Below are positions 1 to 64,000 of a stretch of 64,000 nt of DNA, in pieces. The translations under genes were made by a program, and so were the position numbers. This DNA comes from Clostridia bacterium (lineage in GTDB: Bacteria; Bacillota; Clostridia; Christensenellales; DTU072), in assembly GCA_045601385.1 (NCBI GenBank), contig JAZRZM010000009.1, forward strand, positions 41,666 to 105,665, written 5' to 3'. The notes below the pieces were generated by a model. The model saw nothing but the letters and a program-made list of their open reading frames with translations. It ran no database searches and was not told where the DNA came from. Each line of letters begins with the position of its first letter. Within the stretch, counting starts at the first letter, position 1.

Positions 1-1
1 T

Positions 2-532
2 TGGCCTTGCGTAGAAAAAATATCGCCCGAGTGGGAAGAGATAAACGCGTCTACCTGGCGCGGTTTTGAAAAAATGTATAAGGACGGAAAAATCCGTGCC
101 ATCGGCGTAAGTAATTTCCAAAAGAAACACCTTGATTCTTTGTTTAAGTATGCCGAAATCAAACCTATGGTAAACCAAATCGAGTTTCATCCGGGATATT
201 GCCAATACGATAACGTACAGTATTCGCAAAGTCTCGGCATGCTCGTCGAAGCATGGAGTCCGCTCGGAAGCGGCGCCGTTTTGCGCGACGCGGCTTTGGA
301 AAGGATCGCCGAAAAGTACAATAAATCCGTCGCGCAACTATGCGTACGGTTTGCTCTGCAACTGGGCGTGCTGCCCTTGCCGAAGTCAACGAACCCCGAT
401 CGGATCGCCTCGAACGCAGACGTGTTCGACTTTGAAATATCGCAGGAAGATATGCAAAGGATTTTGACCTTCCCGCAACTCGGATTCAGTACATATCTGC
501 CGGAGGACGCGCCTGCCGACGCTTTGGTATAA
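2..532 (+). CDS. aldo/keto reductase, 3' part (5' end lies upstream of the window)
   Basis: Frame is open from nt 2 (WPCVEKISPEWEEINASTWRGFEKMYKDGKIRAIGVSNF...). AKR signatures IRAIGVSNF, NQIEFHP, AWSPLG, LPKSTNPDRI. Stop TAA 530-532 overlaps the next ATG by 1 nt. Confidence 0.9.
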   Translation, partial: WPCVEKISPEWEEINASTWRGFEKMYKDGKIRAIGVSNFQKKHLDSLFKYAEIKPMVNQIEFHPGYCQYDNVQYSQSLGMLVEAWSPLGSGAVLRDAALERIAEKYNKSVAQLCVRFALQLGVLPLPKSTNPDRIASNADVFDFEISQEDMQRILTFPQLGFSTYLPEDAPADALV

Positions 533-2703
533 TGAAAAAAACAATCGAGATTGAGCCTTTTGCCTACGGCTATCTGAAAGCCAAGGGAGTCGATAAAGAG
601 ACGCGCATAGCGCGCGCGATTCGTTGCTATGCCGAAAACGTCGATATAAAAATCAACCCCAAAGAGCGTTTTGTCGGCAACACCTGTCGGGAGACGAAAA
701 TGGGCATCCGCTTTTGCTCCAACAGCGGTTTTTTATACGACGCCGGAGGCGCAAAACAGGTGACGAAAGACAATCCGCTACTTGCTTTGCCGCTTTCTTT
801 TCTTCGCCATCGGTGTTTTCCGCATATCGGAGAATTCATCAAGTATTGGCACGAAGACGGTAAGACGCATAAACTTGCGTTATATAAAAATCTTTGGGGC
901 GCGGGGAGTGGTCACGGGAACCCGGACTACAAATTGCTCCTCGATCTCGGCACGAACGGTCTGCGCGAAAAAATCGCCTCTTTCCGACTGAAAAACGCGG
1001 GCAAGGACGCCTTTTACGACGCGCTTGTCATGACGCTCGATTCTTTCGATATTCTGGCACGCAGGTATCGGGAGAAAGCCGAAAAAATGCTCGGAGAGGC
1101 AAAAAACGAAGAGGATAAGAGCGCACTGAAAAGGATCGTCGACGCCTTGGAGAATATACCCCAAAACAAACCGCGTAACTTCTTCGAAGCGTGCCAGGCT
1201 TTTTGGCTCGCCTTTTCTTTTTTGGAAATCGATTCGCCCGGATTGTTTGATTACGCTTTGGGAGAATATTATAAAAACGACGTTTCGGGTGACCGATATG
1301 ACAGTTTAGGGAAACTGTGGGAGTTGTTTCACAAAACGCGCTCGTGGAATTTGTGCGTGGGCGGCAGCGACGAAAACGGCAACGATTTATGCAACGAACT
1401 GACCTACGACGTCCTGAAAGTCGCCGCCGAAAAAAAATACAACACGCCGAATATCACGATGCGGTTTCATAAAAACTCGCCCGAAAAGGCGTGGGACAAA
1501 GCGATCGAAACGCTTTCTACGGGAATCGGCATGCCGGCTATATATAACGACGAGTGCGTGTGCGTCGCCTTGGAAAGGCTGGGCGTTACGCCGAAAGACA
1601 GTAGGCTGTATTGTATGAACGGATGCAACCAAATCGATATTTTCGGCAAGTCGCACATGGGGCTTGAAGACGGCGAAATCTGTGTGGCAAAGGCTCTTGA
1701 ATACACACTCTTTCACGGCAGATGCCGTTTTTTGAACCGTAAACTCGGGCTCGACTTGGGCGATCCGTCCTCTTTTAAGACGTTCGACGACTTTCTGGCG
1801 GCGTTTTACAAGGAGATCGATTATATGCTCGAAAAGGTGACGTCGGTCTCCAATGCGGCGCAGAAAATACATGCCGAATACAGTCCGAATCCGTGGCGGT
1901 CGTGTCTCATCGAAGGATGCGTCGAAAAAGGCGTGGACTATAAGCGCGGCGGTCCGATTTACGGACACGGACAGATCCTGACGGAGGCTTTGCCCGATAC
2001 GGTCGATTCTCTTGCCGCGATCAAACACTTTGTGTACGATGAAAAAAAATATACTTTGGTGCAACTCGTCGCCGCTTTGAAACGGAATTTTGTCGGGTGC
2101 CAAAAACTCTATAAAGACTTTTCCGGGTACCTTAAATTCGGAAACGATATACCCGAAGTCGATAAAATTTACAAGGAAGTGACCGAATACATATACGCTT
2201 CGCTCCAAACGTTTTCCACCTTCCGCGGCGGAAAATTCGGCGGCGGATGCAGTACGTACAACCGTGCCGCCGAATACGGCAGAAAACTCGGCGCGCTCCC
2301 GAACGGCAAAAAGAAAGGGGAGACGTTGCTTGCCGACAGTATCGGCGCCGTACCCGGTTGCGACAAAAAAGGTCCGACGGCGCTTCTTAACTCGGTGCTT
2401 TCCGCCGATCAGACGCTTGCTACCAGCGGAAACGTCTTGCAGATGAAGTTCGATAAAAAACAGTTTGGGACGGAAACGGGAAGGGAAGCCTTCAAGGCGC
2501 TTGCGAAAACGTATTTTTCGCAGGGCGGACAGACTTTGCAAATCAACGTCGTATCCAAAGAAGAATTGCTCGACGCAAAGGCTCACCCCGAGCGTCACGG
2601 CGATCTGATCGTGCGCGTGGGCGGTTTCAGCGAGTATTTTACAAGGCTCGAACCGGCTTTGCAGGATAATATCATTCAACGTTCGGAGAACGGTTTGCTG
2701 TAA
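532..2703 (+). CDS. glycyl radical enzyme, PFL2/diol-dehydratase-like clade (723 aa), substrate unknown
   Basis: C-terminal glycyl-radical fingerprint LIVRVGGFSEYF (Gly codon 2623-2625). Putative thiyl loop DSRLYCMNGCNQID (Cys codon 1624-1626). PFL2-type blocks FFEACQAFWL, GIGMPAIYNDE, DSLAAIKHFV, KFGNDIPEVD, GPTALLNSV, LQINVV. The activase gene follows after 2 nt. Confidence 0.9.
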   Translation: MKKTIEIEPFAYGYLKAKGVDKETRIARAIRCYAENVDIKINPKERFVGNTCRETKMGIRFCSNSGFLYDAGGAKQVTKDNPLLALPLSFLRHRCFPHIGEFIKYWHEDGKTHKLALYKNLWGAGSGHGNPDYKLLLDLGTNGLREKIASFRLKNAGKDAFYDALVMTLDSFDILARRYREKAEKMLGEAKNEEDKSALKRIVDALENIPQNKPRNFFEACQAFWLAFSFLEIDSPGLFDYALGEYYKNDVSGDRYDSLGKLWELFHKTRSWNLCVGGSDENGNDLCNELTYDVLKVAAEKKYNTPNITMRFHKNSPEKAWDKAIETLSTGIGMPAIYNDECVCVALERLGVTPKDSRLYCMNGCNQIDIFGKSHMGLEDGEICVAKALEYTLFHGRCRFLNRKLGLDLGDPSSFKTFDDFLAAFYKEIDYMLEKVTSVSNAAQKIHAEYSPNPWRSCLIEGCVEKGVDYKRGGPIYGHGQILTEALPDTVDSLAAIKHFVYDEKKYTLVQLVAALKRNFVGCQKLYKDFSGYLKFGNDIPEVDKIYKEVTEYIYASLQTFSTFRGGKFGGGCSTYNRAAEYGRKLGALPNGKKKGETLLADSIGAVPGCDKKGPTALLNSVLSADQTLATSGNVLQMKFDKKQFGTETGREAFKALAKTYFSQGGQTLQINVVSKEELLDAKAHPERHGDLIVRVGGFSEYFTRLEPALQDNIIQRSENGLL

Positions 2704-2705
2704 AA

Positions 2706-3554
2706 ATGGACGGTATCGTTTTTGACATTCAACGTTTTTCCATTCATGACGGTCCGGGGATTCGTTCGACCGTTTTTCTGAAAGGCTGCTCTTTGCGCTG
2801 TTTATGGTGTCATAATCCCGAATCTCAACTTTCGGCGCCCCAAATTGCCGTTTTTAAGCACAAGTGCGTCGGTTGCGGCGCGTGCGTGAAGATATGTGAA
2901 ATAGCCTTTTTGCATAACTGCGACGGATGTGGAAAATGCGCAGAGGTCTGTCCTGTCGGCGCGCGCGAAGTCATAGGCGAAAAAAAGACCGTCGAAGAAG
3001 TGTTTGATGAAGTTGTCCGCGACAAAGCGTACTACCGCACATCGGGCGGAGGCGTGACCGTATCGGGCGGAGAGCCGCTTTTGCAGGTGGAGTTTGTCGC
3101 CGCGCTTTTTTCGGAATGCAAGCGTGAAGGTATATCCACCGCTGTCGAGACGGCGGGGAACGTGCCGTGGGAAAAGATAGAGACCGTTTTGCCGACGTGC
3201 GACCTGTTTTTGTACGACGTCAAGTGCATGGACGAAGAAAAACATCGTCGGTTGACGGGGGCGAGCAACCGCCTGATTCTTGACAACGCCGAGCGGTTGA
3301 AAAAAACGGGTAAACGGATATTGTTCCGTATGCCCGTCGTGCCGGGGTACAACGACGACGAGGTGGAAAAAACGGCGGCTTTCTGCGGCGATTTTCCGTT
3401 GGAGATTCTTGCTTATCACGACACGGCGCGAAGTAAGTACGCCGCGATCGGCAGGGAGTATCCGATAAATGCGACCGCGTTGTCGCAGGACGAGATGACG
3501 CGTCTCGCAAAAAAAACGGGCGCGAGTTATAAGCCGACGGGGCTGAACGCCTGA
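2706..3554 (+). CDS. glycyl-radical-enzyme activating protein (radical SAM)
   Basis: FSIHDGPGIR followed by CSLRCLWCHNPES (CxxxCxxC). Two ferredoxin-type motifs, CVGCGACVKIC and CDGCGKCAEVCP. GGEPLL motif. Lies immediately downstream of the GRE. Confidence 0.92.
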   Translation: MDGIVFDIQRFSIHDGPGIRSTVFLKGCSLRCLWCHNPESQLSAPQIAVFKHKCVGCGACVKICEIAFLHNCDGCGKCAEVCPVGAREVIGEKKTVEEVFDEVVRDKAYYRTSGGGVTVSGGEPLLQVEFVAALFSECKREGISTAVETAGNVPWEKIETVLPTCDLFLYDVKCMDEEKHRRLTGASNRLILDNAERLKKTGKRILFRMPVVPGYNDDEVEKTAAFCGDFPLEILAYHDTARSKYAAIGREYPINATALSQDEMTRLAKKTGASYKPTGLNA

Positions 3555-3596
3555 AACGCCCGAAAACGGCTTAAAATTGTTTTTTGGTCAAAAATA

Positions 3597-3625
3597 TTGT
3601 ATTTTCCGAAAAAGTGTGCTAAAAT
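3597..3625 (+). promoter_or_regulatory. putative sigma-70 promoter for trkAH
   Basis: TTGTAT (3597-3602), 17-nt spacer, TAAAAT (3620-3625), with a TGn extended -10 (TGC 3617-3619). Sits 25 nt upstream of the trkA start. Confidence 0.5.
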
Positions 3626-3649
3626 ATCGTGCAAGGGAGAATGTGACTA

Positions 3650-4996
3650 TTGAAAATAATTATTGCGGGAGCCGGTAACGTAGGCGAAAGTCTGATAGCC
3701 GACTTAGCGGATGAAGAACACGATTTAGTCGTGGTGGACAGGGACGCCAATCTGGTGGAACGCCTGGTTGATTCTTACGACTTGCTCGGCGTCGTCGGTA
3801 ACTGCGTCAGCGCGGAGATTCTGCAAAAAGCGGGTGCGCCCGAAGCGAATCTCGTTATTGCCTGTACGCCGTACGACGAAATGAATATTCTTTGCTGTAT
3901 GGTGGCAAAGAAACTGGGCGTGTCGGAAACGATAGCGCGCGTGCGGAATCCCGAATATTTTTCCTTATTTAAGGACGTGGAACTGGGTCTTACCATGATG
4001 GTTAATCCCGAATACGAAACGGCGATGGAAATCAGCCGTTTGCTCCGCTTCCCTTCCGCGCTCAAAATGGAGCCTTTTGCCGGGGGCAGGGTGGAAGTTT
4101 TTGAACTGAAAGTTACCCCCGATTCGCCTTTTGTGGGTATGGCTATGCGCGAGATACAGGCGCGTTTTTCCATGAAACTGCTTATTTGCGCCGTCGAACG
4201 GAACGGAAACGTGTTTATCCCTAACGGCGACTTCCGACTGGAAGAGTGGGACGATATTTACGTCACGGCGACGCAGAAAGAGACGCTTTTATTGTTCAAA
4301 ACGCTCGGCATGCCGAGAAGCGCGAAAAAGGTATTGATCGCCGGCGGCGGTCGGACGGCGTTTTATCTTGCGAAAGAGTTGCGGAAAAACAACGTTTCGG
4401 TCAAAATCATCGAAAGCGACGAAAACCGCTGTGCGGAACTGGAAGAGGCGATCGACGGCGTCAACGTCATTTTGGGCGAACCCGCCGAGAGAGAAATTTT
4501 GCTTGACGAGGGGTTAAAAACGTCGGACGCGTTCGTGGCGCTGTGCGATATTGACGAAAAAAACATCATTATGTCCCTTTTTGCCGCGGATAACGGCGTG
4601 AAAAAAGTCGTTTCCAAGTCGGATAAGGCATTGTATGCCGACATACTCGACAAAAAAGAGCGTATCAGCAACGTGTCCGTTTATACTTCCACGGTCAACG
4701 AAATCATTCGTTATGTCCGCGGAAAGTCGTCTTCCGGCGCGGGGAAGTGCAACAAACTGTACCGCATGATCGATAATCGGGTGGAAATGATGGAGTTTTC
4801 CGTCTCGTCCGGGTTTGACGGGTTGGGCGTTCCGTTGAAATCGCTTGCTTTGCAAAAAGATATTCTGATCGCCGCTTTGCTACGGAAAAACGAATTGATT
4901 ATTCCGGGCGGTGAAGACAGTATTCTGGAAGGGGATACCGTTTTGCTCGTTACCACGAAGGAGTTTTCGGGCGATCTCAACGATATTTTGGAGTAA
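3650..4996 (+). CDS. trkA: Trk-system K+ uptake protein TrkA (NAD-binding regulatory subunit)
   Basis: TTG start 10 nt after GGGAGA. Two Rossmann motifs (KIIIAGAGNVG and KVLIAGGGRTAFYLA), each followed by a TrkA-C-like segment. trkH is adjacent. Confidence 0.92.
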   Translation: MKIIIAGAGNVGESLIADLADEEHDLVVVDRDANLVERLVDSYDLLGVVGNCVSAEILQKAGAPEANLVIACTPYDEMNILCCMVAKKLGVSETIARVRNPEYFSLFKDVELGLTMMVNPEYETAMEISRLLRFPSALKMEPFAGGRVEVFELKVTPDSPFVGMAMREIQARFSMKLLICAVERNGNVFIPNGDFRLEEWDDIYVTATQKETLLLFKTLGMPRSAKKVLIAGGGRTAFYLAKELRKNNVSVKIIESDENRCAELEEAIDGVNVILGEPAEREILLDEGLKTSDAFVALCDIDEKNIIMSLFAADNGVKKVVSKSDKALYADILDKKERISNVSVYTSTVNEIIRYVRGKSSSGAGKCNKLYRMIDNRVEMMEFSVSSGFDGLGVPLKSLALQKDILIAALLRKNELIIPGGEDSILEGDTVLLVTTKEFSGDLNDILE

Positions 4997-5002
4997 AAAA
5001 TC

Positions 5003-6457
5003 ATGAATTATCGGATGTCGGCGTATCTTTTGGGAGAAATTCTCCTGATAGTCGCGGGACTGATGCTGGTGCCGTTTGCGATGGCTTTTGCGTTCGGGGA
5101 GCAGGGTACGCCCCTGTCTTTCGGCATAACCATTGCTTCGACGGTCGTCCTTGCCCTTCCGTGGGTTCTGAAAAAGCCGAAAAAGACCGACCTGAAAGCG
5201 CGCGGCGGCTTTATCGTCGTGGGGCTTGCATGGATTTTGCTGTCTTTGCTTGGCGCGATGCCTTTTGCGATCGGCGGATACGCTTCGTATTTGGACGCGC
5301 TGTTTGAAACGGTGTCCGGGTTTACCACGACGGGCGCGACAGTGTTTGCGCAAGTCGAAAATCTGCCGAAAAGTCTTCTTTTCTGGCGGAGTTTTACCCA
5401 TTGGATAGGCGGTATGGGCGTGCTGATTTTCGTCATAGCCGTTTTACCGAAGTCGGACGCGGCGATCGTTCATCTTGCGAAAGCCGAGACGGCGGGACCG
5501 CAGTTCGGCAAACTCGTCAGCAAACTGCGCTTTACCGCGCGAATTTTGTACGCGATTTATATTGTCCTTACTTTGATAGAGACGGTGGCGCTTATTTTGT
5601 GCGGCATGGACGTATTCGACGCCTTTACGACGGCTTTTGCGACGGCGGGGACGGGCGGATTCAGTTGTCGGAACAGCAGTATCGCCTTTTATGACAGCGT
5701 GGCGGTGGAAATCGTCGTGATGGTGTTTATGTTCTTGTTTTCCGTCAATATGAACCTGTTTTTCCTGATTGCCGTGGGAAAGATCAAGGACGTCTTTCGC
5801 AATGAAGAACTATGGTGGCTTTGCTCGTACATGCTGCTTGCGACGGTCATACTCACCGTATCGCTGACGGTCAATAAAGTGTACGATACGTTTGGGCAAA
5901 CGCTCCGTTACGCCGCGTTTCAAGTCGTATCGATCGGTAGCAGTACCGGTTTTTCGACGGCGGACTTTACGACGTGGCCGCTGCTTTGTCAGGTCGTCTT
6001 GTTCGTTTGTATGTTTATCGGCGGCATGGCGGGCAGTACCGCGGGCGGCTTGAAAGTATCGCGTATTATGATCCTGACAAAGTCGTCGTTCCGCTCCATC
6101 CGGAAGGCGGTCTCGCCGCGTTCGGTTATCAGCGTCAAAATCGACAAAAAGTCGGTGGATGAAACGCTGGTAAAAAACGTTTCGGCATATTTCGGTTTGT
6201 TTATGCTATTGACGTTCGCGTCTTTTATCCTTGTGTCCGTTTTGGAAAAGGGACTTGATTTTACGGGGGCGATTACTTCGGTGGTCACTTGTATCAATAA
6301 CGTCGGCCCCGGGTTCTCGGCGGTGATCGGACCTGCCGGTTCGTTCGGCGGATTGAGTGTTCCGACGAAAATCGTACTTATTTTCGATATGCTTTTGGGG
6401 AGACTGGAAATTTATCCCGTTTTGCTCCTCTTTTCTGCCAAAGCCTGGAAAAGATAA
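5003..6457 (+). CDS. trkH: TrkH/KtrB-family K+ transporter membrane subunit
   Basis: 484-aa polytopic membrane protein with four pore-loop-like motifs (SGFTTTGAT, ATAGTGGFS, GSSTGFSTADF, GGMAGSTAGGLK). Starts 6 nt after trkA. Confidence 0.9.
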   Translation: MNYRMSAYLLGEILLIVAGLMLVPFAMAFAFGEQGTPLSFGITIASTVVLALPWVLKKPKKTDLKARGGFIVVGLAWILLSLLGAMPFAIGGYASYLDALFETVSGFTTTGATVFAQVENLPKSLLFWRSFTHWIGGMGVLIFVIAVLPKSDAAIVHLAKAETAGPQFGKLVSKLRFTARILYAIYIVLTLIETVALILCGMDVFDAFTTAFATAGTGGFSCRNSSIAFYDSVAVEIVVMVFMFLFSVNMNLFFLIAVGKIKDVFRNEELWWLCSYMLLATVILTVSLTVNKVYDTFGQTLRYAAFQVVSIGSSTGFSTADFTTWPLLCQVVLFVCMFIGGMAGSTAGGLKVSRIMILTKSSFRSIRKAVSPRSVISVKIDKKSVDETLVKNVSAYFGLFMLLTFASFILVSVLEKGLDFTGAITSVVTCINNVGPGFSAVIGPAGSFGGLSVPTKIVLIFDMLLGRLEIYPVLLLFSAKAWKR

Positions 6458-6531
6458 ATTTTTTCTCGGCGGCGCAATTGTTTTTTTAGCGGATAGTATT
6501 ATCTTTTTTTAGTAAGGAAGGAACGAAAAGA

Positions 6532-9500
6532 ATGGAAACGACAAAAGAATTTTTGAAACAACACGTCGAAAAAAGTCGACGGCAACTCCGATCGAAAGAT
6601 TTTATTCAGTTGAGCAAAAACTCGTTATCCTTGACCGGGAAAAGCCTGCCGTCCTTTTTATCTTCTCTTGCGGGACGGGGTAAAAAGGTATTCGAACTTG
6701 TCGTGCCGGACGAAGGAAAAACGGGGAAGCGGCTCTGCGGAGACATGGTCACGGCGGCGGACGTTTTCCGCACGAGCGAGAATATCGTCTGGGACGGTGC
6801 CGATATACGCTTTCTGACGAAAGACGGGATTGCCGTCAGCGGTTATCAATACGACTATATCGCGCAAAACGGGTTGGAGGAGAATCAGATTTTTGCCAAA
6901 TCCAACCGACCGGAGACGGACGTGCCGACGGTATGGAAAAACATCGTAAGACGCGCCGACGACGCGAGAAAAGACAAAATCAAAGAAATACTGTACATTA
7001 CCGTCGGTTCGATCGAATGGACGACGAAAGAGGGGAAAAAAGCGATTTCGCCCCTGTTTGCCTGTTCGGTGCGAGAGGAGAAGAATAACGGCGAACGCTT
7101 GCGTTTTCGTGTGACGGGGGACTGTTTTCGCATAAACGGAATCGCGGGCAGAGCGATAAAAGAGCAGACCGGTATCGACGTATTCGAGGGCGTTTCTCCC
7201 GAAGTCGGGTTCGGCGCGCTGCTTGAAGAATCGGAAAAGATAAAAGCCAAGGCGTCGCGGATTGCGAATATACGGTTCCGCGACGACGACATAAACGTTT
7301 GTATCCTCGACTCGGCAAACGAGACCGTTTGCCAAGCGGTGGAGAAGATGGCGGACGAACTCGCCGCGTCGGAAATGGTGCGTGTTCTTTCGGGAGAGCG
7401 TCCGAACCCCTTTTACGACGATACGGGCATCGAAGGGATCTATCCTCTGCTTGCCGACGACAGCCAGCGCGACGTGATCAGAAAGGCGATAGCCGGGTGC
7501 AGCGTCAACGTCAACGCGCCTGCCGGCACGGGCAAATCGCAGACGATGGTCAATATCGCCGCCAACATGGCGGTTATGGGCAAGAGCGCGTGCGTCATGA
7601 GCGAAAAGGCTGCCGCGAACGAAGTCTTTTTGAAATACGCCGCAAGTATCGGACTCGACACATACTGCCTGTCAATCGAAAATACGATGACCGTCTCGGA
7701 TATTGTGTCGCAGATTATCCGTATCGTCAATGCGCCGAGATATTACGTCAACGCAACGGCGGCGCGCGAAACGCTTGCCGACAAACTCGACGTCGATCGG
7801 GAACTGGACGAGTTCGGAAACGGCGTCTATCGGGAAGTGCCCGAACTCGGTTGTTCGGTGTACGACCTGATCGGAGAAGCGATTGCGTTTCCGCCGCCCG
7901 AAAACCTCGATTCGATTCGGGCGTCCGGAGAGAATTACTCTTTAGTAAAGAGTAAAATCAGAAATTTCCGCGACGGCGTTATGCGATATACGCCCGAAAA
8001 AGACTTTTTCCGCTACGTAAAAGACGGGACTTCGGGGCAAGAAGAAGTGGACGAAATGCTGCGGCAAGCCGTGGAAGAACTGCTCGGAATCGGCGTCGAT
8101 CCGATCGCTTTTGCGCGCGATAACAAAATCGAAGACCGCATTTGCGAACGGCTTTCGGCGGCGGTCGCTTTTTCATTGGCGTCGGTATATATGAAAAATC
8201 GGAAACTGAACAGGTACGGCAATATTTTGCTGTGTTCTCTTTATTCGAGACTTGTTTCGGTGTACGACAGAATGACGGCGCTTTACAGAGCGTTCATGTT
8301 ACAGGAAATTTCGGCGCGCGTCGCGCATAGCGTGCGCGGCAATCCGTTCGTCGCGTTGCTGGATAAACTGAAAACGAATCAGCATATCCGCCCGATCGAT
8401 TTGTTCGAGCAATATGGGAAAGAGATACTCCGTTTGTGCCCCATTATCGTCAGTACGCCGGGTATCGCCGTCAATTATATCCTCAATTCGATGAATACTT
8501 TCGACGTGTTGATGATAGACGAGGCGTCGCAGGTGCCCGTGACGGGCGTTTTGCCTTTTCTTGCCGGGAAAAAGCAGTTGATTACTTTCGGCGACGCCAT
8601 GCAACTTGGCGTGAGCGATTATTTTGCGCAAAGCGATACCGACGGACGGGACGAAGAGGGCACGTTCGACATCGACAAGACGGATAAGTCGATTTTGCAC
8701 GTCGTCTCGGGCAAACTTTCCACCTGTAACCTTTTGTTTCATTTCCGTTCAAAATGCTATTCGCTGCTCGTCGTGTCGAACGAAACGTGCTACGACGGTA
8801 TTCTGAATCTGATACCGGACGTATACACCGACAAAGACAATCTGCCCGATTATCTCGGGTATGAACTGTGCGTGAGCGACGACGACTCCGCGACAAACAA
8901 CGCCGGAATCAACCATGTCGAAGCGGAAGCGATCGCAAAGAGAGTCTGTAAAATAAAAGACGAAACGCCCGAAAAAACGATCGGTATCATCGCGTTTAAC
9001 GAAAAGCAGCAGAATCATATTCTCGACCTTTTGGAGACGAGACATACGGAAGGTTTGCTTTGTTGCGATCTTAATCGCGACGACGAGATATGGATTCGTT
9101 CGATCGAAACGGCGCAGGGCAAGGAAGCCGACGTCGTCCTGATCAGCATCGGGCATACCGCTCGCCGTGCGGACGGGAAAATACGGCAGGCGATCTCCGA
9201 TATTCATAAGCCGGGCGGCGTCAATAAACTGAATGTTCTTTTTACGCGCGCCCGTGAAAAAAATATCGTGTTTTTGTCGTTCGATTATAAGGATTTACGG
9301 TTTTCCGATAATCAGGGACTGGCGCGTTTGTACCGGTATCTCAACTATGCCGATACCGGCGAAACGGACGAAAGAAGCGAAAAGAAGAAGCGCACGGACG
9401 ACAAACTGAACGAAAACTGGGAAAAGATCCTGGAATCGTCCGAGGTATATACGCCGAAAGCCAAGGTGGGCAACAACGTTCTGCTTGTCGATATGGCGCT

Positions 9501-10194
9501 TGTCGATAAAGATAAAACGGACAAGTACTGCCTCGGCATGCTCTTTGCGCCCGAAAAACTGACGCCGAACACGCTGTATACAAAAATAACCGTGCTCGAA
9601 CGCGCCGGTTGGAAACTCGTCCCCGTTTCGCCGGTACAATTTATCGGGGAAAGAAAAGAAATCATCCGGAACGCGGAGCAGTATGTTCTACGTGAAACAC
9701 TGCCGTTCTGCGGACAGGATGAAAAAGAAACTTATCTGGTCGAGACCTGCCCGACGAGCCCGATTTTGCCCGCCGAGGTGATGTGTGAAAAAAGCATCCT
9801 GTGCGAAGAGGAACAATTGCCCGAAAAGAAAGCGTTTGGTTACGAAGACGTCCTTTCGATCGACTTTGAAAGGGCGTACCGAAAGGTTATTCCCGATTCG
9901 ATTCTTTTGGCGGACGATTCCGTCCTGATGAACTATGTGAAAAACAATAACCCGGAAGCGACGCTTGTTTTTTTGACGCGCCGACTGCCGAAACTGCTCT
10001 GCGACGACTTTTATCCGCAGATCGTGCAAAGGGTGACGGGTTTGTATCGTCAAGGTTTGAAAGCGGCGGGGTATCTTCTGGCGCAACTTCTTCGCGTGCG
10101 GGAAGACGACAACGGAAACGCCGACGTGATTGAAAAACTGTTGAACGAGGCGGCGGAAACGGGCGTCGGGGAAACGGAGGGAAAAAATGATTAA
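6532..10194 (+). CDS. superfamily-1 (Upf1/DNA2-like, AAA_11/AAA_12-type) helicase, 1220 aa, with N-terminal DUF4011-like region and C-terminal REase-like remnant
   Basis: Walker A NAPAGTGKSQT (7516-7539). Walker B MIDEASQV (8512-8535). FGDAMQL (motif III). IETAQGKEADVVLIS (motif V). NKLNVLFTRAREK (motif VI). RBS AAGGAAGG lies upstream of the ATG. The 3' end overlaps the kinase gene by 8 nt. Confidence 0.88.
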   Translation: METTKEFLKQHVEKSRRQLRSKDFIQLSKNSLSLTGKSLPSFLSSLAGRGKKVFELVVPDEGKTGKRLCGDMVTAADVFRTSENIVWDGADIRFLTKDGIAVSGYQYDYIAQNGLEENQIFAKSNRPETDVPTVWKNIVRRADDARKDKIKEILYITVGSIEWTTKEGKKAISPLFACSVREEKNNGERLRFRVTGDCFRINGIAGRAIKEQTGIDVFEGVSPEVGFGALLEESEKIKAKASRIANIRFRDDDINVCILDSANETVCQAVEKMADELAASEMVRVLSGERPNPFYDDTGIEGIYPLLADDSQRDVIRKAIAGCSVNVNAPAGTGKSQTMVNIAANMAVMGKSACVMSEKAAANEVFLKYAASIGLDTYCLSIENTMTVSDIVSQIIRIVNAPRYYVNATAARETLADKLDVDRELDEFGNGVYREVPELGCSVYDLIGEAIAFPPPENLDSIRASGENYSLVKSKIRNFRDGVMRYTPEKDFFRYVKDGTSGQEEVDEMLRQAVEELLGIGVDPIAFARDNKIEDRICERLSAAVAFSLASVYMKNRKLNRYGNILLCSLYSRLVSVYDRMTALYRAFMLQEISARVAHSVRGNPFVALLDKLKTNQHIRPIDLFEQYGKEILRLCPIIVSTPGIAVNYILNSMNTFDVLMIDEASQVPVTGVLPFLAGKKQLITFGDAMQLGVSDYFAQSDTDGRDEEGTFDIDKTDKSILHVVSGKLSTCNLLFHFRSKCYSLLVVSNETCYDGILNLIPDVYTDKDNLPDYLGYELCVSDDDSATNNAGINHVEAEAIAKRVCKIKDETPEKTIGIIAFNEKQQNHILDLLETRHTEGLLCCDLNRDDEIWIRSIETAQGKEADVVLISIGHTARRADGKIRQAISDIHKPGGVNKLNVLFTRAREKNIVFLSFDYKDLRFSDNQGLARLYRYLNYADTGETDERSEKKKRTDDKLNENWEKILESSEVYTPKAKVGNNVLLVDMALVDKDKTDKYCLGMLFAPEKLTPNTLYTKITVLERAGWKLVPVSPVQFIGERKEIIRNAEQYVLRETLPFCGQDEKETYLVETCPTSPILPAEVMCEKSILCEEEQLPEKKAFGYEDVLSIDFERAYRKVIPDSILLADDSVLMNYVKNNNPEATLVFLTRRLPKLLCDDFYPQIVQRVTGLYRQGLKAAGYLLAQLLRVREDDNGNADVIEKLLNEAAETGVGETEGKND

Positions 10195-11479
10195 GAAAGG
10201 CACAACGGTACAATCGCTTGATAAAAAGCACGAATATGTCGTCGATTCCGTTATCAGTGCGGGAACGGCGCAGGGCGACATATACAAAGTCTTCTGCGGC
10301 GAAGACGCGTACGCGATGAAAATTTTTCACAACGGGGAAAAGAAAAAACTGCTTAAACAATTCGATTTATTGATCGGACGGGGCAAAATCTGCCCGGCGT
10401 ACGTCTATCCGAAAGAGATTGTGGAGGCGGAGGGAAAAGTCGGATACGTAATGGAATACGTGGACGGCGAAGCGTTCGTCAATTCCGCGGCGCTGTATAA
10501 CGGCGTCAAGCAAAAGGGCAGAAACGTCGAACTGCCGTTTGAGAAAAAACTGACGATATTATATAATATCGTGGACGCTTTCCGTCAACTGTACGAAGCC
10601 GATCTGTGCGTGGCGGATATAAAATTCGACAATATAAAAGTAAACCTTGCCACGGGAGATATTAAAATTCTGGACGTGGACACCATTGTGTACAAAGGTT
10701 CGAAAACTTTTGTCAGCGGCACGTTCGGCTTTATGCCGCCGCTTACGATGACGGGCAAGGAGACGCCGTCGAAATACAACGACTCGTATGCGCTCGCCGT
10801 CATCATTTTTATGACGCTTCTCGGTTCTCATCCGCTTATCGGGCGGCAGGCGGAAATAAACGGGAACGCAACGAACGAGTATCTTCTCGGCGAACACCCC
10901 GTTTATATATTCCATCCGTCGGACAGCACGAACCGTCCCGTCGGCGCGAACGAATACGGACAAAACCAGCAAAGAGCCATCGACCGTATGAAAAAATATC
11001 CGCCTTATTTCGGAAAGGCGATGGAAAGGACCTTTGTCGACGGCTTGTTCGAGAAAGAAAAAAGGACGACGCCGCGCGAGTGGGGAGAGATCATCGAAAA
11101 ACTCTACGAAGACAGTTTTATCTGTCTTAACTGCGGCGAAGAAGTCTTCTTTTCGAGCGGTCGGAAGAGGTGCGACGTATGCGGCGCGGAGATTGTCATG
11201 CCCGTTTGTTTGCGCTGCGAAAGCCATACCGTGCCGCTGTATAACGGCGGTATCGTCCGTTCAAAAGCGATTTTCGGCGGCGACGCGGACGAAGAGGTGT
11301 TCCGCGTAAAAGTTTCGCCGTACGACGGAAAATACGGCTTGTTGAACTGTTCGCCGGACGTATGCATGTTAAAACTGAAAACGATGAGTAAAGAATTCGG
11401 GCAAGGGGAAATCATACCGATTTTTCTCGACGGAACCATCTTGATGGGGAAACACGAAATAAAATTTTTGGGGGAATAA
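10187..11479 (+). CDS. Ser/Thr protein kinase-like protein with C-terminal zinc ribbon and beta-rich tail
   Basis: Kinase subdomains YAMKIF (VAIK Lys), MEYVDG hinge, catalytic loop VADIKFDN, ILDVD (DFG position), GTFGFMPP, SYALAVIIFMTLLGSHP. This is followed by CLNC-x12-CDVC-x8-CLRC (11123-11218). Confidence 0.85.
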   Translation: MIKKGTTVQSLDKKHEYVVDSVISAGTAQGDIYKVFCGEDAYAMKIFHNGEKKKLLKQFDLLIGRGKICPAYVYPKEIVEAEGKVGYVMEYVDGEAFVNSAALYNGVKQKGRNVELPFEKKLTILYNIVDAFRQLYEADLCVADIKFDNIKVNLATGDIKILDVDTIVYKGSKTFVSGTFGFMPPLTMTGKETPSKYNDSYALAVIIFMTLLGSHPLIGRQAEINGNATNEYLLGEHPVYIFHPSDSTNRPVGANEYGQNQQRAIDRMKKYPPYFGKAMERTFVDGLFEKEKRTTPREWGEIIEKLYEDSFICLNCGEEVFFSSGRKRCDVCGAEIVMPVCLRCESHTVPLYNGGIVRSKAIFGGDADEEVFRVKVSPYDGKYGLLNCSPDVCMLKLKTMSKEFGQGEIIPIFLDGTILMGKHEIKFLGE

Positions 11480-11482
11480 ACT

Positions 11483-12484
11483 ATGAAAGAATTTTTACCG
11501 CACGGCATCGCGCTGAATCCCGTTGAAAGGGAAATCGCAAACGACAAAAAACCGTTGTATCTTATCGAAATTCTGGATACGTCGTCGAGCATGAACGAGT
11601 GTTCGGAAATCGTGACGGAAACGGGAGAAAAAAAGAAAATCAGCAAGATAGAACAATTGAACCAAGGTATAAAAAAGGTTTTGCAGAGCCTGAAAAAGTT
11701 TGAGGACGAAAACGTCATGTACAAAGTTTACTTGCAGATTATCGAACTGAATTCTTACGGAAAGGCGCTGTTTCCCGAATTTGTACCGATCGCAAGGAAC
11801 GTGGAAGAAATCCGTTTTGAGGCGTACGGCTGTACCTGTCTGGAAAACTCCGTCAACACGTTGAAAAGATACATAAATCGCAAGTATATGCCCGGCTACA
11901 ACAGAGCCGTCAGCGTTATTCTGATGAGCGACGGACACCCGACGGACGGAAACGGATTCGAAACGACCAGGGCGGCGTACGAGACAATTATTGACGAGTG
12001 GAACGAGCATTTGACAAAGTCGGACTATAAACGCAACGTGGAGACGTACGCGATAGCCGTAGGCGACAATGCGGATGAAGAGATGCTGCGCTATTTTGCG
12101 GGGGACGAAAGTCACTTTTTCCGCGTCGAAGAAAGCGAGTCGCTCGCCGACAAACTCGATTTTGCGACGCGTATGTCGCTCGCGCACCATACGACGATGA
12201 ATCCGGAAACGGAGGAAGAAAACGACGACGAATGGTTTGGGGGTGACGCGGACGAATGTGAAGAAAACGGCACGGAATACGAAATCGATATTCTGAAATG
12301 CTTAAAAGGCGACTGCCGTCAATGTAAAGAAACGTGCGAAATGGGGGCGATAACGGTAGAAAACGGCATTCCGTCCGTTGACGCCGACTTTTGCAACGGA
12401 TGCGGAAAATGCGCGTCGGTGTGCCCGACGGGCGCGATCGGGCCGAAGTCCGATTCCGATATCGACGGTATTTTGGGGTGGTAA
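11483..12484 (+). CDS. von Willebrand factor A (TerY-like) protein fused to a 4Fe-4S ferredoxin-type domain
   Basis: MIDAS residues DTSSS (11576-11590), MSDGHPTDG, AVGDNAD. Acidic linker. C-terminal CRQCKETC ... CNGCGKCASVCPTGAI (12392 onward). Starts 3 nt after the kinase stop. Confidence 0.85.
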   Translation: MKEFLPHGIALNPVEREIANDKKPLYLIEILDTSSSMNECSEIVTETGEKKKISKIEQLNQGIKKVLQSLKKFEDENVMYKVYLQIIELNSYGKALFPEFVPIARNVEEIRFEAYGCTCLENSVNTLKRYINRKYMPGYNRAVSVILMSDGHPTDGNGFETTRAAYETIIDEWNEHLTKSDYKRNVETYAIAVGDNADEEMLRYFAGDESHFFRVEESESLADKLDFATRMSLAHHTTMNPETEEENDDEWFGGDADECEENGTEYEIDILKCLKGDCRQCKETCEMGAITVENGIPSVDADFCNGCGKCASVCPTGAIGPKSDSDIDGILGW

Positions 12485-13422
12485 TGAAAACGGTCGGCAG
12501 AGTGACGGTCGGATACGGAAAGAGGCTTGCGGGCAAGGTTTGCGAGGACGCGAAAGGTATTTTTCGGTATGCCGATTATACGGTGCTTGTCGTGGCGGAC
12601 GGGCACGGGGATAAAAAATGCCGTTTCGCGTCCGTCGGATCGGTCCTTGCCGCGCAAGCCGTAAAAAGCGCGCTGAACTTGCTGAAAAAAGAATGTCCGC
12701 ATTCCGACCGTATTTGTACGTTTTTGAATGAAAACCGCGAAAAACTGTTCCATACCGTCGTTATTTGTTGGATAAAAGCGGTTTTGGAAGACTATATCGC
12801 GCGAACGGCGGATAAACGGTTTGAAGCGGAAAAAGAGAGACTTTTTTCCTATCTCGATCATGCGTTTTCGCCGCGAAAAGGATGTTTTTCGCCCGACGAA
12901 ATACGACAAATCGCCGAGGAAAGAAAAAGGTGCGAGGACGGAATATACGCCGTGACGGTTTTGTACGGCACGACCTTAAAAGCCGCCGTCGTGAGCGACG
13001 AAGCGGTTTTTTGCTTCGGCATAGGCGACGGAGACGTCGTTGCCGTCGGCGAGGAAAAAGTCGAGTGGTGTTTGCCGAGGAGCGAACAGTTTTCGACGGA
13101 GACGAGATCGCTTTGCTGTCGGTTTGAAAATGTGGACCGCTTTTTTTCGGCGCGCCTTATGCGACGCATAAACAAGTCGGCGCAAAAGGATTTTACCGAG
13201 GAGACGTTTGATTTTCGTATGCTTTTTGTTTCGACGGACGGACTGCGGAATTCCTTTTCCGACGACGAAAGTTTTTGTCGGAAACTGCGCGAAATCGCCG
13301 ACGTATGCGGGAAAAAGGGGGTTGAATATTTTTCCAAAAAATCGCAAAGGTGGATTGAAAATCTGACGAAAAACAGCGTTTTTCGGGACGATATCGCTTT
13401 CGTATGCGCAATGAACGAATAA
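12484..13422 (+). CDS. PP2C-family Ser/Thr protein phosphatase
   Basis: PP2C metal-binding blocks VVADGHGD, GTTL...GIGDGDVV, VSTDGLRNSF, RDDIAFVCA. Start chosen at the ATG overlapping the vWA stop (TAATG at 12482-12486). The upstream part of the ORF-track frame (12391-12483) lies inside the vWA gene. Confidence 0.85.
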   Translation: MKTVGRVTVGYGKRLAGKVCEDAKGIFRYADYTVLVVADGHGDKKCRFASVGSVLAAQAVKSALNLLKKECPHSDRICTFLNENREKLFHTVVICWIKAVLEDYIARTADKRFEAEKERLFSYLDHAFSPRKGCFSPDEIRQIAEERKRCEDGIYAVTVLYGTTLKAAVVSDEAVFCFGIGDGDVVAVGEEKVEWCLPRSEQFSTETRSLCCRFENVDRFFSARLMRRINKSAQKDFTEETFDFRMLFVSTDGLRNSFSDDESFCRKLREIADVCGKKGVEYFSKKSQRWIENLTKNSVFRDDIAFVCAMNE

Positions 13423-13437
13423 AAAAGCGTTTTGCCC

Positions 13438-13466
13438 TTTTCAAAAAGGACTTTTTATGGTAAAAT
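13438..13466 (+). promoter_or_regulatory. putative promoter for the PEP carboxykinase gene
   Basis: TTTTCA, 17-nt spacer, TAAAAT (13461-13466), with TGG extended -10. Followed by an AAGGAGG RBS and the ATG at 13498. Confidence 0.45.
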
Positions 13467-13497
13467 GAAAAAAGGTTTTTCAAATAAGGAGGAAATC

Positions 13498-15279
13498 ATG
13501 ACGGATAATCAATACGTACTTTCTTTTGTGGAGAAGTATCGGCAGTTGTTTTGCCCGGACGAAGTCGTTTGGGTGAGCGACGATAAAGAACAACATAAAC
13601 TTCTCGTCAGCGACGCGATCGCTTTGGGCGAGGTGCAAAAACTGAGCAACACGATGTATCCGGGGTGTCTGTACCACCGTACCGATCCGAACGACGTGGC
13701 GCGCGTAGAGGACAGAACCTTTATTTGCACGAGAAACGAAGAAGACGCCGGACCGACCAATCACTGGATGGATCCGCGCGAAGCGTATCGGAAACTCGAC
13801 GCGATCGCCGACGGAGCGATGAAAGGAAGAACGATGTACGTTATTCCTTTTTCGATGGGAAAAATCGGCTCGCCGTTCGCAAAGTACGGTATCGAACTGA
13901 CCGACAGCCTGTACGTCGTACTCAATATGAAAATCATGACGCGCGTGTCGGAAAAAGTGTACGATATGCTGGAAGGGACGGATAATTTCGTCAAAGGGAT
14001 ACATAGCAAAGTGACCTTGAACGCCGAGGACAGATATATCTGCCAATTCCCCGAGGACAATACGATTTATTCTCTCAACAGCGGATACGGCGGCAACGTG
14101 CTTTTGGGTAAAAAGTGCTTTGCTTTGCGTATCGCGTCCTATCAGGGGTGGAAAGAAGGCTGGATGGCGGAACACATGCTGATACTCGGCGTGCAAAGAC
14201 CGGACGGCGACGTGAAATATATCTGCGCGGCTTTCCCGAGCGCATGCGGCAAAACCAACCTCGCCATGCTGATTCCGCCCAAAGTCTACGCCGATCAAGG
14301 GTACAAAGTGTGGACGGTCGGCGACGATATCGCCTGGATACGCAAGCGCGGCGGCAAATTCTATGCCGTCAACCCCGAAAACGGCTTTTTCGGCGTGGCG
14401 CCGGGAACGAACGCCGATTCCAACCCGAACGCACTTGCCACGACCAAGCGGAATACGATTTTTACCAACGTCGTTCTGGACTTGAAACGCAAAACGGTAT
14501 GGTGGGAAGGAATGAAGATCCCCGCGCCCGAAAAAGCGGAAGACTGGAAAGGAAACCGCTGGTACGAGGGTATGACGGACGAGAACGGACAGATTATTAA
14601 AGGCGCGCACCCGAACAGTCGGTTCACTGCCCCCGCCAAGAACTGCCCGTGTTTAAGCGACCAATTCGACGCGACGCGCGGCGTACCGATCAGCGCGATC
14701 ATTTTCGGCGGCAGACGCGCGAAAGCGGCTCCGCTCGTTTACGAAGCGCGCGACTGGGACCACGGCGTGTTTATCGGTTCGGTCATGGCGAGCGAAACGA
14801 CCGCCGCCGCTACGGGTAAAGTGGGCGTCGTACGTCACGATCCGATGGCGATGCTGCCTTTCTGCGGTTATAATATGAGCGACTATTTCCAACACTGGCT
14901 CGATATGGGCTTCCGTATGAAAAACGCGCCGAAAATCTTTAACGTCAACTGGTTCCGCACCGACGAGAACGGAAAATTCATTTGGCCCGGATACGGCGAC
15001 AACCTGCGCGTGCTCGACTGGATTCTGCGCCGTTGCGAACGCACGGTGGACGCGGTGGAGACGCCGATCGGTTTCTTGCCGAAGCCCGAAGACATCAATC
15101 TCGAAGGGACGGACGTCACGCGCAAAGCGCTCGCTTCGATTTTGGACGTCGATAAAAAAACATGGCTTGACGAGGCGAAAGATATCGAAGAATTTTATAA
15201 GAAATTCGGCGATAAACTGCCCGAAAAACTGGCAAAACAACTGCGTATTCTCAAACGCAACCTGCGCGAATCGGAATAA
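13498..15279 (+). CDS. pckG: phosphoenolpyruvate carboxykinase (GTP)
   Basis: GTP-PEPCK kinase-1a loop FPSACGKTNLAML, plus GDDIAW, NPENGFFGVAPGT, FGGRR, NWFR. Start set at the ATG 7 nt after AAGGAGG (the ORF-track start 13432 has no RBS). Confidence 0.95.
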   Translation: MTDNQYVLSFVEKYRQLFCPDEVVWVSDDKEQHKLLVSDAIALGEVQKLSNTMYPGCLYHRTDPNDVARVEDRTFICTRNEEDAGPTNHWMDPREAYRKLDAIADGAMKGRTMYVIPFSMGKIGSPFAKYGIELTDSLYVVLNMKIMTRVSEKVYDMLEGTDNFVKGIHSKVTLNAEDRYICQFPEDNTIYSLNSGYGGNVLLGKKCFALRIASYQGWKEGWMAEHMLILGVQRPDGDVKYICAAFPSACGKTNLAMLIPPKVYADQGYKVWTVGDDIAWIRKRGGKFYAVNPENGFFGVAPGTNADSNPNALATTKRNTIFTNVVLDLKRKTVWWEGMKIPAPEKAEDWKGNRWYEGMTDENGQIIKGAHPNSRFTAPAKNCPCLSDQFDATRGVPISAIIFGGRRAKAAPLVYEARDWDHGVFIGSVMASETTAAATGKVGVVRHDPMAMLPFCGYNMSDYFQHWLDMGFRMKNAPKIFNVNWFRTDENGKFIWPGYGDNLRVLDWILRRCERTVDAVETPIGFLPKPEDINLEGTDVTRKALASILDVDKKTWLDEAKDIEEFYKKFGDKLPEKLAKQLRILKRNLRESE

Positions 15280-15308
15280 TAAGGGCTGTTTGACGGAAAA
15301 AAAAGACG

Positions 15309-15347
15309 GACCGCCATCGGTAAAAAAACCGACGACGGTCTTTTTTT
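15309..15347 (+). terminator. rho-independent terminator after pckG
   Basis: Imperfect hairpin GGACCGCCATCGG / CCGACGACGGTC with an A-rich loop, followed by T7 (15341-15347). Confidence 0.6.
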
Positions 15348-15356
15348 ATATGATAC

Positions 15357-15385
15357 TTTACATTTTAATTGATTTAAGATATAAT
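15357..15385 (+). promoter_or_regulatory. sigma-70 promoter of the glycoside-processing cluster
   Basis: TTTACA (15357-15362), 17-nt spacer, TATAAT (15380-15385). Sits 30 nt upstream of the ATG at 15415. Confidence 0.55.
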
Positions 15386-15414
15386 TATTATAAATTTTAT
15401 AATAAGGGTAGTAT

Positions 15415-16374
15415 ATGGCAAAAATCGACTTTGATTTTTTAAGGGACTATATCGCTTCTTTCTGCGACGAATACGAGTATCCGCAGGAAGCGAAAGAGAC
15501 TTTTTTGAACGCGTACGACGCTATCTGTGCCGATAAAGAACTTTCGGACGATTTTTTTAACGTGGTGCAAAAGTATGCCGACGGCAAAAAAATGATTCTT
15601 GCGTTGTATCTCTCGAAAGCGGGTAAAAAGACCGTTTGCGGCAGAATCGCGCAAAAACTCGGCATATCGGGATACACGATCGACTTTGTTCTCAGCCTTT
15701 GCTGGATTCCGTTTTTGGAAAAAAGATACGAAAAAAAAGGGATCGACAAGCAGGTTTTTCGCGACGGTATGATCGACTTTCGGTGCAAACTGTGGGAGTG
15801 TAAACGCGTGTACGACGTATGGGGCTCGTTTGTTGCCGATTGGTTTACCGGCTGGTTTTTGATGGCGCGGTTCGCATTCGGCAGATTGCAATATGAGCCG
15901 ATACCGTGCCTGTGGTTTTCGGGCAGCCTGCAAAGCGAGGACGGCTCGAAGAAGTTTATCCCGTATTTCAAAAAGTTTTTGAATATGCATATCCCGTCGA
16001 TGGGACCGCTTCGTCACGAAGACGTCGTCGAGTCGTACAAGCGGGCGTACGCGTTTTTCCGCAAGCGCGGGTACGGCAAAACGGTGGTTTTCCATACGAG
16101 CAGTTGGCTACTCAGTCCCGACCACGAAAAGATGTTCGACGAGGAGAGCAATATCGTCCGTTTTTTACGCGATTTCAGACGTTTTAACGTGCACGACGAA
16201 AAGAATAACGACGATTTTTGGCGGATATACAACAGACCGTACGACGCCGAAAAGCCCGATACTTCGGGCGAAAGCACGATGCAGGTCGGCTACGCGAAGA
16301 TTATCGGCGGCGGCGGACATATCAAGCACGCTTCGGGCGTGTTTGCTTATGACGGAACAAAGTTTTATAAATAA
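15415..16374 (+). CDS. conserved hypothetical protein, possibly N-acyltransferase-like (NAT_N/GNAT_C-type architecture; weak recall)
   Basis: 319-aa ORF with an AAGGG RBS. Full-length paralog of 32463-33428 (shared WG[ST]F, FGR[LI].YE, SW[LM]L.P.H, [FY]W.I[YF]NR). Function not established from sequence. Confidence 0.6.
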   Translation: MAKIDFDFLRDYIASFCDEYEYPQEAKETFLNAYDAICADKELSDDFFNVVQKYADGKKMILALYLSKAGKKTVCGRIAQKLGISGYTIDFVLSLCWIPFLEKRYEKKGIDKQVFRDGMIDFRCKLWECKRVYDVWGSFVADWFTGWFLMARFAFGRLQYEPIPCLWFSGSLQSEDGSKKFIPYFKKFLNMHIPSMGPLRHEDVVESYKRAYAFFRKRGYGKTVVFHTSSWLLSPDHEKMFDEESNIVRFLRDFRRFNVHDEKNNDDFWRIYNRPYDAEKPDTSGESTMQVGYAKIIGGGGHIKHASGVFAYDGTKFYK

Positions 16375-16407
16375 AATCGGATTTTTACGCAAGGAGTTTG
16401 AAAAAAA

Positions 16408-17667
16408 GTGATAAAAGTAGCGATTATCGGATTGGGCGGTCGCGGCGGCATGTACGGGGATAATTTGCAGTCGAATCCCGAAGCGAAAATCGTCGCGGTA
16501 TGCGATCCGAACGATAAATTGAGAGAAAAAAAGAAAGCCGAGTGGGGCGTCCCGGACGAAAACTCCTTTCGCAATGCGGACGATTTTTTTGCCCGTCAAA
16601 AATGCGCGGATGTCGTCCTGATTTGTTCGCCCGATCGGTTTCATTATCAACAGACAATGGCGGCGTTGAAGACGGGCTATCACGTTCAACTGGAAAAGCC
16701 GATAGCAAAGACGCTTGCCGAGGCTATGGAAATCGAGCGTTTCGCTCGGGAAAAGAACCTGACCGTGTTCGTGTGTTACGTCCTGCGATATTCGGCGTAT
16801 TTCAAAAAGATAAAAGAAATCGTCGCAAGTGGCATAATCGGCGAGGTTAAACAGATCCAGCAGACGGAAAACGTCGATTACCGTCACTATTGCCGTTCTT
16901 ACGTGCGCGGACAGTGGAAAAACGAAGACAGTTCTTCCTCCTATCTTGCGGCGAAGTGCTCGCACGATATGGACCTTCTTTGCTGGTATGCCGGGAGCAA
17001 GCCGAAATATGTTACTTCGTTTGCCGATTTGACCTTTTATACGGCTGAAAACAAACCGAGCGGGGCTACCGACACATGCGACGACTGCCCGTATGCCAAG
17101 AAAGGAGTCTGCCGCTACAACGCGTATAACACCTATTATTTGCAGGATAAGAAACAGCAGCGGAAAGACTTTTTCCGCTCCGAGAAGCAAAAAAAAGAGC
17201 GTTATGCAAAAATTCCGCCGGAACAGCGGGTATGCGTTTTTTCGGCGGGAAACGACGTGATGAATCGTCAGTCGGTGCAGATTTTGATGGAAAACGGCGT
17301 TCAATGCACGTTTACGACGAGTTCTTTCCACGAAAACGGCGGCAGAAACGTCTATATCCAAGGCACGAAAGGCGAACTGTATGCCGAACAGTACACGACG
17401 AAAATCAAGGTGTATACCGACGATAATAAAGTCAGGACGTATCGGCTCGGGTGCGCGATGAGAAAAAGCGGACACGCCGGCGGAGACAGAGGGACGGTGT
17501 TTACTTTCTGCGACCTAATGTCGGGCAAGGTAAAACCGAGCGACGTCTCGTGTATCGGACAGTCGATAGACAGTCAGATACTCTGCGAGTTTGCCGAATT
17601 GAGCCAGAAAAACGGCGGCGTCCTTATCGATATCGCGCAGGAACTGTCAAAGATGCAACAGGAGTAA
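16408..17667 (+). CDS. Gfo/Idh/MocA-family NAD(P)-dependent oxidoreductase
   Basis: GTG start. N-terminal Rossmann IKVAIIGLGGRGGMYG and the EKP motif (VQLEKPIA). Confidence 0.85.
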   Translation: MIKVAIIGLGGRGGMYGDNLQSNPEAKIVAVCDPNDKLREKKKAEWGVPDENSFRNADDFFARQKCADVVLICSPDRFHYQQTMAALKTGYHVQLEKPIAKTLAEAMEIERFAREKNLTVFVCYVLRYSAYFKKIKEIVASGIIGEVKQIQQTENVDYRHYCRSYVRGQWKNEDSSSSYLAAKCSHDMDLLCWYAGSKPKYVTSFADLTFYTAENKPSGATDTCDDCPYAKKGVCRYNAYNTYYLQDKKQQRKDFFRSEKQKKERYAKIPPEQRVCVFSAGNDVMNRQSVQILMENGVQCTFTTSSFHENGGRNVYIQGTKGELYAEQYTTKIKVYTDDNKVRTYRLGCAMRKSGHAGGDRGTVFTFCDLMSGKVKPSDVSCIGQSIDSQILCEFAELSQKNGGVLIDIAQELSKMQQE

Positions 17668-17672
17668 AATCG

Positions 17673-20036
17673 ATGGAAAATAAAGTATTTTTATCCGAGA
17701 AATTCGTCTCGGCAAAACAGGGGTTGAATACGATAACAAGGCACGTCCCGGCACCGTATATCAGAAAGACGTTCGACGCCAAAAAAGGCATAGCGCGTCT
17801 TACCGTGACGGCAACAGGCTTTTACCGCGCTTTTGTCAACGGCAAGGAAATAACGCGAAGCATCCTTGCGCCGTATATGACCAATCCCAATCACTATATG
17901 TTTTACGATACCTACGAAATAGAACTGGTCGACGGGAAGAACGCGGTCGGCTTTATTTTGGGTAACGGACTTGCCAACAGCCTCGATTATAACGTCTGGG
18001 CTTTTGAAAAAGCCTCGTTCAGAAGCGTGCCGAAAGTCGCTTTCGCGGTGGAAACGGGCGAAACGGTCGTGGAAGCGGACGGGGCGAAGACCTATCCGTC
18101 TCCCGTCACGTTCGACGATCTGCACGCGGGGGAATACTACGACAAACGCTTGGAGATAGCCGATTTTTCCTGTCCGTCCTACTGTGACGACGACTGGCAG
18201 GAAACGGTGGAAGCAAGCGCGCCGCAAGGGGAAAAGGTGCTTTCGACCGTTCCGCCGATCGTGACGGAAAAAGAATTGAAAGCCGTGTCCGTAAAACCGT
18301 GCGACGGCGGCTATGTGTACGACTTCGGGTATACTTCGGCGGGGAATATGCGCCTGAAATTGCATAACGCTACCGAGGGGCAAAAAGTAAGATACGTTCA
18401 TACCGAAGTCACCAAAAACGGAAAACCGATTATCGATACTCTTGTTTGCGGCAGAATGAAAACGAATCAAACGTTTGAATACACGGCGAAAGGCTTGGAA
18501 GAAGAGGTTTACGAACCGTTCTTTACCTTTGTCGGCTGTCGGTACGTGTTCGTCACCGGCATTACCGAAGAGCAGGCGACGAAAGACTTGTTTACTTTCA
18601 AAATCATGCACGCCGCCGTTTCGGAGACAGGCTTTTTCCGTTGCAGCGATATAGTCGCCAATAAAATCGAAGGGATTGTCAAGAATTCCGACAAGTCGAA
18701 TCTTTTTTACTATCCGACCGACTGTCCGCACCGTGAAAAGAACGGTTGGACGGGGGACGCGTCCCTGTCGTGCGAACACTATCTCGCCAATTTCGACGTA
18801 AGAAAGAATTTTGAAACGTGGCTGATGCTGGTGCGGAAAGCGCAGCGCGCCGACGGCGCTTTGCCGGGAATCGTACCCACCGACACGTGGGGCTTCGTGT
18901 GGGGAAACGGACCTTGCTGGGACAAAGTCCTCATCGAATTACCCTATCAGATTTACCGCTTGTACGGCGATAAACGGGTAATAAACGACAATGCCGACTG
19001 TATTTATAAATATTTGAAATATACGCAGAAAAAGTTAAACCCGGAGGGGCTTGCCGACTTTGGGCTTGCCGGCGACTGGGTGCAACCGTATTGCCTCGCG
19101 CCGTTCCCGTACGCGCCGAGAAAGGTCACCAATACGTTGAGCCTGATCGATACATGCCAAAAAGCGCGGAAAATGTTTTTGGCGATCGGAGATACGGAAA
19201 AAGCCGATTTTTGCAAGAAATACGGCGAAAAACTGAAAGAAAGATTCCGTCGGGTTTTGGTTAATCCTCACACCTTGCGCGTACGCGGAAACTGTCAGAC
19301 GTCGCAAGCGGGCGCGATTTTTTGCGGAATTTTTACCGAAGCGGAGAAAGCGAAAGCCGGCGCGGTGCTTGTCGGCATCATCAAGCGCGACGGATACACG
19401 CTGAACACCGGTTTTTACGGTACGCGCGTACTTTTGCACGCTCTCGATATGATCGGGCAGAACGAACTTGCCTACAAACTGATTACGCAGACGAACTACC
19501 CGTCCTACGGCTATATGATTTCGGTCGGTTCGACTTCGCTTTGGGAAACGTTCGAGAAAGTCGAAGTCGCGTCGAACGGAGATATTTACCGTCGCAATGT
19601 CTATCCGCACCCGTCGCAAGCGCCGAATTTTGTCAGAGCGATCCATTTTGCATGGATGCGTTTTTGCAACAAACTGAATCCGAAGCGTGAAATCGGGCGC
19701 GTATCGTCGCTCAATCACCACGCTTTCGGCGACGTCAGCAACTATTTCAAACGCGTCGTCTGCGGACTGCGCGTCAACGACTCCTGCACCGACGTGCAAA
19801 GAGTGGACGTAAAGCCCTTTTTCGTCAGCACCCTTTCCTTTGCCGAAGCGTCGAGGAAAGTTGACGGCGGCGTAATCTTTGTCCGTTGGACGCGGAAAAA
19901 AGGAAAAGTCGAACTGGTCTGCGACGTACCGCAAGGCTTGCACGGTTCGGTTTTTGCTCCGGAAGGGTACGCTTTCGAGAACGGCGCGACGGAAATGGAA
20001 TTGAAGACGGGAAAATATATTTTTTGTAAGGAGTGA
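17673..20036 (+). CDS. alpha-L-rhamnosidase (GH78 family), no signal peptide
   Basis: N-domain pattern PAPYIRKTF...TATGFYRAFVNGKEI and catalytic-domain block YYPTDCPHREKNGWTGDA. Start moved to the ATG at 17673 (the upstream frame overlaps the previous gene). Confidence 0.85.
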   Translation: MENKVFLSEKFVSAKQGLNTITRHVPAPYIRKTFDAKKGIARLTVTATGFYRAFVNGKEITRSILAPYMTNPNHYMFYDTYEIELVDGKNAVGFILGNGLANSLDYNVWAFEKASFRSVPKVAFAVETGETVVEADGAKTYPSPVTFDDLHAGEYYDKRLEIADFSCPSYCDDDWQETVEASAPQGEKVLSTVPPIVTEKELKAVSVKPCDGGYVYDFGYTSAGNMRLKLHNATEGQKVRYVHTEVTKNGKPIIDTLVCGRMKTNQTFEYTAKGLEEEVYEPFFTFVGCRYVFVTGITEEQATKDLFTFKIMHAAVSETGFFRCSDIVANKIEGIVKNSDKSNLFYYPTDCPHREKNGWTGDASLSCEHYLANFDVRKNFETWLMLVRKAQRADGALPGIVPTDTWGFVWGNGPCWDKVLIELPYQIYRLYGDKRVINDNADCIYKYLKYTQKKLNPEGLADFGLAGDWVQPYCLAPFPYAPRKVTNTLSLIDTCQKARKMFLAIGDTEKADFCKKYGEKLKERFRRVLVNPHTLRVRGNCQTSQAGAIFCGIFTEAEKAKAGAVLVGIIKRDGYTLNTGFYGTRVLLHALDMIGQNELAYKLITQTNYPSYGYMISVGSTSLWETFEKVEVASNGDIYRRNVYPHPSQAPNFVRAIHFAWMRFCNKLNPKREIGRVSSLNHHAFGDVSNYFKRVVCGLRVNDSCTDVQRVDVKPFFVSTLSFAEASRKVDGGVIFVRWTRKKGKVELVCDVPQGLHGSVFAPEGYAFENGATEMELKTGKYIFCKE

Positions 20037-20038
20037 TT

Positions 20039-20644
20039 ATGAGACATCAACGTCAGATTCGTATGTGTTGGTTGAGAAAGGAGCCGGTTCCGGCTTATTT
20101 CCCCGAGGGATACACGGTGGAAAACTATAACAAAAGCGAGGAACACCGTCGGGCGTTTTATCGCTTATGGGAGGGTAAGGATGGTACCAAAGAGCAGGTT
20201 GACGCTTCGATGCGTTCGGCTTTCGAGACCTACCGCGACTGCATACCCGAAAAGGACATTTTCTTTGTCCGTTACGGCGGAGAACTGATCGGGACCATTA
20301 CCGCCATATATCATCCGAAAGAAAACGCCGGATATGTCCATATGGTCGCTTTGCGGGAGGACTTCCGCGGCAAACATCTTGCCCGTCCTCTTAATTATAT
20401 CGCGATGAAAAAGATCTACGAAGACGGCGGCTCGTATGCCTACTTGACGACGAACGACTGGCGAGAAAACGCGATTCGGGGCTACATACATGCTGGTTTC
20501 GTACCCCAAATGAACGCAATACTGCCACGCGAAAAGAAAAAAATCATCGACAGATGGAGAAAGATTTACGAAAAACTCGACTTGGGAGAACTCGTCATTT
20601 TGTCGAGAAAAAAGAGAAAGCCGATTTCTTTGGATAGGAACTGA
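20039..20644 (+). CDS. GNAT-family N-acetyltransferase
   Basis: Acetyl-CoA-binding-type block VALREDFRGKHLARPL and C-terminal GFVP. ATG lies 5 nt after AAGGAG (GTG 20033 is an alternative start). Confidence 0.8.
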   Translation: MRHQRQIRMCWLRKEPVPAYFPEGYTVENYNKSEEHRRAFYRLWEGKDGTKEQVDASMRSAFETYRDCIPEKDIFFVRYGGELIGTITAIYHPKENAGYVHMVALREDFRGKHLARPLNYIAMKKIYEDGGSYAYLTTNDWRENAIRGYIHAGFVPQMNAILPREKKKIIDRWRKIYEKLDLGELVILSRKKRKPISLDRN

Positions 20645-20645
20645 A

Positions 20646-21932
20646 ATGAAAGCGATAAAAATAGGCGTTGTGGGCGCAGGGCGCGGCAGTAGCATGATGC
20701 GATATTGCCTTAAAAACAAGGACGCCGTTCTGACGGCTATCTGCGACTGCTATCGACCGCTTTTGGAAGAAAGAAAAAAAGAATTCGGTAAAAAAGGGAA
20801 GAATATCGCCTATTTTACCGACTACGATGAGTTTTTGGAAAAAGCGGATATCGACGCCGTCGTGTTGGCAAACTACGCCAACGATCACGCGCCTTTCGCC
20901 GTCAAAGCGTTGAAAAAAGGCAAGCACGTACTCAGCGAGGTGTTGCCGTGCGAGACACTGAACGAGGCGGTCGAACTGGTTGACGCGGTGGAAGAGAGCG
21001 GCCTTGTCTACGACTATTCCGAAAATTATTGCTATTTCGGCGTTTCGCGGGAAATGAAACGTTTGTATCAAAAAGGCGTGCTCGGCAATTTTGAGTACGG
21101 CGAGGGAGAATACGTCCACAACTGCGAAGACTGCTGGGCGGATCTGACGCGCGCCGACAAGAATCACTGGCGCAACACAAAGAGCGCGTTTTTTTACTGT
21201 ACGCATTCCGCCGGACCGATTATTCACAGCACCGGTCTGCGCCCCGTCAAGGTCAAAGGAATCGAGGGAAAGTACAGTGAAAAAATGAAGAATCTCGGCG
21301 CGGGCGGCGCGTCGATCGCCGTCGAGATGGTCACGCTCGAAAACGGCGGCATATTCAAGAGTATCCACGGCGGCGGACTTTGTTCGAGTTCGATCTGGTA
21401 TTCTTTTTACGGTACGAAAGCCCATCTCGAATCGGCACGCGAGCCGTCGAGAACGGTTCGGGAAGCGGTCGGGAAAGTGTATATCGAACGAAAAGACGAT
21501 TTTCGGTCGTATACGGTAAAAAACGACAGACGATCTTATTGTATGGGACACGGCGGATCGGATTGGTACACAATGAACAATTTTATCCGAAAAATAAACG
21601 GGCAGGAAGCCGACGCGATCGACGTATACGAAGCGCTCGATATGTATTTTGTCGGCTATTTCGGATTTTTGTCTGCGTTTGACGGTGGAAAAGAAAAAGA
21701 AATACCCGATTTTCGAGATAAAAGCGTGCGAGAAAAGTATCGGGGCGACACGACTTGTTGCACGCCGAAAAAGGCAGGCAAATCGGTTCAGCCGTCCAAT
21801 ACGCAAGGCGGTATGGATTGCCCGGCGGAGGCATACGAAAACATGAAAAAACAATTAGGGCGGACGAAAGACAAAAAGACTTCGCTTGTAACCATAGTGA
21901 AAAACTTTTTGAACCGTCGTAAGCCCTTATAA
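20646..21932 (+). CDS. Gfo/Idh/MocA-family oxidoreductase (tandem paralog 1)
   Basis: KIGVVGAGRGSSMM Rossmann motif and KHVLSEVLP. Roughly two-thirds identical by eye to the next gene. Confidence 0.85.
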   Translation: MKAIKIGVVGAGRGSSMMRYCLKNKDAVLTAICDCYRPLLEERKKEFGKKGKNIAYFTDYDEFLEKADIDAVVLANYANDHAPFAVKALKKGKHVLSEVLPCETLNEAVELVDAVEESGLVYDYSENYCYFGVSREMKRLYQKGVLGNFEYGEGEYVHNCEDCWADLTRADKNHWRNTKSAFFYCTHSAGPIIHSTGLRPVKVKGIEGKYSEKMKNLGAGGASIAVEMVTLENGGIFKSIHGGGLCSSSIWYSFYGTKAHLESAREPSRTVREAVGKVYIERKDDFRSYTVKNDRRSYCMGHGGSDWYTMNNFIRKINGQEADAIDVYEALDMYFVGYFGFLSAFDGGKEKEIPDFRDKSVREKYRGDTTCCTPKKAGKSVQPSNTQGGMDCPAEAYENMKKQLGRTKDKKTSLVTIVKNFLNRRKPL

Positions 21933-21946
21933 AATAAGGAGACAAT

Positions 21947-23281
21947 ATGGAAAAATTCAAACCGGTAAAAATCGGCGTTATGGGCGCCGGCCGCGGTAGC
22001 ACGATGATGCGCTACTGTCTGACAAATCCCGACGCCGTGCTGACGGCTATCTGTGATCGGAGCGAAGAACTCTTGGCGCGGAAGAAAAAAGAATTCGGCA
22101 AAAAAGGAAAAGACATACAGTACTTTACCGACTTTGACGAGTTTCTGCAAAATGCCGACGTGGACGCCGTCGTACTGGCAAACTACGCCAACGACCACGC
22201 GCCGTACGCCATAAAATGTATGGAAGCGGGTAAACACGTGCTCAGCGAGGTATTGCCGGTGGAGACGCTGAAAGAAGCGGTCGAACTGTGCGAATGCGTC
22301 GAACGCACGGGCAAAACCTATGCGTACGCCGAAAACTATTGCTATTTTTCTTCCACGCGCGAAATGAAACGGTTGTTTGACAACGGCACGTTGGGAGAAT
22401 TCGAGTACGGCGAAGGCGAATACGTCCACGATTGCCAACCCGGCTGGCAAGGCTTGACGCACGGGTGCGACGAAACGCACTGGCGTAACGTGATGAGCGC
22501 GTTTTACTATTGTACGCACTCCGCCGGTCCGCTTGTACATATGGTTCGCAAAAAAGGAATACGCCCGGTTAAGGTATCCGGAACGGAAGGTATGTATAAC
22601 CAAAGAGCCAAAGATATGTGCGCTTGCGGCTCTTCTGTCGCAGTGGAAATGGTCACGCTGTCGAACGGGGGCGTCTTTAAGAGCGTCCACGGTTTGTCCC
22701 TTTCCGGCAACAATATCTGGTACAACGCATACGGCAGCAAAGGCAGAGCGGAATCGGCGCGCGAGTATGCCGGCTTTACGCTCAAACCGCCGCTGTACCG
22801 CTTGTACGTGAATTGCGACGCGGACGAAAACAACGCGTTTACCAAACGTCACGCCTATTTCCCGAAGATGGATTTGCGCGCGCGGAAATTCGGTCACAGC
22901 GGTTCCGACTGGTACATTATGCATAACTTCTGCAAAAAGATTAACGGGCTCGAAGCCGATACCGTAGACGTATACGAAGCGCTCGATATGTATTTTGTCG
23001 GTCACTTCGGTTACCTGTCCGCATTGGAAGGTAGAGTGATGGAGATACCCGATTTTTCCAAGAAAGAAGAACGGGAAAAGTATCGGAACGACACCCGTTG
23101 TCCCGATCCGAAAAAAGCGGGCGAGCAGTTGATCCCGGCGAACGGTCACGGCGTGACGGAGCACGACGAAGAGCGCAGAGCGTATCTACATAACAAGTGG
23201 AAAAATCCGCCGAAAGTCGGGTTTATCAAAGGTCGCGTTAAAGAGTTTATTAAGTATCTCAACAGAGGTCCGATTCACTGA
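21947..23281 (+). CDS. Gfo/Idh/MocA-family oxidoreductase (tandem paralog 2)
   Basis: KIGVMGAGRGSTMM Rossmann motif. Collinear with 20646-21932 over its whole length. AAGGAG RBS. Confidence 0.85.
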   Translation: MEKFKPVKIGVMGAGRGSTMMRYCLTNPDAVLTAICDRSEELLARKKKEFGKKGKDIQYFTDFDEFLQNADVDAVVLANYANDHAPYAIKCMEAGKHVLSEVLPVETLKEAVELCECVERTGKTYAYAENYCYFSSTREMKRLFDNGTLGEFEYGEGEYVHDCQPGWQGLTHGCDETHWRNVMSAFYYCTHSAGPLVHMVRKKGIRPVKVSGTEGMYNQRAKDMCACGSSVAVEMVTLSNGGVFKSVHGLSLSGNNIWYNAYGSKGRAESAREYAGFTLKPPLYRLYVNCDADENNAFTKRHAYFPKMDLRARKFGHSGSDWYIMHNFCKKINGLEADTVDVYEALDMYFVGHFGYLSALEGRVMEIPDFSKKEEREKYRNDTRCPDPKKAGEQLIPANGHGVTEHDEERRAYLHNKWKNPPKVGFIKGRVKEFIKYLNRGPIH

Positions 23282-23299
23282 CAAAGGAGGAATGAATAC

Positions 23300-24265
23300 A
23301 TGTGTTTCAACGGGGGGAAAAAACTCGGATTATCCGCTTTGCGTAACTTGCCGTCCACGGGTTTTTTGCCGACGGCCGAGCAGGCGGAAAGGGCGACATG
23401 CTACAAGAGAGTCGTCATTTTCGGCGTGGACGGCGCGGGAGACTATTTTAATAAGTGCGACGTGCCGAATTTCCGACGTATATACGAATCCGGATCGGTG
23501 ACGTATACCGCGCTCAGTCAGTTCCCGACGATCAGCGCGCAGAATTGGACGTCCGTTTTGCACGGCGTGCGGTATCAAACGCATCGGATTACGAACGAAA
23601 TCGCGGCGGTTGTTCCTTATTCCAAAAATAAATATCCGTCCCTTTTCAAAGTATATTCACTGAGCCACCCGGAAGCGAAATTCGCTTCCGTCGTTAATTG
23701 GTTCCCGATCAACAGGGGTATCGTGGAAGTCGGCATAAAGGGAATGAAAAAAATAAACGCCGGCGCCGTGGTCAAAGGCGAAAAAACGACGGACAGGATC
23801 GACGAAACGGTCGTAAGCGAAGTCAAACGCTATATATCGGAAAACGATCCGACAATCCTGTTTACCCATTTTGACGGGCCCGATCATGCCGGTCACGCGC
23901 ATGGGTACGGATCGAAAGAATACGAAAAAGCGGTGCAAAAAGCCGATACCTATCTCGGTGAGATATTCGACGCCTATCGGAAAAACGGTTGGGATAAAGA
24001 CACCCTGTTTATCACCGTCAGCGATCACGGTCATGTGATTCCGAAAGATGAAAAAAGCGGCGGCGGTCACGGCGGTTGGACGGAAACGGAACGTAACGTC
24101 ACGATTGCCGTTTCGGGCGGTTTGGGGGATATCATTCCCGGAAATATGGGCGCTTCCTCCACGCTTGACGTTGCGTCGATCGCTTTGTATGCCCTCGGAG
24201 AAACGCAACCTGATTCGTGGGAAAGCAGAGTGCCCGAAAACATTTTTAACACGTTAAAAAAATAA
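23300..24265 (+). CDS. alkaline-phosphatase-superfamily enzyme (type I phosphodiesterase/nucleotide pyrophosphatase-like), paralog 1
   Basis: Metal/nucleophile motifs VIFGVDGAG, FPTISAQNWTS (Thr nucleophile position), HFDGPDHAGHAHGYGS, VSDHGH. AAGGAGG RBS. Confidence 0.8.
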   Translation: MCFNGGKKLGLSALRNLPSTGFLPTAEQAERATCYKRVVIFGVDGAGDYFNKCDVPNFRRIYESGSVTYTALSQFPTISAQNWTSVLHGVRYQTHRITNEIAAVVPYSKNKYPSLFKVYSLSHPEAKFASVVNWFPINRGIVEVGIKGMKKINAGAVVKGEKTTDRIDETVVSEVKRYISENDPTILFTHFDGPDHAGHAHGYGSKEYEKAVQKADTYLGEIFDAYRKNGWDKDTLFITVSDHGHVIPKDEKSGGGHGGWTETERNVTIAVSGGLGDIIPGNMGASSTLDVASIALYALGETQPDSWESRVPENIFNTLKK

Positions 24266-24281
24266 AAAAGGAGATAAAACT

Positions 24282-25304
24282 ATGAAAGCATTTTTTCAGA
24301 ATGTAGGCAAAGTGATAAAGGCGCACAAGATCGTTACTTGTCTTATCGCGCTTCTTATCGCGCTCGTGATCGTGTTTTCTTGTTTGGGTGCGCTTATCTT
24401 TAACCGCTATTCGGTCGGTACGGTACCCACAGACAGCGATTTGGCAGCCCTGAAAGCCAATAATCAGGTGTACAGCCGTGTGGTTATTTTTGGCGTCGAC
24501 GGGGCGGGCGGCTACTTCGGTGACTGCGATACGCCGAGTTTCGACCGCATCTTCGAAGGCGGTTCCGTTACGTATAACGGGATGTCGCAGACGCCTACCG
24601 TATCCGCGCAGAACTGGGCGGCGATGCTCCACGGCGTGCGCTATCAGAAGCACGGTATCGATAACGAGAAAGCGGGCTCGCAGGATTATTCCAACAAGAA
24701 ATATCCGTCCGTGTTCAAGGTGTACGACGATCGTCATCCGGGGACGACCTTTGCTTCCGTCTGTAACTGGGGGCCCATCAATAAGGGAATTGTCGAAAAG
24801 GACTTGAACGGTATGACTCGTATCAATGCCGGCGAGGATCTTGACGACGGCGAGGACGTGGACGCCGAGGTTAAAAACAAAGTCGTCGAATATGTCCAAA
24901 CGAACGATCCGAAAATTCTGTTTATGCAATTCGACGGCGTCGATCACGCCGGGCACAGCCACGGATACGGCAGCAAAGAGTTTGAAGAAGAGGTGCAACA
25001 CGTGGACGGTCTGATGGGTGAAATCTATGACGCCTATGTCGCAAACGGCTGGCAGAACGACACGCTGTTTATTTGCGTTTCCGATCACGGACATACAAAA
25101 ATAGGCGGACACGGCGGCAATACGGTCACCGAACGTAATGTTACGGTAGCCGTAAACGGCGGTTTGGGTAATATTATTCCCGGTACACCCGGCAAGGTCG
25201 TCACGCAGGACATCGCCGCGATCGTCTTCTACGGACTCGGTGAAAAGCAACACGAGAACTGGGAATGCAAAGTCCCCTCGAATATGTTCAGCGGTTTGAA
25301 CTAA
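24282..25304 (+). CDS. alkaline-phosphatase-superfamily enzyme, membrane-anchored paralog 2
   Basis: Same motif set (VIFGVDGAG, TPTVSAQNWAA, QFDGVDHAGHSHGYGS, VSDHGH), plus an N-terminal TM helix IVTCLIALLIALVIVF. Confidence 0.8.
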   Translation: MKAFFQNVGKVIKAHKIVTCLIALLIALVIVFSCLGALIFNRYSVGTVPTDSDLAALKANNQVYSRVVIFGVDGAGGYFGDCDTPSFDRIFEGGSVTYNGMSQTPTVSAQNWAAMLHGVRYQKHGIDNEKAGSQDYSNKKYPSVFKVYDDRHPGTTFASVCNWGPINKGIVEKDLNGMTRINAGEDLDDGEDVDAEVKNKVVEYVQTNDPKILFMQFDGVDHAGHSHGYGSKEFEEEVQHVDGLMGEIYDAYVANGWQNDTLFICVSDHGHTKIGGHGGNTVTERNVTVAVNGGLGNIIPGTPGKVVTQDIAAIVFYGLGEKQHENWECKVPSNMFSGLN

Positions 25305-25334
25305 ACGTTTTTTATTTCGGAAACAATAAAAAAC

Positions 25335-25368
25335 AAACGCTTTCGCCGTCGTGCGGAGGCGTTTTTTT
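25335..25368 (+). terminator. rho-independent terminator
   Basis: Stem AAACGCTTTCGC / GCGGAGGCGTTT (with G-U pairs), followed by T7. Confidence 0.65.
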
Positions 25369-25402
25369 ATCTTAATTATTCTTGAAACGGCGGTATGCGT
25401 TC

Positions 25403-25431
25403 TTGACCGACATCATAGATTATGGTATAAT
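25403..25431 (+). promoter_or_regulatory. sigma-70 promoter of the ABC exporter operon
   Basis: TTGACC (25403-25408), 17-nt spacer, TATAAT (25426-25431), with TGG extended -10. Confidence 0.65.
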
Positions 25432-25479
25432 CCGTATTTAGTTTTTATTCGGCTGAATAAGCAAAAAAAAGGGGGAAAA

Positions 25480-27258
25480 ATGCTTGGTCTTTTGAAGTAT
25501 CTTAAAAAGAAAGAATGGCTGTTTGCTTCGTTCGCGCTCGTTTTTATCGTACTGCAAGTCTGGCTCGACTTGAAGATGCCCGACTACATGAATACGATTA
25601 CGCAGATAGCGCAAGGCGCGACGGGATATGCGGGCGCGGGCGGACAGGGAATGTCCGATATATGGCGAAACGGCGGTTTTATGCTTTTGTGCGCGCTCGG
25701 CAGTATGGCTTGCTCCGTCATCACGAGTTTTTTCGTCGTCAATATCGGAGCGAATTTTTCGGTGCGTCTGCGCGAAATGCTCTATTGCAAAGTTCAGAGT
25801 TTTTCCATGTCGGAGATAAACGGTTTTTCGACGGCTTCTTTGATTACGCGCTCGACCAATGACGTCCAGCAAGTGCAACTGATTATCACGATGGGTTTGC
25901 AAATGGTCATCAAAGCGCCGATAACCGCCGTATGGGCAATTTGCAAAATCGCCGGAAAACAGTGGCAGTGGTCGGTTGCGGTGGCTGTCGCCGTCGCGTT
26001 TCTTCTGATCGGTATGTTCGTCATTACTTCTCTTGTCATGGATAAATTCCGCAAGATGCAACGACTGACGGACGATCTGAACCGTGCCACGCGTGAAAAT
26101 TTGACGGGTATACGCGTCATACGCGCGTACAATGCGGAGTCCTTTCAAAAATCGAAATTCGAGGCGGTCAACGACGAGTTTACCCGTACCAACCTGTTTA
26201 CCGGCAGGATTATGGCGTTTCTCAACCCGGCGATGACGGCTGTCATGAACGGTATTTCCCTTGCCATTTATTGGATAGGCGCGGCGATCATCAACCGCGC
26301 TTCGCTGACCGAAGTGGGCGGTTTGTTCGGGGATATGGTCACTTTTATGTCGTACGGTATGCAGATTATCGCTTCGTTTATGATGCTTGCCATGATGTTT
26401 ATGTTTGCGCCGCGCGCGCTTGTTTCGGCAAAGCGCGTCAACGAGGTTTTGCAAACGAAAGAGACGCTTGTCGAAGGTAAAGGCGTGGGCGAGACCGAAC
26501 AAAAGGGGACGGTTTCGTTCAAAAACGTTTCGTTTCGCTATCCGGACGGACAATCGGACGTTTTGACGGATATTTCTTTCGATATAGGACGGGGCGAGAC
26601 GACAGCCCTTATCGGCTCGACCGGGTGCGGCAAATCGACGGTCGTTCATCTCGCGGCGCGGTTTTATGACGTCACGGCAGGCGAAGTCATCGTCGACGGG
26701 CACAACGTGAAGGAATATACCAAAGAAGAATTGGCGAACAAAATCGGTTACGTTTCGCAAAAAGCCGTCCTTTTCAGCGGCGATATACGTTCCAATATTG
26801 ATTTTGGGGATAACGACGCCGACGCCGAACGGGTGGCAAAAGCGATCGGGATTTCGCAAAGTACCGATTTTGTTTGCGAACAGCAGGGCGGTACGGAAGG
26901 ACACGTCGCGCAGAACGGTTCCAACTTTTCGGGCGGTCAAAAACAGCGTTTGTCCATAGCCCGCGCGCTTGCGCGCGACGCCGAAATATATATCTTCGAC
27001 GACACCTTTTCGGCGCTTGACTATAAGACGGACAAAAAACTGCGGGCGGCGTTGAAAGAAGAAATGAAAGACGCGACCTGTCTTATTGTCGCGCAAAGGA
27101 TCGGTACGATTATCGACGCCGACGAAATCATTGTGCTTGACAACGGCCGTATCGTCGGGAAAGGTAAGCATGCGGAATTATTGAAAACCTGTCCTACCTA
27201 TCTGGAAATCGCGCAAAGTCAGTTGAGCGAGGAGGAATTGTCTTATGCACGGGCGTAG
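25480..27258 (+). CDS. ABC transporter permease/ATP-binding protein (heterodimeric exporter subunit A)
   Basis: Six-TM exporter domain, then Walker A GSTGCGKST, signature FSGGQKQR, Walker B IYIFDD. Start at the ATG after a GGGGG RBS (the ORF-track 5' extension covers the promoter). Confidence 0.9.
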   Translation: MLGLLKYLKKKEWLFASFALVFIVLQVWLDLKMPDYMNTITQIAQGATGYAGAGGQGMSDIWRNGGFMLLCALGSMACSVITSFFVVNIGANFSVRLREMLYCKVQSFSMSEINGFSTASLITRSTNDVQQVQLIITMGLQMVIKAPITAVWAICKIAGKQWQWSVAVAVAVAFLLIGMFVITSLVMDKFRKMQRLTDDLNRATRENLTGIRVIRAYNAESFQKSKFEAVNDEFTRTNLFTGRIMAFLNPAMTAVMNGISLAIYWIGAAIINRASLTEVGGLFGDMVTFMSYGMQIIASFMMLAMMFMFAPRALVSAKRVNEVLQTKETLVEGKGVGETEQKGTVSFKNVSFRYPDGQSDVLTDISFDIGRGETTALIGSTGCGKSTVVHLAARFYDVTAGEVIVDGHNVKEYTKEELANKIGYVSQKAVLFSGDIRSNIDFGDNDADAERVAKAIGISQSTDFVCEQQGGTEGHVAQNGSNFSGGQKQRLSIARALARDAEIYIFDDTFSALDYKTDKKLRAALKEEMKDATCLIVAQRIGTIIDADEIIVLDNGRIVGKGKHAELLKTCPTYLEIAQSQLSEEELSYARA

Positions 27259-29035
27259 AATGGCGGCACCCAATGTCGGTGCCAAGGATATGAAAAAAGC
27301 GATCGTCTCCCTTTTCGGGTATTGCAAAAAGTATTCGGCGATTATCGTCGTCGCGCTTTTGTGCGCGGTAGCGAGCGCCGTTTTGTCCGTCATCGGTCCC
27401 GATTATATTTCCGAACTGACGGCGACGATACAAGGGGGTATCTCCTTTGCCGGCGTCAATATCGATATGCAAAAAATCGCCGAAACGGCATGCACGCTCA
27501 TCGGTATTTACGTGGCGAGTATGGTCATGCACTACGTGCAGTCCTTTATCATGAACACCGTCGCTTGCCGCGTCGGGCAAAAAATGCGTTCGGATATCGG
27601 CGCGAAAATAAACCGCATACCGCTCGGCTACTTCGATACCCATATTTACGGCGATACGCTTTCACGCGTTACCAACGACGTCGACAGCATTACGCAGTCG
27701 TTGAATATGAGTATCGGCACTCTCGTTTCGGCTGTGGTGACGCTTCTTAGTTGTATCATAATGATGTTTATTACCGAATGGAGAATGGCTTTTACGGCAA
27801 TCGGGGCGTCCCTTATCGGTTTTATCTTCATGAGCCTTATTATGAGCAAATCGCAAAAGTATTTTTCCCTTCGGCAGGAAAGCCTCGCTTTGGTCAACGG
27901 GCACGTCGAAGAATACTATGCCGGACAAACCATCGTCCGCGCGTATAACGCCGAGAAAAAAAGCCTGACGGCTTTCCGCGAAAGCAATGAAAAACTCCGT
28001 CGGCACACCCTGCGCGCCGAATTCCTCGGCGGTTTGATGATGCCTCTTATGTCGTTTGTCGGCAACCTCGGTTACGTGGCGGTTTGCGTCGTCGGCGCGG
28101 CTCTTGCTTTCGACGGACAAATCGGCTTTGAAGTCGTCGTCGCTTTTATGATTTACGTGCGCCTCTTTACCTCGCCGCTCAGTCAGATCGGACAGGGCTT
28201 TTCGGGTTTGCAGGCGGCTGCCGCGGCAAGCGAACGCGTGTCGGAATTTTTGTCGGAAGCCGAACTTTCAGACGAATCGGGCAAGACGGCGTCTTTGCAA
28301 ACGGTACAGGGAAACGTTCGGTTTGAAAATGTAAAATTCGGTTACAACCCGGATAAAACGATTATTCACGGCTTTTCCGCCGAAATAAAACAGGGACAAA
28401 AGGTCGCCATTGTCGGACCGACAGGCGCGGGGAAAACGACGATCGTCAACCTTTTGATGCGGTTTTACGAAACAAACGACGGCTCGATTACCGTAGACGG
28501 CGTTCCGCTTTCCGATATGACGCGTGAAAGCGTACATGATATTTTCGGTATGGTTTTGCAGGATACGTGGCTGTTTGAGGGGACTTTGCGTGAGAATCTG
28601 ACGTACGGCAGGAAAGATGTAAGCGACGAATACCTTGCCGAGATCTGCGAAAAATGCGGTCTGACGCACTTCGTCAGGACGCTTCCAGACGGCTTCGATA
28701 CGATGCTCGACGATACCGTCACGATTTCGGCAGGACAAAAACAACTGGTCACCATCGCAAGGGCTATGGTCGAAAACGCGCCGATTCTTATTTTGGACGA
28801 AGCGACTTCGTCGGTCGATACCCGTACCGAAATCAAAATACAGAAGGCGATGAATAAACTGACCGAGAACAGAACGAGTTTTGTCATCGCGCACCGCCTG
28901 TCCACGATCCGCGACGCCGACGTGATTTTATATATGCGCGACGGCGATATCAAAGAAACGGGTACGCATGACGAATTGATCGCGAAAAACGGCATGTACG
29001 CCGAACTGTATAACAGTCAATTCTTGACGGCATAA
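27245..29035 (+). CDS. ABC transporter permease/ATP-binding protein (heterodimeric exporter subunit B)
   Basis: Walker A GPTGAGKTT, signature ISAGQKQL, Walker B ILILDEATS. GAGGAGG RBS upstream. Overlaps subunit A by 14 nt. Confidence 0.9.
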   Translation: MHGRRMAAPNVGAKDMKKAIVSLFGYCKKYSAIIVVALLCAVASAVLSVIGPDYISELTATIQGGISFAGVNIDMQKIAETACTLIGIYVASMVMHYVQSFIMNTVACRVGQKMRSDIGAKINRIPLGYFDTHIYGDTLSRVTNDVDSITQSLNMSIGTLVSAVVTLLSCIIMMFITEWRMAFTAIGASLIGFIFMSLIMSKSQKYFSLRQESLALVNGHVEEYYAGQTIVRAYNAEKKSLTAFRESNEKLRRHTLRAEFLGGLMMPLMSFVGNLGYVAVCVVGAALAFDGQIGFEVVVAFMIYVRLFTSPLSQIGQGFSGLQAAAAASERVSEFLSEAELSDESGKTASLQTVQGNVRFENVKFGYNPDKTIIHGFSAEIKQGQKVAIVGPTGAGKTTIVNLLMRFYETNDGSITVDGVPLSDMTRESVHDIFGMVLQDTWLFEGTLRENLTYGRKDVSDEYLAEICEKCGLTHFVRTLPDGFDTMLDDTVTISAGQKQLVTIARAMVENAPILILDEATSSVDTRTEIKIQKAMNKLTENRTSFVIAHRLSTIRDADVILYMRDGDIKETGTHDELIAKNGMYAELYNSQFLTA

Positions 29036-29043
29036 CAAAGAAT

Positions 29044-29080
29044 AAGGCTCCCGAATTTCTTTTTTCGGGAGCCTTTTTTT
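29044..29080 (+). terminator. rho-independent terminator between convergent genes
   Basis: Perfect 12-bp stem AAGGCTCCCGAA / TTCGGGAGCCTT, 8-nt loop, then T7. Confidence 0.8.
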
Positions 29081-29092
29081 GATATTATACTA

Positions 29093-30034
29093 TTATTTGA
29101 AAATTTCCAAATCTCTTTTTTGCAGTTTTTGCACAAGGAAAGTTTGTTCTTTTTCCCAAAGTTTGTAATAATATGCCGCTTTGTTTGTTTGGTGCAAAGT
29201 AAGGTAGTCGTAATAAATCGAGCGGTACAAAAGGCACATAAACGATTCGCCTTTTTTATCCTTGTAATTGACCGAGGCGACGGCGTAGGATTTTAGATAG
29301 TATGTCAAAGCCCGTTCGTATTCTTTCAATTCGTCGCAAATCGAACCGAGGGTAAAATAACTCTGCTCGAAGCACTTGCGATAGGGCATATCGGCGTGGA
29401 GTTCTTCTTGAAGCCGTGCCGATTCCAGTACGTGTGGGTATGCCGCCTTGTAGTCTTTCATAGAGTAGAGCAGTTCGCCGAGATTGCGGTTGATTCTTTC
29501 CTGTAAAGCCGGTTTTTTTTCGGAGCGCACCAGTTCGAGCGCGTTTTTCATGTGCATAAGGGCTTTTTCGTCGTCGTTTTTCTTGCGATACAGAATGCCG
29601 AGCGCCTCTTCTTCGAGGGCGATTTTGATTTTATGCGGTTTCTCGTCCTTTTGCAGATAGCGTAGGGCTTTTTTGCGATAACGCAGGGCTTTTTTATAGT
29701 TTTTTTCGATTTCAAAGCGCACGGCAAAGGAGTTCAGACAGGAAGCGATCGCTTCGGGACAGGGCGACTCTTTATTGATCGTGCAAAACTGTTTGTACGC
29801 TTTTTTTTGCCATTCCGTCCCGTCGCCGCCGAGTCCTACTTGGCACCTGCCGATCAGACTGTAACACTTGGCGAGAGCGATTTTGTTTTCCGTCGAGTTT
29901 TCCTTGATTCGGAGCGTTTCCGCTACATAGGTAAAACAACTTAAAGCGTTTTCGTACATGCCGATATCGAGGTATCCGATACCCATGGAAAAGAATTTTT
30001 TACTGTCAAGTAAGGTCGGGTTATAAGCGTCCAT
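29093..30034 (-). CDS. tetratricopeptide-repeat (TPR) protein
   Basis: Repeated ~34-aa helical units with the A..Y...G/A pattern (e.g. YENALSCFTYVAE, YKKALRYRKKALRY, YERALTYYLKSYAV). Confidence 0.7.
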   Translation of the reverse strand: MDAYNPTLLDSKKFFSMGIGYLDIGMYENALSCFTYVAETLRIKENSTENKIALAKCYSLIGRCQVGLGGDGTEWQKKAYKQFCTINKESPCPEAIASCLNSFAVRFEIEKNYKKALRYRKKALRYLQKDEKPHKIKIALEEEALGILYRKKNDDEKALMHMKNALELVRSEKKPALQERINRNLGELLYSMKDYKAAYPHVLESARLQEELHADMPYRKCFEQSYFTLGSICDELKEYERALTYYLKSYAVASVNYKDKKGESFMCLLYRSIYYDYLTLHQTNKAAYYYKLWEKEQTFLVQKLQKRDLEIFK

Positions 30035-30049
30035 AGGTTTCTCCTTTTT

Positions 30050-30865
30050 TTATCGGCGCAGATATCGAACGGTAAAGGCGACGGCGCGGTCAAACCAGCC
30101 GTCGGCTTCTTTTTTGTAAGCGAGCCCGATGCCGTGTCCACCGGTCGCAAATATTTCTTTTTTGCACGCAACGCCGTTTTTTGTCAGGGCGTCTTCGAGA
30201 CATTCGGTGTTGTACGGCGGTACGCAGGCATCGTCCCGGCAGCACCATATATAGGTCGGCGGATAATCGCCGTCGATGTTTTTTTCGACGGAATATTTCT
30301 CTTTTAGGTCCCCGTCTTTGTCCGTAAGGGCTTCCATAGTGCCGTTATGCGTATTTTCTCCCATGGTAATGACGGGATAAGCGAGGATTTCCGCGGCGGG
30401 CTTCGGTACGTCGAAAGATGCGTATCCGACGTTCTTCGTCCCGAACGAGGCGGCAAGGTGTCCGCCTGCCGAAAAGCCGACGAGAGCGTATTTTTCGGCG
30501 GTAAAGCCAAAGCGCTCGCGGTTATCGAATACGTAGCGAATAAGGGCGGCGAGGTCTTCTTGCGGATTGGGCGCGTGGCTGTGCGGATAGACGCGGTAGT
30601 TAAGGACGAACGCGTTATAGTCCATTCGGTTGAGTTCTTCCGCAAAAGCCGTGCCCTCTTTTCGCGGACATATTTTGTGGTATCCTCCCCCGGGTACGAT
30701 GATAAAGAGCGGCGCGTCCTTTTTCACGATAAACGAATAACCGAACGCGTCTTTTTTGCTCGCGTCTTTTGCTTTTTCGCTTTCCGAATAAAAAGAAAAC
30801 TTTCTTTTGCGGTACAAAAAAGGAAAGAATTGACCGTTATAAAAATTTCCGATGCGTATTTGCAT
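30050..30865 (-). CDS. alpha/beta-hydrolase (esterase/lipase, Abhydrolase_3/BD-FAE-like)
   Basis: Oxyanion block VPGGGY, nucleophile elbow GFSAGGHLA, C-terminal GGHG. Start placed at ATG 30865, which follows GGGGAG at 7-nt spacing. Confidence 0.8.
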   Translation of the reverse strand: MQIRIGNFYNGQFFPFLYRKRKFSFYSESEKAKDASKKDAFGYSFIVKKDAPLFIIVPGGGYHKICPRKEGTAFAEELNRMDYNAFVLNYRVYPHSHAPNPQEDLAALIRYVFDNRERFGFTAEKYALVGFSAGGHLAASFGTKNVGYASFDVPKPAAEILAYPVITMGENTHNGTMEALTDKDGDLKEKYSVEKNIDGDYPPTYIWCCRDDACVPPYNTECLEDALTKNGVACKKEIFATGGHGIGLAYKKEADGWFDRAVAFTVRYLRR

Positions 30866-31008
30866 ATTTTGTCTCCCCAAAAAACAAAATTCTTTTCTCA
30901 AATTATAACATATTCCGAATGTAAAAACAATATTTGCAAACAGTTTTTTGTTTGTCGCTTGCCAAAATACGTTTTTTGAATTATACTTGATAAAAAGGAG
31001 TGGAAAAC

Positions 31009-31626
31009 ATGAAGAAAAAGGTCAGAATACTATTTCAAGGCGATTCGATTACCGACGCCGGCAGAAACCGTTGGTCCAAAGAAAGCCTTGCCGGATACCC
31101 GAAAAAAACGGCGGCTATTCTTTGTGAAAGGTGCAAGGACGTCCGTTTTTCATTTTTTAACCGCGGTATCAGCGGCAATCGCGTCAAAGACCTTTTGGCG
31201 CGCTATAAAAAACATTTTGTCAAAATCAAGCCCGATATCGTCACCGTTATGATCGGTATCAACGACGTTTGGAGGGCGTTCGATCGGAACGATTATACTT
31301 CTTCCGAGACATACCGCGACCGCCTGACGCAACTTTTTTGCGACTTAAAAAGGGATACGAACGCAAAAATAATCGTTCTTTCTCCCTATCTTACGCCCGA
31401 TAAAAAGCACGACGAAATGCGCGGAGAGGTCGATCGCTTTATTATGGTTTGCGAAAAAGTCGCCGCCGAGTACGCCGACGCTTATATCAATACCGATATT
31501 CCCATGAATATCGCGGCGAAGACGTACGGCGCGGACGCTGTCAGTAAGGACGGCGTTCACCCTGCCGAAGAAGGGCAAAAAGTGCTTGCCAAACTTCTTT
31601 CGGATAAAATCATCGAACTTCTGTAA
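31009..31626 (+). CDS. SGNH/GDSL-family hydrolase
   Basis: Block I ILFQGDSITDAGR, block III GINDVW, block V DGVHP. ATG lies 8 nt after AAGGAG. Confidence 0.85.
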   Translation: MKKKVRILFQGDSITDAGRNRWSKESLAGYPKKTAAILCERCKDVRFSFFNRGISGNRVKDLLARYKKHFVKIKPDIVTVMIGINDVWRAFDRNDYTSSETYRDRLTQLFCDLKRDTNAKIIVLSPYLTPDKKHDEMRGEVDRFIMVCEKVAAEYADAYINTDIPMNIAAKTYGADAVSKDGVHPAEEGQKVLAKLLSDKIIELL

Positions 31627-31634
31627 AATTTGCT

Positions 31635-32381
31635 ATGAAAGAAAGACACGTTTTGTTTTTTGATATGGACGGTACGATCCTGTACAAAATAAACCGTTTT
31701 CCCCGTGCCGTCAGAAAGGCGATCCGCCGTGCGCAGTCCGAGGGACACCTGGTTGTGCTCAACACCGGCAGACCGAAAGAAAATATCCCGCGATGCGTCC
31801 GTCGCGGCGTACATTGGGACGGTTTTATCTGTGGCGGCGGTTATGCCGAAATCCTCGGCGAAGTCGTTCAGGACGACCGCTTTTCGCAGGAAAACTTCGA
31901 TAATATCGTCAAACTTGTAAAAAAATACAGAATACCGACGCGTTTTGACGGACACGGCGGTTCGATACCTATTTACCGCTCGTATCGTGGTCGCCGTTTG
32001 AAATCGATCTCGGAAATATACGATAAAAAAATGATCGACAGGACGTATAAGATACAAATGGGTATGATTTTGCCCGAGGAAGGGGAAAAAGAATTGTCGA
32101 AGTATTGTTCTTTGTTCCGCATGGGCAGTTATTACGACGTTTTTGTTCCGAACCGCACCAAGGCGACGGGCATGCGTTTAATTTGCGAAAAAGTCGGCGT
32201 CGATCCGAAAAACACGATGGCGTTCGGCGATAACGCGAACGACGTGCCGATGTGCGCTTTTGCCGGCGTTTCCGTAGCGATGAAACGCTCCAAGCCTGCT
32301 TTGATCGCCGCCGCTACCTACCACGCCGAGTCAAGATACCTCGGCGTAAAAGAGGGCTTGGAAAAGTTTTTGTTCGATTGA
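31635..32381 (+). CDS. Cof-type HAD-IIB phosphatase
   Basis: Motif I FFDMDGTI, motif II LNTGR, motif IV FGDNANDVPM. Confidence 0.85.
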   Translation: MKERHVLFFDMDGTILYKINRFPRAVRKAIRRAQSEGHLVVLNTGRPKENIPRCVRRGVHWDGFICGGGYAEILGEVVQDDRFSQENFDNIVKLVKKYRIPTRFDGHGGSIPIYRSYRGRRLKSISEIYDKKMIDRTYKIQMGMILPEEGEKELSKYCSLFRMGSYYDVFVPNRTKATGMRLICEKVGVDPKNTMAFGDNANDVPMCAFAGVSVAMKRSKPALIAAATYHAESRYLGVKEGLEKFLFD

Positions 32382-32411
32382 TTCTTGTAAAAGAAACTAA
32401 ATACCGCATAA

Positions 32412-32447
32412 AAAAACGGACTTGCGATAAGCCCGTTTTTGTTTTGA
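32412..32447. terminator. bidirectional terminator between convergent genes
   Basis: A-tract, then stem AAAACGGAC / GCCCGTTTT (one mismatch), then T-rich tract. Readable on both strands. Confidence 0.5.
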
Positions 32448-32462
32448 TTATGCGACGTTTTT

Positions 32463-33428
32463 TTACAAAAAGTATACGCCCGTGCCACGTCCCATCGAAT
32501 TGCCGGCTTTGATGTACTTGTTATATTCTTCCTGCAATTTGTTTTCGATGAAGAGGTCTTCTTTGTCGTCTTTTTTGTAAAAACGGTTGAATATGCACCA
32601 ATAATCGGGATTATTGCGGCATTTTTCTTCTTTGACAAGGATAAACAGATCCATAATGGTGACGATCGGATCGTCGCTTTTCAAAAAGTCGCGGTGGACG
32701 GGATAGAGCATCCAGGAAGTGAGCATGAAGCACACTTTGTCGCCGAGTTGATCACGGAAGAACTCCTTTGCCTGCGCGAAGGAGTCGAGCCACTCTTCTT
32801 TGCTCGGCATATCGACCGTCGGGGGATAGACGAAGAGGACTTTTTGTCCTTTGCTTATCTTTTTGCCGTTTTGCTCGAAAGCGATGGGACTTTTTCCCAC
32901 TTCGTAGAGGATTCTGCCGAAACCGAAACGTTCCAGCGTAAATATTTTGCTGAAAGAGGGCGCGTCGAACGTACCCCATACGCCGTACACGCGGTAGGCT
33001 TCGTAGAGTTTGCTACGGAGATAATCGACCGTGTCGAGAAACAGTTTTTCGGAATAGCCTTTTTGATCGTATTTTTCTTTCAGGTGGGGCAATAAGCAAT
33101 AATAAAAAGTCATCGCCAGCGGAATGTTACTGATTTCCAGTTTTTTTGCGACCGAATTCGTGGTGGAAAAATACACTTTCGGAGAAGTCGCTTTTGCGAA
33201 GTCAACCGGTTTGTCCATATAGTAATCGTCTACGGGACAAAGAAAGCGGTGGCAGTTTTGTTCGTTTCCGCGAAGCGCGTCCATCGTTTGCAAAAGTGAA
33301 GTCTCCGCGTTGTTCGGATAATGATTATTTTCGCAGAACTTTTTGATTTCCGCTTTCAAAGCGTCCGCAGATACGGACAGAGGTCTTAATTCTTTTTGTT
33401 TTTTTGCCATGATTACACTTCCTTGCAA
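32463..33428 (-). CDS. conserved hypothetical protein, paralog of 15415-16374 (possible N-acyltransferase-like)
   Basis: Collinear similarity to the 15415-16374 product (WGTF, FGRILYEV, TSWMLYPVH, YWCIFNRFY). Lies 9 nt downstream of the transporter gene. Confidence 0.6.
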   Translation of the reverse strand: MQGSVIMAKKQKELRPLSVSADALKAEIKKFCENNHYPNNAETSLLQTMDALRGNEQNCHRFLCPVDDYYMDKPVDFAKATSPKVYFSTTNSVAKKLEISNIPLAMTFYYCLLPHLKEKYDQKGYSEKLFLDTVDYLRSKLYEAYRVYGVWGTFDAPSFSKIFTLERFGFGRILYEVGKSPIAFEQNGKKISKGQKVLFVYPPTVDMPSKEEWLDSFAQAKEFFRDQLGDKVCFMLTSWMLYPVHRDFLKSDDPIVTIMDLFILVKEEKCRNNPDYWCIFNRFYKKDDKEDLFIENKLQEEYNKYIKAGNSMGRGTGVYFL

Positions 33429-33437
33429 ATAAAATTT

Positions 33438-35150
33438 TTATGCGACGGTTTCCGCCGTTTCGGCGCCCCCCGTTTGGGTGTTTTGGTCTTGTTGCGCATT
33501 CTTTTCGTCTGCGCGACGTTGCAGTTCTTCGATGATCTCACGATGCTTCGTTTCGTTCATATCGTAGAAGAAATAAGGTAAGGTTTCCAGCACCTTGGCG
33601 ATGCTCATTAAAATAATCGTCCATAAAAAGACGTCGTTTCTTACGTCGTCGAAATAGAGGACGTTCCAGTCCGAAGAAAAACCGAGATATGCGTAGACGG
33701 CGGGGACAATCAGGGCGATGACGCGGACAAGGGGACTGGTGAATACGCCGAAGATATTGGCGCAACTTTCCAGACGTTCGCCCGATATATATTGTTGATA
33801 GTCCCATATTTCCGGCAGCATGACTTCGTTTGCCATGCAGGCGAAGATATTGAAGAAGTTGACCGAGCCGAGCCCGATAAAAAGGATAACGATACTGTTG
33901 GTGTATACGCCGAGTATCTGAATGCCGAAAGAAATCAGTTGTAAAAAACTCGTCGAGATATAGGTACGCTTGATTCCGAACTTTTTGATAGCCCACGGCA
34001 CGAAAGGCAGACCGACGGTGGCAAAGCACCCCGACAGCCCCGTCAATACGCCGAGGATGTAGTCCTGCCGCATAGCGTATACGACCATAACGTTCATGAT
34101 CGTGATGACGCCCGAGGATACCGTCGCCAGCAAAGAACCGATGTTCTTGATCCAAAGATATTTGTTACGCAGTATCTGTTTGAAACCGCTGAAAATATTG
34201 ATTTGTACGTTCGCTTCGTGTTTTTCTTCGACAATTACGCGCTCTTTTAATCCGAAAGCCTGAATAAGCGTCAGCGGCGTATACAAAAGAACGAACGCCG
34301 GGACGATGTATTGATAGGTGCGAATCGAGGACATACCGCCCGTGTACGCGGCAAAAATCGGCAGCAGTACCATCGTCAGTCCGCCGAACGCACCGCTGAC
34401 AAACTGTTCCAGCGTGGCGAGTTTCGTTCGCTCTTGCGTGTTGGGCGTCATCAGATTACGGATGTTCGACTTCTGATCTTTGAACGTAACGAAGTTGTTA
34501 TACAGGTGGAACAAAAGTTGCACAACCCAAAGTTTTTTGGTGTAATCCCAATTTTGCACGGGCAAGAACGCCATAAGGAGTAAAACGGCGATGGTCGGAA
34601 GCCACCCGACGATAACCCAGGGGCGGAACTTGCCGAACTTGGGGGCAAGCACGCGATAAACGAGCATCGGATAATAGATGCCGAATACCTTGCTCAAAAA
34701 GAAACAGCCGAGCAGTTGCGGAAAAGCATATATGATTTTGTCGGTATATTGCGGCGGTATAAAAAAACTTGCGATACCGAGCGCCGCCCATGCGGCACAA
34801 ATGATATGGATGACCTTCATCGTCTTTTTCGGCGGATGACCGTAGTTGTCTTGTATGATCATCGTCAGCGGCGAAAACACGAGATTCAGTATCATATCGA
34901 TGATACTGCAAATATAAATGTCCCTGAACGAAATCCCGTATACCGCGCCGACCAAAAAGCACGACGCCGAAAAGGAGATATAACTGAGCACGTTGCTGAT
35001 GCCGACCGAGCCGGAGCCGCCGAGGCACAGATTGATGACTTCTTTATTGGGGACGGCGTTGCCTTCTTTCGGCTCTTTCCAGTGGTCTTTGAAATCGACG
35101 CATGCGCCGACGACTTTTGTTTTTATTTCTTTCGGGCTGATTTTTTTCAT
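33438..35150 (-). CDS. MFS/GPH-type (glycoside-pentoside-hexuronide-like) membrane transporter
   Basis: 570-aa protein with about 12 hydrophobic spans. AAGGAG RBS. Family assignment rests on overall topology only. Confidence 0.6.
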   Translation of the reverse strand: MKKISPKEIKTKVVGACVDFKDHWKEPKEGNAVPNKEVINLCLGGSGSVGISNVLSYISFSASCFLVGAVYGISFRDIYICSIIDMILNLVFSPLTMIIQDNYGHPPKKTMKVIHIICAAWAALGIASFFIPPQYTDKIIYAFPQLLGCFFLSKVFGIYYPMLVYRVLAPKFGKFRPWVIVGWLPTIAVLLLMAFLPVQNWDYTKKLWVVQLLFHLYNNFVTFKDQKSNIRNLMTPNTQERTKLATLEQFVSGAFGGLTMVLLPIFAAYTGGMSSIRTYQYIVPAFVLLYTPLTLIQAFGLKERVIVEEKHEANVQINIFSGFKQILRNKYLWIKNIGSLLATVSSGVITIMNVMVVYAMRQDYILGVLTGLSGCFATVGLPFVPWAIKKFGIKRTYISTSFLQLISFGIQILGVYTNSIVILFIGLGSVNFFNIFACMANEVMLPEIWDYQQYISGERLESCANIFGVFTSPLVRVIALIVPAVYAYLGFSSDWNVLYFDDVRNDVFLWTIILMSIAKVLETLPYFFYDMNETKHREIIEELQRRADEKNAQQDQNTQTGGAETAETVA

Positions 35151-35163
35151 ATCGGTTTACTCC

Positions 35164-35979
35164 TTATTCCGAAAGAAATTCGGGTTGTAACGCGCTGTTT
35201 TCATAAGCCGTCTTTCTCGGCTGCCAGTCTTTTGAATGCAAGACGTCGGGCGAGCAGTAGGCTTTGAATTCGGTAATAGAGGTCGATTGTGAGAAAAAGG
35301 CATAGTCGCCTACTTTTTTCAGCGACGCGGGCAAGATGAGCGAAGTCAGTGCGTCGCAGTAAGAAAAGGCGTCCCGACCGATCTCTTCCAGCCCGTCGTT
35401 CAGAACGAGCGTTTGCATGCCGGTACATTTGATGCAAGCGTAGTCCGATACTTTACGGACGTTTTGCGATAAAGTCAGCGATTTCAGATTGCCGCACATA
35501 TAAAAAGCGTTTTCGGCGATTTCGACGACCGTGTCGGGTATGACAAAAGCCGTCTGTTCGCGCTTGTTCGGATAAGCGATAAGAACCGTCCCGTCTTTAC
35601 TGTACAGCACGCCGTCAACCACCGAAAAATGCTCGTTCCCCTCGGCGACGGCAAAGGCGGTCAGATTGGGGATATTGCAAAAAGCGCGGCAGGAAATCCG
35701 CTCGACGTTTTTCCCGATCGTCAGTTTTTTCAGATTGTCGGAAGAGGCGAAAGCGAAAGGCAGTATCTCGACCACCTTTTCCCCGCCCACTTCGTCGGGA
35801 ACGACAAATTCGTTCGACGTGCTGATGCCGTCGTATTCCGATAGTCCTTTCCCTCCTTCGACGTCTTTGTATTTGACCGTGTCTTCGGTGTTAAATACGT
35901 CGCAAGCGAGCAAAACGCCCGTTAAAACGACCGATAGAACAAGCAAAAATAAAATTTTCGGAAACTTCTTATAATACAT
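35164..35979 (-). CDS. BspA-type leucine-rich-repeat lipoprotein
   Basis: Signal peptide with lipobox LLAC. LRR_5-type units (I..FAF....NL..L.I..NV..I...AF..C..L). Consensus promoter directly upstream. Confidence 0.8.
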   Translation of the reverse strand: MYYKKFPKILFLLVLSVVLTGVLLACDVFNTEDTVKYKDVEGGKGLSEYDGISTSNEFVVPDEVGGEKVVEILPFAFASSDNLKKLTIGKNVERISCRAFCNIPNLTAFAVAEGNEHFSVVDGVLYSKDGTVLIAYPNKREQTAFVIPDTVVEIAENAFYMCGNLKSLTLSQNVRKVSDYACIKCTGMQTLVLNDGLEEIGRDAFSYCDALTSLILPASLKKVGDYAFFSQSTSITEFKAYCSPDVLHSKDWQPRKTAYENSALQPEFLSE

Positions 35980-35985
35980 AAAACA

Positions 35986-36014
35986 ATTATAAAGAAAATA
36001 TATAAAAAAGTCAA
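35986..36014 (-). promoter_or_regulatory. consensus sigma-70 promoter positioned for a leaderless transcript
   Basis: Minus strand: TTGACT (36014-36009), 17-nt spacer, TATAAT (35991-35986). The A of the ATG (35979) is exactly 7 nt past the -10. There is no SD. Confidence 0.65.
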
Positions 36015-36018
36015 TATA

Positions 36019-36054
36019 TAAAAATGCGACCGATTTTTGCTTTCGTTTGTCGCA
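36019..36054 (-). terminator. putative terminator of the lipase operon
   Basis: Minus strand: TGCGAC / GTCGCA stem with an 18-nt loop, followed by TTTTT. Confidence 0.4.
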
Positions 36055-36084
36055 AAGAGCGCAAAGAAACGACGCGCCGTTTTC

Positions 36085-36756
36085 TTATCGGATGATCAGA
36101 TAATCTATGCGCATATTTTGGGCGGCGGCGAGGTCGCTTTGCGAGCCCAAGGCGCAGACAAGGTGGCGGTTTGAATGGGCTTTTTCGACGTAAGAGGCGG
36201 TTATTTTTGATATGGCTTGCGCGGTGTTGTAGCCGACCTGTGAAGTGAGGGCGGCGGAAAATTTTGTTTTTACCGCGACGACGCAAGGAATATGGCGGTT
36301 GACGCGTTCGTGCATTATTTCGGCGGCGTTGACGGAAGAAAACATAAAAAAGTATTCGTCGTACGCAAGAAAAGAGCGCACCGCGTCAAACAGGAGCGCG
36401 CATTCCCGTTCGTCCGCGCCCTCGGGCACTTCGACAAAGAGGCGTTTGCCGTATTTCGCGACGGTTTTGGCGACCGTGGCGAGAGACATATCGCCGCATT
36501 GCCGCTTGCCGTCCACCGCGACGCTTATGCCGGCGTACTCTTTGGTTTTCAATGCGGTAGTCAGCGTTTGGTCGGTTACGGTTTCGAGAGAAATAATCTC
36601 ACGCGTGGCGACGTAACTTTTATAGTCTCCGGAGACGATTTTGTTCGTCGTGACGTACGCCATACAAATCCACGCAAAACAAAGCGCGAAAACAAGAAGA
36701 ATAGCCGTAACGCGTACGGCTATTCTCGCTTTCGGTGAAAGTTTTATTTTTTTCAT
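36085..36756 (-). CDS. membrane-anchored hypothetical protein (weak GDPD-like C-terminal resemblance)
   Basis: N-terminal TM VRVTAILLVFALCFAWICMAYV. Starts 1 nt after the lipase-like gene stop. No catalytic motif recognised. Confidence 0.6.
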   Translation of the reverse strand: MKKIKLSPKARIAVRVTAILLVFALCFAWICMAYVTTNKIVSGDYKSYVATREIISLETVTDQTLTTALKTKEYAGISVAVDGKRQCGDMSLATVAKTVAKYGKRLFVEVPEGADERECALLFDAVRSFLAYDEYFFMFSSVNAAEIMHERVNRHIPCVVAVKTKFSAALTSQVGYNTAQAISKITASYVEKAHSNRHLVCALGSQSDLAAAQNMRIDYLIIR

Positions 36757-36757
36757 G

Positions 36758-38491
36758 TTATTTCACACCGAACGAAGCCGTACCGAGTTGGTACACAGCG
36801 TCCGTGATGACGACGGTTTTTGCACTGTCGCCGACAAAAGCGTATCCGTCGGGTACCGCCGTGATTTTGACGGTATAGGAACCCGTTTTCGCTACTTTGG
36901 TTTCATAATAGCCGTTTGCGGCGGTCGTGCCGGTGGCGATTACGTTTCCGTTTTCGTCGACGATTTCATACGTCGCACCCGACAGGTGGTCGCATAGGCG
37001 TTCGTCCATTTCGCCGTTTTCGTTGCGGTCGAAGTAGACAAAACCGGCTATTTTCGCCGAGTCGTGCAGGTCGAGCATGACGTCGATAGGTTCGCTTTCC
37101 TGATAGTCGTTGGAGTAGTCGCCTTTTTGCAGGCGGCCGTTGTTACGGTAGGTCGAATAGAAAGACACGACGTAGTCGTCGTCTACCGTGTCGAGGGTGC
37201 CGTTGAAGTCGACGTTGTATTTGATACCGTTACGGGCAAACGAATTGACGTAAGGCATATTCATACAAAGGACGGGTTCTTTCAGTTCGGAACCGGGCGT
37301 AGCGAGCGCGGGCGCTTGGTCGTACAGCATAGCGTCCTTGCCGGTGTAATAATCGGAGAACCAAGACCAGCCGTAATTATGAAGGGCGTCCATCGGGTTG
37401 TCGAACAGAGGCGTGCAGGACAGTTCCATGTGCGCGTAAACGATATTGTTGATAAAGTTCCAATAAGCGGCGGTCAGTTTTTCGTCGAACGTGGGGAAAG
37501 TCGCGGGATAAGCGACGGTACGGGAGATACGGAACATACGAACGCTGATACCGAGTTCGCGCGCGGCGAGAGCCGTTTTGTACATGACGTTCGGGATATT
37601 GCCGTCGTATATATTTTCGTTGTTGGGCGTATCTTCGCCACCGAGCCACGGCACGCAGCCACCCCATTCGCTTGCCGAGACAAACGGGTCGAGCATAGTC
37701 ACTTTATCGGGGAGCATATATGCCGGAATCAGTTGATTTTTGAAAGAATACGTAAGCAGACTGGTCAGAGCCATCGTCAGGTTGCCGCCGTAAGAGTGTC
37801 CGAAAATCTGAATTTCCGAGCCGCTGTAATCGGGGAAGGCGCTCATCAGGTCGTAATAGTACGCGCCGAACATTTCGGCGACGTTGTGGTTGGGCAGGTC
37901 GTCGTAAACCCAGTGTTCGTTTTCGTCGTCGTCTTCCCATTTCCAACGGGAACCGGTGCGTACGACGCCGTTTTCTTCCCACGTATAGTCCTGTTGAAGC
38001 CAAACGCTGTTGGAAATACGGACGACGTTGCCGTTATCTTCGTCGGCGTACGCGCCCCAAATGAAAGCGAGCACGTTATAACCGTCGGCATAATACAATT
38101 CGGGATCGTCGGCAAACGCGCCCCAACCCATACCGTGGACGGAAATCATAACCTTTTTGGTGGGATCAAAAAGGTTTTTGCCTTCTTCGGTGTCGGTGCG
38201 GACATAGTCGCGATCGGTACCCGATGCCGGATCGTAAATGTACAGACCGAGCCGTTCGAGCATGTGTTCGGGAAAAACGATATCGTCAAGGGTGACGAAC
38301 TTCGTCATCGTCTTGTCCTCTTCCGAAAAATAACAGCCGACGTCGGCGAGCGTTTTTCCGACGCGCGTTTCTTCGGCGGGTTCGTCTTTGTGGAAAAGAT
38401 TATCGATAAAATCGCATCCGATAAGACCGAGCGTCATGACGGCGCAGAGGCAGACTGCCGTCACTGTTAAAAGCAGTTTCGTTTTCTTCAT
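36758..38491 (-). CDS. secreted alpha/beta-hydrolase (lipase-like) lipoprotein with C-terminal SdrD-B/Cna-B-type domain
   Basis: Lipobox LIGC. Nucleophile elbow FGHSYGGN. C-terminal YFDRNENGEMDE...GYYETKV..GSYTVKI..PDGY pattern. AAGGAG RBS. Confidence 0.8.
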   Translation of the reverse strand: MKKTKLLLTVTAVCLCAVMTLGLIGCDFIDNLFHKDEPAEETRVGKTLADVGCYFSEEDKTMTKFVTLDDIVFPEHMLERLGLYIYDPASGTDRDYVRTDTEEGKNLFDPTKKVMISVHGMGWGAFADDPELYYADGYNVLAFIWGAYADEDNGNVVRISNSVWLQQDYTWEENGVVRTGSRWKWEDDDENEHWVYDDLPNHNVAEMFGAYYYDLMSAFPDYSGSEIQIFGHSYGGNLTMALTSLLTYSFKNQLIPAYMLPDKVTMLDPFVSASEWGGCVPWLGGEDTPNNENIYDGNIPNVMYKTALAARELGISVRMFRISRTVAYPATFPTFDEKLTAAYWNFINNIVYAHMELSCTPLFDNPMDALHNYGWSWFSDYYTGKDAMLYDQAPALATPGSELKEPVLCMNMPYVNSFARNGIKYNVDFNGTLDTVDDDYVVSFYSTYRNNGRLQKGDYSNDYQESEPIDVMLDLHDSAKIAGFVYFDRNENGEMDERLCDHLSGATYEIVDENGNVIATGTTAANGYYETKVAKTGSYTVKITAVPDGYAFVGDSAKTVVITDAVYQLGTASFGVK

Positions 38492-38519
38492 AAATGTTTC
38501 TCCTTAACTTTATACAAAT

Positions 38520-38548
38520 ATTGTATCATATTTTTTTTTCGATATCAA
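38520..38548 (-). promoter_or_regulatory. sigma-70 promoter of the lipase-like gene, with an A9 tract in the spacer
   Basis: Minus strand: TTGATA (38548-38543), 17-nt spacer containing A9 (38539-38531), TGA-TACAAT (-10 at 38525-38520). Confidence 0.6.
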
Positions 38549-38549
38549 C

Positions 38550-38583
38550 TTTCGTCGGCGCAAATAAATGTGCTATCGGACGC
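38550..38583. repeat. 33/34-bp direct repeat, copy A
   Basis: TTTCGTCGGCGCAAATAAATGTGCTATCGGACGC. Near-identical to copy B and abuts the -35 of the lipase promoter. Confidence 0.7.
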
Positions 38584-38742
38584 GCGGAGTGGCATAAGTG
38601 CGTTTATTTTTTGCGAAAACGGAGCGTAGACGTACTGACGTACGTTAGTCGACGTTTTCACAAAAGCCGACGAAAACTTTAATGTAGAATCCGCTTTCTT
38701 CTTTTTGCATTACGCATTATGTCTCATAACCTTTCTTTCCGT

Positions 38743-38775
38743 TTTCGTCGGCGTAAATAAATGTGCTTAGGACGC
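38743..38775. repeat. 33/34-bp direct repeat, copy B
   Basis: TTTCGTCGGCGTAAATAAATGTGCTTAGGACGC. Its first 12 nt are also the inverted complement of GCCGACGAAAAC at 38666-38677. Confidence 0.7.
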
Positions 38776-38782
38776 TCCTGCT

Positions 38783-41700
38783 TTATGCTACGGCGACGTT
38801 ATACGAGACGGCAAGAGAAATCGTATAGGTAACGGACGCGATATTGACGCGGTCGGTTATCGTCGCGATAATCGCGGTCGAACCGGAGTTCTGCGCGGTA
38901 ACGAGTCCGCTCGCATTAACGGCGGCGCAGGCGACGGAACTGCTTTGATAAGCGATCGACGTCGGCGCGTAGGCTTCGCCGTCCTTTTCAAAAGAAAGGG
39001 TATTGCGCGTCGTCGAACCGCGTGAAAGGACGACGGACGGATTCTCGAAGAAGGCGTAGATAAAGGTCGCGCCGTCGAGGGCGTCGTTGCCCGCTCCGAA
39101 CCGTGCTATGTCGTACGAGTCGCTGCCGACAATATATACGTAAAGAAGAGCGTCACAGCCCGAAAGAGCGTTTGCACCGACCGAGGTTACGCCGGACGAC
39201 ATACCGAGGAGTCGCAGATTTTCGCATCCGAAAAATGCCGATTGTCCGATCGTTTTTATGCTTGCGGGCAGGCTGACTACGGTCAGTTTAGCACAACCGT
39301 AGAACGCGCCTTCGGGCAGGGCGGTAAGACCGGTCGAGAAGGTCGCTTCTTCCAGAGCCGACGCGTTTTGGAAAGCGTACGAGCCAAGAGAAGTCAGCGT
39401 CGAGGGGAAAGCCACTCTCGTGACGGACGACTCGGCAAAAGCGTGTGTGTCGACGGACGTAAGCGTGGACGGCAGTTCGAGCAGACGAATCGAAGCGCGC
39501 ATAAAGGCGTACGCGCCGATTTTCGTAATGCCGGCGGCAAGAGATACCGAGGTCACGTAGGGGGCGTCCTTGGCAAGTTGGGTATACGTAAGGTATGCCG
39601 GGACAGTGGCAAGCGCGTCGAATCCGAACGCGATGCCGCTTTGTTTATCGCCCGAGCGGAAAAAGATCTCCGAGGAAGCGTTCAGCGTGATAAAGGCTTT
39701 CCAGGTTACCTTTTTCAGAGAAGTAAGGTACCCGAACGCTTTTGTCCCGATACTTGCCGAAGTAAAGGACGGCACCGACAGTTCGGTGACGGCGGTACAA
39801 CCGTAAAAGGCTTTTGTGCCGATCGACGTCAAAGACGACGGCAGGGTGACATACGTAAGCGCGACGCAGTCGGAGAACGCGCCCGTACCGACGGTCTTTA
39901 CTTTCGATCCGAACGTGACGACGGATAGATCCGCGCAGGAAAGGAAGGCGTAGTCGCCGACGGTGACGAGGTTCGACGGCAAGGAGATTTCGGGCAGAGA
40001 CGACATAGCGAAAGCGTATTTTCCGATAGAGGTCTGCGCCGAGCCGAACGTGACGCGCGACAGATTTTCGCACTGATAAAAGGCGTAGTCCGATACCGCG
40101 GCGACATTGTTTGAGAAAGTGATGTTTTTCAGAACGTAGTTTTTGGCGAAAGCGTATTTGTAGAGCGAATAGGTCGGATGGACTCTGTTGTATTCGCTCG
40201 GCATAACCGCGCTGCTTTCCTGCCCGATATAGCCGAGCAGATAGTATTCGCCGCCGACGTACATAAGCAGGAATTTTTTGTCGATTTCGTCGTCGAACTT
40301 CAATTCCGAAGCGTCCGTCGTGACGATACGCAAAGCGTATTTTGCCACGCTTCCGTAGTTGTTTTGTCCCATATTGAGCACGACCGAACTTATGTTGCGG
40401 ACTTCGACGAGTTTTTCGCAACCGACAAAGCAGTCCTCTTCGATTTCGCGTTTTCTTATTTTGCGGTACACTTTTTCGCCGTCGAAAGTATACGTCACCG
40501 AATTGACCGTCAGCGTGTGCGCCGCATGATTGATCGAGCCGACGTTTTTGAGAATCGTTCCGTCGTTTTCGTAAAAGTATTCGATTCCGCCGAGCGTGAT
40601 TTTTTGCAGTCCTTCGTCGATGACGCCGGCGTTCTGCAAGTTTTCGTCATACAGCATTCCGCCGTTGTACGAATAGTTGTTTTCGTTCAGAACGATCGAT
40701 TTTTCGACGGTATTGACCGAGCCGACCGCCGTTTTTATTTCGGTGCCGGACAGATAATAATCGACGTCGGAGACAGAAAAACGGTTTTCCGCCAAGAAAA
40801 TATCGCCGACGTACATATCGGTATAGATGCCCGTTTCGTCGCCGCTTTGACCGTACGAATAAGTAACGCTTCCTACGGTGAAACTCTTTTCGGCGACGTC
40901 GATGGCGCCGTGTTCGCGGTCGATATAGATTCCGCCGTCTTTCAGATAGTATTCTTCGTCGGCTGTGAGGATATCGTTATCGACGTCGATAAACGCGCCG
41001 TCTACGACGTAGTCGTGCGTTTTAGAAACGGACGAGTAGACTTTGTTTTGGTTGAAATACAGTTTCGTTTCGTCGATAAAGACGACGCCCGATTTCGGGG
41101 AAACGGTGATTTCGTCGGCGAGCGTGGCAAGGTCGCTCGACGTGTACACTTCGCCGCTTTCGTTGTAATAGTAGTAGGTCGAATAGACGCTGTACGTGTT
41201 GTTTTTTAGGCTGATCCGAACGCTCGACAAAATGTTTTTGAAATCCCTGTCGGCGTAAACGTAGCCGAATTTGTCGAAGTAATAAACGCTTCCGACGCTG
41301 ACTTTAACCGTCCCTTCCTGCGAAACGACGGCGCCGTTTACCTTGCTTATTTCGTTCATTTTGCGGTCGGTAAATACTTCGTATTTATCGTTATAATAAT
41401 AGGTCGCGAAAGGCACGTTGTACGCGCCGTCCGTCGTCGATACGCTCATACCGGCAATAAGGCTTGTTTTGCCGCTGTCCGAGTATACTTTTCCGGCGTC
41501 GTCGAAGTAGTACGTCGTACCGCCGTGCGTAAAGGAGTACCCGGTGCGGTTAAACGAGTTTGTCGTCAGAGCGTGCTTGTCCTGGTCGGCGTAGACGAGA
41601 TCGTTCGTATAGTAAAAACGGTCGTAAACGGTGCAAGTCTTTGCCGTCGTGTCGAACGAAACGTGTTTTTCCTGCGTCGTCAGGGCGTTCGACGTGTAAA

Positions 41701-44700
41701 CGGTTCCGTCCGTCACGTAAGAAAGCGAACGCATGGTCGGGAAGACGAAGTAGCCGTTCGAGCGGCACACGTATGCGCCCGCGTATTCGTCGGACATCGC
41801 CGGGTCTGTATAAACGGGCGCTTTGGCAAGCGCGCTGTTGAAGTAGTACGTCGTGCCGTTCATCATAAGGGTGGACGGCGTGGCGATCACGTTTATTTTG
41901 TATTTGTCGGCGTCGAGCAGCGCGTCGGGCGTTTTTGCATAACTTGTATATACGTTGTTGCCGTTGAAGAAATAAACGACGTTGATCGGGAGAGTGGCGT
42001 CGCGCGCGATACCCATGTTTTCCACGGGAGAACCCGTCAGCGCTTCGTTCGTATAGTATTTTCCGTCCTGTCCCGCGAAGTAGCGCGTCGTATGGACGGA
42101 ATAGGTCATCTCGTTTACGTCGATTTCGGTGCCGCCGACGCGGTTTGTCAAAGCGGCGTCACGGTAGACAAAGCCGTTATCGGTGTAATAATAAGTGACG
42201 TCCGTCGGGAAAGCGATCGTTTTCAGTGTCGTATTGATGCCCGACGAAGAGTCGATACGCGTCGTCGTGCCGTACGAATAGATATAACCGTTCGTCGCGT
42301 CGTAAGAATAACTGTTTCCGTTCAGAATGAAAACGCGGTTGGTCAGGTCGATAGAGGCGTCTTCGACGGGTTTGTATTTCGTTTGGTCGTAATAGATTTT
42401 TCCGTCGGCGCCGTAATAATACAGAGGATGTTCGGTAATCGTCAGCGTCTTGGATACGCGCATACCGTCGATAAGGGCGGTTTTTGCCGAATCGGAATAA
42501 ACTTTTCCGTCGCCGTCGTAATAATACGTTTTGCCGAGCACGTTAAACGACGTGGAAATCGCGTTCATCAGACTGCCCGAGTAGTTGTTTCTTCTTTCGC
42601 TGTCGGCAAACATACTGCCCGTACTGTCAAAGTAATAAGATAACGCTTCGGGCAGGTAAACGCTTTTTACTTTCTTGAAGTCGTCGTTAAAGTCGATATA
42701 CGCGCCGACCAAGGGCTTTTCGCCGATAAAGACGGCGCATTTTTCGCCGTAATAGTAGGTCGTGCCGTCGATTGCGTAGGAATTATCGGCTTCGCTAACG
42801 GAAGCGTTTTCGACGACGAGCGTTTTCGTCGAATTACCGTAAACGGTCGCGCCGTCGTAATAATAGGTGTACATCATCGGCATAACGATCGATTTTGCCG
42901 ACGTATCGATGGACGCGCCGACATAGGGAGACTGATTTTCCCGATCGAAGTAGACTGCCGAGCCGTTATAGTAATACGACGCCCCGCCGGGTACGACGAT
43001 GAAAGACCGCGAAGCGGTGTTGATGCTCGTGTTCAGAATTCTGTTGTGCAGACCGACGTCGGAATAAATGGCTCCGGCGGTGTTGTAATAGTAAGTAACG
43101 GTCCCGGCATAGGTAAATTTCTTTTCGGACGGATCGAAACAGACGTCTTCGACCTGAACCGTTTTTTCCGCGTTTGCGAATACGGCGCGTTTGTTTTTAT
43201 CGAAAGTGTAGACCTTTTGTCCGATTTCGATGACGCCGTCCGTTACCGATATCGAAGAGGCGGGGAGGGCGTAAGGCGAATCGAGCGAGGGATCGGCGTA
43301 CAAAGTACCGTCGTCGTAATAATAATCGACGTCGTTTAAGGTGAACGTGAGGTCGCTCTTGTTGATCGTGCCCACGTTGTCCGGTCCGTAAATCGTGCCG
43401 CTGTCGCCGTAATAATAGGTCGTACTGCCGAGCGTAAGGCTTCGCGCGGATACGTCGATCGTGCCCTCATTACCGTTCAGTCCGCTGCCGAGGAGAACGG
43501 TAACAAGGTTAATGCAGTTCCGAAAAGCGCCCACGCCGAGAGAGGCGACGGCGTTACCGACGGTCAAAGAATACATAAGGTAACACTCGGCAAAGGCGTA
43601 TTCGCCGACCGTTTTCGTGCCGCCCGGCAGGACCGTTTCGATAAGCCCCGTATGGAAAAAGGCGTAACGGGGGATCTCTTTGAGGGCGGAAGAAAATTCT
43701 ACCGAGCGCAGACCGGTGCAATTATAGAAAGCGTATTCGCCGACCGAACGCAGTTCTCCGCCGACGGTAAGGGCGGTCGAAGAGCAGTTGAAGAAAGCGT
43801 ATTTTCCGACGTTTTCGACCGAAGAAGAAAGAGTAACCGTTTGCAAAGAAGAACATTCGTAGAAAGCGTATTCGGGTATGGCGTCGCAGGAAATGACGTT
43901 GACGGCGGTAAGGGACGGGGGAAGAACGAGCGCGTTTTGCTCATAACCGTCCGCGCCGAACAAGAACCCGAGATAGCCTTCTTCGTTTTTCGATTTGCCG
44001 ACGACGGGCAAGGTAAGATCGACCAGTTTCGTGCAGGTGTCCAGAAGATGCGCGCCCATTGTGCGCACGCTGTCGGGGAAGGTCAGCGAAGTGAGATCGA
44101 CGCATTTTTCAAAGGCTTTGTCGGCGATTACCACGGTGTTTGCCTGTACCGACAGTTTCGTCACAGCCGTTTCTTTCGTCGGAGCGACTTCGATCAGATA
44201 GTATTTTTCGCCGTCATCGTCCCTTGTGGGCAGGTATAACGAGACGTTGTTCCAGTTCTTTTTATCGTTGTAAAAAGCGGTGTTATAAAAAGCCTTTTCG
44301 CCGACAGAACGGACGGAAAGGGACATATCGATCGTTTCGAGGGTGGCGCAGTCGGCAAAGGCGTTCTTTCCGATGGATTCGACGGAGGACGGAATGACCA
44401 GGTTTACCATTTGCGGATAGTAAGAACTCATCGCGAAAGCGAAGTCTCCGACGGCGTAGGAAGTCACTTTTTTGCCGTTACAATCAAACGTAAGGGGGAG
44501 AGAAATCTCCGTCCGCGACGTCTGTTTGTAGCCGATAAGATAACCTTTTTCGTCGTAGTAAGCATAGACAAAGTCGTCGTCCGAGTCGATCACGGTCGGC
44601 GCGGAAAAATCGTCGGTATGTACGACGGTGGCGGAAAAATCGGCGGAGCCGTCGTTGGGACGGTACACTTCGAAGATATGGGTGTTTTTCAGAATATCGT

Positions 44701-47212
44701 TTTCTTCCGAAACGCCGCCCCGATAGGAGAACGAACGCAGTTGAGCGCAGTTTTCAAACGCGCCGTCGCCGACGTAAGTCAAACCGGCGGGAAGTGCGAC
44801 CGAAAGGAGCAGGGGACAGTCGGAAAACGCGAACGCGCCGATCTCGGACAGGTTCGACGCGGACGAAAAATCAACGTCCCGAACGGCGAGACAGGAGCGA
44901 AAAGCCTCTCTTCCTATGTGCGTCAATTCGGCGCAGAGGGTGACGGAGGTCATCCCGAGGCAGGCGCGACAGGCGTCGTTTGCGATCAGTCTCGTTCCGT
45001 TTCGTAAAGTAAGCGCGCCTTCGAAGGTCGGCTTGACTTTCAGAAGGACGTCGCCTGCGTAAATCGCGTCGCCCGGAGCCGATTGCAAAAACGCCGTTTC
45101 TTCAAAAGCGTTTTTACCGATATCGGTCAGGACGGTCGCGCTCGTCATGTCGACGTCCGCAAGAGAGGAGCAACCGTAAAAGGCGAAAGATCCGATCGTT
45201 TTGACCGAAGCGGGAATGACGACGGAACTGACGTCGGTATGTAAAAAGGCGTATTCGCCGATATTTTTCAGAGAAGAGGGCAAAGAAAGAGCCCCGCCGA
45301 GGGCGGAATCGGCAAAGGCATAGCCGCCGATATAGGTCGCTGCGGACGGCAGCGTAACCGTCGTAAGGGCGGCGCAGTTTTCAAAGACGCTTTCTTCGAC
45401 GCTACCGAGAGCCGTTCCGTTCAGATAAGCCGTTTCCAAAGAAACGTCGCCCTGGAAGGCGTTGCGACGGAGCGTGGTCAGGTTGGTCAGAAGAGAAAAG
45501 TCGATTTCGGTAAGATTGACGCACCCGGCAAAAGCCGCGATGCCGACAGAAACCGTTTCGACAGGCAAAATAAGGTTGCACAGGCTCGGGCAGTTATTGA
45601 AAGCGTAATTGCCGATCGCGGTAATCGAAGACGGCAGGTACGCTCCGGAAACGGGCGTTTCGTCATTGTAGAGTCTGACGTCGGAAAGGAGAGCGCACCC
45701 GGCGAAAAGGAAATCGCCGACGGACGTTATTTCGTCGGCAAGGAAGACGTGCGCGATCGCCGTCTGATAAGAAGCCCACGGCACGCTTGACGCGGAGGCA
45801 TAGTTCTTCGTCTTGCCCGTCCCTTTGACGACGAGGTCGTATTTATCCTCGTTGTCGAACAAATAGGCGTTTATTTCGTCGCGGTTTTTGTCGGCGGAAA
45901 TATCCCAGGTGCGTCTGACCGAACCGGTATCGACGTTTCCGCATTCTTTGCAAATGTGGTTCTTATATTCGTGGCTGTGCGCGGTCGCGACGATGCGCGC
46001 CGTTTTTTGTCGGCTGACAAGTCCGCAGAAACGGCATTCGTAATAATTATATTGATCGGTAAGGCAGGTCGCCGGCGAAGCCACCACGTCCGAAACGACG
46101 GTAAAGAGGTGCGCGCCCGTCGCCGTGTCGGGGACGGTTACCGTTTTTGACGTGTCGACCATACCGCACGTTTTGCATCGGGCGTATTCGACGCGGTCGT
46201 CTACGCAGGTGGCGTCGCTTGCCACAAAACCGCTCGGCTCGGAAAAGTCGTGCAGATTCGTCGCCGTCCCTTCCACTTCGTATACGAGGTTAATATCGTT
46301 GCTGGGCAGTCCGCAGTCGGCGCAAACGAGATAATAGATGTCGTTGTGACCGCAGTCGGCGGCTTTGCACAGGTGTTCTTTGTTTTTGACGGTAAACCGA
46401 TGCGGAAGACGGGAATCCGGCACGACGAACGTCTTTGTCGCGGAGCGGAACACCGCGCCGCAGACGACGCACGCGCAGTAGTCCTCCCGATCGGAAGTGC
46501 AGGTGGCTTGCTTGGCTGTAATACCGCTGTCGGCGGTGTAAAGATGCTCTCCGTTTGCGGTGTCGGGGACTTCGTAAACGTCTTTTTCGTCGCGGCTTAC
46601 TTCGTGACAAACGGCGCAGGAGTGATAGCGCAGTTCGTTTTCAGTGCAGATTGCCGGACGGAAAACGGAGTCGCTTTCCGCCGAAAAGTTATGTCCGACA
46701 GCCCGTATGACTTTCCCTTCGATAAGAACTTCGCGGCAGTCGAGACAGATTTTGTCTCCCGTATAGCCGTCTTCGGTACAGGTCGGGGCAAGATATCTTG
46801 TAAGAGCCGTCGCCTTGTGCTCGCACGTCGGGCGGATTTCTCCGCCGGGCGTTTGTTCTTCCCCTTTTTCCGTCATATCGGTCAGTACGGAAAACGAATC
46901 GCCTTCGAGGGCGACGTACAGCGTGTCGGGAGAGGACAAAAGGACGTTATCTTCTTCGGTGACGCTGAGAATCACGTTTTTATCGGTGCCGGTGTAAGAG
47001 CCTTTGCGGTAGTGCGTGTTCCGCTCGTCGTCGAGATAAATGTGCATAAACGTGCCGCCTTGCAGTTGCAGCGTGCCGTTTGTCGGAGAAAAATACGTAC
47101 CGTCTTCACGTACGGTTTGCTCGGGCGGCGTATCCTCGTTTGTGCACGATGAAAAAATCGGCAAACAGACCGCCAAAACGATGCAAACAAAAAGTATTAT
47201 TTTCTTTTTCAT
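38783..47212 (-). CDS. giant (2809 aa) surface lipoprotein: His/Cys modules, BspA-type LRR block, Tyr-rich repeat region, second LRR block, C-terminal Big_2 domain
   Basis: Signal peptide with lipobox-like FSSC. About 6 H-x(12-16)-C-x(8-10)-C-x2-C modules (about 45890-46840). LRR_5 units (about 43660-45770 and 39060-40460). About 28 units with a tYYYd..G.vY.d core (about 40460-43460). Big_2-like AAVNASGLVTAQNSGSTAIIATI (38786-39040). GGAGA RBS and a consensus promoter upstream. Confidence 0.9.
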   Translation of the reverse strand: MKKKIILFVCIVLAVCLPIFSSCTNEDTPPEQTVREDGTYFSPTNGTLQLQGGTFMHIYLDDERNTHYRKGSYTGTDKNVILSVTEEDNVLLSSPDTLYVALEGDSFSVLTDMTEKGEEQTPGGEIRPTCEHKATALTRYLAPTCTEDGYTGDKICLDCREVLIEGKVIRAVGHNFSAESDSVFRPAICTENELRYHSCAVCHEVSRDEKDVYEVPDTANGEHLYTADSGITAKQATCTSDREDYCACVVCGAVFRSATKTFVVPDSRLPHRFTVKNKEHLCKAADCGHNDIYYLVCADCGLPSNDINLVYEVEGTATNLHDFSEPSGFVASDATCVDDRVEYARCKTCGMVDTSKTVTVPDTATGAHLFTVVSDVVASPATCLTDQYNYYECRFCGLVSRQKTARIVATAHSHEYKNHICKECGNVDTGSVRRTWDISADKNRDEINAYLFDNEDKYDLVVKGTGKTKNYASASSVPWASYQTAIAHVFLADEITSVGDFLFAGCALLSDVRLYNDETPVSGAYLPSSITAIGNYAFNNCPSLCNLILPVETVSVGIAAFAGCVNLTEIDFSLLTNLTTLRRNAFQGDVSLETAYLNGTALGSVEESVFENCAALTTVTLPSAATYIGGYAFADSALGGALSLPSSLKNIGEYAFLHTDVSSVVIPASVKTIGSFAFYGCSSLADVDMTSATVLTDIGKNAFEETAFLQSAPGDAIYAGDVLLKVKPTFEGALTLRNGTRLIANDACRACLGMTSVTLCAELTHIGREAFRSCLAVRDVDFSSASNLSEIGAFAFSDCPLLLSVALPAGLTYVGDGAFENCAQLRSFSYRGGVSEENDILKNTHIFEVYRPNDGSADFSATVVHTDDFSAPTVIDSDDDFVYAYYDEKGYLIGYKQTSRTEISLPLTFDCNGKKVTSYAVGDFAFAMSSYYPQMVNLVIPSSVESIGKNAFADCATLETIDMSLSVRSVGEKAFYNTAFYNDKKNWNNVSLYLPTRDDDGEKYYLIEVAPTKETAVTKLSVQANTVVIADKAFEKCVDLTSLTFPDSVRTMGAHLLDTCTKLVDLTLPVVGKSKNEEGYLGFLFGADGYEQNALVLPPSLTAVNVISCDAIPEYAFYECSSLQTVTLSSSVENVGKYAFFNCSSTALTVGGELRSVGEYAFYNCTGLRSVEFSSALKEIPRYAFFHTGLIETVLPGGTKTVGEYAFAECYLMYSLTVGNAVASLGVGAFRNCINLVTVLLGSGLNGNEGTIDVSARSLTLGSTTYYYGDSGTIYGPDNVGTINKSDLTFTLNDVDYYYDDGTLYADPSLDSPYALPASSISVTDGVIEIGQKVYTFDKNKRAVFANAEKTVQVEDVCFDPSEKKFTYAGTVTYYYNTAGAIYSDVGLHNRILNTSINTASRSFIVVPGGASYYYNGSAVYFDRENQSPYVGASIDTSAKSIVMPMMYTYYYDGATVYGNSTKTLVVENASVSEADNSYAIDGTTYYYGEKCAVFIGEKPLVGAYIDFNDDFKKVKSVYLPEALSYYFDSTGSMFADSERRNNYSGSLMNAISTSFNVLGKTYYYDGDGKVYSDSAKTALIDGMRVSKTLTITEHPLYYYGADGKIYYDQTKYKPVEDASIDLTNRVFILNGNSYSYDATNGYIYSYGTTTRIDSSSGINTTLKTIAFPTDVTYYYTDNGFVYRDAALTNRVGGTEIDVNEMTYSVHTTRYFAGQDGKYYTNEALTGSPVENMGIARDATLPINVVYFFNGNNVYTSYAKTPDALLDADKYKINVIATPSTLMMNGTTYYFNSALAKAPVYTDPAMSDEYAGAYVCRSNGYFVFPTMRSLSYVTDGTVYTSNALTTQEKHVSFDTTAKTCTVYDRFYYTNDLVYADQDKHALTTNSFNRTGYSFTHGGTTYYFDDAGKVYSDSGKTSLIAGMSVSTTDGAYNVPFATYYYNDKYEVFTDRKMNEISKVNGAVVSQEGTVKVSVGSVYYFDKFGYVYADRDFKNILSSVRISLKNNTYSVYSTYYYYNESGEVYTSSDLATLADEITVSPKSGVVFIDETKLYFNQNKVYSSVSKTHDYVVDGAFIDVDNDILTADEEYYLKDGGIYIDREHGAIDVAEKSFTVGSVTYSYGQSGDETGIYTDMYVGDIFLAENRFSVSDVDYYLSGTEIKTAVGSVNTVEKSIVLNENNYSYNGGMLYDENLQNAGVIDEGLQKITLGGIEYFYENDGTILKNVGSINHAAHTLTVNSVTYTFDGEKVYRKIRKREIEEDCFVGCEKLVEVRNISSVVLNMGQNNYGSVAKYALRIVTTDASELKFDDEIDKKFLLMYVGGEYYLLGYIGQESSAVMPSEYNRVHPTYSLYKYAFAKNYVLKNITFSNNVAAVSDYAFYQCENLSRVTFGSAQTSIGKYAFAMSSLPEISLPSNLVTVGDYAFLSCADLSVVTFGSKVKTVGTGAFSDCVALTYVTLPSSLTSIGTKAFYGCTAVTELSVPSFTSASIGTKAFGYLTSLKKVTWKAFITLNASSEIFFRSGDKQSGIAFGFDALATVPAYLTYTQLAKDAPYVTSVSLAAGITKIGAYAFMRASIRLLELPSTLTSVDTHAFAESSVTRVAFPSTLTSLGSYAFQNASALEEATFSTGLTALPEGAFYGCAKLTVVSLPASIKTIGQSAFFGCENLRLLGMSSGVTSVGANALSGCDALLYVYIVGSDSYDIARFGAGNDALDGATFIYAFFENPSVVLSRGSTTRNTLSFEKDGEAYAPTSIAYQSSSVACAAVNASGLVTAQNSGSTAIIATITDRVNIASVTYTISLAVSYNVAVA

Positions 47213-47258
47213 AGTTTATCTCCGAGCGCGCATGTCGCGCAAATAATATCTCGTATAA

Positions 47259-47287
47259 ATTATATAATATAGACATTATAAAGTCAA
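47259..47287 (-). promoter_or_regulatory. consensus sigma-70 promoter of the giant surface-protein gene
   Basis: Minus strand: TTGACT (47287-47282), 17-nt spacer, TATAAT (47264-47259). About 40-nt leader with a GCGCG/CGCGC hairpin and a GGAGA RBS. Confidence 0.7.
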
Positions 47288-47292
47288 TACCG

Positions 47293-47322
47293 AAAAACGC
47301 GCCCCGAAGACGGGACGCGTTT
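47293..47322 (-). terminator. rho-independent terminator of the ferritin-like gene
   Basis: Minus strand: AAACGCGTCCCG-TCTT-CGGGGCGCGTTT (12-bp stem, tetraloop), then a T tract. Lies immediately upstream of the next promoter. Confidence 0.8.
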
Positions 47323-47400
47323 GCGTGGGGAAAAGCGGTTACGTTTTCGTTTTTACGCTCCGTATGCGCTTTTTCGGCGTGTAAAAAGGATAATTTTACC

Positions 47401-48666
47401 TTAAAAAACCGAATTTACTTTGACTTTGGTGCGGGCGAGAGAGATTTCGTCGACGGTGCGGTCCTGTAATTCACGAATGGGGTTTGCCGCGATTTCCGAG
47501 CGGTAATCGGTGCCGAATTTATCGATATGACGGTCGATGACGATATGGCTGGGCACTTTGCTGCCGTCGCCGCAGAGCATACCTTGGTAGGTGAAGAAAT
47601 CGGCTCCGTCTTTCAGAGAAGAAATATCGGTGTAGTCCTCCCAAAAAGCGGTTTCGCGGACGGTGTTTTGCAGGACGTTGCGGATATATTCTTTACGCGG
47701 CTTGAAAGAAAGCAACTCGGGGAATTCGCCGCCGGGGATGACCTGTTGCCATTCGACGCCGCCTTTTTCGCGCAGGGTGTCCTTGGCAAAGTGCAGGTGC
47801 GCTATTTCGATGACGAGGTGATCCTGCCATATTTTTTTGATATAAGGATCGGTTTCGTCCATATAAGCCGAATAGTACAGATAGCACTCGGTGTATTCGT
47901 GCATGAGCCACTGCTTGTACCAGTCGGCGGAGGAGTCGGCAAGAGAGCCGTAGCGCGTGACGTGGTCTTCTTCGATCAGAGCGATTTCCGAGTAAAGTTC
48001 GCGCCCGAGGTCGGACAGGTAGAAAGCCGATTGATTCATATAGTAGTTCATCGTTTGCTGTTCGGCGGCGGTCAGGATACAAACGCCGAGTTTGGACGAA
48101 AGGTCGGCGGAACTTTTTTGCGGACGGCACACTTTGTCGAACGGGTGACGGTGTTCGCTTATGGTAGGTCTCCCGGGCATGATTTCCGTATAGCCGCCGA
48201 CGAGTTTTTCGGCGGGAACGCCCGATTCGAAGTTGAGAAGATCGGCAAAGCGATACAGGTGGTCGAAGTCTTCGAGCAAAGCGAAATCCATTGCGTGCTT
48301 GATATAAGGATCTTTTTCGCGCGCGGCGAGGTTGGCGGTGAGATCGACGGCGAGTTGTTCGTACGAAATCGTCGTTTCCAGCACGCTTTCGCCGATCGGT
48401 TTGAGGCAGGCGATTTTTTTCTGCTGTTGTTGCTCGGTTCCGCGGACAAGCGCGAGGCGGCGGCGGACGTCGTTATCGGTGCAATGGCGCGAAAAGTTAT
48501 GCGAAAAGAAGACGGCTTCGTATTCGGCGCCGTTGAGAAGAATGCATCTTACTTTCGTGTAGGGATCGACGTCGCCTTGTTTGTACGACTTCGGGTACAT
48601 TTGCGAAAAATCAATAAACAGTTTGTCGATTTTTTCGGGTTTTTCCTTGAACGGGTTAAAAGACAT
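47401..48666 (-). CDS. uncharacterised ferritin-like (putative di-iron carboxylate) protein
   Basis: 421-aa ORF with paired E...ExxH-type motifs (AEYEA, LLEDFDHLY, AAEQQ, IEEDHVTRY) plus EIAHLHF. No family name recognised. Confidence 0.65.
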   Translation of the reverse strand: MSFNPFKEKPEKIDKLFIDFSQMYPKSYKQGDVDPYTKVRCILLNGAEYEAVFFSHNFSRHCTDNDVRRRLALVRGTEQQQQKKIACLKPIGESVLETTISYEQLAVDLTANLAAREKDPYIKHAMDFALLEDFDHLYRFADLLNFESGVPAEKLVGGYTEIMPGRPTISEHRHPFDKVCRPQKSSADLSSKLGVCILTAAEQQTMNYYMNQSAFYLSDLGRELYSEIALIEEDHVTRYGSLADSSADWYKQWLMHEYTECYLYYSAYMDETDPYIKKIWQDHLVIEIAHLHFAKDTLREKGGVEWQQVIPGGEFPELLSFKPRKEYIRNVLQNTVRETAFWEDYTDISSLKDGADFFTYQGMLCGDGSKVPSHIVIDRHIDKFGTDYRSEIAANPIRELQDRTVDEISLARTKVKVNSVF

Positions 48667-48771
48667 TGTTTTTTTGTTCTCCTTGTTTCAGAATTTTCAC
48701 GTTTGATTATTTACCGAAAAAAGTGCGTTATACCCGTTGTCGTTTGCTTTTTTTTGTGCTATGATAAGGAC

Positions 48772-49842
48772 ATGAAAAAGAAAGTAATCGTCGGCATGAG
48801 CGGCGGTGTGGACAGCAGTGTGGCGGCGTTTCTTCTCAAAGAGCAGGGATACGACGTCATCGGTCTGTTTATGCATAATTGGAAAGAAACCGACGATAAC
48901 GGTTGTTGCACGGCAGAGGACGACTATACCGACGTACGCCGCGTCTGCGATAAAATCGGTATACCGTATTATTCGGTCGATTTTTCGGAAGAATATTACA
49001 GCGAGGTCTTTTCGCACTTTGTGGACGAATATAAAAAAGGCAGGACGCCCAACCCGGATATATTGTGCAACAGTCGGATAAAATTCGGCGCTTTCCGCGA
49101 TCGCGCCCTTTCGTTGGGTGCGGAATATCTCGCGACGGGACACTACTGCGGCGTCGAACGGACGCCTTCGGGCGCTCACCTTTTGCGCGCTTTTGACGAA
49201 AACAAGGATCAAACGTACTTTTTGAATCAAGTGAGCAAAGAGCAGATAAGCAACGTGCTTTTCCCTCTGTCCGATTTGCCCAAACCCGAAGTCAGAAAAA
49301 TCGCCGAAAAAATCGGTCTTTCGACGGCTTACAAAAAAGACTCCACCGGCGTGTGCTTTATCGGCGAAAGAAATTTTCGCAGGTTTTTAGCGCAGTATAT
49401 CCCGATGAAAGAGGGCGAAATCCGCACCCTTGACGGCAAGATCGTGGGCAAACACGAGGGCGTATACTACTATACGATCGGGCAGCATAAAGGCTTCGGC
49501 GTGGGAGGAATCAAGGGCGAAAAGAACGAAAACCCGTGGTACGTCGTCCGAAAAGACGTCGTAAATAATATTCTGTATGTGCATCAGGGCGAAGTGCCCG
49601 AGATGTATACCGACGTTCTGACGACCGAAAAATTCCACTTTATCAACGAAAGTATCCCGTCGGGCAGCCGTGTGCTTGCCCGTATCCGTCACCGTCAACC
49701 GTTGCAAAGCGCAACCGTTTATTTTGACGAAAACGGCGAAGCGCGCGTCGAATTCGACCAAAAACAGCGTGCCGTGACGGGCGGTCAGTATTGCGTTTTG
49801 TACGACGGCAGGATCTGCCTCGGCGGAGGATGTATCAAATAA
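48772..49842 (+). CDS. mnmA: tRNA 2-thiouridine(34) synthase MnmA
   Basis: PP-loop VIVGMSGGVDSSVAA, followed by NPDILCN and HYLATGHY-type blocks (ATGHYCG). The ORF-track 5' extension (47527-48771) is antisense to the neighbouring gene. Confidence 0.95.
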   Translation: MKKKVIVGMSGGVDSSVAAFLLKEQGYDVIGLFMHNWKETDDNGCCTAEDDYTDVRRVCDKIGIPYYSVDFSEEYYSEVFSHFVDEYKKGRTPNPDILCNSRIKFGAFRDRALSLGAEYLATGHYCGVERTPSGAHLLRAFDENKDQTYFLNQVSKEQISNVLFPLSDLPKPEVRKIAEKIGLSTAYKKDSTGVCFIGERNFRRFLAQYIPMKEGEIRTLDGKIVGKHEGVYYYTIGQHKGFGVGGIKGEKNENPWYVVRKDVVNNILYVHQGEVPEMYTDVLTTEKFHFINESIPSGSRVLARIRHRQPLQSATVYFDENGEARVEFDQKQRAVTGGQYCVLYDGRICLGGGCIK

Positions 49843-49843
49843 T

Positions 49844-50755
49844 ATGAAGAAAAATCCGCTTCCCGTCCTTTCGGTCATTCTCGGTGGCGTCTTGTGGGGA
49901 TTCCTCGGCTTTTGGGTAACCAATATATCGAAAAGAGGATTCGATTCTTTGCAAATTTGCCTTCTGCGAATGCTTGTCGCGTCCGTCTCTTTCGTCGTAA
50001 TCGACCTTTTTACGGGCATAAAAAAACTGAAAATAAATCCGAAAGATATATGGGTTTTTGTTTGCACGGGCGTCGTCAGCGTCGTCTTCTTTAACGTTTG
50101 CTATTTCTATACCGTCATCCATTCGCAGTCGTCGATAGCCGTCGTGCTTATGTATACGTCGCCGATTTTCATCATGATACTTTCGGCGATATTTTTCAAA
50201 GAAAAAATCACTTTGCAAAAAGTCATCGCCCTTCTTCTGACTTTCGCCGGGTGCGTGCTGGTCGCGGGCGTGTTCGGGGGTGGCTATCGCTTGGCGCCGC
50301 TTGTGCTTCTTACGGGCATCGGCTCGGGGCTTTTTTACGGTCTGTATACGATTTTCGGACGCGTCGCGCTGAAAAAATACGACGCGGGCGTATTGACGAC
50401 ATATACGTTCATTTTCGGCTTTATCGGTTCGCTCCCGATCGGGAATATTCCAAAAACCGTTTCTATGCTTATCGCCGATCCGGTATCCGTACTGTGGTTT
50501 TTGGGTATCGGTATCGTCGGTACGGTGCTTCCTTATTTCTTTTACACATGGGGGTTGAAACGGATGGAGTCGAGCAAGGCGTCCATTCTTGTCGCCGTCG
50601 AACCGGTGGTCGGCTCGATCGTGGGGATGACCGTTTTCCAAGAAAGCCGCGACGTACCCAAAATAATCGGGATTGCGTTGATTATCGCCGCGATCGTTCT
50701 GATGAATATCAATTTCCGTTTGTTGGGAAAGGGGAAAGAAAAAAGCGGTTTGTAA
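49844..50755 (+). CDS. EamA/DMT-family transporter
   Basis: 10-TM protein made of two EamA-like halves. Starts 1 nt after the mnmA stop. Confidence 0.8.
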   Translation: MKKNPLPVLSVILGGVLWGFLGFWVTNISKRGFDSLQICLLRMLVASVSFVVIDLFTGIKKLKINPKDIWVFVCTGVVSVVFFNVCYFYTVIHSQSSIAVVLMYTSPIFIMILSAIFFKEKITLQKVIALLLTFAGCVLVAGVFGGGYRLAPLVLLTGIGSGLFYGLYTIFGRVALKKYDAGVLTTYTFIFGFIGSLPIGNIPKTVSMLIADPVSVLWFLGIGIVGTVLPYFFYTWGLKRMESSKASILVAVEPVVGSIVGMTVFQESRDVPKIIGIALIIAAIVLMNINFRLLGKGKEKSGL

Positions 50756-50839
50756 ACTTTTTTCCGAAAACGTCTCTTGCTTTTTTTCCGTTTGTGTGTC
50801 ATACTTATTGTAATAAAAAAGCAACTTACGGAGGAAACC

Positions 50840-52495
50840 ATGACTTGTTTGAAGTGCAAGATTTCAAAAAAACTTTTACGCCAAAGTCAGATCACGACCT
50901 TGTATTCGAAAGAGCCGTACGATAACGGACTTTGCCTGACGCCGCCGATGGGGTGGAACAGTTGGAACTATTTTAAGGAAAACATCAACGAAAAGATGCT
51001 TCTCGAAATGGCGAAAGCCATAAAGGAAAGCGGGCTTCTTGACGCGGGGTATCAATATCTGAACCTGGATGACTACTGGGAGGCGGATCGCCGCGACGAG
51101 GACGGAAAACTCGAAAGCGACGTCGTCAAGTTTCCCCACGGTATGCGCCACTTTGTCGAAGAGGTCAACAAACTCGGTTTCAAAGCCGGTATATATTCCA
51201 GCAACGGCACGCTCACTTGCCAAAGTCTGCCGGCGTCGCTCGGCAACGAATACCGCGACGCGTTGCAGTTTGCCAAATGGGGTATCGAATATCTGAAATA
51301 CGATTTTTGTTATCATAAGTATTCTTCACAGCGCGGTCCCGAACTTTTCGGCATCACCGTAACGCCGCTCGGCAGCGACGAAGAAACGGTTATTCCGGCG
51401 AAGAACGCCGCTCTGTCCGGTACGGCAAAGATCGTCCGCGCCGCTTGCAACCACCACCCCGATTCAAAGAAAAAGGTCGACGTTATCGTCGGGCTGAACG
51501 CTAACCGCGGTATGGCGACTTTCGCTTTCGACGCTCCCTCGGATGGAAAATACGTCGTGACGCTCGACACGCGTTATCCGTTCAAAACGAGCAATCTGAA
51601 AGACGAAATAATGGCTGCCGTCCGCGTAAACGACGACGAGCCGAAGTTTATCGAACCCGGTCCGACCACTCGTCCGTGCCGCGTCGCGCCGTACAGAGTC
51701 GTCGTTTCTTTCAAAAAAGGCAACAACGTCATTCGCGTTTTCAACCCCATCGGCAGCCGCGCCGACAGTTCTTTGATCAATTATAAGACCATGAGCGACG
51801 CGCTGAAAAAAGCCGTCGAAACGTATACCGCCGAGACGGGCGAAAAGAGAAACCCGATCGCTTTTTCGGTATGCGAATGGGGCTCGAATAAGCCGTGGGA
51901 ATGGGGTAGCACGGTCGCCAACCTGTGGCGCACGACGGGCGACATTTCTTGGACGTGGAACAGCATCGTGGACTTGTACGAAAAGAACGTCGTCCTTTAT
52001 AAGTACGCTTCTTGCGGACACTGGAACGATCCCGATATGCTCGAAGTGGGCAACGGCAAACTGACGATCGACGAAAACCGCGCCCACTTTGCTTTGTGGT
52101 GCATGATGGCGGCTCCTCTTCTCCTCGGAAACGACATCGTCAATATGAAAAAAGAGCATCTCGATATTCTCATCGACAAAGATTTGATCGCCGTCGACCA
52201 AGACGCCCTCGGTAAGCAGGCAAAGCGTATCATCGGCGGTCGCGGCGCAAAAATCGACGTTCTCGTCCGTCCCCTGCAAGACGGTTCGATTGCGCTCCTT
52301 GCTTTGAACAAATCGAAAAAAGAACTCCCGTTTTCGTTTGAACTCGGTTCTCTCAAAGGAGAGGAATACGTCAAGGCAAACGCAAAAGAACGGTATGAAA
52401 CTTTTGAATTGTGCGAAAAACAAACTCAAAAGGACGTGTCCGCGATCGAGACGACGATTCGTCCGCACGCGGTAAAACTCTGGAAACTCTATTGA
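50840..52495 (+). CDS. GH27 alpha-galactosidase with a ~180-aa beta-sandwich (CBM-like) insertion
   Basis: LTPPMGWNSWN, YLNLDDYW, nucleophile block YLKYDFC (51297-51311), then an insertion before FSVCEWG (about 51864), then NDPDMLEVG. ATG follows a GGAGG RBS. Confidence 0.85.
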   Translation: MTCLKCKISKKLLRQSQITTLYSKEPYDNGLCLTPPMGWNSWNYFKENINEKMLLEMAKAIKESGLLDAGYQYLNLDDYWEADRRDEDGKLESDVVKFPHGMRHFVEEVNKLGFKAGIYSSNGTLTCQSLPASLGNEYRDALQFAKWGIEYLKYDFCYHKYSSQRGPELFGITVTPLGSDEETVIPAKNAALSGTAKIVRAACNHHPDSKKKVDVIVGLNANRGMATFAFDAPSDGKYVVTLDTRYPFKTSNLKDEIMAAVRVNDDEPKFIEPGPTTRPCRVAPYRVVVSFKKGNNVIRVFNPIGSRADSSLINYKTMSDALKKAVETYTAETGEKRNPIAFSVCEWGSNKPWEWGSTVANLWRTTGDISWTWNSIVDLYEKNVVLYKYASCGHWNDPDMLEVGNGKLTIDENRAHFALWCMMAAPLLLGNDIVNMKKEHLDILIDKDLIAVDQDALGKQAKRIIGGRGAKIDVLVRPLQDGSIALLALNKSKKELPFSFELGSLKGEEYVKANAKERYETFELCEKQTQKDVSAIETTIRPHAVKLWKLY

Positions 52496-52518
52496 TTTTT
52501 CCGCAAAAAAAAACGAAG

Positions 52519-52556
52519 AAAAACCCGAAAAGACAAGTCCGTTTTTCGGGTTTTTT
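52519..52556. terminator. bidirectional rho-independent terminator
   Basis: 13-bp stem AAAAACCCGAAAA / TTTTCGGGTTTTT flanked by an A-run and a T-run. Lies between convergent genes. Confidence 0.8.
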
Positions 52557-52558
52557 CT

Positions 52559-53254
52559 TTATACAGAAATCATATCGCTGACGATCGACGGCAAAAGGCC
52601 GTGCGCTTTGTAGTAGGCGAGGATTTTCGGCAAAGCGCGGACTGTCTGTTCGGTCGGGTGCATCAGAATAAGGTCGCCGCCCGATACGTCCTGCGTCGCC
52701 CTTTTGTAGATCAGCGTTTCGTCCCGATCGCGCCAGTCGATGGTGTCCTTGCTCCACATGATCACTTTATAACCGTGCTTTTCGCAACAGTCCAGCGTTT
52801 CTTGCCCAAAACTGCCCGACGGCGGCGCGAAGAGGTCCATTTCGATACCCGTCACTTTGCGGACGAGTTCGTGGCATAGAATAAGTTCGTCCTCGTTGGC
52901 TTTTTTGCCGATCGTTTTGTGGTCGCGGTGCAGATAGCCGTGGTTGCCGATTTCCGCTTGCCGAGCCATTCTTTGCAATAAGGCGGTGTTTTTTTCCGCC
53001 CATACGCCGCCGATGAAAAAAGTGCACACGGCGTCGTTTTTATCCAGAATATCCAATATCTTTTCCACATACGCGCTTCCTTCGTATACGTTGATCATAA
53101 TTCCGACGCGGCTTGTTTCCGCCGTCCCTTTGTAGTAGGGACGGAACGCCGTTCTGTCTTCTTCCCCGCTTAAACAAAAGGCGGCGAGAATGCCGAGAAT
53201 GGATACGAGCAGGAGATTTGTTACCACGTTGGTTACGACCGTCTTTTTCTTCAT
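52559..53254 (-). CDS. polysaccharide deacetylase (CE4/NodB homology domain), membrane-anchored
   Basis: NodB motifs TFFIGGVW, IGNHGYLH, LFAPPSG, LILMH. N-terminal TM. Start placed at MKKKT (ATG 53254). Confidence 0.85.
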   Translation of the reverse strand: MKKKTVVTNVVTNLLLVSILGILAAFCLSGEEDRTAFRPYYKGTAETSRVGIMINVYEGSAYVEKILDILDKNDAVCTFFIGGVWAEKNTALLQRMARQAEIGNHGYLHRDHKTIGKKANEDELILCHELVRKVTGIEMDLFAPPSGSFGQETLDCCEKHGYKVIMWSKDTIDWRDRDETLIYKRATQDVSGGDLILMHPTEQTVRALPKILAYYKAHGLLPSIVSDMISV

Positions 53255-53379
53255 ACTTTCCAAGTATATGCGCAAAGATGGGAAAGAATGAACGTATAAA
53301 AAACTCTTAAACAAAACGTCCGAACGGCGGAAAGTTGACAAATTATAAAAAATATCCTATAATTTATATACTTATAAAT

Positions 53380-56202
53380 ATGAGGAAAAAAATATCTTTT
53401 CTTTTCTTTTTTGTTCTTATTCTGACCGTGCTGTCGCTCGGCGTCTCCTGTTCGGTGCAAAAAAGGGAAGAAGAAGTCGATTTTTCGGGGCAAGCGCAGA
53501 TTTTGTCGGCGGACGAGCCGAGGCCGCTTACCGATTCGGACGAGGTCATTAATATCGTTATTTTTATCTGTTTTGCCGACGAAGACGTGCGGCAGGTAAA
53601 CGGATCCATTCCCGCCGATATAGACAAGTCTTTTAACGGCGCGGAAAATTCGGTCGGCGACTACTATTCGGCGCTCAGTTACGGCGACTTTACGTTACGG
53701 ACGGTGTTCCCCGTCCTTTCCAACGGCAGTTTTGCCATTTATAAAGACGAACAAACCCGTTCTTATTACAATAACAACAAGAACGAAAGCGGCATGTCGC
53801 GGACAAAACCGGAAGGAAAACTGCTTGAAAATGCCGTCACGTTCGCCAATGCTTATTTTTCTTTCGGCAATATCGATATCGACAGCAACGACGACGGGTG
53901 CGTGGACTGTATTACTTTTCTTATCAGCGGTAATTACCACAACGACAGAGACCATTGGGGCAGGATCATGTGGCCGCATTCGTGGAGTTTCGGCGAAATA
54001 AACGCTTCGGCTACGCTGGGCGGCGTCGCCGTGAACCACTATACTTTTCAGTTTTTGGACGCTTTCGACTCGGACGGCTCTTTTACGAAAATAGGGCTTG
54101 CCTGTCACGAACTCGGTCACGCCGTCGGCGGCTTGCCCGATTTGTACCACTATAACCACGATACGTCCTATCTGCCCGTCGGGTATTGGGACCTGATGCA
54201 CCTCGACTGCGTTACGCCGCAGTTTATGACGACGTATATGCGGTGGAAGTATCTCGGTTTTGTCGGCGACGACCAGGTCGCGGAGATGACGAAAAGCGGC
54301 AGGTACGAATTGACGCCGACTACCGTCACAAGCCGATCGAAGCCGCTTGCTTACCGTATCACCGTCAGCGAGACAGAGAGTATTTGGATCGAGTATCGGC
54401 GAAAAGACGTCTCCGTTTACGACAAGGATTTGCCCGGGAGCGGCTTGCTCGTTTATCGCGTCAATACGTCTGCGACGCTCGGCAATCAGAACGCGAAGCA
54501 TCACAGCGTCCTTTTCCCCGAAGAACTGTTCGTGTATCGTCCCTCTCTTGCGACGCAAAAGACGGGTACGGAGAAAGAAAAAGAGAATTTGAGTTACGCT
54601 TACGTCAGTCTCGACAATCAATATTTTTCCCACCTCGGCGACAGCGTAGCGACGGGCAATTACGATTCGAAATGTATCTATCTGACCAACGGCAAAAACA
54701 CCGGCATCGTCATTACGGTGGAGGAAGAAAATACCGAACACGCCGTCTTTAACGTTGCGCTCGGCAAGTACGACGCAAGCGAAATCGAGTCGGCGTACGT
54801 CCTTGGCAAGGACCTCGACGGCAACGATACGAAAAATCGGCACGATATGTACCTCGGCGAAAGTTTGAATATAAAACTGTACGTAAAATACCGTACCCGT
54901 TCGGTCCCGATCCGAATCACCGATTTTGAGACGCAGACGGAGGACCTGACCGTGCCGAACGAAACGGGTTCCACCGCGTACGTGACGTTTACCGACGAAT
55001 ACGGCTCGACGTATAAGTATCCGTTTACGTTGCGGGTGTTTGACAAAATGCTCCCCGAGACGGCGCGGATTATTTCGTATCCGACAAAAACGTCGTACGT
55101 CGTAGGCGAGACCTTTTCGCCGGACGGGCTGTCTTTGCAGGTCACTTTCTTTTCGGGCGAAAAGCGTGAAATCGCGTATTCGGCAAAAACGGCTACCTTT
55201 TGGCATATTGTGGGATACGATACTTCAAAAAGTGGGACGTACACCGTCTTTGTGACATACGACGGAACAGTCTCCGTGTCGTTCCCCGTTGTCGTAAAAA
55301 CGAATCTTGTTTCGATGCGGATCGACGAAAAGAACACAAACCACATCCGCACGCCCGACCACGAACCGGTCTTTCGGGTGATCGGTTTATACGCCGACGG
55401 AATGGAATATCCGCTCGAAAGAGGCGAGTACAATATACTGCCGTACAATACCGCGAAAGCATACGTAAGCATACCCGTCACGCTCTGCGTCGACGACATA
55501 TTTTGCGAAACGTACGTCTATAACGCGACGAGCCCGATTACGTCGATGTCAATCGTGACGCCGCCGAAAACGACGTATCGCTACGGAGAGGCGCTTTCTC
55601 TTTCGGACGGACGTATGCAGGTTTCGTTCGAGAACGGTTTTTCCCTTGACGGAGAACAGGCAATGCCGCTTGATAATTATTACGACCTTTTTGCCGCTCG
55701 GTATTCGCCGATAAAGGTCGGCAAACAGACTCTTTCCTTTTCGTATGAAAAAGCCGCCGCTTCGATGACGGTTTCCGTTCAGCCGTCGGCAAACGATTTG
55801 CTTTTGTCGTCGGATGAGTCGATACGGATCAACGAACAGCAAAAAAGCGTTTTGCTTTTTGCCGACAGCACGTTGAGCGTACCGGAGAACGGGTTGAAAA
55901 GTTATTTGTCGCTGTCGTTTGTCTATCGCGAGTGTGAAATGACGAGTCGGACGTACGGCGATTTTATCGGGGACGGGTTTACGCTTGTATTGAAAAACGC
56001 CGACGGCGTCGCCATCTGCGAATATGCCGTCGTCAGAGTCGGAGATACCGACGGGGACGGCGTCCTGACGACGTCGGACGTACAAAATTTGTCGGAAAAA
56101 CTGCTTGAAGGAAGCGGCGACTATACCGCGGACGTGACGGGGGACGGCTTGTTTACGCTGACCGATCTTATTTTGCTTGCCGAAAGCGCGGAGGGAAAAT
56201 GA
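53380..56202 (+). CDS. secreted M6 (immune inhibitor A-like) metalloprotease with three Ig-like modules and a C-terminal dockerin
   Basis: Signal peptide. HELGHAVGGLPDLY zinc site (54106 onward). Repeated Big_3-like modules. Type-I dockerin duplicate DTDGDGVLTTSD ... DVTGDGLFTLTD (about 56038-56190). Confidence 0.85.
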   Translation: MRKKISFLFFFVLILTVLSLGVSCSVQKREEEVDFSGQAQILSADEPRPLTDSDEVINIVIFICFADEDVRQVNGSIPADIDKSFNGAENSVGDYYSALSYGDFTLRTVFPVLSNGSFAIYKDEQTRSYYNNNKNESGMSRTKPEGKLLENAVTFANAYFSFGNIDIDSNDDGCVDCITFLISGNYHNDRDHWGRIMWPHSWSFGEINASATLGGVAVNHYTFQFLDAFDSDGSFTKIGLACHELGHAVGGLPDLYHYNHDTSYLPVGYWDLMHLDCVTPQFMTTYMRWKYLGFVGDDQVAEMTKSGRYELTPTTVTSRSKPLAYRITVSETESIWIEYRRKDVSVYDKDLPGSGLLVYRVNTSATLGNQNAKHHSVLFPEELFVYRPSLATQKTGTEKEKENLSYAYVSLDNQYFSHLGDSVATGNYDSKCIYLTNGKNTGIVITVEEENTEHAVFNVALGKYDASEIESAYVLGKDLDGNDTKNRHDMYLGESLNIKLYVKYRTRSVPIRITDFETQTEDLTVPNETGSTAYVTFTDEYGSTYKYPFTLRVFDKMLPETARIISYPTKTSYVVGETFSPDGLSLQVTFFSGEKREIAYSAKTATFWHIVGYDTSKSGTYTVFVTYDGTVSVSFPVVVKTNLVSMRIDEKNTNHIRTPDHEPVFRVIGLYADGMEYPLERGEYNILPYNTAKAYVSIPVTLCVDDIFCETYVYNATSPITSMSIVTPPKTTYRYGEALSLSDGRMQVSFENGFSLDGEQAMPLDNYYDLFAARYSPIKVGKQTLSFSYEKAAASMTVSVQPSANDLLLSSDESIRINEQQKSVLLFADSTLSVPENGLKSYLSLSFVYRECEMTSRTYGDFIGDGFTLVLKNADGVAICEYAVVRVGDTDGDGVLTTSDVQNLSEKLLEGSGDYTADVTGDGLFTLTDLILLAESAEGK

Positions 56203-56930
56203 GAAGAAGAATAGTATTGGCGATGTGTCTTCTTTGCGTTTATTCCGCGTTGCTTTTGGGGTGCGAACCGCCGTCGGACGGAGAACCCGTTTCCGTCGAG
56301 TTTGTCCCCGACTGCTTGCCGCATGCCTATTTTGTGGACGACGAAAGCGACTTTTCGCAGGCGTACCTTCTCGTGACGTATTCGGGTGGAAAAACGGAGA
56401 CGATCGCGTGCGAGGAGCGTTGGATCGACGGATTCGATACCGTGACCACGGGCGAAAAAGAGTTGTTTGCGACGTACAATAATTTGAAGACGAGCGGCTA
56501 TCCTTACCGCGTCTATATGAAGAATCATCCCGAACGGGAAGTCGTCACGTCCACGCGGCTTGAAATATACGTCGGTGAACGGGAAAAATATGCCGAGTAT
56601 CTGCTTGCTTTGACTTCCTGCGACATAGAGTCCGATATATACGGCGTATGTTTTACCGTGCGTACAGAAGGGCTCGTCCTGTCGGACGACCTTGCCGAAG
56701 TCGCGGTAGAGCCCGATTATTTTTTGCTGAACGTTACTTGCGTGCGAAAATCGGACGACTCTTTTGCCGTCGTTATGTATTCGCCGAAGATCGGATTTGC
56801 CAACAGCCTTTTTGCCTCGATTCGGTTCGAGGGGAAAAAACCGTCCGCCGTTTCGATCGTCAACGTGACCGTCAGCGACAAGACGCGCGATTTGTATTTG
56901 CCCGACGCCGAATGCGCCGCGGAGGAATGA
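56199..56930 (+). CDS. lipoprotein with N-terminal Ig-like module and beta-rich C-terminal domain
   Basis: Lipobox LLGC. ATGA overlap with the protease gene. N-terminal module resembles the protease Ig-like modules (LLVTYSGGKTETI...GFDT.TTGEKELFATY). Confidence 0.7.
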   Translation: MRRRIVLAMCLLCVYSALLLGCEPPSDGEPVSVEFVPDCLPHAYFVDDESDFSQAYLLVTYSGGKTETIACEERWIDGFDTVTTGEKELFATYNNLKTSGYPYRVYMKNHPEREVVTSTRLEIYVGEREKYAEYLLALTSCDIESDIYGVCFTVRTEGLVLSDDLAEVAVEPDYFLLNVTCVRKSDDSFAVVMYSPKIGFANSLFASIRFEGKKPSAVSIVNVTVSDKTRDLYLPDAECAAEE

Positions 56931-58642
56931 AAATGAATAAGAAGTTCAGATTAACCAAAAAAGAGCGAAAACTCGATCCGTGCGTCGAGAGCGGAAAGGA
57001 CTACATCGCTTTCGACCGCTACGAAGCGTACGCCGGGACGGATATCCCTTTGCGTTCTTCTCCGGGTATGAAAAGGATTCTTTCACCGAAAGATATCTGG
57101 GAGGATTTTGATTCCGAAAAAAGCGATATAAGGATTCTGACAAAGAGCATTTGGGGACCGCAATCGACGTATGTTATCGAAATCGAACCGTCTCATACCG
57201 TGACCGTGCTGACCTTTTGCGAACAGCGTGAAACGCGCCGCGCCGTTCTGTATATCTGCCCCGAGGGCACTCTTTTTCAACGGGACGCGGTGCAAAAACT
57301 GATAGAAGAGGGCTTTCTTGTCTGCGTCGCGGACGTATGCGGCGTTTTTCCCGATACGGCGACTTCCTTGCCCGTCTTTTCCGACGATGACGACGAACCG
57401 CGGAAGACGAAAGCCTATTTGTATACGAAAGTATACAGGCGTGTGATTGCTTTCTTAAAAAAGGAGTTTTCATTGTCCGAGGTCGCTTGCCTCGGCGTCG
57501 GAGACGGCGTTGAATACGCCATGCGCCTTGGCGGCATCGACGACAACGTATGCGGCGTAGGCTGCCTGTGCGCGGGCGGCTATCCCGAACTGTCGGGACA
57601 GGATGTCGAGACCGATTTTGACAGAGAGATAGACGAAAAAACGCAAAAGCGTATCGCGGCTTTGTCGGGTGTGTCCTATTTGCGGTATCGAAAACCGCCC
57701 GTATTCGTCGGTATCGGCACGAACGGTACAAAAAGCGACGTCGGCAGAATGCGCGCCTTGTCCGCGCTTGTCGGGAAAGACAGGTTCCGTCTGTGCCTTG
57801 CAAACGGTTTTGTCGATAACGTGGACGGAAAGGTCTTCGCTTCGTTCCTGCTTTGGCTCCGACTGTTGTTTCTTCAATCGGCAATGCCGACTTTACCCGA
57901 GGTTTCGTTTGACGTCAAGAAAGACGGTATCGTGTACGCCACTGTCCGTTGCGACGGAACAAGTTCGATAAAATCGGTCGATTTGTACTATTCGACCGAC
58001 GAGGGCAATCACTCGGTTCGGTCGTGGGCGAAAATAACGTGCGAAACGATCGACGTCGATCAGTATATCGGCATGGTGCCCGTCTATCGCGAGGAAGAAA
58101 AAATCTTTTTTTACGCCGACGTGACGTACGAGAACGGCACCTATCTTTCCGGTTTGCCCGAAAAAACCGATCTTGCCGGCGAACGCGTCGCCTGTTCCGT
58201 CAAAGAACCGTCGTTCGTCTTTTCTTTCGGCAAAGAAGACGACCGCTTTAACGAGTGTAACGCCGACGCGCCCGTTCTTCTGAAAAACGGCATCGAGCAC
58301 TACACCGTTTCGTCCGGCTCGGAAGGAATCGTCTGCTATCGGGGCAGTATGATTATTTTCCTCGGAAACGTGACCGAATCGGTCAAGGAAAACAAAATTC
58401 TGCAAATAGATAACTTTTCGGAAGAAAAAGAATATTTTTTGACGGTAAGCGTATTGGATAAAAACATGTGCAAGTATACCGCAAGAGTCTATAACAGGAC
58501 GAACGTAACGTTTGAAACGGCGCAACTGACCTGCTCCGACTTCAAGGACGAGAAGTATCGGCCTTTGAAAAACTGGAAAGACGTACGCGCGTTATTGATC
58601 GAGAGTAAAGACGTCGTTATCGGCAAATTGCTTTTCGTATAA
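56927..58642 (+). CDS. hypothetical protein (571 aa)
   Basis: ATGA overlap with the upstream stop and a GGAGG RBS. No confidently recognised catalytic motif. Confidence 0.65.
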   Translation: MKMNKKFRLTKKERKLDPCVESGKDYIAFDRYEAYAGTDIPLRSSPGMKRILSPKDIWEDFDSEKSDIRILTKSIWGPQSTYVIEIEPSHTVTVLTFCEQRETRRAVLYICPEGTLFQRDAVQKLIEEGFLVCVADVCGVFPDTATSLPVFSDDDDEPRKTKAYLYTKVYRRVIAFLKKEFSLSEVACLGVGDGVEYAMRLGGIDDNVCGVGCLCAGGYPELSGQDVETDFDREIDEKTQKRIAALSGVSYLRYRKPPVFVGIGTNGTKSDVGRMRALSALVGKDRFRLCLANGFVDNVDGKVFASFLLWLRLLFLQSAMPTLPEVSFDVKKDGIVYATVRCDGTSSIKSVDLYYSTDEGNHSVRSWAKITCETIDVDQYIGMVPVYREEEKIFFYADVTYENGTYLSGLPEKTDLAGERVACSVKEPSFVFSFGKEDDRFNECNADAPVLLKNGIEHYTVSSGSEGIVCYRGSMIIFLGNVTESVKENKILQIDNFSEEKEYFLTVSVLDKNMCKYTARVYNRTNVTFETAQLTCSDFKDEKYRPLKNWKDVRALLIESKDVVIGKLLFV

Positions 58643-58660
58643 AAAGGAGTGAAGTGAAAA

Positions 58661-59260
58661 ATGGAACAAGTCAATCGGGAAGAATCGCTTGACAAAAAAA
58701 TTCAAATGCGAAAATCGGTACGGAATCTCGTCGTATTGATTTTGCTTTTTTGCGTCGTCGCCGGATTTTCTTTTTATATCGGCAGGACCTTTTTCGAGAC
58801 GTGGCCGATCAGCGGCTCTTCGATGGAACCGACTCTGCACGACGCGGACAAGGTCGTCCTTGTCAAGCAGGAACACTACAAAACGGACGACGTCGTGATT
58901 TTTCTTGTGCAAAACGCCGATTCTTATTTGGATACTTATAACGAAAAGTACCTCGTCAAGCGCATTATCGCCAAAGGCGGCGACACCGTGGAGATTCGGT
59001 ACAGCGCGGTTGACGGCGCTTTTCACGTTTATCGGAACGGCGAAGTCGTGGACGAAAGCAAGATAAACGAGCCGATCACCCGAAGCTATTCCGAAATGCC
59101 GCCGACCAAAGTGCCGGAGGGAAAACTCTTTGTACTCGGAGATAACAGGAACAATTCCAGCGACAGCCACCATATCGGATTTTTTGCCGACGAAAATATG
59201 GTTGTCGGTAAGGTTTTTTTCCGATATACCTCGATAGGGGATTGCAATTTCGTGAAATAA
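58661..59260 (+). CDS. lepB: signal peptidase I (S26 family)
   Basis: Catalytic Ser box ISGSSMEPTL, Lys box VKRIIAKGGDTV, and GDNRNNSSDSH. N-terminal TM. Confidence 0.92.
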   Translation: MEQVNREESLDKKIQMRKSVRNLVVLILLFCVVAGFSFYIGRTFFETWPISGSSMEPTLHDADKVVLVKQEHYKTDDVVIFLVQNADSYLDTYNEKYLVKRIIAKGGDTVEIRYSAVDGAFHVYRNGEVVDESKINEPITRSYSEMPPTKVPEGKLFVLGDNRNNSSDSHHIGFFADENMVVGKVFFRYTSIGDCNFVK

Positions 59261-59274
59261 GGAGAAAAACAGAT

Positions 59275-59913
59275 ATGAAAAAATTAACGGAAGGAAGGTT
59301 GTTTTTGGTTGCGTTTTTAATGAATCTCGCCATATTTTCCGGCGAGGCGGTCGGGTTTGGCTTTTCGATTTCCGAAATGGGGACGAACCTTTTTGTCTAC
59401 TATACCGAATTGAGTAACATTCTCGCTTTGATCGCTTCGGGCGCGTATTGCGTCAGCTCGGTTATGGCTTTGACGCGCGGCTGCTGTATGCCTTTTTGGG
59501 TGCACGTACTGCGGTATGTCGCCAACGCCGCCGTTACGCTGACCATGCTCGTCGTTCTTTTCGTGTTGATCCCCACGCTCGGCGATCCGCTATGGCTTCT
59601 TTTTTCCGGTTCGATGCTCTTTCATCATACCCTTTGCCCCATCCTTTCCGTCCTTTCGTTCCTTTTGTTTGAAAAAGAACACAGTCGGAATCTGAAAATG
59701 AAACACACCTTATATGCGATGATTTTTACCGCGGTATACGGGATCGTATTCATTATTCTCAATATTTGCAAAGCGTTCGTCGGTCCGTATCCGTTCTTGC
59801 ACGTATACGAGCAGCCCGTCTATATGTCGGTGGTTTGGTGCGTCGTCATATTCGGAGGCGCATACCTTATCTGCTTCTTGACGTATCTCGGCAATAAGAA
59901 AATAAGAATTTAG
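59275..59913 (+). CDS. integral membrane protein of unknown function
   Basis: About six hydrophobic spans. ATG follows AAGGAG. Confidence 0.65.
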   Translation: MKKLTEGRLFLVAFLMNLAIFSGEAVGFGFSISEMGTNLFVYYTELSNILALIASGAYCVSSVMALTRGCCMPFWVHVLRYVANAAVTLTMLVVLFVLIPTLGDPLWLLFSGSMLFHHTLCPILSVLSFLLFEKEHSRNLKMKHTLYAMIFTAVYGIVFIILNICKAFVGPYPFLHVYEQPVYMSVVWCVVIFGGAYLICFLTYLGNKKIRI

Positions 59914-59915
59914 GA

Positions 59916-60230
59916 TTATAAAAATTTTATATCGTAAATGTCGTCGAAAAAGATTTTTCCGTCGCCGATTTTCAGATAGGCGAAAGGCACGCTGATTTCC
60001 GTCACCGTCCCGGTCGCGGCGAAGTAGTGTCCGCCCGAAAAGAACGTGATTTCCGCTTCCGAGCCTTTTTCGACTTTGCATAGCAGCGCGGACAGTTCTT
60101 TTTCACGCGTTTCGCTGAGGATTTTTTTCTCGACGCGCGCATGCTTTTCTTCCCGTTTGCGCAGTTCTTCCTGCAAGCCTTTGAGTGCGTCGAACGGCGC
60201 GAACTGTTTGGCTCGGTCTTCTCTATTCAC
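59916..60230 (-). CDS. YolD-like protein
   Basis: 104 aa. FAPFDALKGLQEEL N-terminal motif and a beta-rich C-terminus, typical of the YolD partners of Y-family polymerases. 8-nt overlap with the polymerase gene. Confidence 0.75.
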   Translation of the reverse strand: MNREDRAKQFAPFDALKGLQEELRKREEKHARVEKKILSETREKELSALLCKVEKGSEAEITFFSGGHYFAATGTVTEISVPFAYLKIGDGKIFFDDIYDIKFL

Positions 60231-61482
60231 CGTTGTGCCCTCCGATCAGCGTATTGCGTATTTTTGTCGTGCCTTCGCTCGTCAGGTCGATGCCGCGGAG
60301 CATGGCGTTTTTGCCGAACTTGTCTTTCAGGGCGAGGACGGCGTTTTCGATCTTTTTTTCTTTTTCCACCTTTTTTACGTCGGTAAACAAATCGAATCCC
60401 TCCATACTATCGTCGGAAAGGTGGGAAAACTCGATTCCCAGCCTGCGTATCGGCAGATCTTTTTCGGTCGTTTCTTCATACAGTCTCTTGACGTACGGAT
60501 AGACGACGGAAAAAGCGTTCGTCGTTTCCGTCATGTGGGCGTTTCCGCCCGTGGGGGGATAAACGTCGCTCGAATAGCCGACAAAGATGCCGACGTGGGA
60601 AGCGACCTGTTTTCTTTTCATCAATTCCTGACAGCCTGTCAGACACATTTCTTCGAGGACGACGGACGCTTTTTCGTAGGTGTAGTCTTCAAAAAGTATC
60701 TGCGAATTGGAGATGGACTTCGACTTGCTTTTGTAGTGTTTGATGTCGTACATCGTGCACGGTTCGCGTCCGTATGCGTGGTCAATAAGGATTTCGGCAT
60801 TGATCCCGAACGTTTTATACAGTACGTCTTCGGGCAGGGCGGCGATTTGGCGCATGGTCGTGACGCCGTATTTGGCAAGACGGTTCACGGTGCCACGGGA
60901 TATTTGCCAGAAGTCGGTGAGGGGCTTGTGATCCCACAAAGTCGCCCGGTACGTCTCTTCGTCCAGAAAGCCGATGTGATCGGGCGCGTGTTTTGCGGTG
61001 ATATCGAGCGCGATTTTCGCAAGGTACAGATTCGTGCCGATACCGGCGGTGGCGGGAATATGCGTTTTTGCGGCGATTTCTTTCAAAAGCGTCCTCGCAA
61101 AGGACTTCGGATCGGTCTTGTATATTTTCAGATAGTCCGTCACGTCCAAAAAAGCCTCGTCGATGGAATAGACGTGTATATCTTCGGGCGCGATATAATC
61201 GAGATACGTCTCGTATATGTCGGCGGCGTATTCGATGTACTTTTTCATGCGCGGCTTGGCAATAATGTAGTCCATGTTTTGCGGAATCTCAAACAAACGA
61301 CAGCGGTTTTTCACGCCGAGGGACTTCATCTTCGGAGAAACGGCAAGGCAAATCGCGCCCCGACCGCGTTTTTCGTCGGCGACGACAAGATTCGTTTCAA
61401 ACGGATTCAGCCCCCGTTCGGCACATTCGACCGAGGCGAAAAAGGATTTCATATCGATGCAGAAAAAGACGCTTTGTTTCAT
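60223..61482 (-). CDS. Y-family DNA polymerase (UvrX/UmuC/ImpB-like)
   Basis: FFCIDMKSFFASVE and SIDEAFLDVT catalytic motifs. Start set at the second ATG (61482) because ATG 61512 lies inside the predicted TGcTATAAT -10 element (61509-61501). Confidence 0.85.
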   Translation of the reverse strand: MKQSVFFCIDMKSFFASVECAERGLNPFETNLVVADEKRGRGAICLAVSPKMKSLGVKNRCRLFEIPQNMDYIIAKPRMKKYIEYAADIYETYLDYIAPEDIHVYSIDEAFLDVTDYLKIYKTDPKSFARTLLKEIAAKTHIPATAGIGTNLYLAKIALDITAKHAPDHIGFLDEETYRATLWDHKPLTDFWQISRGTVNRLAKYGVTTMRQIAALPEDVLYKTFGINAEILIDHAYGREPCTMYDIKHYKSKSKSISNSQILFEDYTYEKASVVLEEMCLTGCQELMKRKQVASHVGIFVGYSSDVYPPTGGNAHMTETTNAFSVVYPYVKRLYEETTEKDLPIRRLGIEFSHLSDDSMEGFDLFTDVKKVEKEKKIENAVLALKDKFGKNAMLRGIDLTSEGTTKIRNTLIGGHNGE

Positions 61483-61559
61483 ATCCGAGGGCTCTGTAAA
61501 ATTATAGCACATTTTCGGGAAAGTCAGACAATGTTTGGGAATTTTTTTGGGAAAAGAGT

Positions 61560-61588
61560 TTGACTTTTTTTTGCGCGAAACGTATAAT
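61560..61588 (+). promoter_or_regulatory. consensus sigma-70 promoter of the mgtE transcription unit
   Basis: TTGACT (61560-61565), 17-nt spacer, TATAAT (61583-61588). Predicts a ~200-nt leader. Confidence 0.7.
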
Positions 61589-61623
61589 GGAATAAAAATA
61601 AATTTTTATAAGGAGGTAGACAA

Positions 61624-61710
61624 ATGGAATCCGCAAGTAGTACGGGCACAGACGGCAGTTGTTTAAGCGACGTTCCTTTGCAGACGACGTTTGTTGCCTT
61701 GCGTTTTTGA
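61624..61710 (+). CDS. candidate 28-codon leader ORF in the mgtE 5' leader
   Basis: AAGGAGG (61610-61616), 7 nt, then ATG. Encodes MESASSTGTDGSCLSDVPLQTTFVALRF, stop TGA 61708-61710. No homology evidence. Confidence 0.35.
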   Translation: MESASSTGTDGSCLSDVPLQTTFVALRF

Positions 61711-61795
61711 AGCGTTACTCTTTTTTGTAATCAATAAATAACGGTCGTCCGTTGCCCTCTTACGTCTTTTTTGTCTTAAAAGAGGAGGTCAATTT

Positions 61796-63184
61796 ATGGA
61801 TGAAGAAATTATTTTTTCATTGCTTGAACAAAAGAATTTCAAGGAATTGAAGCCCATCCTTGCCGAAATGAACGGCGCGGACGTGGCGCAGGTTCTCGCT
61901 GACGTCAGCGAGACGGATTTGCCCATTGTCTTTCGGCTTTTGCCCAAAGATCTTGCCGCGGAAACTTTCGTCGAGATGGACAGCGACATGCAGGAGTCGC
62001 TTGTCAGACGTTTTTCCGATAAAGAATTAAAGCAGATCGTCGAAGAACTGTACGTAGACGACGCCGTCGATCTGATCGAAGAAATGCCGGCGAGCCTTGT
62101 CAGAAGAATTTTGCAACAAGCCGATCCGGAAACGCGCAAAGAAATCAACGCGATTTTGCAATACCCCGACGACAGCGCCGGGTCGATTATGACGACCGAG
62201 TACGTTTGTCTCAACGAGCAAATGACCGTCGAAGAGAGTTTTGCCCGTATCCGCGCCACCGGCGTCGATAAAGAGACGATCTATACCTGCTATGTCATCG
62301 ACGAGTGCCGCCGACTGAAAGGACTCGTCACCGTCAAAGATCTTTTGCTTCATTCGTACGAAACGAAAATAGAAGATATTATGGAGACGAACGTCATCTA
62401 TATCGAAACGCACGCCGACCGCGAAGACGCGGCGAGGATGTTCGATAAGTACTCTTTCCTTGCTATGCCCGTCGTCGATAAAGAAGTCAGGCTCGTCGGT
62501 ATCATCACCATCGACGACGCTATGGACGTCCTTACCGAAGAAGCGAGCGAAGATATCACGAAGATATCCGCTATCTCCTCCAAAGCGGCGGAAAAACCCT
62601 ATTTCAAGCAAACGACCTGGGATATCTACCGCTCCCGCATTATTTGGCTTGCTATCCTGATGCTCAGTTCCACTTTTTCGGGTATGGTCATCACGGCAAA
62701 CGAGCGCACGCTCACTTATTCCGCCTACGCTACCTTGCTTACCGCATGTATTCCCATGATAACGGGTACGGGCGGAAACTCGGGCAGTCAGGCATCCGTT
62801 TCCGTCATTCGGGGTATCGCATTGGGCGAAATCGAGTTCAAAGACATATTCAAAGTCATGTGGAAAGAATTCCGCGCGTCTCTTCTGATCGGCTTGACGC
62901 TCGGCATTATCTGCTTTCTGAAACTCATTCTCGTCAACGGCATCCTGACCGTCGATTACGGCGCGGGTAACAGCAGCGGCGTGCTTGTCGGTCTGACCAT
63001 TTGCGGCACGGTCGCGCTGACCGTCGTCATCAGCAAAATCATCGGCTGTATCCTGCCCTTGCTTGCAAAAAAATGCAAACTCGATCCCGCCGTCGTCGCC
63101 AGTCCCTTTATCTCCACCATCATCGACACCGTCTCCCTGCTGATCTACTGCGGCTTGTCTATGCTGATTTTGGCAAACGTCTGA
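61796..63184 (+). CDS. mgtE: magnesium transporter MgtE
   Basis: MgtE N-domain, tandem CBS region, and a TM domain with the signature GTGGNSGSQAS. AGAGGAGG RBS. Confidence 0.95.
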   Translation: MDEEIIFSLLEQKNFKELKPILAEMNGADVAQVLADVSETDLPIVFRLLPKDLAAETFVEMDSDMQESLVRRFSDKELKQIVEELYVDDAVDLIEEMPASLVRRILQQADPETRKEINAILQYPDDSAGSIMTTEYVCLNEQMTVEESFARIRATGVDKETIYTCYVIDECRRLKGLVTVKDLLLHSYETKIEDIMETNVIYIETHADREDAARMFDKYSFLAMPVVDKEVRLVGIITIDDAMDVLTEEASEDITKISAISSKAAEKPYFKQTTWDIYRSRIIWLAILMLSSTFSGMVITANERTLTYSAYATLLTACIPMITGTGGNSGSQASVSVIRGIALGEIEFKDIFKVMWKEFRASLLIGLTLGIICFLKLILVNGILTVDYGAGNSSGVLVGLTICGTVALTVVISKIIGCILPLLAKKCKLDPAVVASPFISTIIDTVSLLIYCGLSMLILANV

Positions 63185-63193
63185 TTTTTTTAT

Positions 63194-63222
63194 CCCCACA
63201 AAATGCGGTGCATTTTGTGGGG
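63194..63222. repeat. perfect 13-bp inverted repeat (hairpin) directly after mgtE
   Basis: CCCCACAAAATGC-GGT-GCATTTTGTGGGG. No downstream T-tract, so it is not a canonical terminator. Confidence 0.8.
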
Positions 63223-63237
63223 AGCCCCGATATTATG

Positions 63238-63960
63238 TCCCAAAAAACGCAAGCCGTTTTTCGGGGAGCCCGTGCTTTTGCGCCCTTTGTCAAAAGGGAG
63301 AGCGTCTGCGCCTAAAAGCGTAAGCGATGGCGCGGAGAGGGTTTTCCCGAGACAAAACTATGCCAAGCGGTATGATATTTACAGCATAAAGCGGACTTCT
63401 TTCTCGTTAAAAACCCCCATTCCCAAAACGTAGACGTTTTGGCAATCAAGCCCCCTTTTGAGAAAGGGTGTAAATTTGCCCCAAAAAACGCAAGCCGTTT
63501 TTCGGGGAACCCCGTGCTTTTGCGCCCTTTGTCAAAAGGGAGATCGTCTGCCGACCTTGGTCGAGAGAGAGGGTTTTCCACGAGATAAAACTACGGCAAG
63601 CGGTATGATTGATTATTCCTTACATAAAAAAAGGTTCTTTCTCGCTAAAAACCCCCATTTTTCGTCGTAAACTCCGAAAAATCAAGCCCCCTTTTGAAAA
63701 GGGTGTAAAAACAAGTGTTTTCTCATTAAAAACCCCCATTTTTCGTCGCTCGCGTCTCGGGGAGTCCGTGCTTTTGCGCCCTTTGTCAAAAGGGAGAGCG
63801 TCCGGAGCGGAGCGAGGGAGAGGGTTTTCCACGCGATAAAACTGTGCCAAACGGTATGATATTTACAGCATAAATCAGACTTTTTTCCCGTTAAAAACCC
63901 CCATTCCCAAAACGCTTACGTTTTGGCAATCAAGCCCCCTTTTGAGAAAGGGTGTAAGTC
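63238..63960. repeat. three tandem ~245-bp hairpin-rich direct repeats (array continues to the window edge)
   Basis: The core GTGCTTTTGCGCCCTTTGTCAAAAGGGAG recurs at 63272, 63514 and 63768. The flanking blocks (AAAAACGCAAGCCGTTTTTCGGGGA, AGGGTTTTCC, AAAAACCCCCATT, CAAGCCCCCTTTTGA.AAGGGTGTAA) recur in the same order. Confidence 0.85.
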
Positions 63961-64000
63961 AATTTTGGGGTTTATTATCGGGGCTCCCGGAAAAATCGTC

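Follow-up and report, generated by a model that had tools for sequence, protein, structure and literature searches.

The gene at positions 11483..12484 (+ strand, stop codon included) of the DNA that was analysed, a stretch of 64,000 nucleotides referred to here as the window, encodes a 333-aa protein in which a vWA domain, an acidic linker, a ferredoxin-type domain and a short acidic tail follow one another. Homology identifies its product as the TerY-like vWA (MIDAS) member of a phosphorylation triad, alongside a kinase and a PP2C. Gene order and junctions show that the triad genes make up a single four-gene operon with the gene for a UPF1-like SF1 helicase, to which they are translationally coupled. 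The fusion is a real, conserved and new variation on the known TerY-P triads. We hold with moderate confidence that the protein is a triad scaffold within a helicase-coupled, defence-type cassette, and that the predicted two-[4Fe-4S] domain inserted into it acts as a modulatory input.

The vWA domain (residues ~20-240; 11540..12202, +) matched the Pfam VWA model with 32.2 bits (cut-off 23.8) and was modelled by AlphaFold2 with pLDDT >90 over residues 20-240. The best Foldseek matches to this region were vWA domains only, with E values down to 1.5e-10, and included ITIH1, the LapA vWFA domain, TFIIH Ssl1/p44 and ArnB. The MIDAS is complete, and its five residues (D32, S34, S36, T118 and D150) showed no variation in an alignment of 30 homologs with 40-56% identity. 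The acidic linker that follows (residues 241-266, ETEEENDDEWFGGDADECEENGTEYE; 12203..12280, +) contains 14 Asp or Glu among its 26 residues (54%) and is predicted to be disordered, with pLDDT <50 over residues 245-262 of the AlphaFold2 model. The linker was acidic in all aligned homologs, with a length that ranged from ~20 to ~110 residues. These results agree with the first-pass annotation of this DNA, which had described a complete MIDAS vWA domain followed by a highly acidic linker and whose translation of the ORF was reproduced exactly.

The ferredoxin-type domain, predicted to be of the 2x[4Fe-4S] type (residues ~267-321; 12281..12445, +), was recognized by Pfam, phmmer and AlphaFold2. 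It scored 37.2 bits with Fer4 (cut-off 21.1), 39.2 bits with Fer4_6 (cut-off 25) and 28.0 bits with the dicluster model Fer4_7 (cut-off 27). Two Cys motifs had been described in the first-pass annotation, one canonical and one shorter, and both are present. Motif II, C304-x2-C307-x2-C310-x3-C314-P, is indeed the canonical CxxCxxCxxxCP, but motif I, C273-x4-C278-x2-C281-x3-C285, is not shorter: it is non-canonical in that its first two Cys are set further apart (Cx4C where CxxC is usual), and in the fusion protein its fourth Cys is not followed by Pro. The spacing of motif I differs in a lineage-typical manner and is Cx4Cx2Cx4CP in the clade with long linkers. The gap between the motifs is 18 residues and was constant in the 45 clusters matched by a strict Cys pattern, and a GxC pattern is also present among the ferredoxin hallmarks of the domain. 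All eight Cys were without variation in the 30-homolog alignment and are retained in 85 of the 112 family clusters; Cys residues that were not conserved in orthologs, which the first-pass annotation had named as evidence against an Fe-S module, were therefore not what was found. The possibility of a chance fusion or an annotation artefact is ruled out by conservation across ~85 clusters and by the single unbroken ORF.

The AlphaFold2 model placed the secondary structure of the domain in the (beta-alpha-beta)x2 order of the ferredoxin fold, with DSSP strands at residues 266-268, 290-293, 296-299 and 319-321, helices at 279-284 and 309-313, and pLDDT of 73-87. Phmmer aligned the domain residue by residue with the C-terminal dicluster domain of HdrA (8rvv_A, residues 581-625; 5.5e-13), and also matched MvhB (9sw6_G) and RnfB (7zc6_B). 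The nearest sequence relatives of the domain were RnfB-like proteins, with 49-64% identity over ~40 aa. We infer from these matches that the inserted domain binds two [4Fe-4S] clusters.

The protein ends in an acidic/aromatic tail (GPKSDSDIDGILGW; 12446..12481, +) whose last residue is Trp, and its C-terminus, DIDGILGW, aligns with the family motif LDxLFDGLDE. The stand-alone vWA proteins of canonical triads have an acidic tail of their own and are ~250 aa long (range 229-295), rather than ~200 aa as the first-pass annotation had put it. A terminal Trp was found in 47 of 68 canonical triad vWA proteins compared to 7.6% of control ORFs, and an aromatic residue lay within the last four positions in 67 of the 68 compared to 32% of control ORFs. 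The acidic tail with terminal Trp/Phe of the canonical TerY-P scaffolds points to a candidate docking peptide.

The gene for the fusion protein is the third of the operon, which runs in the order helicase, kinase, vWA-Fer4 and PP2C; the first two genes overlap by 8 nt, the second and third are 3 nt apart, and the last two overlap by 1 nt. The first gene (6532..10194, +) encodes a 1220-aa SF1 (UPF1-like) helicase with an N-terminal DUF4011 region, matched by Pfam DUF4011, AAA_11 and AAA_12, and with intact Walker A (GTGKS) and Walker B (DEAS) motifs; its last ~190 aa lie outside the assigned regions. The second gene (10187..11479, +) encodes a 430-aa Ser/Thr protein kinase (Pfam Pkinase, 2.8e-11) composed of a kinase domain (residues 1-308), a four-Cys zinc ribbon (310-350; Pfam DZR match at 313-347) and a small all-beta domain (356-428). 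Kinase residues K45, D144, N149, D163 and C313/C316/C329/C332 were invariant in 34 homologs, and the AlphaFold2 model (pLDDT 90.4) matched eukaryotic-type kinases in Foldseek. The last gene (12484..13422, +) encodes a 312-aa PP2C-family Ser/Thr phosphatase (Pfam PP2C_2, 1e-22), the ATG of which overlaps the TAA of the vWA-Fer4 gene (TAATG); homology to other loci starts at that Met. Promoter and terminator scans gave results at chance level, and GC content showed no anomaly across the cassette.

A helicase homolog lies directly 5' of the kinase gene in all close loci for which upstream sequence was available, and was found in just one of 70 canonical triad loci, where it was partial and on the opposite strand (L085). 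When the 70 remote loci were searched by tblastn, the kinase was detected in most (E 1e-12 to 1e-39) and the PP2C in ~60%. At E <= 0.1, no TerY-P-named PADLOC model matched any member of the window triad, in a library whose TerY-P models are unconfirmed; the kinase matched PD-T4-6 only. The genes conserved across close loci besides that of the vWA protein are those for the helicase, the kinase, the PP2C and a transglutaminase-like protein, the last as a fifth gene in 15 of 18 close loci. A search of the window for the transglutaminase-like gene found none (best tblastn E = 0.38), so the window copy could be incomplete. No redox enzyme or iron-related gene was linked to the cassette.

Family members that lack the Fer4 domain retain the acidic linker and the LDxLFDGLDE end, and have the same helicase-kinase-vWA-PP2C context. 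In a tree built from the vWA domain, these lineages were scattered among those that bear the domain. Because canonical tails are acidic with a terminal W/F, and because members without Fer4 keep both linker and terminal motif, the ferredoxin domain is read as a lineage-specific insertion, placed after the vWA domain and before an acidic/aromatic C-terminal peptide that is ancestral to the vWA proteins of the triads. Its history probably comprised a single gain and several losses. As judged from the family sequences, the eight Cys are strongly conserved, yet the domain is absent from whole lineages that keep linker, tail and operon. Several losses among close relatives with the same operon indicate that the domain is accessory and not essential, and its repeated loss means that the cassette works without it, so that any input from the domain would be optional.

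The family is rare: 1.84 billion representatives yielded 19 clusters at 50% identity, and all of its clusters come from uncultured gut Clostridia. The operon is a rare cassette, patchily spread in uncultured anaerobic gut Clostridia. The exact sequence of the fusion protein had no match in the contig index, and genomic context was drawn from homologs. The neighbourhoods of the cassette differ from host to host. In the window it is flanked upstream by genes for a PFL-like enzyme and its activase, TrkA and TrkH, and downstream by those for PEPCK, a GNAT-like protein, an oxidoreductase and a rhamnosidase. The host was read as anaerobic because a glycyl-radical enzyme and its activase are encoded 3 kb upstream and because the nearest PEPCK relatives belong to Clostridia, Eubacteriales and Christensenellales MAGs. 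In a comparison made to look for a recent insertion, the surroundings of PEPCK in the closest relatives (83% and 81% identity) showed no conserved synteny. The plasmid collection contained no match to the fusion protein, and the phage collection yielded one human-gut phage record in which the match covered 42 residues of Fer4, a very common domain; the two collections thus gave no sign of carriage on plasmids or phages.

Against NCBIfam, the helicase matched ProA (5e-87, 292.7 bits; cut-off 1500) and Hhe (3e-67, 227 bits; cut-off 2000), with alignments that were confined to the helicase core and fell short of full-length membership. It also matched PDC-S37 of PADLOC (3.8e-94). TerY-P-like modules are reported both to act against phages on their own and to accompany UPF1-like helicases in CoCoNuT systems (PMC11090510). 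Since the helicase core matches ProA, Hhe and PDC-S37, TerY-P-like modules are reported to be anti-phage and the neighbourhoods are variable, we infer that the cassette belongs to the defence-type modules, directed at phages or mobile elements.

In the arrangement that we favour, the helicase would be the effector or sensor of the cassette, while phosphorylation of a complex built on the vWA scaffold would be controlled by the kinase and PP2C. The ferredoxin domain would modulate the system as an input without belonging to its core. Whether its clusters are present, and in which redox state, would depend on oxygen, oxidants or iron supply and could reshape the segment by which the terminal peptide is tethered, and such a change could alter how the peptide or the MIDAS face engages a partner, be it the kinase, the phosphatase or the helicase. 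A conserved yet dispensable domain of this kind in the scaffold hints that iron or redox state feeds into the kinase/phosphatase switch. A stricter form of this proposal, in which the Fe-S domain is a redox, oxygen or iron gate on an immune phospho-switch, and in which cluster loss or oxidation frees or moves the peptide and so alters kinase/PP2C control of the helicase, is rather unlikely in our estimate.

The strongest alternative is that Fe-S or another metal just holds a compact fold that serves as a contact surface for protein or nucleic acid, the helicase being one candidate, with no sensing involved. Such a role is possible, though we would not expect it. In large complexes, many ferredoxin-like domains play a structural or wiring role, as in HdrA, RnfB and MvhB; TFIIH Ssl1/p44 is a vWA protein with a C-terminal Cys-metal module that contacts a helicase; and the ferredoxin domain is always found with the helicase-linked form of the triad. 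The relatives without Fer4, however, keep the same helicase, and the domain is therefore not required for helicase pairing. It can also be argued, as an argument only, that an oxygen-labile cubane is a costly contact surface.

Coordination of zinc by the eight Cys, in two Cys4 sites instead of Fe-S clusters, would fit the non-canonical motif I and has a parallel in the Cys4 zinc modules of TFIIH vWA proteins. We regard it as improbable: ferredoxin HMMs, the dicluster model included, matched above their curated cut-offs, the CxxCxxCxxxCP motif, GxC pattern, 18-residue gap and (beta-alpha-beta)x2 order are all kept, and the domain gives a residue-by-residue alignment with a dicluster domain of solved structure. 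Electron transfer between the domain and a redox enzyme, in either direction and as part of the chemistry of the system, would be in line with its nearest relatives, which are electron-transfer modules (RnfB-like proteins, HdrA and polyferredoxin), but the conserved cassette genes include no oxidoreductase and the domain is dispensable in sister lineages, and we consider this role very unlikely. Equally doubtful is a bait or decoy function, in which the exposed domain mimics a host ferredoxin hit by a phage factor and the kinase/phosphatase switch reads the attack: that the domain is accessory, surface-tethered and subject to rapid gain and loss, in what is probably a defence cassette, and that one human-gut phage record has a similar Fer4 segment, is circumstantial support, and that phage match spans just 42 residues of a very common domain.

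A modulatory input at this site, our preferred reading, bears on TerY-P triads at large, which are widespread, are validated anti-phage modules and are integrated in CoCoNuT systems. The variant sets a probable Fe-S domain right before the conserved terminal peptide of the scaffold and so provides an experimental handle; because the same operon occurs naturally with and without the ferredoxin domain, cluster state can be tested as an input. If the redox, oxygen or iron gate is real, it would be the first time that a physiological input is identified for a TerY-P system, and the terminal Trp peptide conserved in all TerY-P scaffolds would gain a role as the docking element under regulation. The docking-peptide idea, which comes from the canonical tails, is perhaps more general and is testable in any TerY-P system. 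The family itself is confined to uncultured gut anaerobes and is known here from sequence and models. Literature searches on vWA/Fer4 and on TerY/iron-sulfur found no paper that describes the fusion, and a search on the combination of DUF4011, kinase and vWA returned unrelated papers only.

Compared with known systems, the ferredoxin domain shares with the clostridial-type 2x[4Fe-4S] ferredoxins (HdrA, RnfB, MvhB) the eight Cys in two motifs, the canonical motif II, the 18-residue inter-motif gap and the beta-alpha-beta repeat order. It differs from them in motif I, which in the window family is Cx4Cx2Cx3C, or Cx4Cx2Cx4CP in the long-linker clade, and in being embedded in a signalling scaffold, whereas those ferredoxins belong to redox enzymes. 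The vWA proteins of TFIIH, p44/Ssl1 and p34/Tfb4, which were matched by fold (7o4i_6 and 4wfq), likewise have a vWA fold followed by Cys-rich metal modules and a helicase partner. They carry Cys4 zinc modules, and p44/Ssl1 contacts XPD. The TFIIH proteins are, however, eukaryotic, bind zinc and not Fe-S, and are without a kinase/PP2C triad, so the likeness is an analogy only, with homology limited to the vWA fold.

Like the DUF4011 anti-phage helicases (Hhe, ProA, PDC-S37), the window helicase combines a DUF4011 region at its N-terminus with an SF1 helicase core. It is 600-700 aa shorter, no nuclease domain was detected in it and, unlike Hhe, ProA and PDC-S37, the helicase of the window family is always followed by the triad. 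CoCoNuT Type II and III-A systems consist of the UPF1-like helicase CnuH, the HEPN protein CnuE, the McrBC-like CnuBC and TerY-P (PMC11090510), and thus also encode a TerY-P triad alongside a UPF1-like SF1 helicase. In contrast to these, no McrB-like GTPase, McrC or HEPN gene lies around the window cassette or in the close loci, and the N-terminus of the window helicase is DUF4011, compared to the SmpB-like OB plus RNase-toxin-like regions of the CoCoNuT helicase. The CoCoNuT paper (PMC11090510) makes no mention of ferredoxin, iron-sulfur or transglutaminase.

The closest comparison is with TerY-P itself, in which a TerY-like vWA protein is combined with two enzymes, a PP2C and a Ser/Thr kinase (Anantharaman, Iyer & Aravind 2012; Gao et al. 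2020; as cited for both in PMC11090510). The kinase, vWA protein and PP2C of the window are each homologous to those of ~70 triads elsewhere, in the same kinase-vWA-PP2C order, which bears out the earlier assignment as a TerY-type vWA member. The complete MIDAS, the acidic tail and the aromatic last residue of the window vWA protein are further likenesses. The C-terminus of the TerY-P kinase is a zinc ribbon in the CoCoNuT type (PMC11090510) and an OB fold in the Gao type, as cited there; the window kinase likewise has a C-terminal zinc ribbon, plus the extra all-beta domain. The window system differs from canonical triads in three respects: the identity of its vWA domain to canonical members is just 21-30%, its operon includes the gene for a UPF1-like/DUF4011 helicase, and a ferredoxin domain precedes the terminal peptide. 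The fusion is as unusual as had been supposed, since a CxxCxxCxxxC motif scan of canonical triad vWA proteins gave a match in 0 of 68, and it distinguishes the window scaffold from those proteins directly before the terminal peptide.

The ORF at 11483-12484 (+) encodes a 333-residue product identical to the protein quoted in the first-pass annotation, and the fusion described there, a vWA domain joined through an acidic linker to a ferredoxin-type (Fer4) domain, was borne out by Pfam matches, an AlphaFold2 model and the Cys motifs. Pfam placed a VWA match at residues 105-222 (32.2 bits; cut-off 23.8) and, over residues 268-320, matches to Fer4 (37.2 bits; cut-off 21.1), Fer4_6 (39.2 bits; cut-off 25) and the dicluster model Fer4_7 (28.0 bits; cut-off 27). 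The AlphaFold2 model, generated from an alignment of 30 homologs, had a mean pLDDT of 84.6. Values exceeded 90 in the vWA domain (residues ~20-240), fell below 50 over residues 245-262 of the acidic linker (Asp or Glu at 14 of 26 positions), and were 73-87 over residues 265-325, where strands and helices follow the order of clostridial ferredoxin. The only Foldseek matches of the N-terminal part in the PDB were vWA domains. Phmmer against PDB sequences aligned the C-terminal 69 residues with solved dicluster domains, namely those of HdrA (8rvv_A residues 581-625, E 5.5e-13), the polyferredoxin MvhB and RnfB. Motif I of the ferredoxin domain is C273-x4-C278-x2-C281-x3-C285 and motif II is C304-x2-C307-x2-C310-x3-C314-P; motif I, earlier called a shorter Cys motif, is not shorter, its first spacing (C273-x4-C278) being longer. 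The protein ends in DSDIDGILGW. Its identity and architecture are near certain, and the fusion is real, conserved and unannotated until now; nothing relevant to it was found in the literature.

A word-index search across 5.8 billion proteins returned 99 full-length relatives (E ≤ 5e-48), nearly all metagenomic and nameless, the two exceptions being labelled 'hypothetical protein' and 'uncharacterized protein YegL'. The family is rare: of 1.84 billion cluster representatives searched exhaustively with a profile, only 19 reached E ≤ 1e-30. In an alignment of 30 members (40-56% identity), the residues of the metal-ion-dependent adhesion site (MIDAS; D32, S34, S36, T118, D150) and all eight Cys were invariant. 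The Fe-S proposal was to fall if the Cys varied among orthologs; it withstood this check, with eight Cys kept in 85 of 112 family clusters. Among these 85, motif II was CxxCxxCxxxC without exception, and motif I took the form Cx4Cx2Cx3C in 44 and Cx4Cx2Cx4C in 39, 38 of which have Pro next, so that 83 share the Cx4C spacing; a single cluster had the canonical form. A stricter pattern matched 45 clusters, mostly short-linker members plus the window's own group; the gap between motifs was 18 residues in all 45, and Pro directly followed the last Cys in 43.

The vWA-Fer4 gene is the third of a four-gene run. An SF1 helicase gene (6532-10194, +; 1220 aa) overlaps by 8 nt a Ser/Thr kinase gene (10187-11479, +; 430 aa), which is followed after 3 nt by the vWA-Fer4 gene, and this overlaps by 1 nt (TAATG) the last gene, encoding a PP2C phosphatase (12484-13422, +; 312 aa). 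The helicase matched DUF4011, AAA_11 and AAA_12, and its core resembles the anti-phage families ProA, Hhe and PDC-S37, with scores far under the full-length cut-offs. Whereas Hhe-type DUF4011 helicases have a nuclease domain, none was found in the window helicase, whose C-terminal ~190 residues (~1030-1220; 9620-10194) matched no domain except a weak Ank_5 (E 0.038). The kinase model had a pLDDT of 90.4. Across 34 homologs, neither the catalytic K45, D144, N149 and D163 nor the four Cys of a zinc ribbon varied. C-terminal to the ribbon, residues 356-428 (11255-11476) were confidently modelled as an all-beta domain of ~75 residues, which had no Pfam match and may be the equivalent of an OB fold that other TerY-P kinases are reported to have.

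Around the run lie chromosomal genes that are unremarkable for an anaerobe. On the 5' side are TrkA and TrkH and, just beyond them at 532-3554, a glycyl-radical enzyme of the PFL-like kind (723 aa) and its activase, a radical-SAM protein of 282 aa that contains ferredoxin-type motifs; this pair shows the host to be an anaerobe. On the 3' side are a PEPCK that is GTP-dependent, a GNAT-like protein, an oxidoreductase and a rhamnosidase. The named nearest relatives of the PEPCK were Clostridia, Eubacteriales and Christensenellales MAGs. A single 2809-aa ORF occupies 38783-47212 (-).

A GTDB scan of one genome per species found close relatives in about 10 genomes (Clostridia, Eubacteriales and Oscillospiraceae MAGs and one MAG labelled Bacilli) and 70 remote loci with vWA proteins at 21-30% identity. 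In most of the 70, a homolog of the window kinase lay just upstream of the vWA gene and one of the window PP2C just downstream, matching the published arrangement and gene content of TerY-P (PMC11090510), which upheld the assignment to TerY-type triads. Homology of kinase, vWA protein and PP2C to triad proteins thus supports membership; no PADLOC model named for TerY-P matched the window's triad proteins.

The vWA ORFs around position 8000 in the remote loci gave 68 distinct canonical proteins (median 250 aa). DxSxS was present in 66 and CxxCxxCxxxC in none. The last residue was Trp in 47 of 68, versus 7.6% of control ORFs drawn from the same loci, and Phe in 10; an aromatic residue lay within the last four in 67, versus 32% of controls, and 57 had at least three acidic residues within the last twelve. 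This Trp/Phe-ended acidic tail looks like a conserved docking peptide, and no description of it was found in the literature covered, the 2012 source paper not being part of it. Its window counterpart lies at 12446-12481. Within the acidic linker of the window protein, DDEWF (residues 247-251; 12221-12235) is reminiscent of the ...DDEW termini of canonical proteins. This stretch, which other family members do not conserve, could be what remains of an ancestral C-terminus.

Family members that lack Fer4 retain a linker that is long and acidic, and their C-termini read LDxLFDGLDE or DDILNFKY. Because these and the canonical proteins both have acidic/aromatic ends, the ferredoxin domain is an insertion that separates the vWA domain from an older terminal peptide. 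When a neighbour-joining tree was built from the vWA domain only, every member of the short-linker clade carried Fer4, at least four Fer4-less lineages were interspersed among Fer4-bearing ones in the long-linker clade, and basal and sister lineages lacked it. The Cx4C spacing, the 18-residue gap fixed in the 45 clusters measured and this distance tree are most parsimoniously explained by a single gain with several later losses. Fer4-less members occur in the same helicase-kinase-vWA-PP2C-transglutaminase context, and the domain, though conserved in the members that have it, is dispensable for the cassette. In the 'Bacilli' MAG (L010), an extra 234-aa ORF (9257-9961) between the vWA-Fer4 and PP2C genes contains a weak ferredoxin-like Cys region (19.1 bits for Fer4 and 18.4 for LdpA_Fe-S-bd, neither reaching the cut-off).

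The ferredoxin domain probably binds Fe-S, in which case it would hold two [4Fe-4S] clusters. The fusion is suggestive of a mechanism: since the domain lies on a flexible tether just ahead of the terminal peptide, being folded and loaded with clusters could govern how a partner is engaged by this peptide or by the MIDAS face, and the phospho-switch would thereby respond to oxidants, oxygen or iron supply. Such a sensing role is rather doubtful. The domain may instead be a purely structural or docking module, take part in electron transfer or act as bait for phage factors, and the eight Cys may form a zinc module rather than the Fe-S domain favoured here.

The cassette as a whole would be a defence-type module, as suggested by the likeness of its helicase to anti-phage families, published work on TerY-P-like modules in defence (PMC11090510), patchy distribution and variable neighbourhoods. 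In three close metagenomic loci (L001-L003; 1-5081, 12045-17810), it lies between a block of JAB, ThiF(E1-like) and unknown genes and a set of large proteins, one of which matches DUF5700 and Colicin_E5, a neighbourhood that resembles a defence island. The helicase was present in every close locus with upstream DNA covered, versus only 1 of 70 remote loci (a partial match on the opposite strand), and is specific to the close family. A fifth gene, encoding a transglutaminase-core (Cys-protease-like) protein of ~220-250 aa, accompanied 15 of 18 close loci, 3' of PP2C or 5' of the helicase (L001 4386-5081; L004 12542-13216; L006 11965-12684; L011 9991-10662; L016 ~2167-2838); none was found in the whole 64-kb window. 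Such a gene also lay near three canonical triads (L066, L082, L086).

CoCoNuT systems of Type II and III-A likewise tie TerY-P triads to UPF1-like SF1 helicases (PMC11090510), but they carry McrBC-like and HEPN genes; the window cassette has neither and is therefore not a CoCoNuT. The TerY-P triad and its pairing with a UPF1-like helicase were already known. Beside the Trp/Phe peptide with which nearly all TerY-P scaffolds end, for which we found no earlier description, what is new is the ferredoxin insertion within a TerY-like scaffold and the compact helicase-triad(-transglutaminase) operon of gut Clostridia.

Follow-up and report, generated by a model that had tools for sequence, protein, structure and literature searches.

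At the 3' end of the window, by which we mean the whole 64,000-nt stretch of DNA that was analysed, an array of hairpin-rich repeats begins 9 nt 3' of the stop codon of mgtE, whose product is 100% identical to protein P0001, encoded on a 164.7-kb NCBI contig. The array comprises three units of about 215-245 bp, none of which contains an ORF (Table 1). Each unit consists of two-hairpin modules of ~60-70 nt paired in inversion, with alpha reading on + and beta on -, and a gamma hairpin stands between units. The modules share one form, TTTRCRCCCTTT-loop-AAAGGGRG followed by a variable hairpin and then a G-tract with a TTTT end; six of them (three alpha on +, three beta on -) build the array, and there are zero elsewhere in the 64 kb.

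Table 1. Features of mgtE and of the repeat array that follows it (window coordinates).
Feature	Position	Strand	Evidence
mgtE, magnesium transporter gene	61796..63184	+	Pfam MgtE_N, CBS, MgtE domains
Gamma-type hairpin H0, 14-bp perfect stem, 3-nt loop, then GGGGAGCCC	63193..63227	+	
Left arm of array-bounding 34-nt inverted repeat (79%), with exact 13-mer GGGAGCCCCGATA	63212..63245	+	
Unit 1 gamma hairpin CCCAAAAAACG-caagc-CGTTTTTCGGGG and AGCCC	63239..63271	+	
Alpha module 1: TTTGCGCCCTTT-GTCA-AAAGGGAGAGCGTC, variable hairpin, GGAGAGGGTTTT	63277..63347	+	regex extraction; nhmmer E=4e-11
Unit 1 spacer between inverted modules	63348..63406	none	
Beta module 1: on the - strand TTTACACCCTTT-CTCA-AAAGGGGGCTTGATT, hairpin, AATGGGGGTTTT	63407..63474	-	nhmmer E=2e-13
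Unit 2 gamma hairpin and AACCCC	63479..63513	+	repeat analysis
Alpha module 2, variable hairpin CGACC-tt-GGTCG	63519..63579	+	nhmmer E=3e-13
Unit 2 spacer	63580..63644	none	
Beta module 2 with alternative hairpin ATTTTTCG...CGAAAAAT	63645..63709	-	nhmmer E=5e-9
43-nt partial duplicate (86%) of 63625-63667	63706..63748	+	
Alpha module 3	63773..63830	+	nhmmer E=4e-8
Unit 3 spacer, 90% identity to unit 1 spacer	63831..63890	none	
Beta module 3	63891..63958	-	nhmmer E=4e-13
Right arm of bounding inverted repeat (63963-63996), then inverted gamma-type hairpin start CCCGGAAAAATCGTC	63963..64000	-	

A sequence-only reading of this DNA had described three direct repeats of ~245 bp around a common core. 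The core, the 29-mer GTGCTTTTGCGCCCTTTGTCAAAAGGGAG, was exact at 63272, 63514 and 63768, giving repeat periods of 242 and 254 nt (direct-repeat families); it was unique in the window and matched in 0 of 100 shuffles. The ~245-bp unit is indeed repeated but is more aptly described as two smaller modules in inverted orientation, and the long-range pairing AGGGTTTT/AAAACCCCC, previously proposed as part of each unit, is now seen as the junction between its two modules. The perfect hairpin reported just after mgtE exists as well, with the trivial correction that its stem measures 14 bp, the stem-loop proper spanning 63193-63223, and not 13 bp at 63194-63222. This hairpin, H0, is a 67% paralogue of the inter-unit (gamma) hairpin, and it is no canonical terminator, because a T-run lies 5' of it and none follows 3'. 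The 13-nt inverted repeat GGGAGCCCCGATA that had been proposed to bound the array was recovered at 63220-63232 (+) and 63976-63988 (-), two matches being seen in 0 of 100 shuffles, and proved to be the core of the 34-nt inverted repeat listed in Table 1. The CCCGGAAAAATCGTC hairpin beyond the right arm is interrupted by the window end, and the final 15 nt of the window resemble the 5' arm that an inverted H0 copy would have.

The three units showed a mean column identity of 79%, with units 1 and 3 sharing 90% over 135 nt, and differed mutually by 10-25%, including indels and one hairpin swap. In this swap, the stem CCAAAACG/CGTTTTGG of units 1 and 3 is replaced by ATTTTTCG/CGAAAAAT in unit 2, as the sequence-only reading had stated. 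Ahead of unit 3 the gamma hairpin is missing; the 43-nt partial duplicate, which has the appearance of a recombination scar, stands in its place. The gamma hairpin type of unit 1 was also found in L066, L067, L036 and L061. The earlier statement that ORFs in the region are inconsistent between units held in all six frames, and no coding potential was evident. A recurrent - strand ORF, MGVFNEKE..., is the translation of conserved TAAAAACCCCCAT and was dropped because it has no Shine-Dalgarno sequence, carries non-synonymous changes and meets early stops.

Relatives were located by degenerate pattern scans of genome and metagenome contigs. The units might have been unique to this locus, an outcome against which the sequence-only reading had staked its interpretation, but modules were present in other genomes and metagenomes, including two contigs of the goat-rumen Clostridia MAG RGIG3541 and the rumen-type metagenome contigs L026/L057, L036, L043-L046 and L061. 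There they occur in tandem, dispersed, solo, paired or in arrays, in both orientations and at unrelated loci, L026 and L044 holding clusters with both orientations. Their neighbours were varied, including a 16S rRNA gene, a purine riboswitch and many other genes, and no transposase was seen beside the modules in any locus. The gap between inverted modules ranged from 3 nt (L044, L046) through ~60 nt (window) and ~150 nt (L003, L009) to an entire DUF559 ORF (L026). Furthermore, L067 and L069, which come from two samples and are 99.6-99.8% identical, differ by exactly one 352-nt unit.

Exact searches gave zero matches to the 29-mer in genome contigs, to a 21-mer in metagenome contigs and to AATCAAGCCCCCTTTTGA in viral contigs, and a degenerate three-block pattern also gave zero matches in viral contigs. 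For the 21-mer, the only viral match (L002) falls within a 722-aa ORF, has unrelated flanks and was taken as chance. The degenerate core pattern matched 14 times in genomes, a total equal to the chance expectation, and only L003 and L009 were real; L004, L008, L014 and L015 read as coding DNA, and L005-L007, L010-L013 and L016 belong to unrelated phyla. The metagenome matches L023, L027 and L055 look like chance within coding DNA.

The proposal that structure is kept while sequence changes fared differently at the two scales. Within the window it is weak, because there is a single wholesale hairpin swap and the remaining variable pairs are broken, and a covariation check on the three window units only was uninformative. 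Family-wide it is strong: the second hairpin had 36 distinct sequences among 39 modules, nearly all of which form hairpins (mean z -2.6). Such conservation would fit an RNA role equally well. Between strands, G:T pairs in the module hairpins differed little in number (11 vs 6) and so leave RNA and DNA undecided.

The relatives also revealed a gene. In full-length relatives, a gene of 117-124 aa encoding DUF559, a Vsr-like PD-(D/E)XK nuclease domain, lies exactly between two inverted modules. GGGTTTT and AAAACCC immediately enclose the ORF, a position that in ORF-less units is taken by 3 to 150 nt, and the stop codon of the ORF often shares nucleotides with the AAAACCCCC of the module downstream; in L078, 4 nt separate GGGGGTTTT from the ORF and the stop TAA runs into AAACCCCC. 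The L026 ORF matched PF04480 (E=2e-24), and the relatives' DUF559 ORFs matched the PDB DUF559 structure 3hrl (E=6e-14). These ORFs are undisrupted and keep D-F...E-x-D-G..H and two R invariant; an intact Vsr/DUF559 active site is thus present in relatives and absent from the ORF-less window units, and tblastn found no DUF559 gene in the 64-kb window. When the test was made from the protein side, hairpin/G-tract modules adjoined the gene in 8 of the 9 DUF559 loci examined, namely L066, L067-L069, L070-L077, L078, L079 (Omnitrophota), L083 (Pseudomonas), L086 and L088; the Prevotella gene (L080) had no modules. The module arrangement around the ORF is not fixed: M+ ORF M- was found in L026, L066, L067 and L078, M- ORF M+ in L049, L086 and L088, and other arrangements in L044 and L070. 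The majority of DUF559 homologues lie on contigs shorter than 2 kb, as expected because repeats break assemblies.

Among bacteria, DUF559 is a very frequent domain of unknown function, and E. coli YcjD is one of its members. DUF559, Vsr and the homing endonuclease I-Bth0305I belong to one PD-(D/E)XK clade (PMC3424549; see also PMC3239194). In the literature on DUF559, YcjD and Vsr-like homing endonucleases, we found no paper tying DUF559 to repeats, and a search combining palindromic elements, in-frame and CPR returned nothing. PADLOC gave weak domain matches only for the nuclease (mREase_II, DpdF, HEase), the 'HEase' profile reaching E 5e-4 to 9e-3; a defence system reading was dropped, since these matches were weak and limited to nuclease domains.

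Taken as a whole, these results are best explained by an array of three non-autonomous copies from a family of palindromic selfish elements. We put the probability that it is ORF-less, REP/MITE-like selfish DNA with a DUF559 nuclease as partner at roughly 60%. The sequence-only reading had offered a REP/MITE-like DNA element or tandem copies of a structured non-coding RNA. The former is favoured because modules stand at unrelated loci elsewhere, unit number is polymorphic and a nuclease gene is flanked; for the latter, nothing specific emerged. A REP/MITE-like selfish family with an unusual partner enzyme is suggested because the repeats are gene-less copies of the DUF559-flanking repeat. Mechanistically, a DUF559 nuclease encoded elsewhere in the genome may recognise module DNA and nick or cut it, and recombinational repair would then copy modules, with or without the ORF, to new sites. 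Such copying might be homing-like or gene-conversion-like, with a logic analogous to that of RAYT on REP/REPIN; a 120-aa nuclease alone cannot suffice for transposition. Slippage or unequal recombination between modules could amplify the units in tandem, and mgtE read-through would place the hairpins in the 3' UTR, where a REP-like influence on mRNA stability is conceivable.

Several known systems resemble this family in part. First, REP/BIME/REPIN are Proteobacterial short imperfect palindromes with RAYT (REP-associated tyrosine transposase) genes. Like them, the modules are imperfect palindromes that occur alone, in inverted doublets or in tandem clusters immediately after genes (doublets and clusters occur in the window, L026 and L044), the partner protein gene, as with RAYT at one or a few per genome, itself lies between inverted repeats, and non-autonomous copies outnumber the gene. 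However, the gene flanked by modules is DUF559/PF04480 and not RAYT, that is, the partner is a PD-(D/E)XK nuclease instead of a Y1/HUH transposase, and the modules measure 60-90 nt with two hairpins and a G-tract, whereas REP is a single 20-40-nt hairpin with a GTAG head. Because the window holds no further module, their density is far below that of classical REPs, which number in the hundreds per genome. Second, MITE-like repeats (Correia/NEMIS, RUP, BOX), compared by description only, are likewise gene-less, <300 bp, intergenic and multi-copy, with inverted ends and strong folding, and resemble deletion derivatives of an ORF-bearing element; the window units and array share the terminal inverted repeats, small size and absence of an ORF. 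Pneumococcal BOX, again by description only, is built from modules too, its internal subunits varying in number. In contrast to MITEs, neither a DDE transposase parent of IS origin nor a target-site duplication was seen for the modules, and the ORF-bearing form carries only the ~120-aa nuclease. Neither a target-site duplication nor an empty site was found for the window locus, and direct repeats at module ends were absent in the window, L026, L044, L066, L067 and L070. Third, Vsr-like (EDxHD) homing endonucleases such as I-Bth0305I, whose genes are free-standing or intron-borne, belong to the same clade and likewise present a small selfish ORF at one precise site in a conserved sequence, here the palindrome tip; the DUF559 ORF differs in that it lies outside any intron or intein and its putative target is a repeated palindrome. 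Last, ToxIN (type III toxin-antitoxin) also joins tandem structured repeats with a small nuclease gene, but the units here are ~245 bp inverted module pairs and not ~36-nt direct repeats, modules flank the ORF on either side and also stand at many loci that lack it, and the fold is Vsr-like rather than ToxN/AbiQ. Spacing and architecture excluded iterons, attC, a retron and type III TA, and a CRISPR array, with its 24-48-nt direct repeats and unique spacers of like length, does not fit a 29-nt core every 242/254 nt with intervening DNA that is itself repeated.

The first competing view, which we consider unlikely, is that the units are structured RNAs, either ncRNA genes in tandem or a single long 3' UTR, with function residing in the hairpins, which might serve the DUF559 protein as RNA partner, regulator or substrate; in a variant of this view, the ORF would be housed in a terminal loop, as homing-endonuclease genes are in group I introns. 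Vsr-like folds are able to act on RNA, as in the RAP/FASTK proteins. The title of PMC11879112 reports a Vsr-like protein that acts on mRNA. In keeping with such a role, the entire array folds far better than shuffles (z -6.5 on +, -8.3 on -), the hairpins are kept family-wide through wholesale sequence change, the long-range pairing TTTGCGCCCTTT/AAAGGGTGTAAA uses G:U on the + strand only, and the ORF stands exactly at the tip of the long helix made by two modules. On the other hand, Rfam (release 15) gave 0 matches in the window at the gathering score, the check that the sequence-only reading had proposed, and nothing on the element in nine relatives even at E<=1; at E<=10 the best match of the region reached 15.9 bits against a cut-off of 70. 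Promoter-like sites numbered 1 against 0.8 expected, the sole sigma-70-like match of the region lying in the unit 1 spacer (GAGACA-16-TATGAT), and terminator-like sites numbered 3, overlapping, against 2.4 expected, so that neither is in excess. In view of this lack of enrichment, and of the T-run before H0, readings of the units as sRNA genes, terminators or promoters were rejected. In addition, units occur in both orientations at one locus (L026) and independently of neighbouring gene direction, the more stable orientations of the alpha and beta modules of one unit lie on opposite strands, a short module relative is found in frame within coding sequences, and the majority of variable predicted pairs in the window are broken, not compensated.

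A still less probable reading, although compatible with the selfish-element explanation, holds that the host has retained the array as a cis element of the mgtE locus, an mRNA stabiliser or convergent-transcription insulator like REP/BIME, any selfish origin being irrelevant to its present role. REP sequences protect upstream mRNA, and read-through into the array is likely because H0 has no U-tail; the array lies only 9 nt past the mgtE stop, and its right edge is an inverted copy of its left edge, as expected between convergent genes. However, the nearest available mgtE locus (L001, 68% identity) has 77 nt after the gene and no array, which ruled out synteny of the array with mgtE, modules elsewhere adjoin unrelated genes, and the invariant core (about 29-31 nt) is not explained by the need for a hairpin alone. 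Chance similarity or an assembly artefact (a collapsed or chimeric repeat at a contig edge) is scarcely credible: the window does end 12 nt past the inverted repeat and family repeats break assemblies elsewhere, but the array lies on a 164.7-kb source contig, the same architecture recurs in independent assemblies from other samples, and a duplicated-read artefact is excluded because the units differ by 10-25% with indels and a hairpin swap.

Beyond the selfish-element reading of the array, we tentatively propose, at somewhat less than even odds, that DUF559 proteins are the dedicated nucleases of a cross-phylum 'hairpin plus G-tract' repeat superfamily of which the window array is a non-autonomous product. 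Its members would be the Clostridial arrays, the GGGGAGAGGG-TTAGGGTGAGGGG elements of E. coli, Pseudomonas and Omnitrophota, and a 48-nt in-frame element in trmD-like and nrdJ-like genes of AT-rich uncultured bacteria; the module types would then include GGGAGAGGG-GGGTGAGGG besides Clostridial alpha and beta. Few components of bacterial genomes are as poorly understood as dispersed palindromic repeats, among which, to our knowledge, REP is the only family with a known partner enzyme (RAYT). If the proposal is true, it would provide a second, independent RAYT-REP-like or homing-like pairing of a nuclease with genome-wide palindromes, suggest a function for DUF559, explain orphan repeats such as the multi-copy element adjacent to ycjD, and offer a new small sequence- or structure-specific nuclease for characterisation. 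In annotation, arrays of this kind are better marked as repeat elements than as candidate ncRNA genes.

In E. coli, the DUF559 gene ycjD is followed, 170 nt downstream, by a hairpin CCCCTCT/GGGGAGAGGG and then TTAGGGTGAGGGG, a dispersed repeat for which E. coli genomes have a median of 16 sites. It is probably BoxC, to judge from copy number and from the envM/fabI region, near which BoxC was first seen, and not from a comparison of sequences. BoxC has 56 bp and about 22-32 copies (PMC2267715). A 23-nt motif of the ycjD repeat also flanks DUF559 genes in Omnitrophota and Pseudomonas. The ycjD repeat is like the Clostridial alpha module, which ends in a hairpin and GGGAGAGGGGGTTTT, but the theme common to it and the window modules is only a hairpin, GGAGAGGG and a G-tract; any homology is putative. 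Rickettsia palindromic elements (RPE) are likewise short in-frame insertions within conserved genes, a likeness that concerns the 'group B' relatives in AT-rich contigs and not the window array, and that extends to no sequence relation. The short module relative, GTCGCCCTTTTCAAGGGAGATGTCC-loop-GGACAGAGGGTTTT, was found in frame in TrmD-like and class II RNR-like genes, to which it adds a predicted 15-17 residues.

Our analysis suggested that a palindromic selfish element, complete when a DUF559 gene stands between a module and an inverted module, is present in the array downstream of mgtE as three copies without the ORF (probability roughly 0.6). The anatomy of the repeats, the family and its adjacency to DUF559 genes (PF04480, encoding a Vsr-like PD-(D/E)XK nuclease) are established. 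All features described in the sequence-only reading were recovered, including the 29-nt core, present in three exact copies and nowhere else in the 64 kb (0/100 shuffles matched), the periods of 242 and 254 nt (from direct-repeat families), the perfect stem after the mgtE stop, here 14 bp, the inverted copy of GGGAGCCCCGATA and the lack of a consistent ORF in all six frames; the identity of mgtE was also upheld. GGGAGCCCCGATA is the core of a 34-nt inverted repeat (79% identity), and mean identity among the three units is likewise 79%.

Judged from the sequences of the relatives compared, the basic element is smaller than the ~245-bp unit, which is an inverted pair of ~60-70-nt modules. On the sense strand of a module, TTTRCRCCCTTT-loop-AAAGGGRG precedes a variable hairpin, which is followed by a G-tract with TTTT at its end; a module profile search of the window returned exactly six modules, three alpha and three beta. 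The long-range pairing of AGGGTTTT with AAAACCCCC proposed earlier is present and is re-read as the junction of two inverted modules, whose inversion also explains why the CCCTTT/AAAGGG hairpins pair with each other. Units are separated by hairpins of a third type, gamma, to which the "terminator-like" first hairpin is paralogous (67%), and the window ends within an inverted copy of a gamma-type hairpin. Before unit 3, the place of the gamma hairpin is taken by a 43-nt partial duplication that looks like a recombination scar.

Exact 29- and 21-nt words had no match in the genome and metagenome collections, and the array is absent from the nearest mgtE relative (68% identity). A degenerate core pattern gave 14 matches, about the chance expectation; two were true relatives, both from the goat-rumen Clostridia MAG RGIG3541, with blocks and block order as in the window, different hairpins and a spacer of ~150 nt, and the remaining inspected matches were coding DNA. 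In one of these two loci (L003), an AT-rich motif of ~50 nt was also observed as four direct copies, 3' of both repeat units and directly 5' of the next gene. A three-block pattern built from the features common to the two species recovered 49 metagenome loci, comprising group A, with full alpha/beta units occurring solo, in tandem and in both orientations, and group B, with one 48-nt module relative each in AT-rich contigs; three loci were apparent chance matches. One group A contig (L046) carries a complete 16S rRNA gene, with an alpha/beta unit of 3-nt spacer ~250 nt downstream.

Genes were found among these modules. A complete ORF fills the gap between an alpha-like and a beta module in L026, another lies among modules in L044, and inverted modules flank a third in L049=L033, a group B contig; all three encode DUF559 (E down to 2e-24). 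To remove the bias of motif-selected loci, we also started from the protein side, with the L044 ORF as query. Most of its homologues lay on contigs <2 kb, as expected for assembly-breaking repeats, and modules adjoin the gene in 8/9 homologues looked up. The ORFs are intact, have the invariant D-F, E-x-D-G, H and two R in common, and match the solved DUF559 structure 3hrl; I-Bth0305I, a homing endonuclease, and Vsr belong to the same clade (PMC3424549). No modules surround the DUF559 gene of a Prevotella MAG (L080), which is flanked by genes for two pyruvate:ferredoxin oxidoreductase subunits, with a 45-nt gap to the upstream one and an overlap with the downstream one, is also found on ~1-kb contigs and looks like a free-standing selfish gene within an operon.

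Coordinates and arrangement of the array, its relatives and other features (M+ and M-, module orientation; percentages, identity to the L044 ORF)
Feature or locus	Position (strand)	Description
29-nt core	63272, 63514, 63768	window
Hairpin after mgtE	63193-63223	window; with T-run, 63185-63223
Inverted GGGAGCCCCGATA	63976-63988	window
Alpha modules	63277-63347, 63519-63579, 63773-63830 (+)	window; GAKCGTC...GGAGAGGGTTTT
Beta modules	63407-63474, 63645-63709, 63891-63958 (-)	window; GCTTGATT...AATGGGGGTTTT
Gamma hairpin		window; CCCC-A-tract...T-tract-GGGG, then GGGGANCCC
43-nt duplication	63625-63667, 63706-63748	window
Canonical terminator	29044-29075	window; then TTTTT
2809-aa ORF	38783-47212 (-)	window
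L003, L009		RGIG3541 relatives
~50-nt motif	L003 1500-1700 (-)	AAACTWATCAAACGTCTTTATTGAAA...
Group A		L026=L057, L036, L043-L046, L061
L046	2660-4169; 4420-4570	16S rRNA gene; unit
L066		Clostridia-type, 68%; M+beta, ORF, M-alpha, M-beta, M+alpha
L067-L069		Clostridia-type, 70%; M+beta, gamma, ORF; stop overlaps AAAAACCCCC of M-alpha
L067 extra unit	3393-3745	352 nt
L070-L077		Clostridia-type, 59%; alpha/beta unit, ORF, M-beta
L078		Clostridia-type, 60%; GGGGGTTTT, 4 nt, ATG ... TAA into AAACCCCC
L079	motif 1450-1500, 1845-1895	Omnitrophota, 48%; hairpin, GGTTAGGGTGAGGGGTT, ATG ... inverted copy
L080	1501-1893	Prevotella MAG, 41%; DUF559 gene
L083	motif 1560-1600, 1750-1790	Pseudomonas, 34%; ORF 3' end encodes CCCTCACCCC-AA-CCCTCTCCCC-AAA-GGGGAGAGGG; inverted copy 150 nt farther
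L086, L088	motif 520-565, 960-1005	42-45%; inverted hairpin + GGGTGAGG modules, both sides
L085	NC_000913.3, 1351000-1351830	E. coli K-12, ycjD
In-frame relative		TrmD-like genes: L021, L025, L062, L051, L054, L059, L035
In-frame relative		class II RNR-like genes: L020, L034, L039, L050, L052, L063, L037

A near-identical motif, the hairpin CCCCTCTCC/GGAGAGGGG plus GGGTGAGGGG, is inverted around the DUF559 genes of Omnitrophota, Pseudomonas sp. MTM4 and two AT-rich genomes, and its retention in different phyla points to a recognition site or to horizontal spread. In E. coli, the 3' end of ycjD, the type DUF559 gene, lies within a CCCTCTCCC...GAGGGGG hairpin, and the motif GGGGAGAGGGTTAGGGTGAGGGG / CCCCTCGCCCCTCTGGGGAGAGGGTTAGGGTGAGGGG occurs 170 nt downstream. 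The 71-nt stretch adjacent to ycjD has a median of 16 occurrences per genome (5426 E. coli genomes) and is probably the orphan repeat BoxC, an assignment that draws on the original description of BoxC close to envM/fabI. BoxC measures 56 bp and has 22-32 copies (PMC2267715). We tentatively propose DUF559 as the nuclease that partners a class of hairpin plus G-tract repeats found across phyla; if true, this partnership would give both orphan repeats and a very common domain of unknown function a role, and is of interest to specialists for that reason. In the literature covered, which leaves most subscription journals outside, no paper was found connecting DUF559 or YcjD to repeats, or a BoxC-like repeat to ycjD, and an earlier description is possible.

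On the model of Vsr-clade homing endonucleases and RAYT/REP systems (RAYT, REP-associated tyrosine transposase), the DUF559 nuclease would nick or cut module DNA, repair would carry modules, at times together with the ORF, to other sites, and tandem arrays would be built by unequal recombination. No DUF559 gene lies within the 64-kb window. The array acts like REP/BIME and MITE elements but differs in the partner that defines them, since neither a RAYT/transposase nor a target-site duplication was found, the partner here being a Vsr-like nuclease. In the exact siting of a small nuclease ORF it is like homing-endonuclease elements, yet it is without intron or intein. At one locus sampled twice (L067 and L069, 99.6-99.8% identity), the former has an extra 352-nt unit, which reflects either unit-number polymorphism or assembly collapse in the shorter contig.

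The sequence-only reading had left the choice between a non-coding RNA and a REP/MITE-like element, and had argued that structure is kept while sequence varies. Within the window the case for the latter is weak: it stems from a single hairpin swap, and other variable pairs are broken. Across the family the claim holds: 39 modules (14 sources) have 36 different second-hairpin sequences, nearly all with 7-11-bp stems (mean z vs shuffles -2.6; z < -2 in 22/36), and first-loop insertions are stem extensions, so structure is conserved despite sequence change. Such conservation is equally compatible with RNA and with single-stranded or cruciform DNA. A functional structured RNA, possibly a partner of DUF559, is weighed against the palindromic selfish element and appears unlikely: the sense orientation folds slightly better than its complement (-9.2 vs -7.2 kcal/mol), and the sense strands of the two modules are opposite in every unit, which fits a DNA-level element better than a single transcript. 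Rfam gave no match to the array, even at E<=10, and nothing for its relatives, and promoter-like and terminator-like sites were not enriched in the array region. An element retained by the host in the mgtE 3' UTR, a reading compatible with the selfish element, is less probable still. The T-run TTTTTTTA precedes the stem after mgtE and none lies behind it on either strand, so this hairpin is not a canonical intrinsic terminator, and read-through from mgtE would put the hairpins into the 3' UTR; a canonical terminator of the same genome was also observed. An artefact is highly improbable.

An M-box upstream of mgtE is common in Firmicutes. No match at gathering score to an M-box (Mg2+) riboswitch or another Rfam family was obtained in the window, 61564-61795 upstream of mgtE included.

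In AT-rich uncultured bacteria, a 48-70-nt module relative (GTCGCCCTTTTCAAGGGAGATGTCC-loop-GGACAGAGGGTTTT) was also observed within conserved protein genes, where it lies on the opposite strand, in frame, and adds 15-17 residues (...KTLCP..DISLEKGD... or ...NPLSS..DISLEKGD...). Its site is constant among diverged orthologues and its hairpin stems covary, and it resembles the Rickettsia palindromic elements. Elsewhere in the window, an ORF of 2809 aa carries nine stretches of BspA-type leucine-rich repeats (PF13306, E=9e-177) and encodes a giant surface protein of the kind typical of gut and rumen anaerobes.
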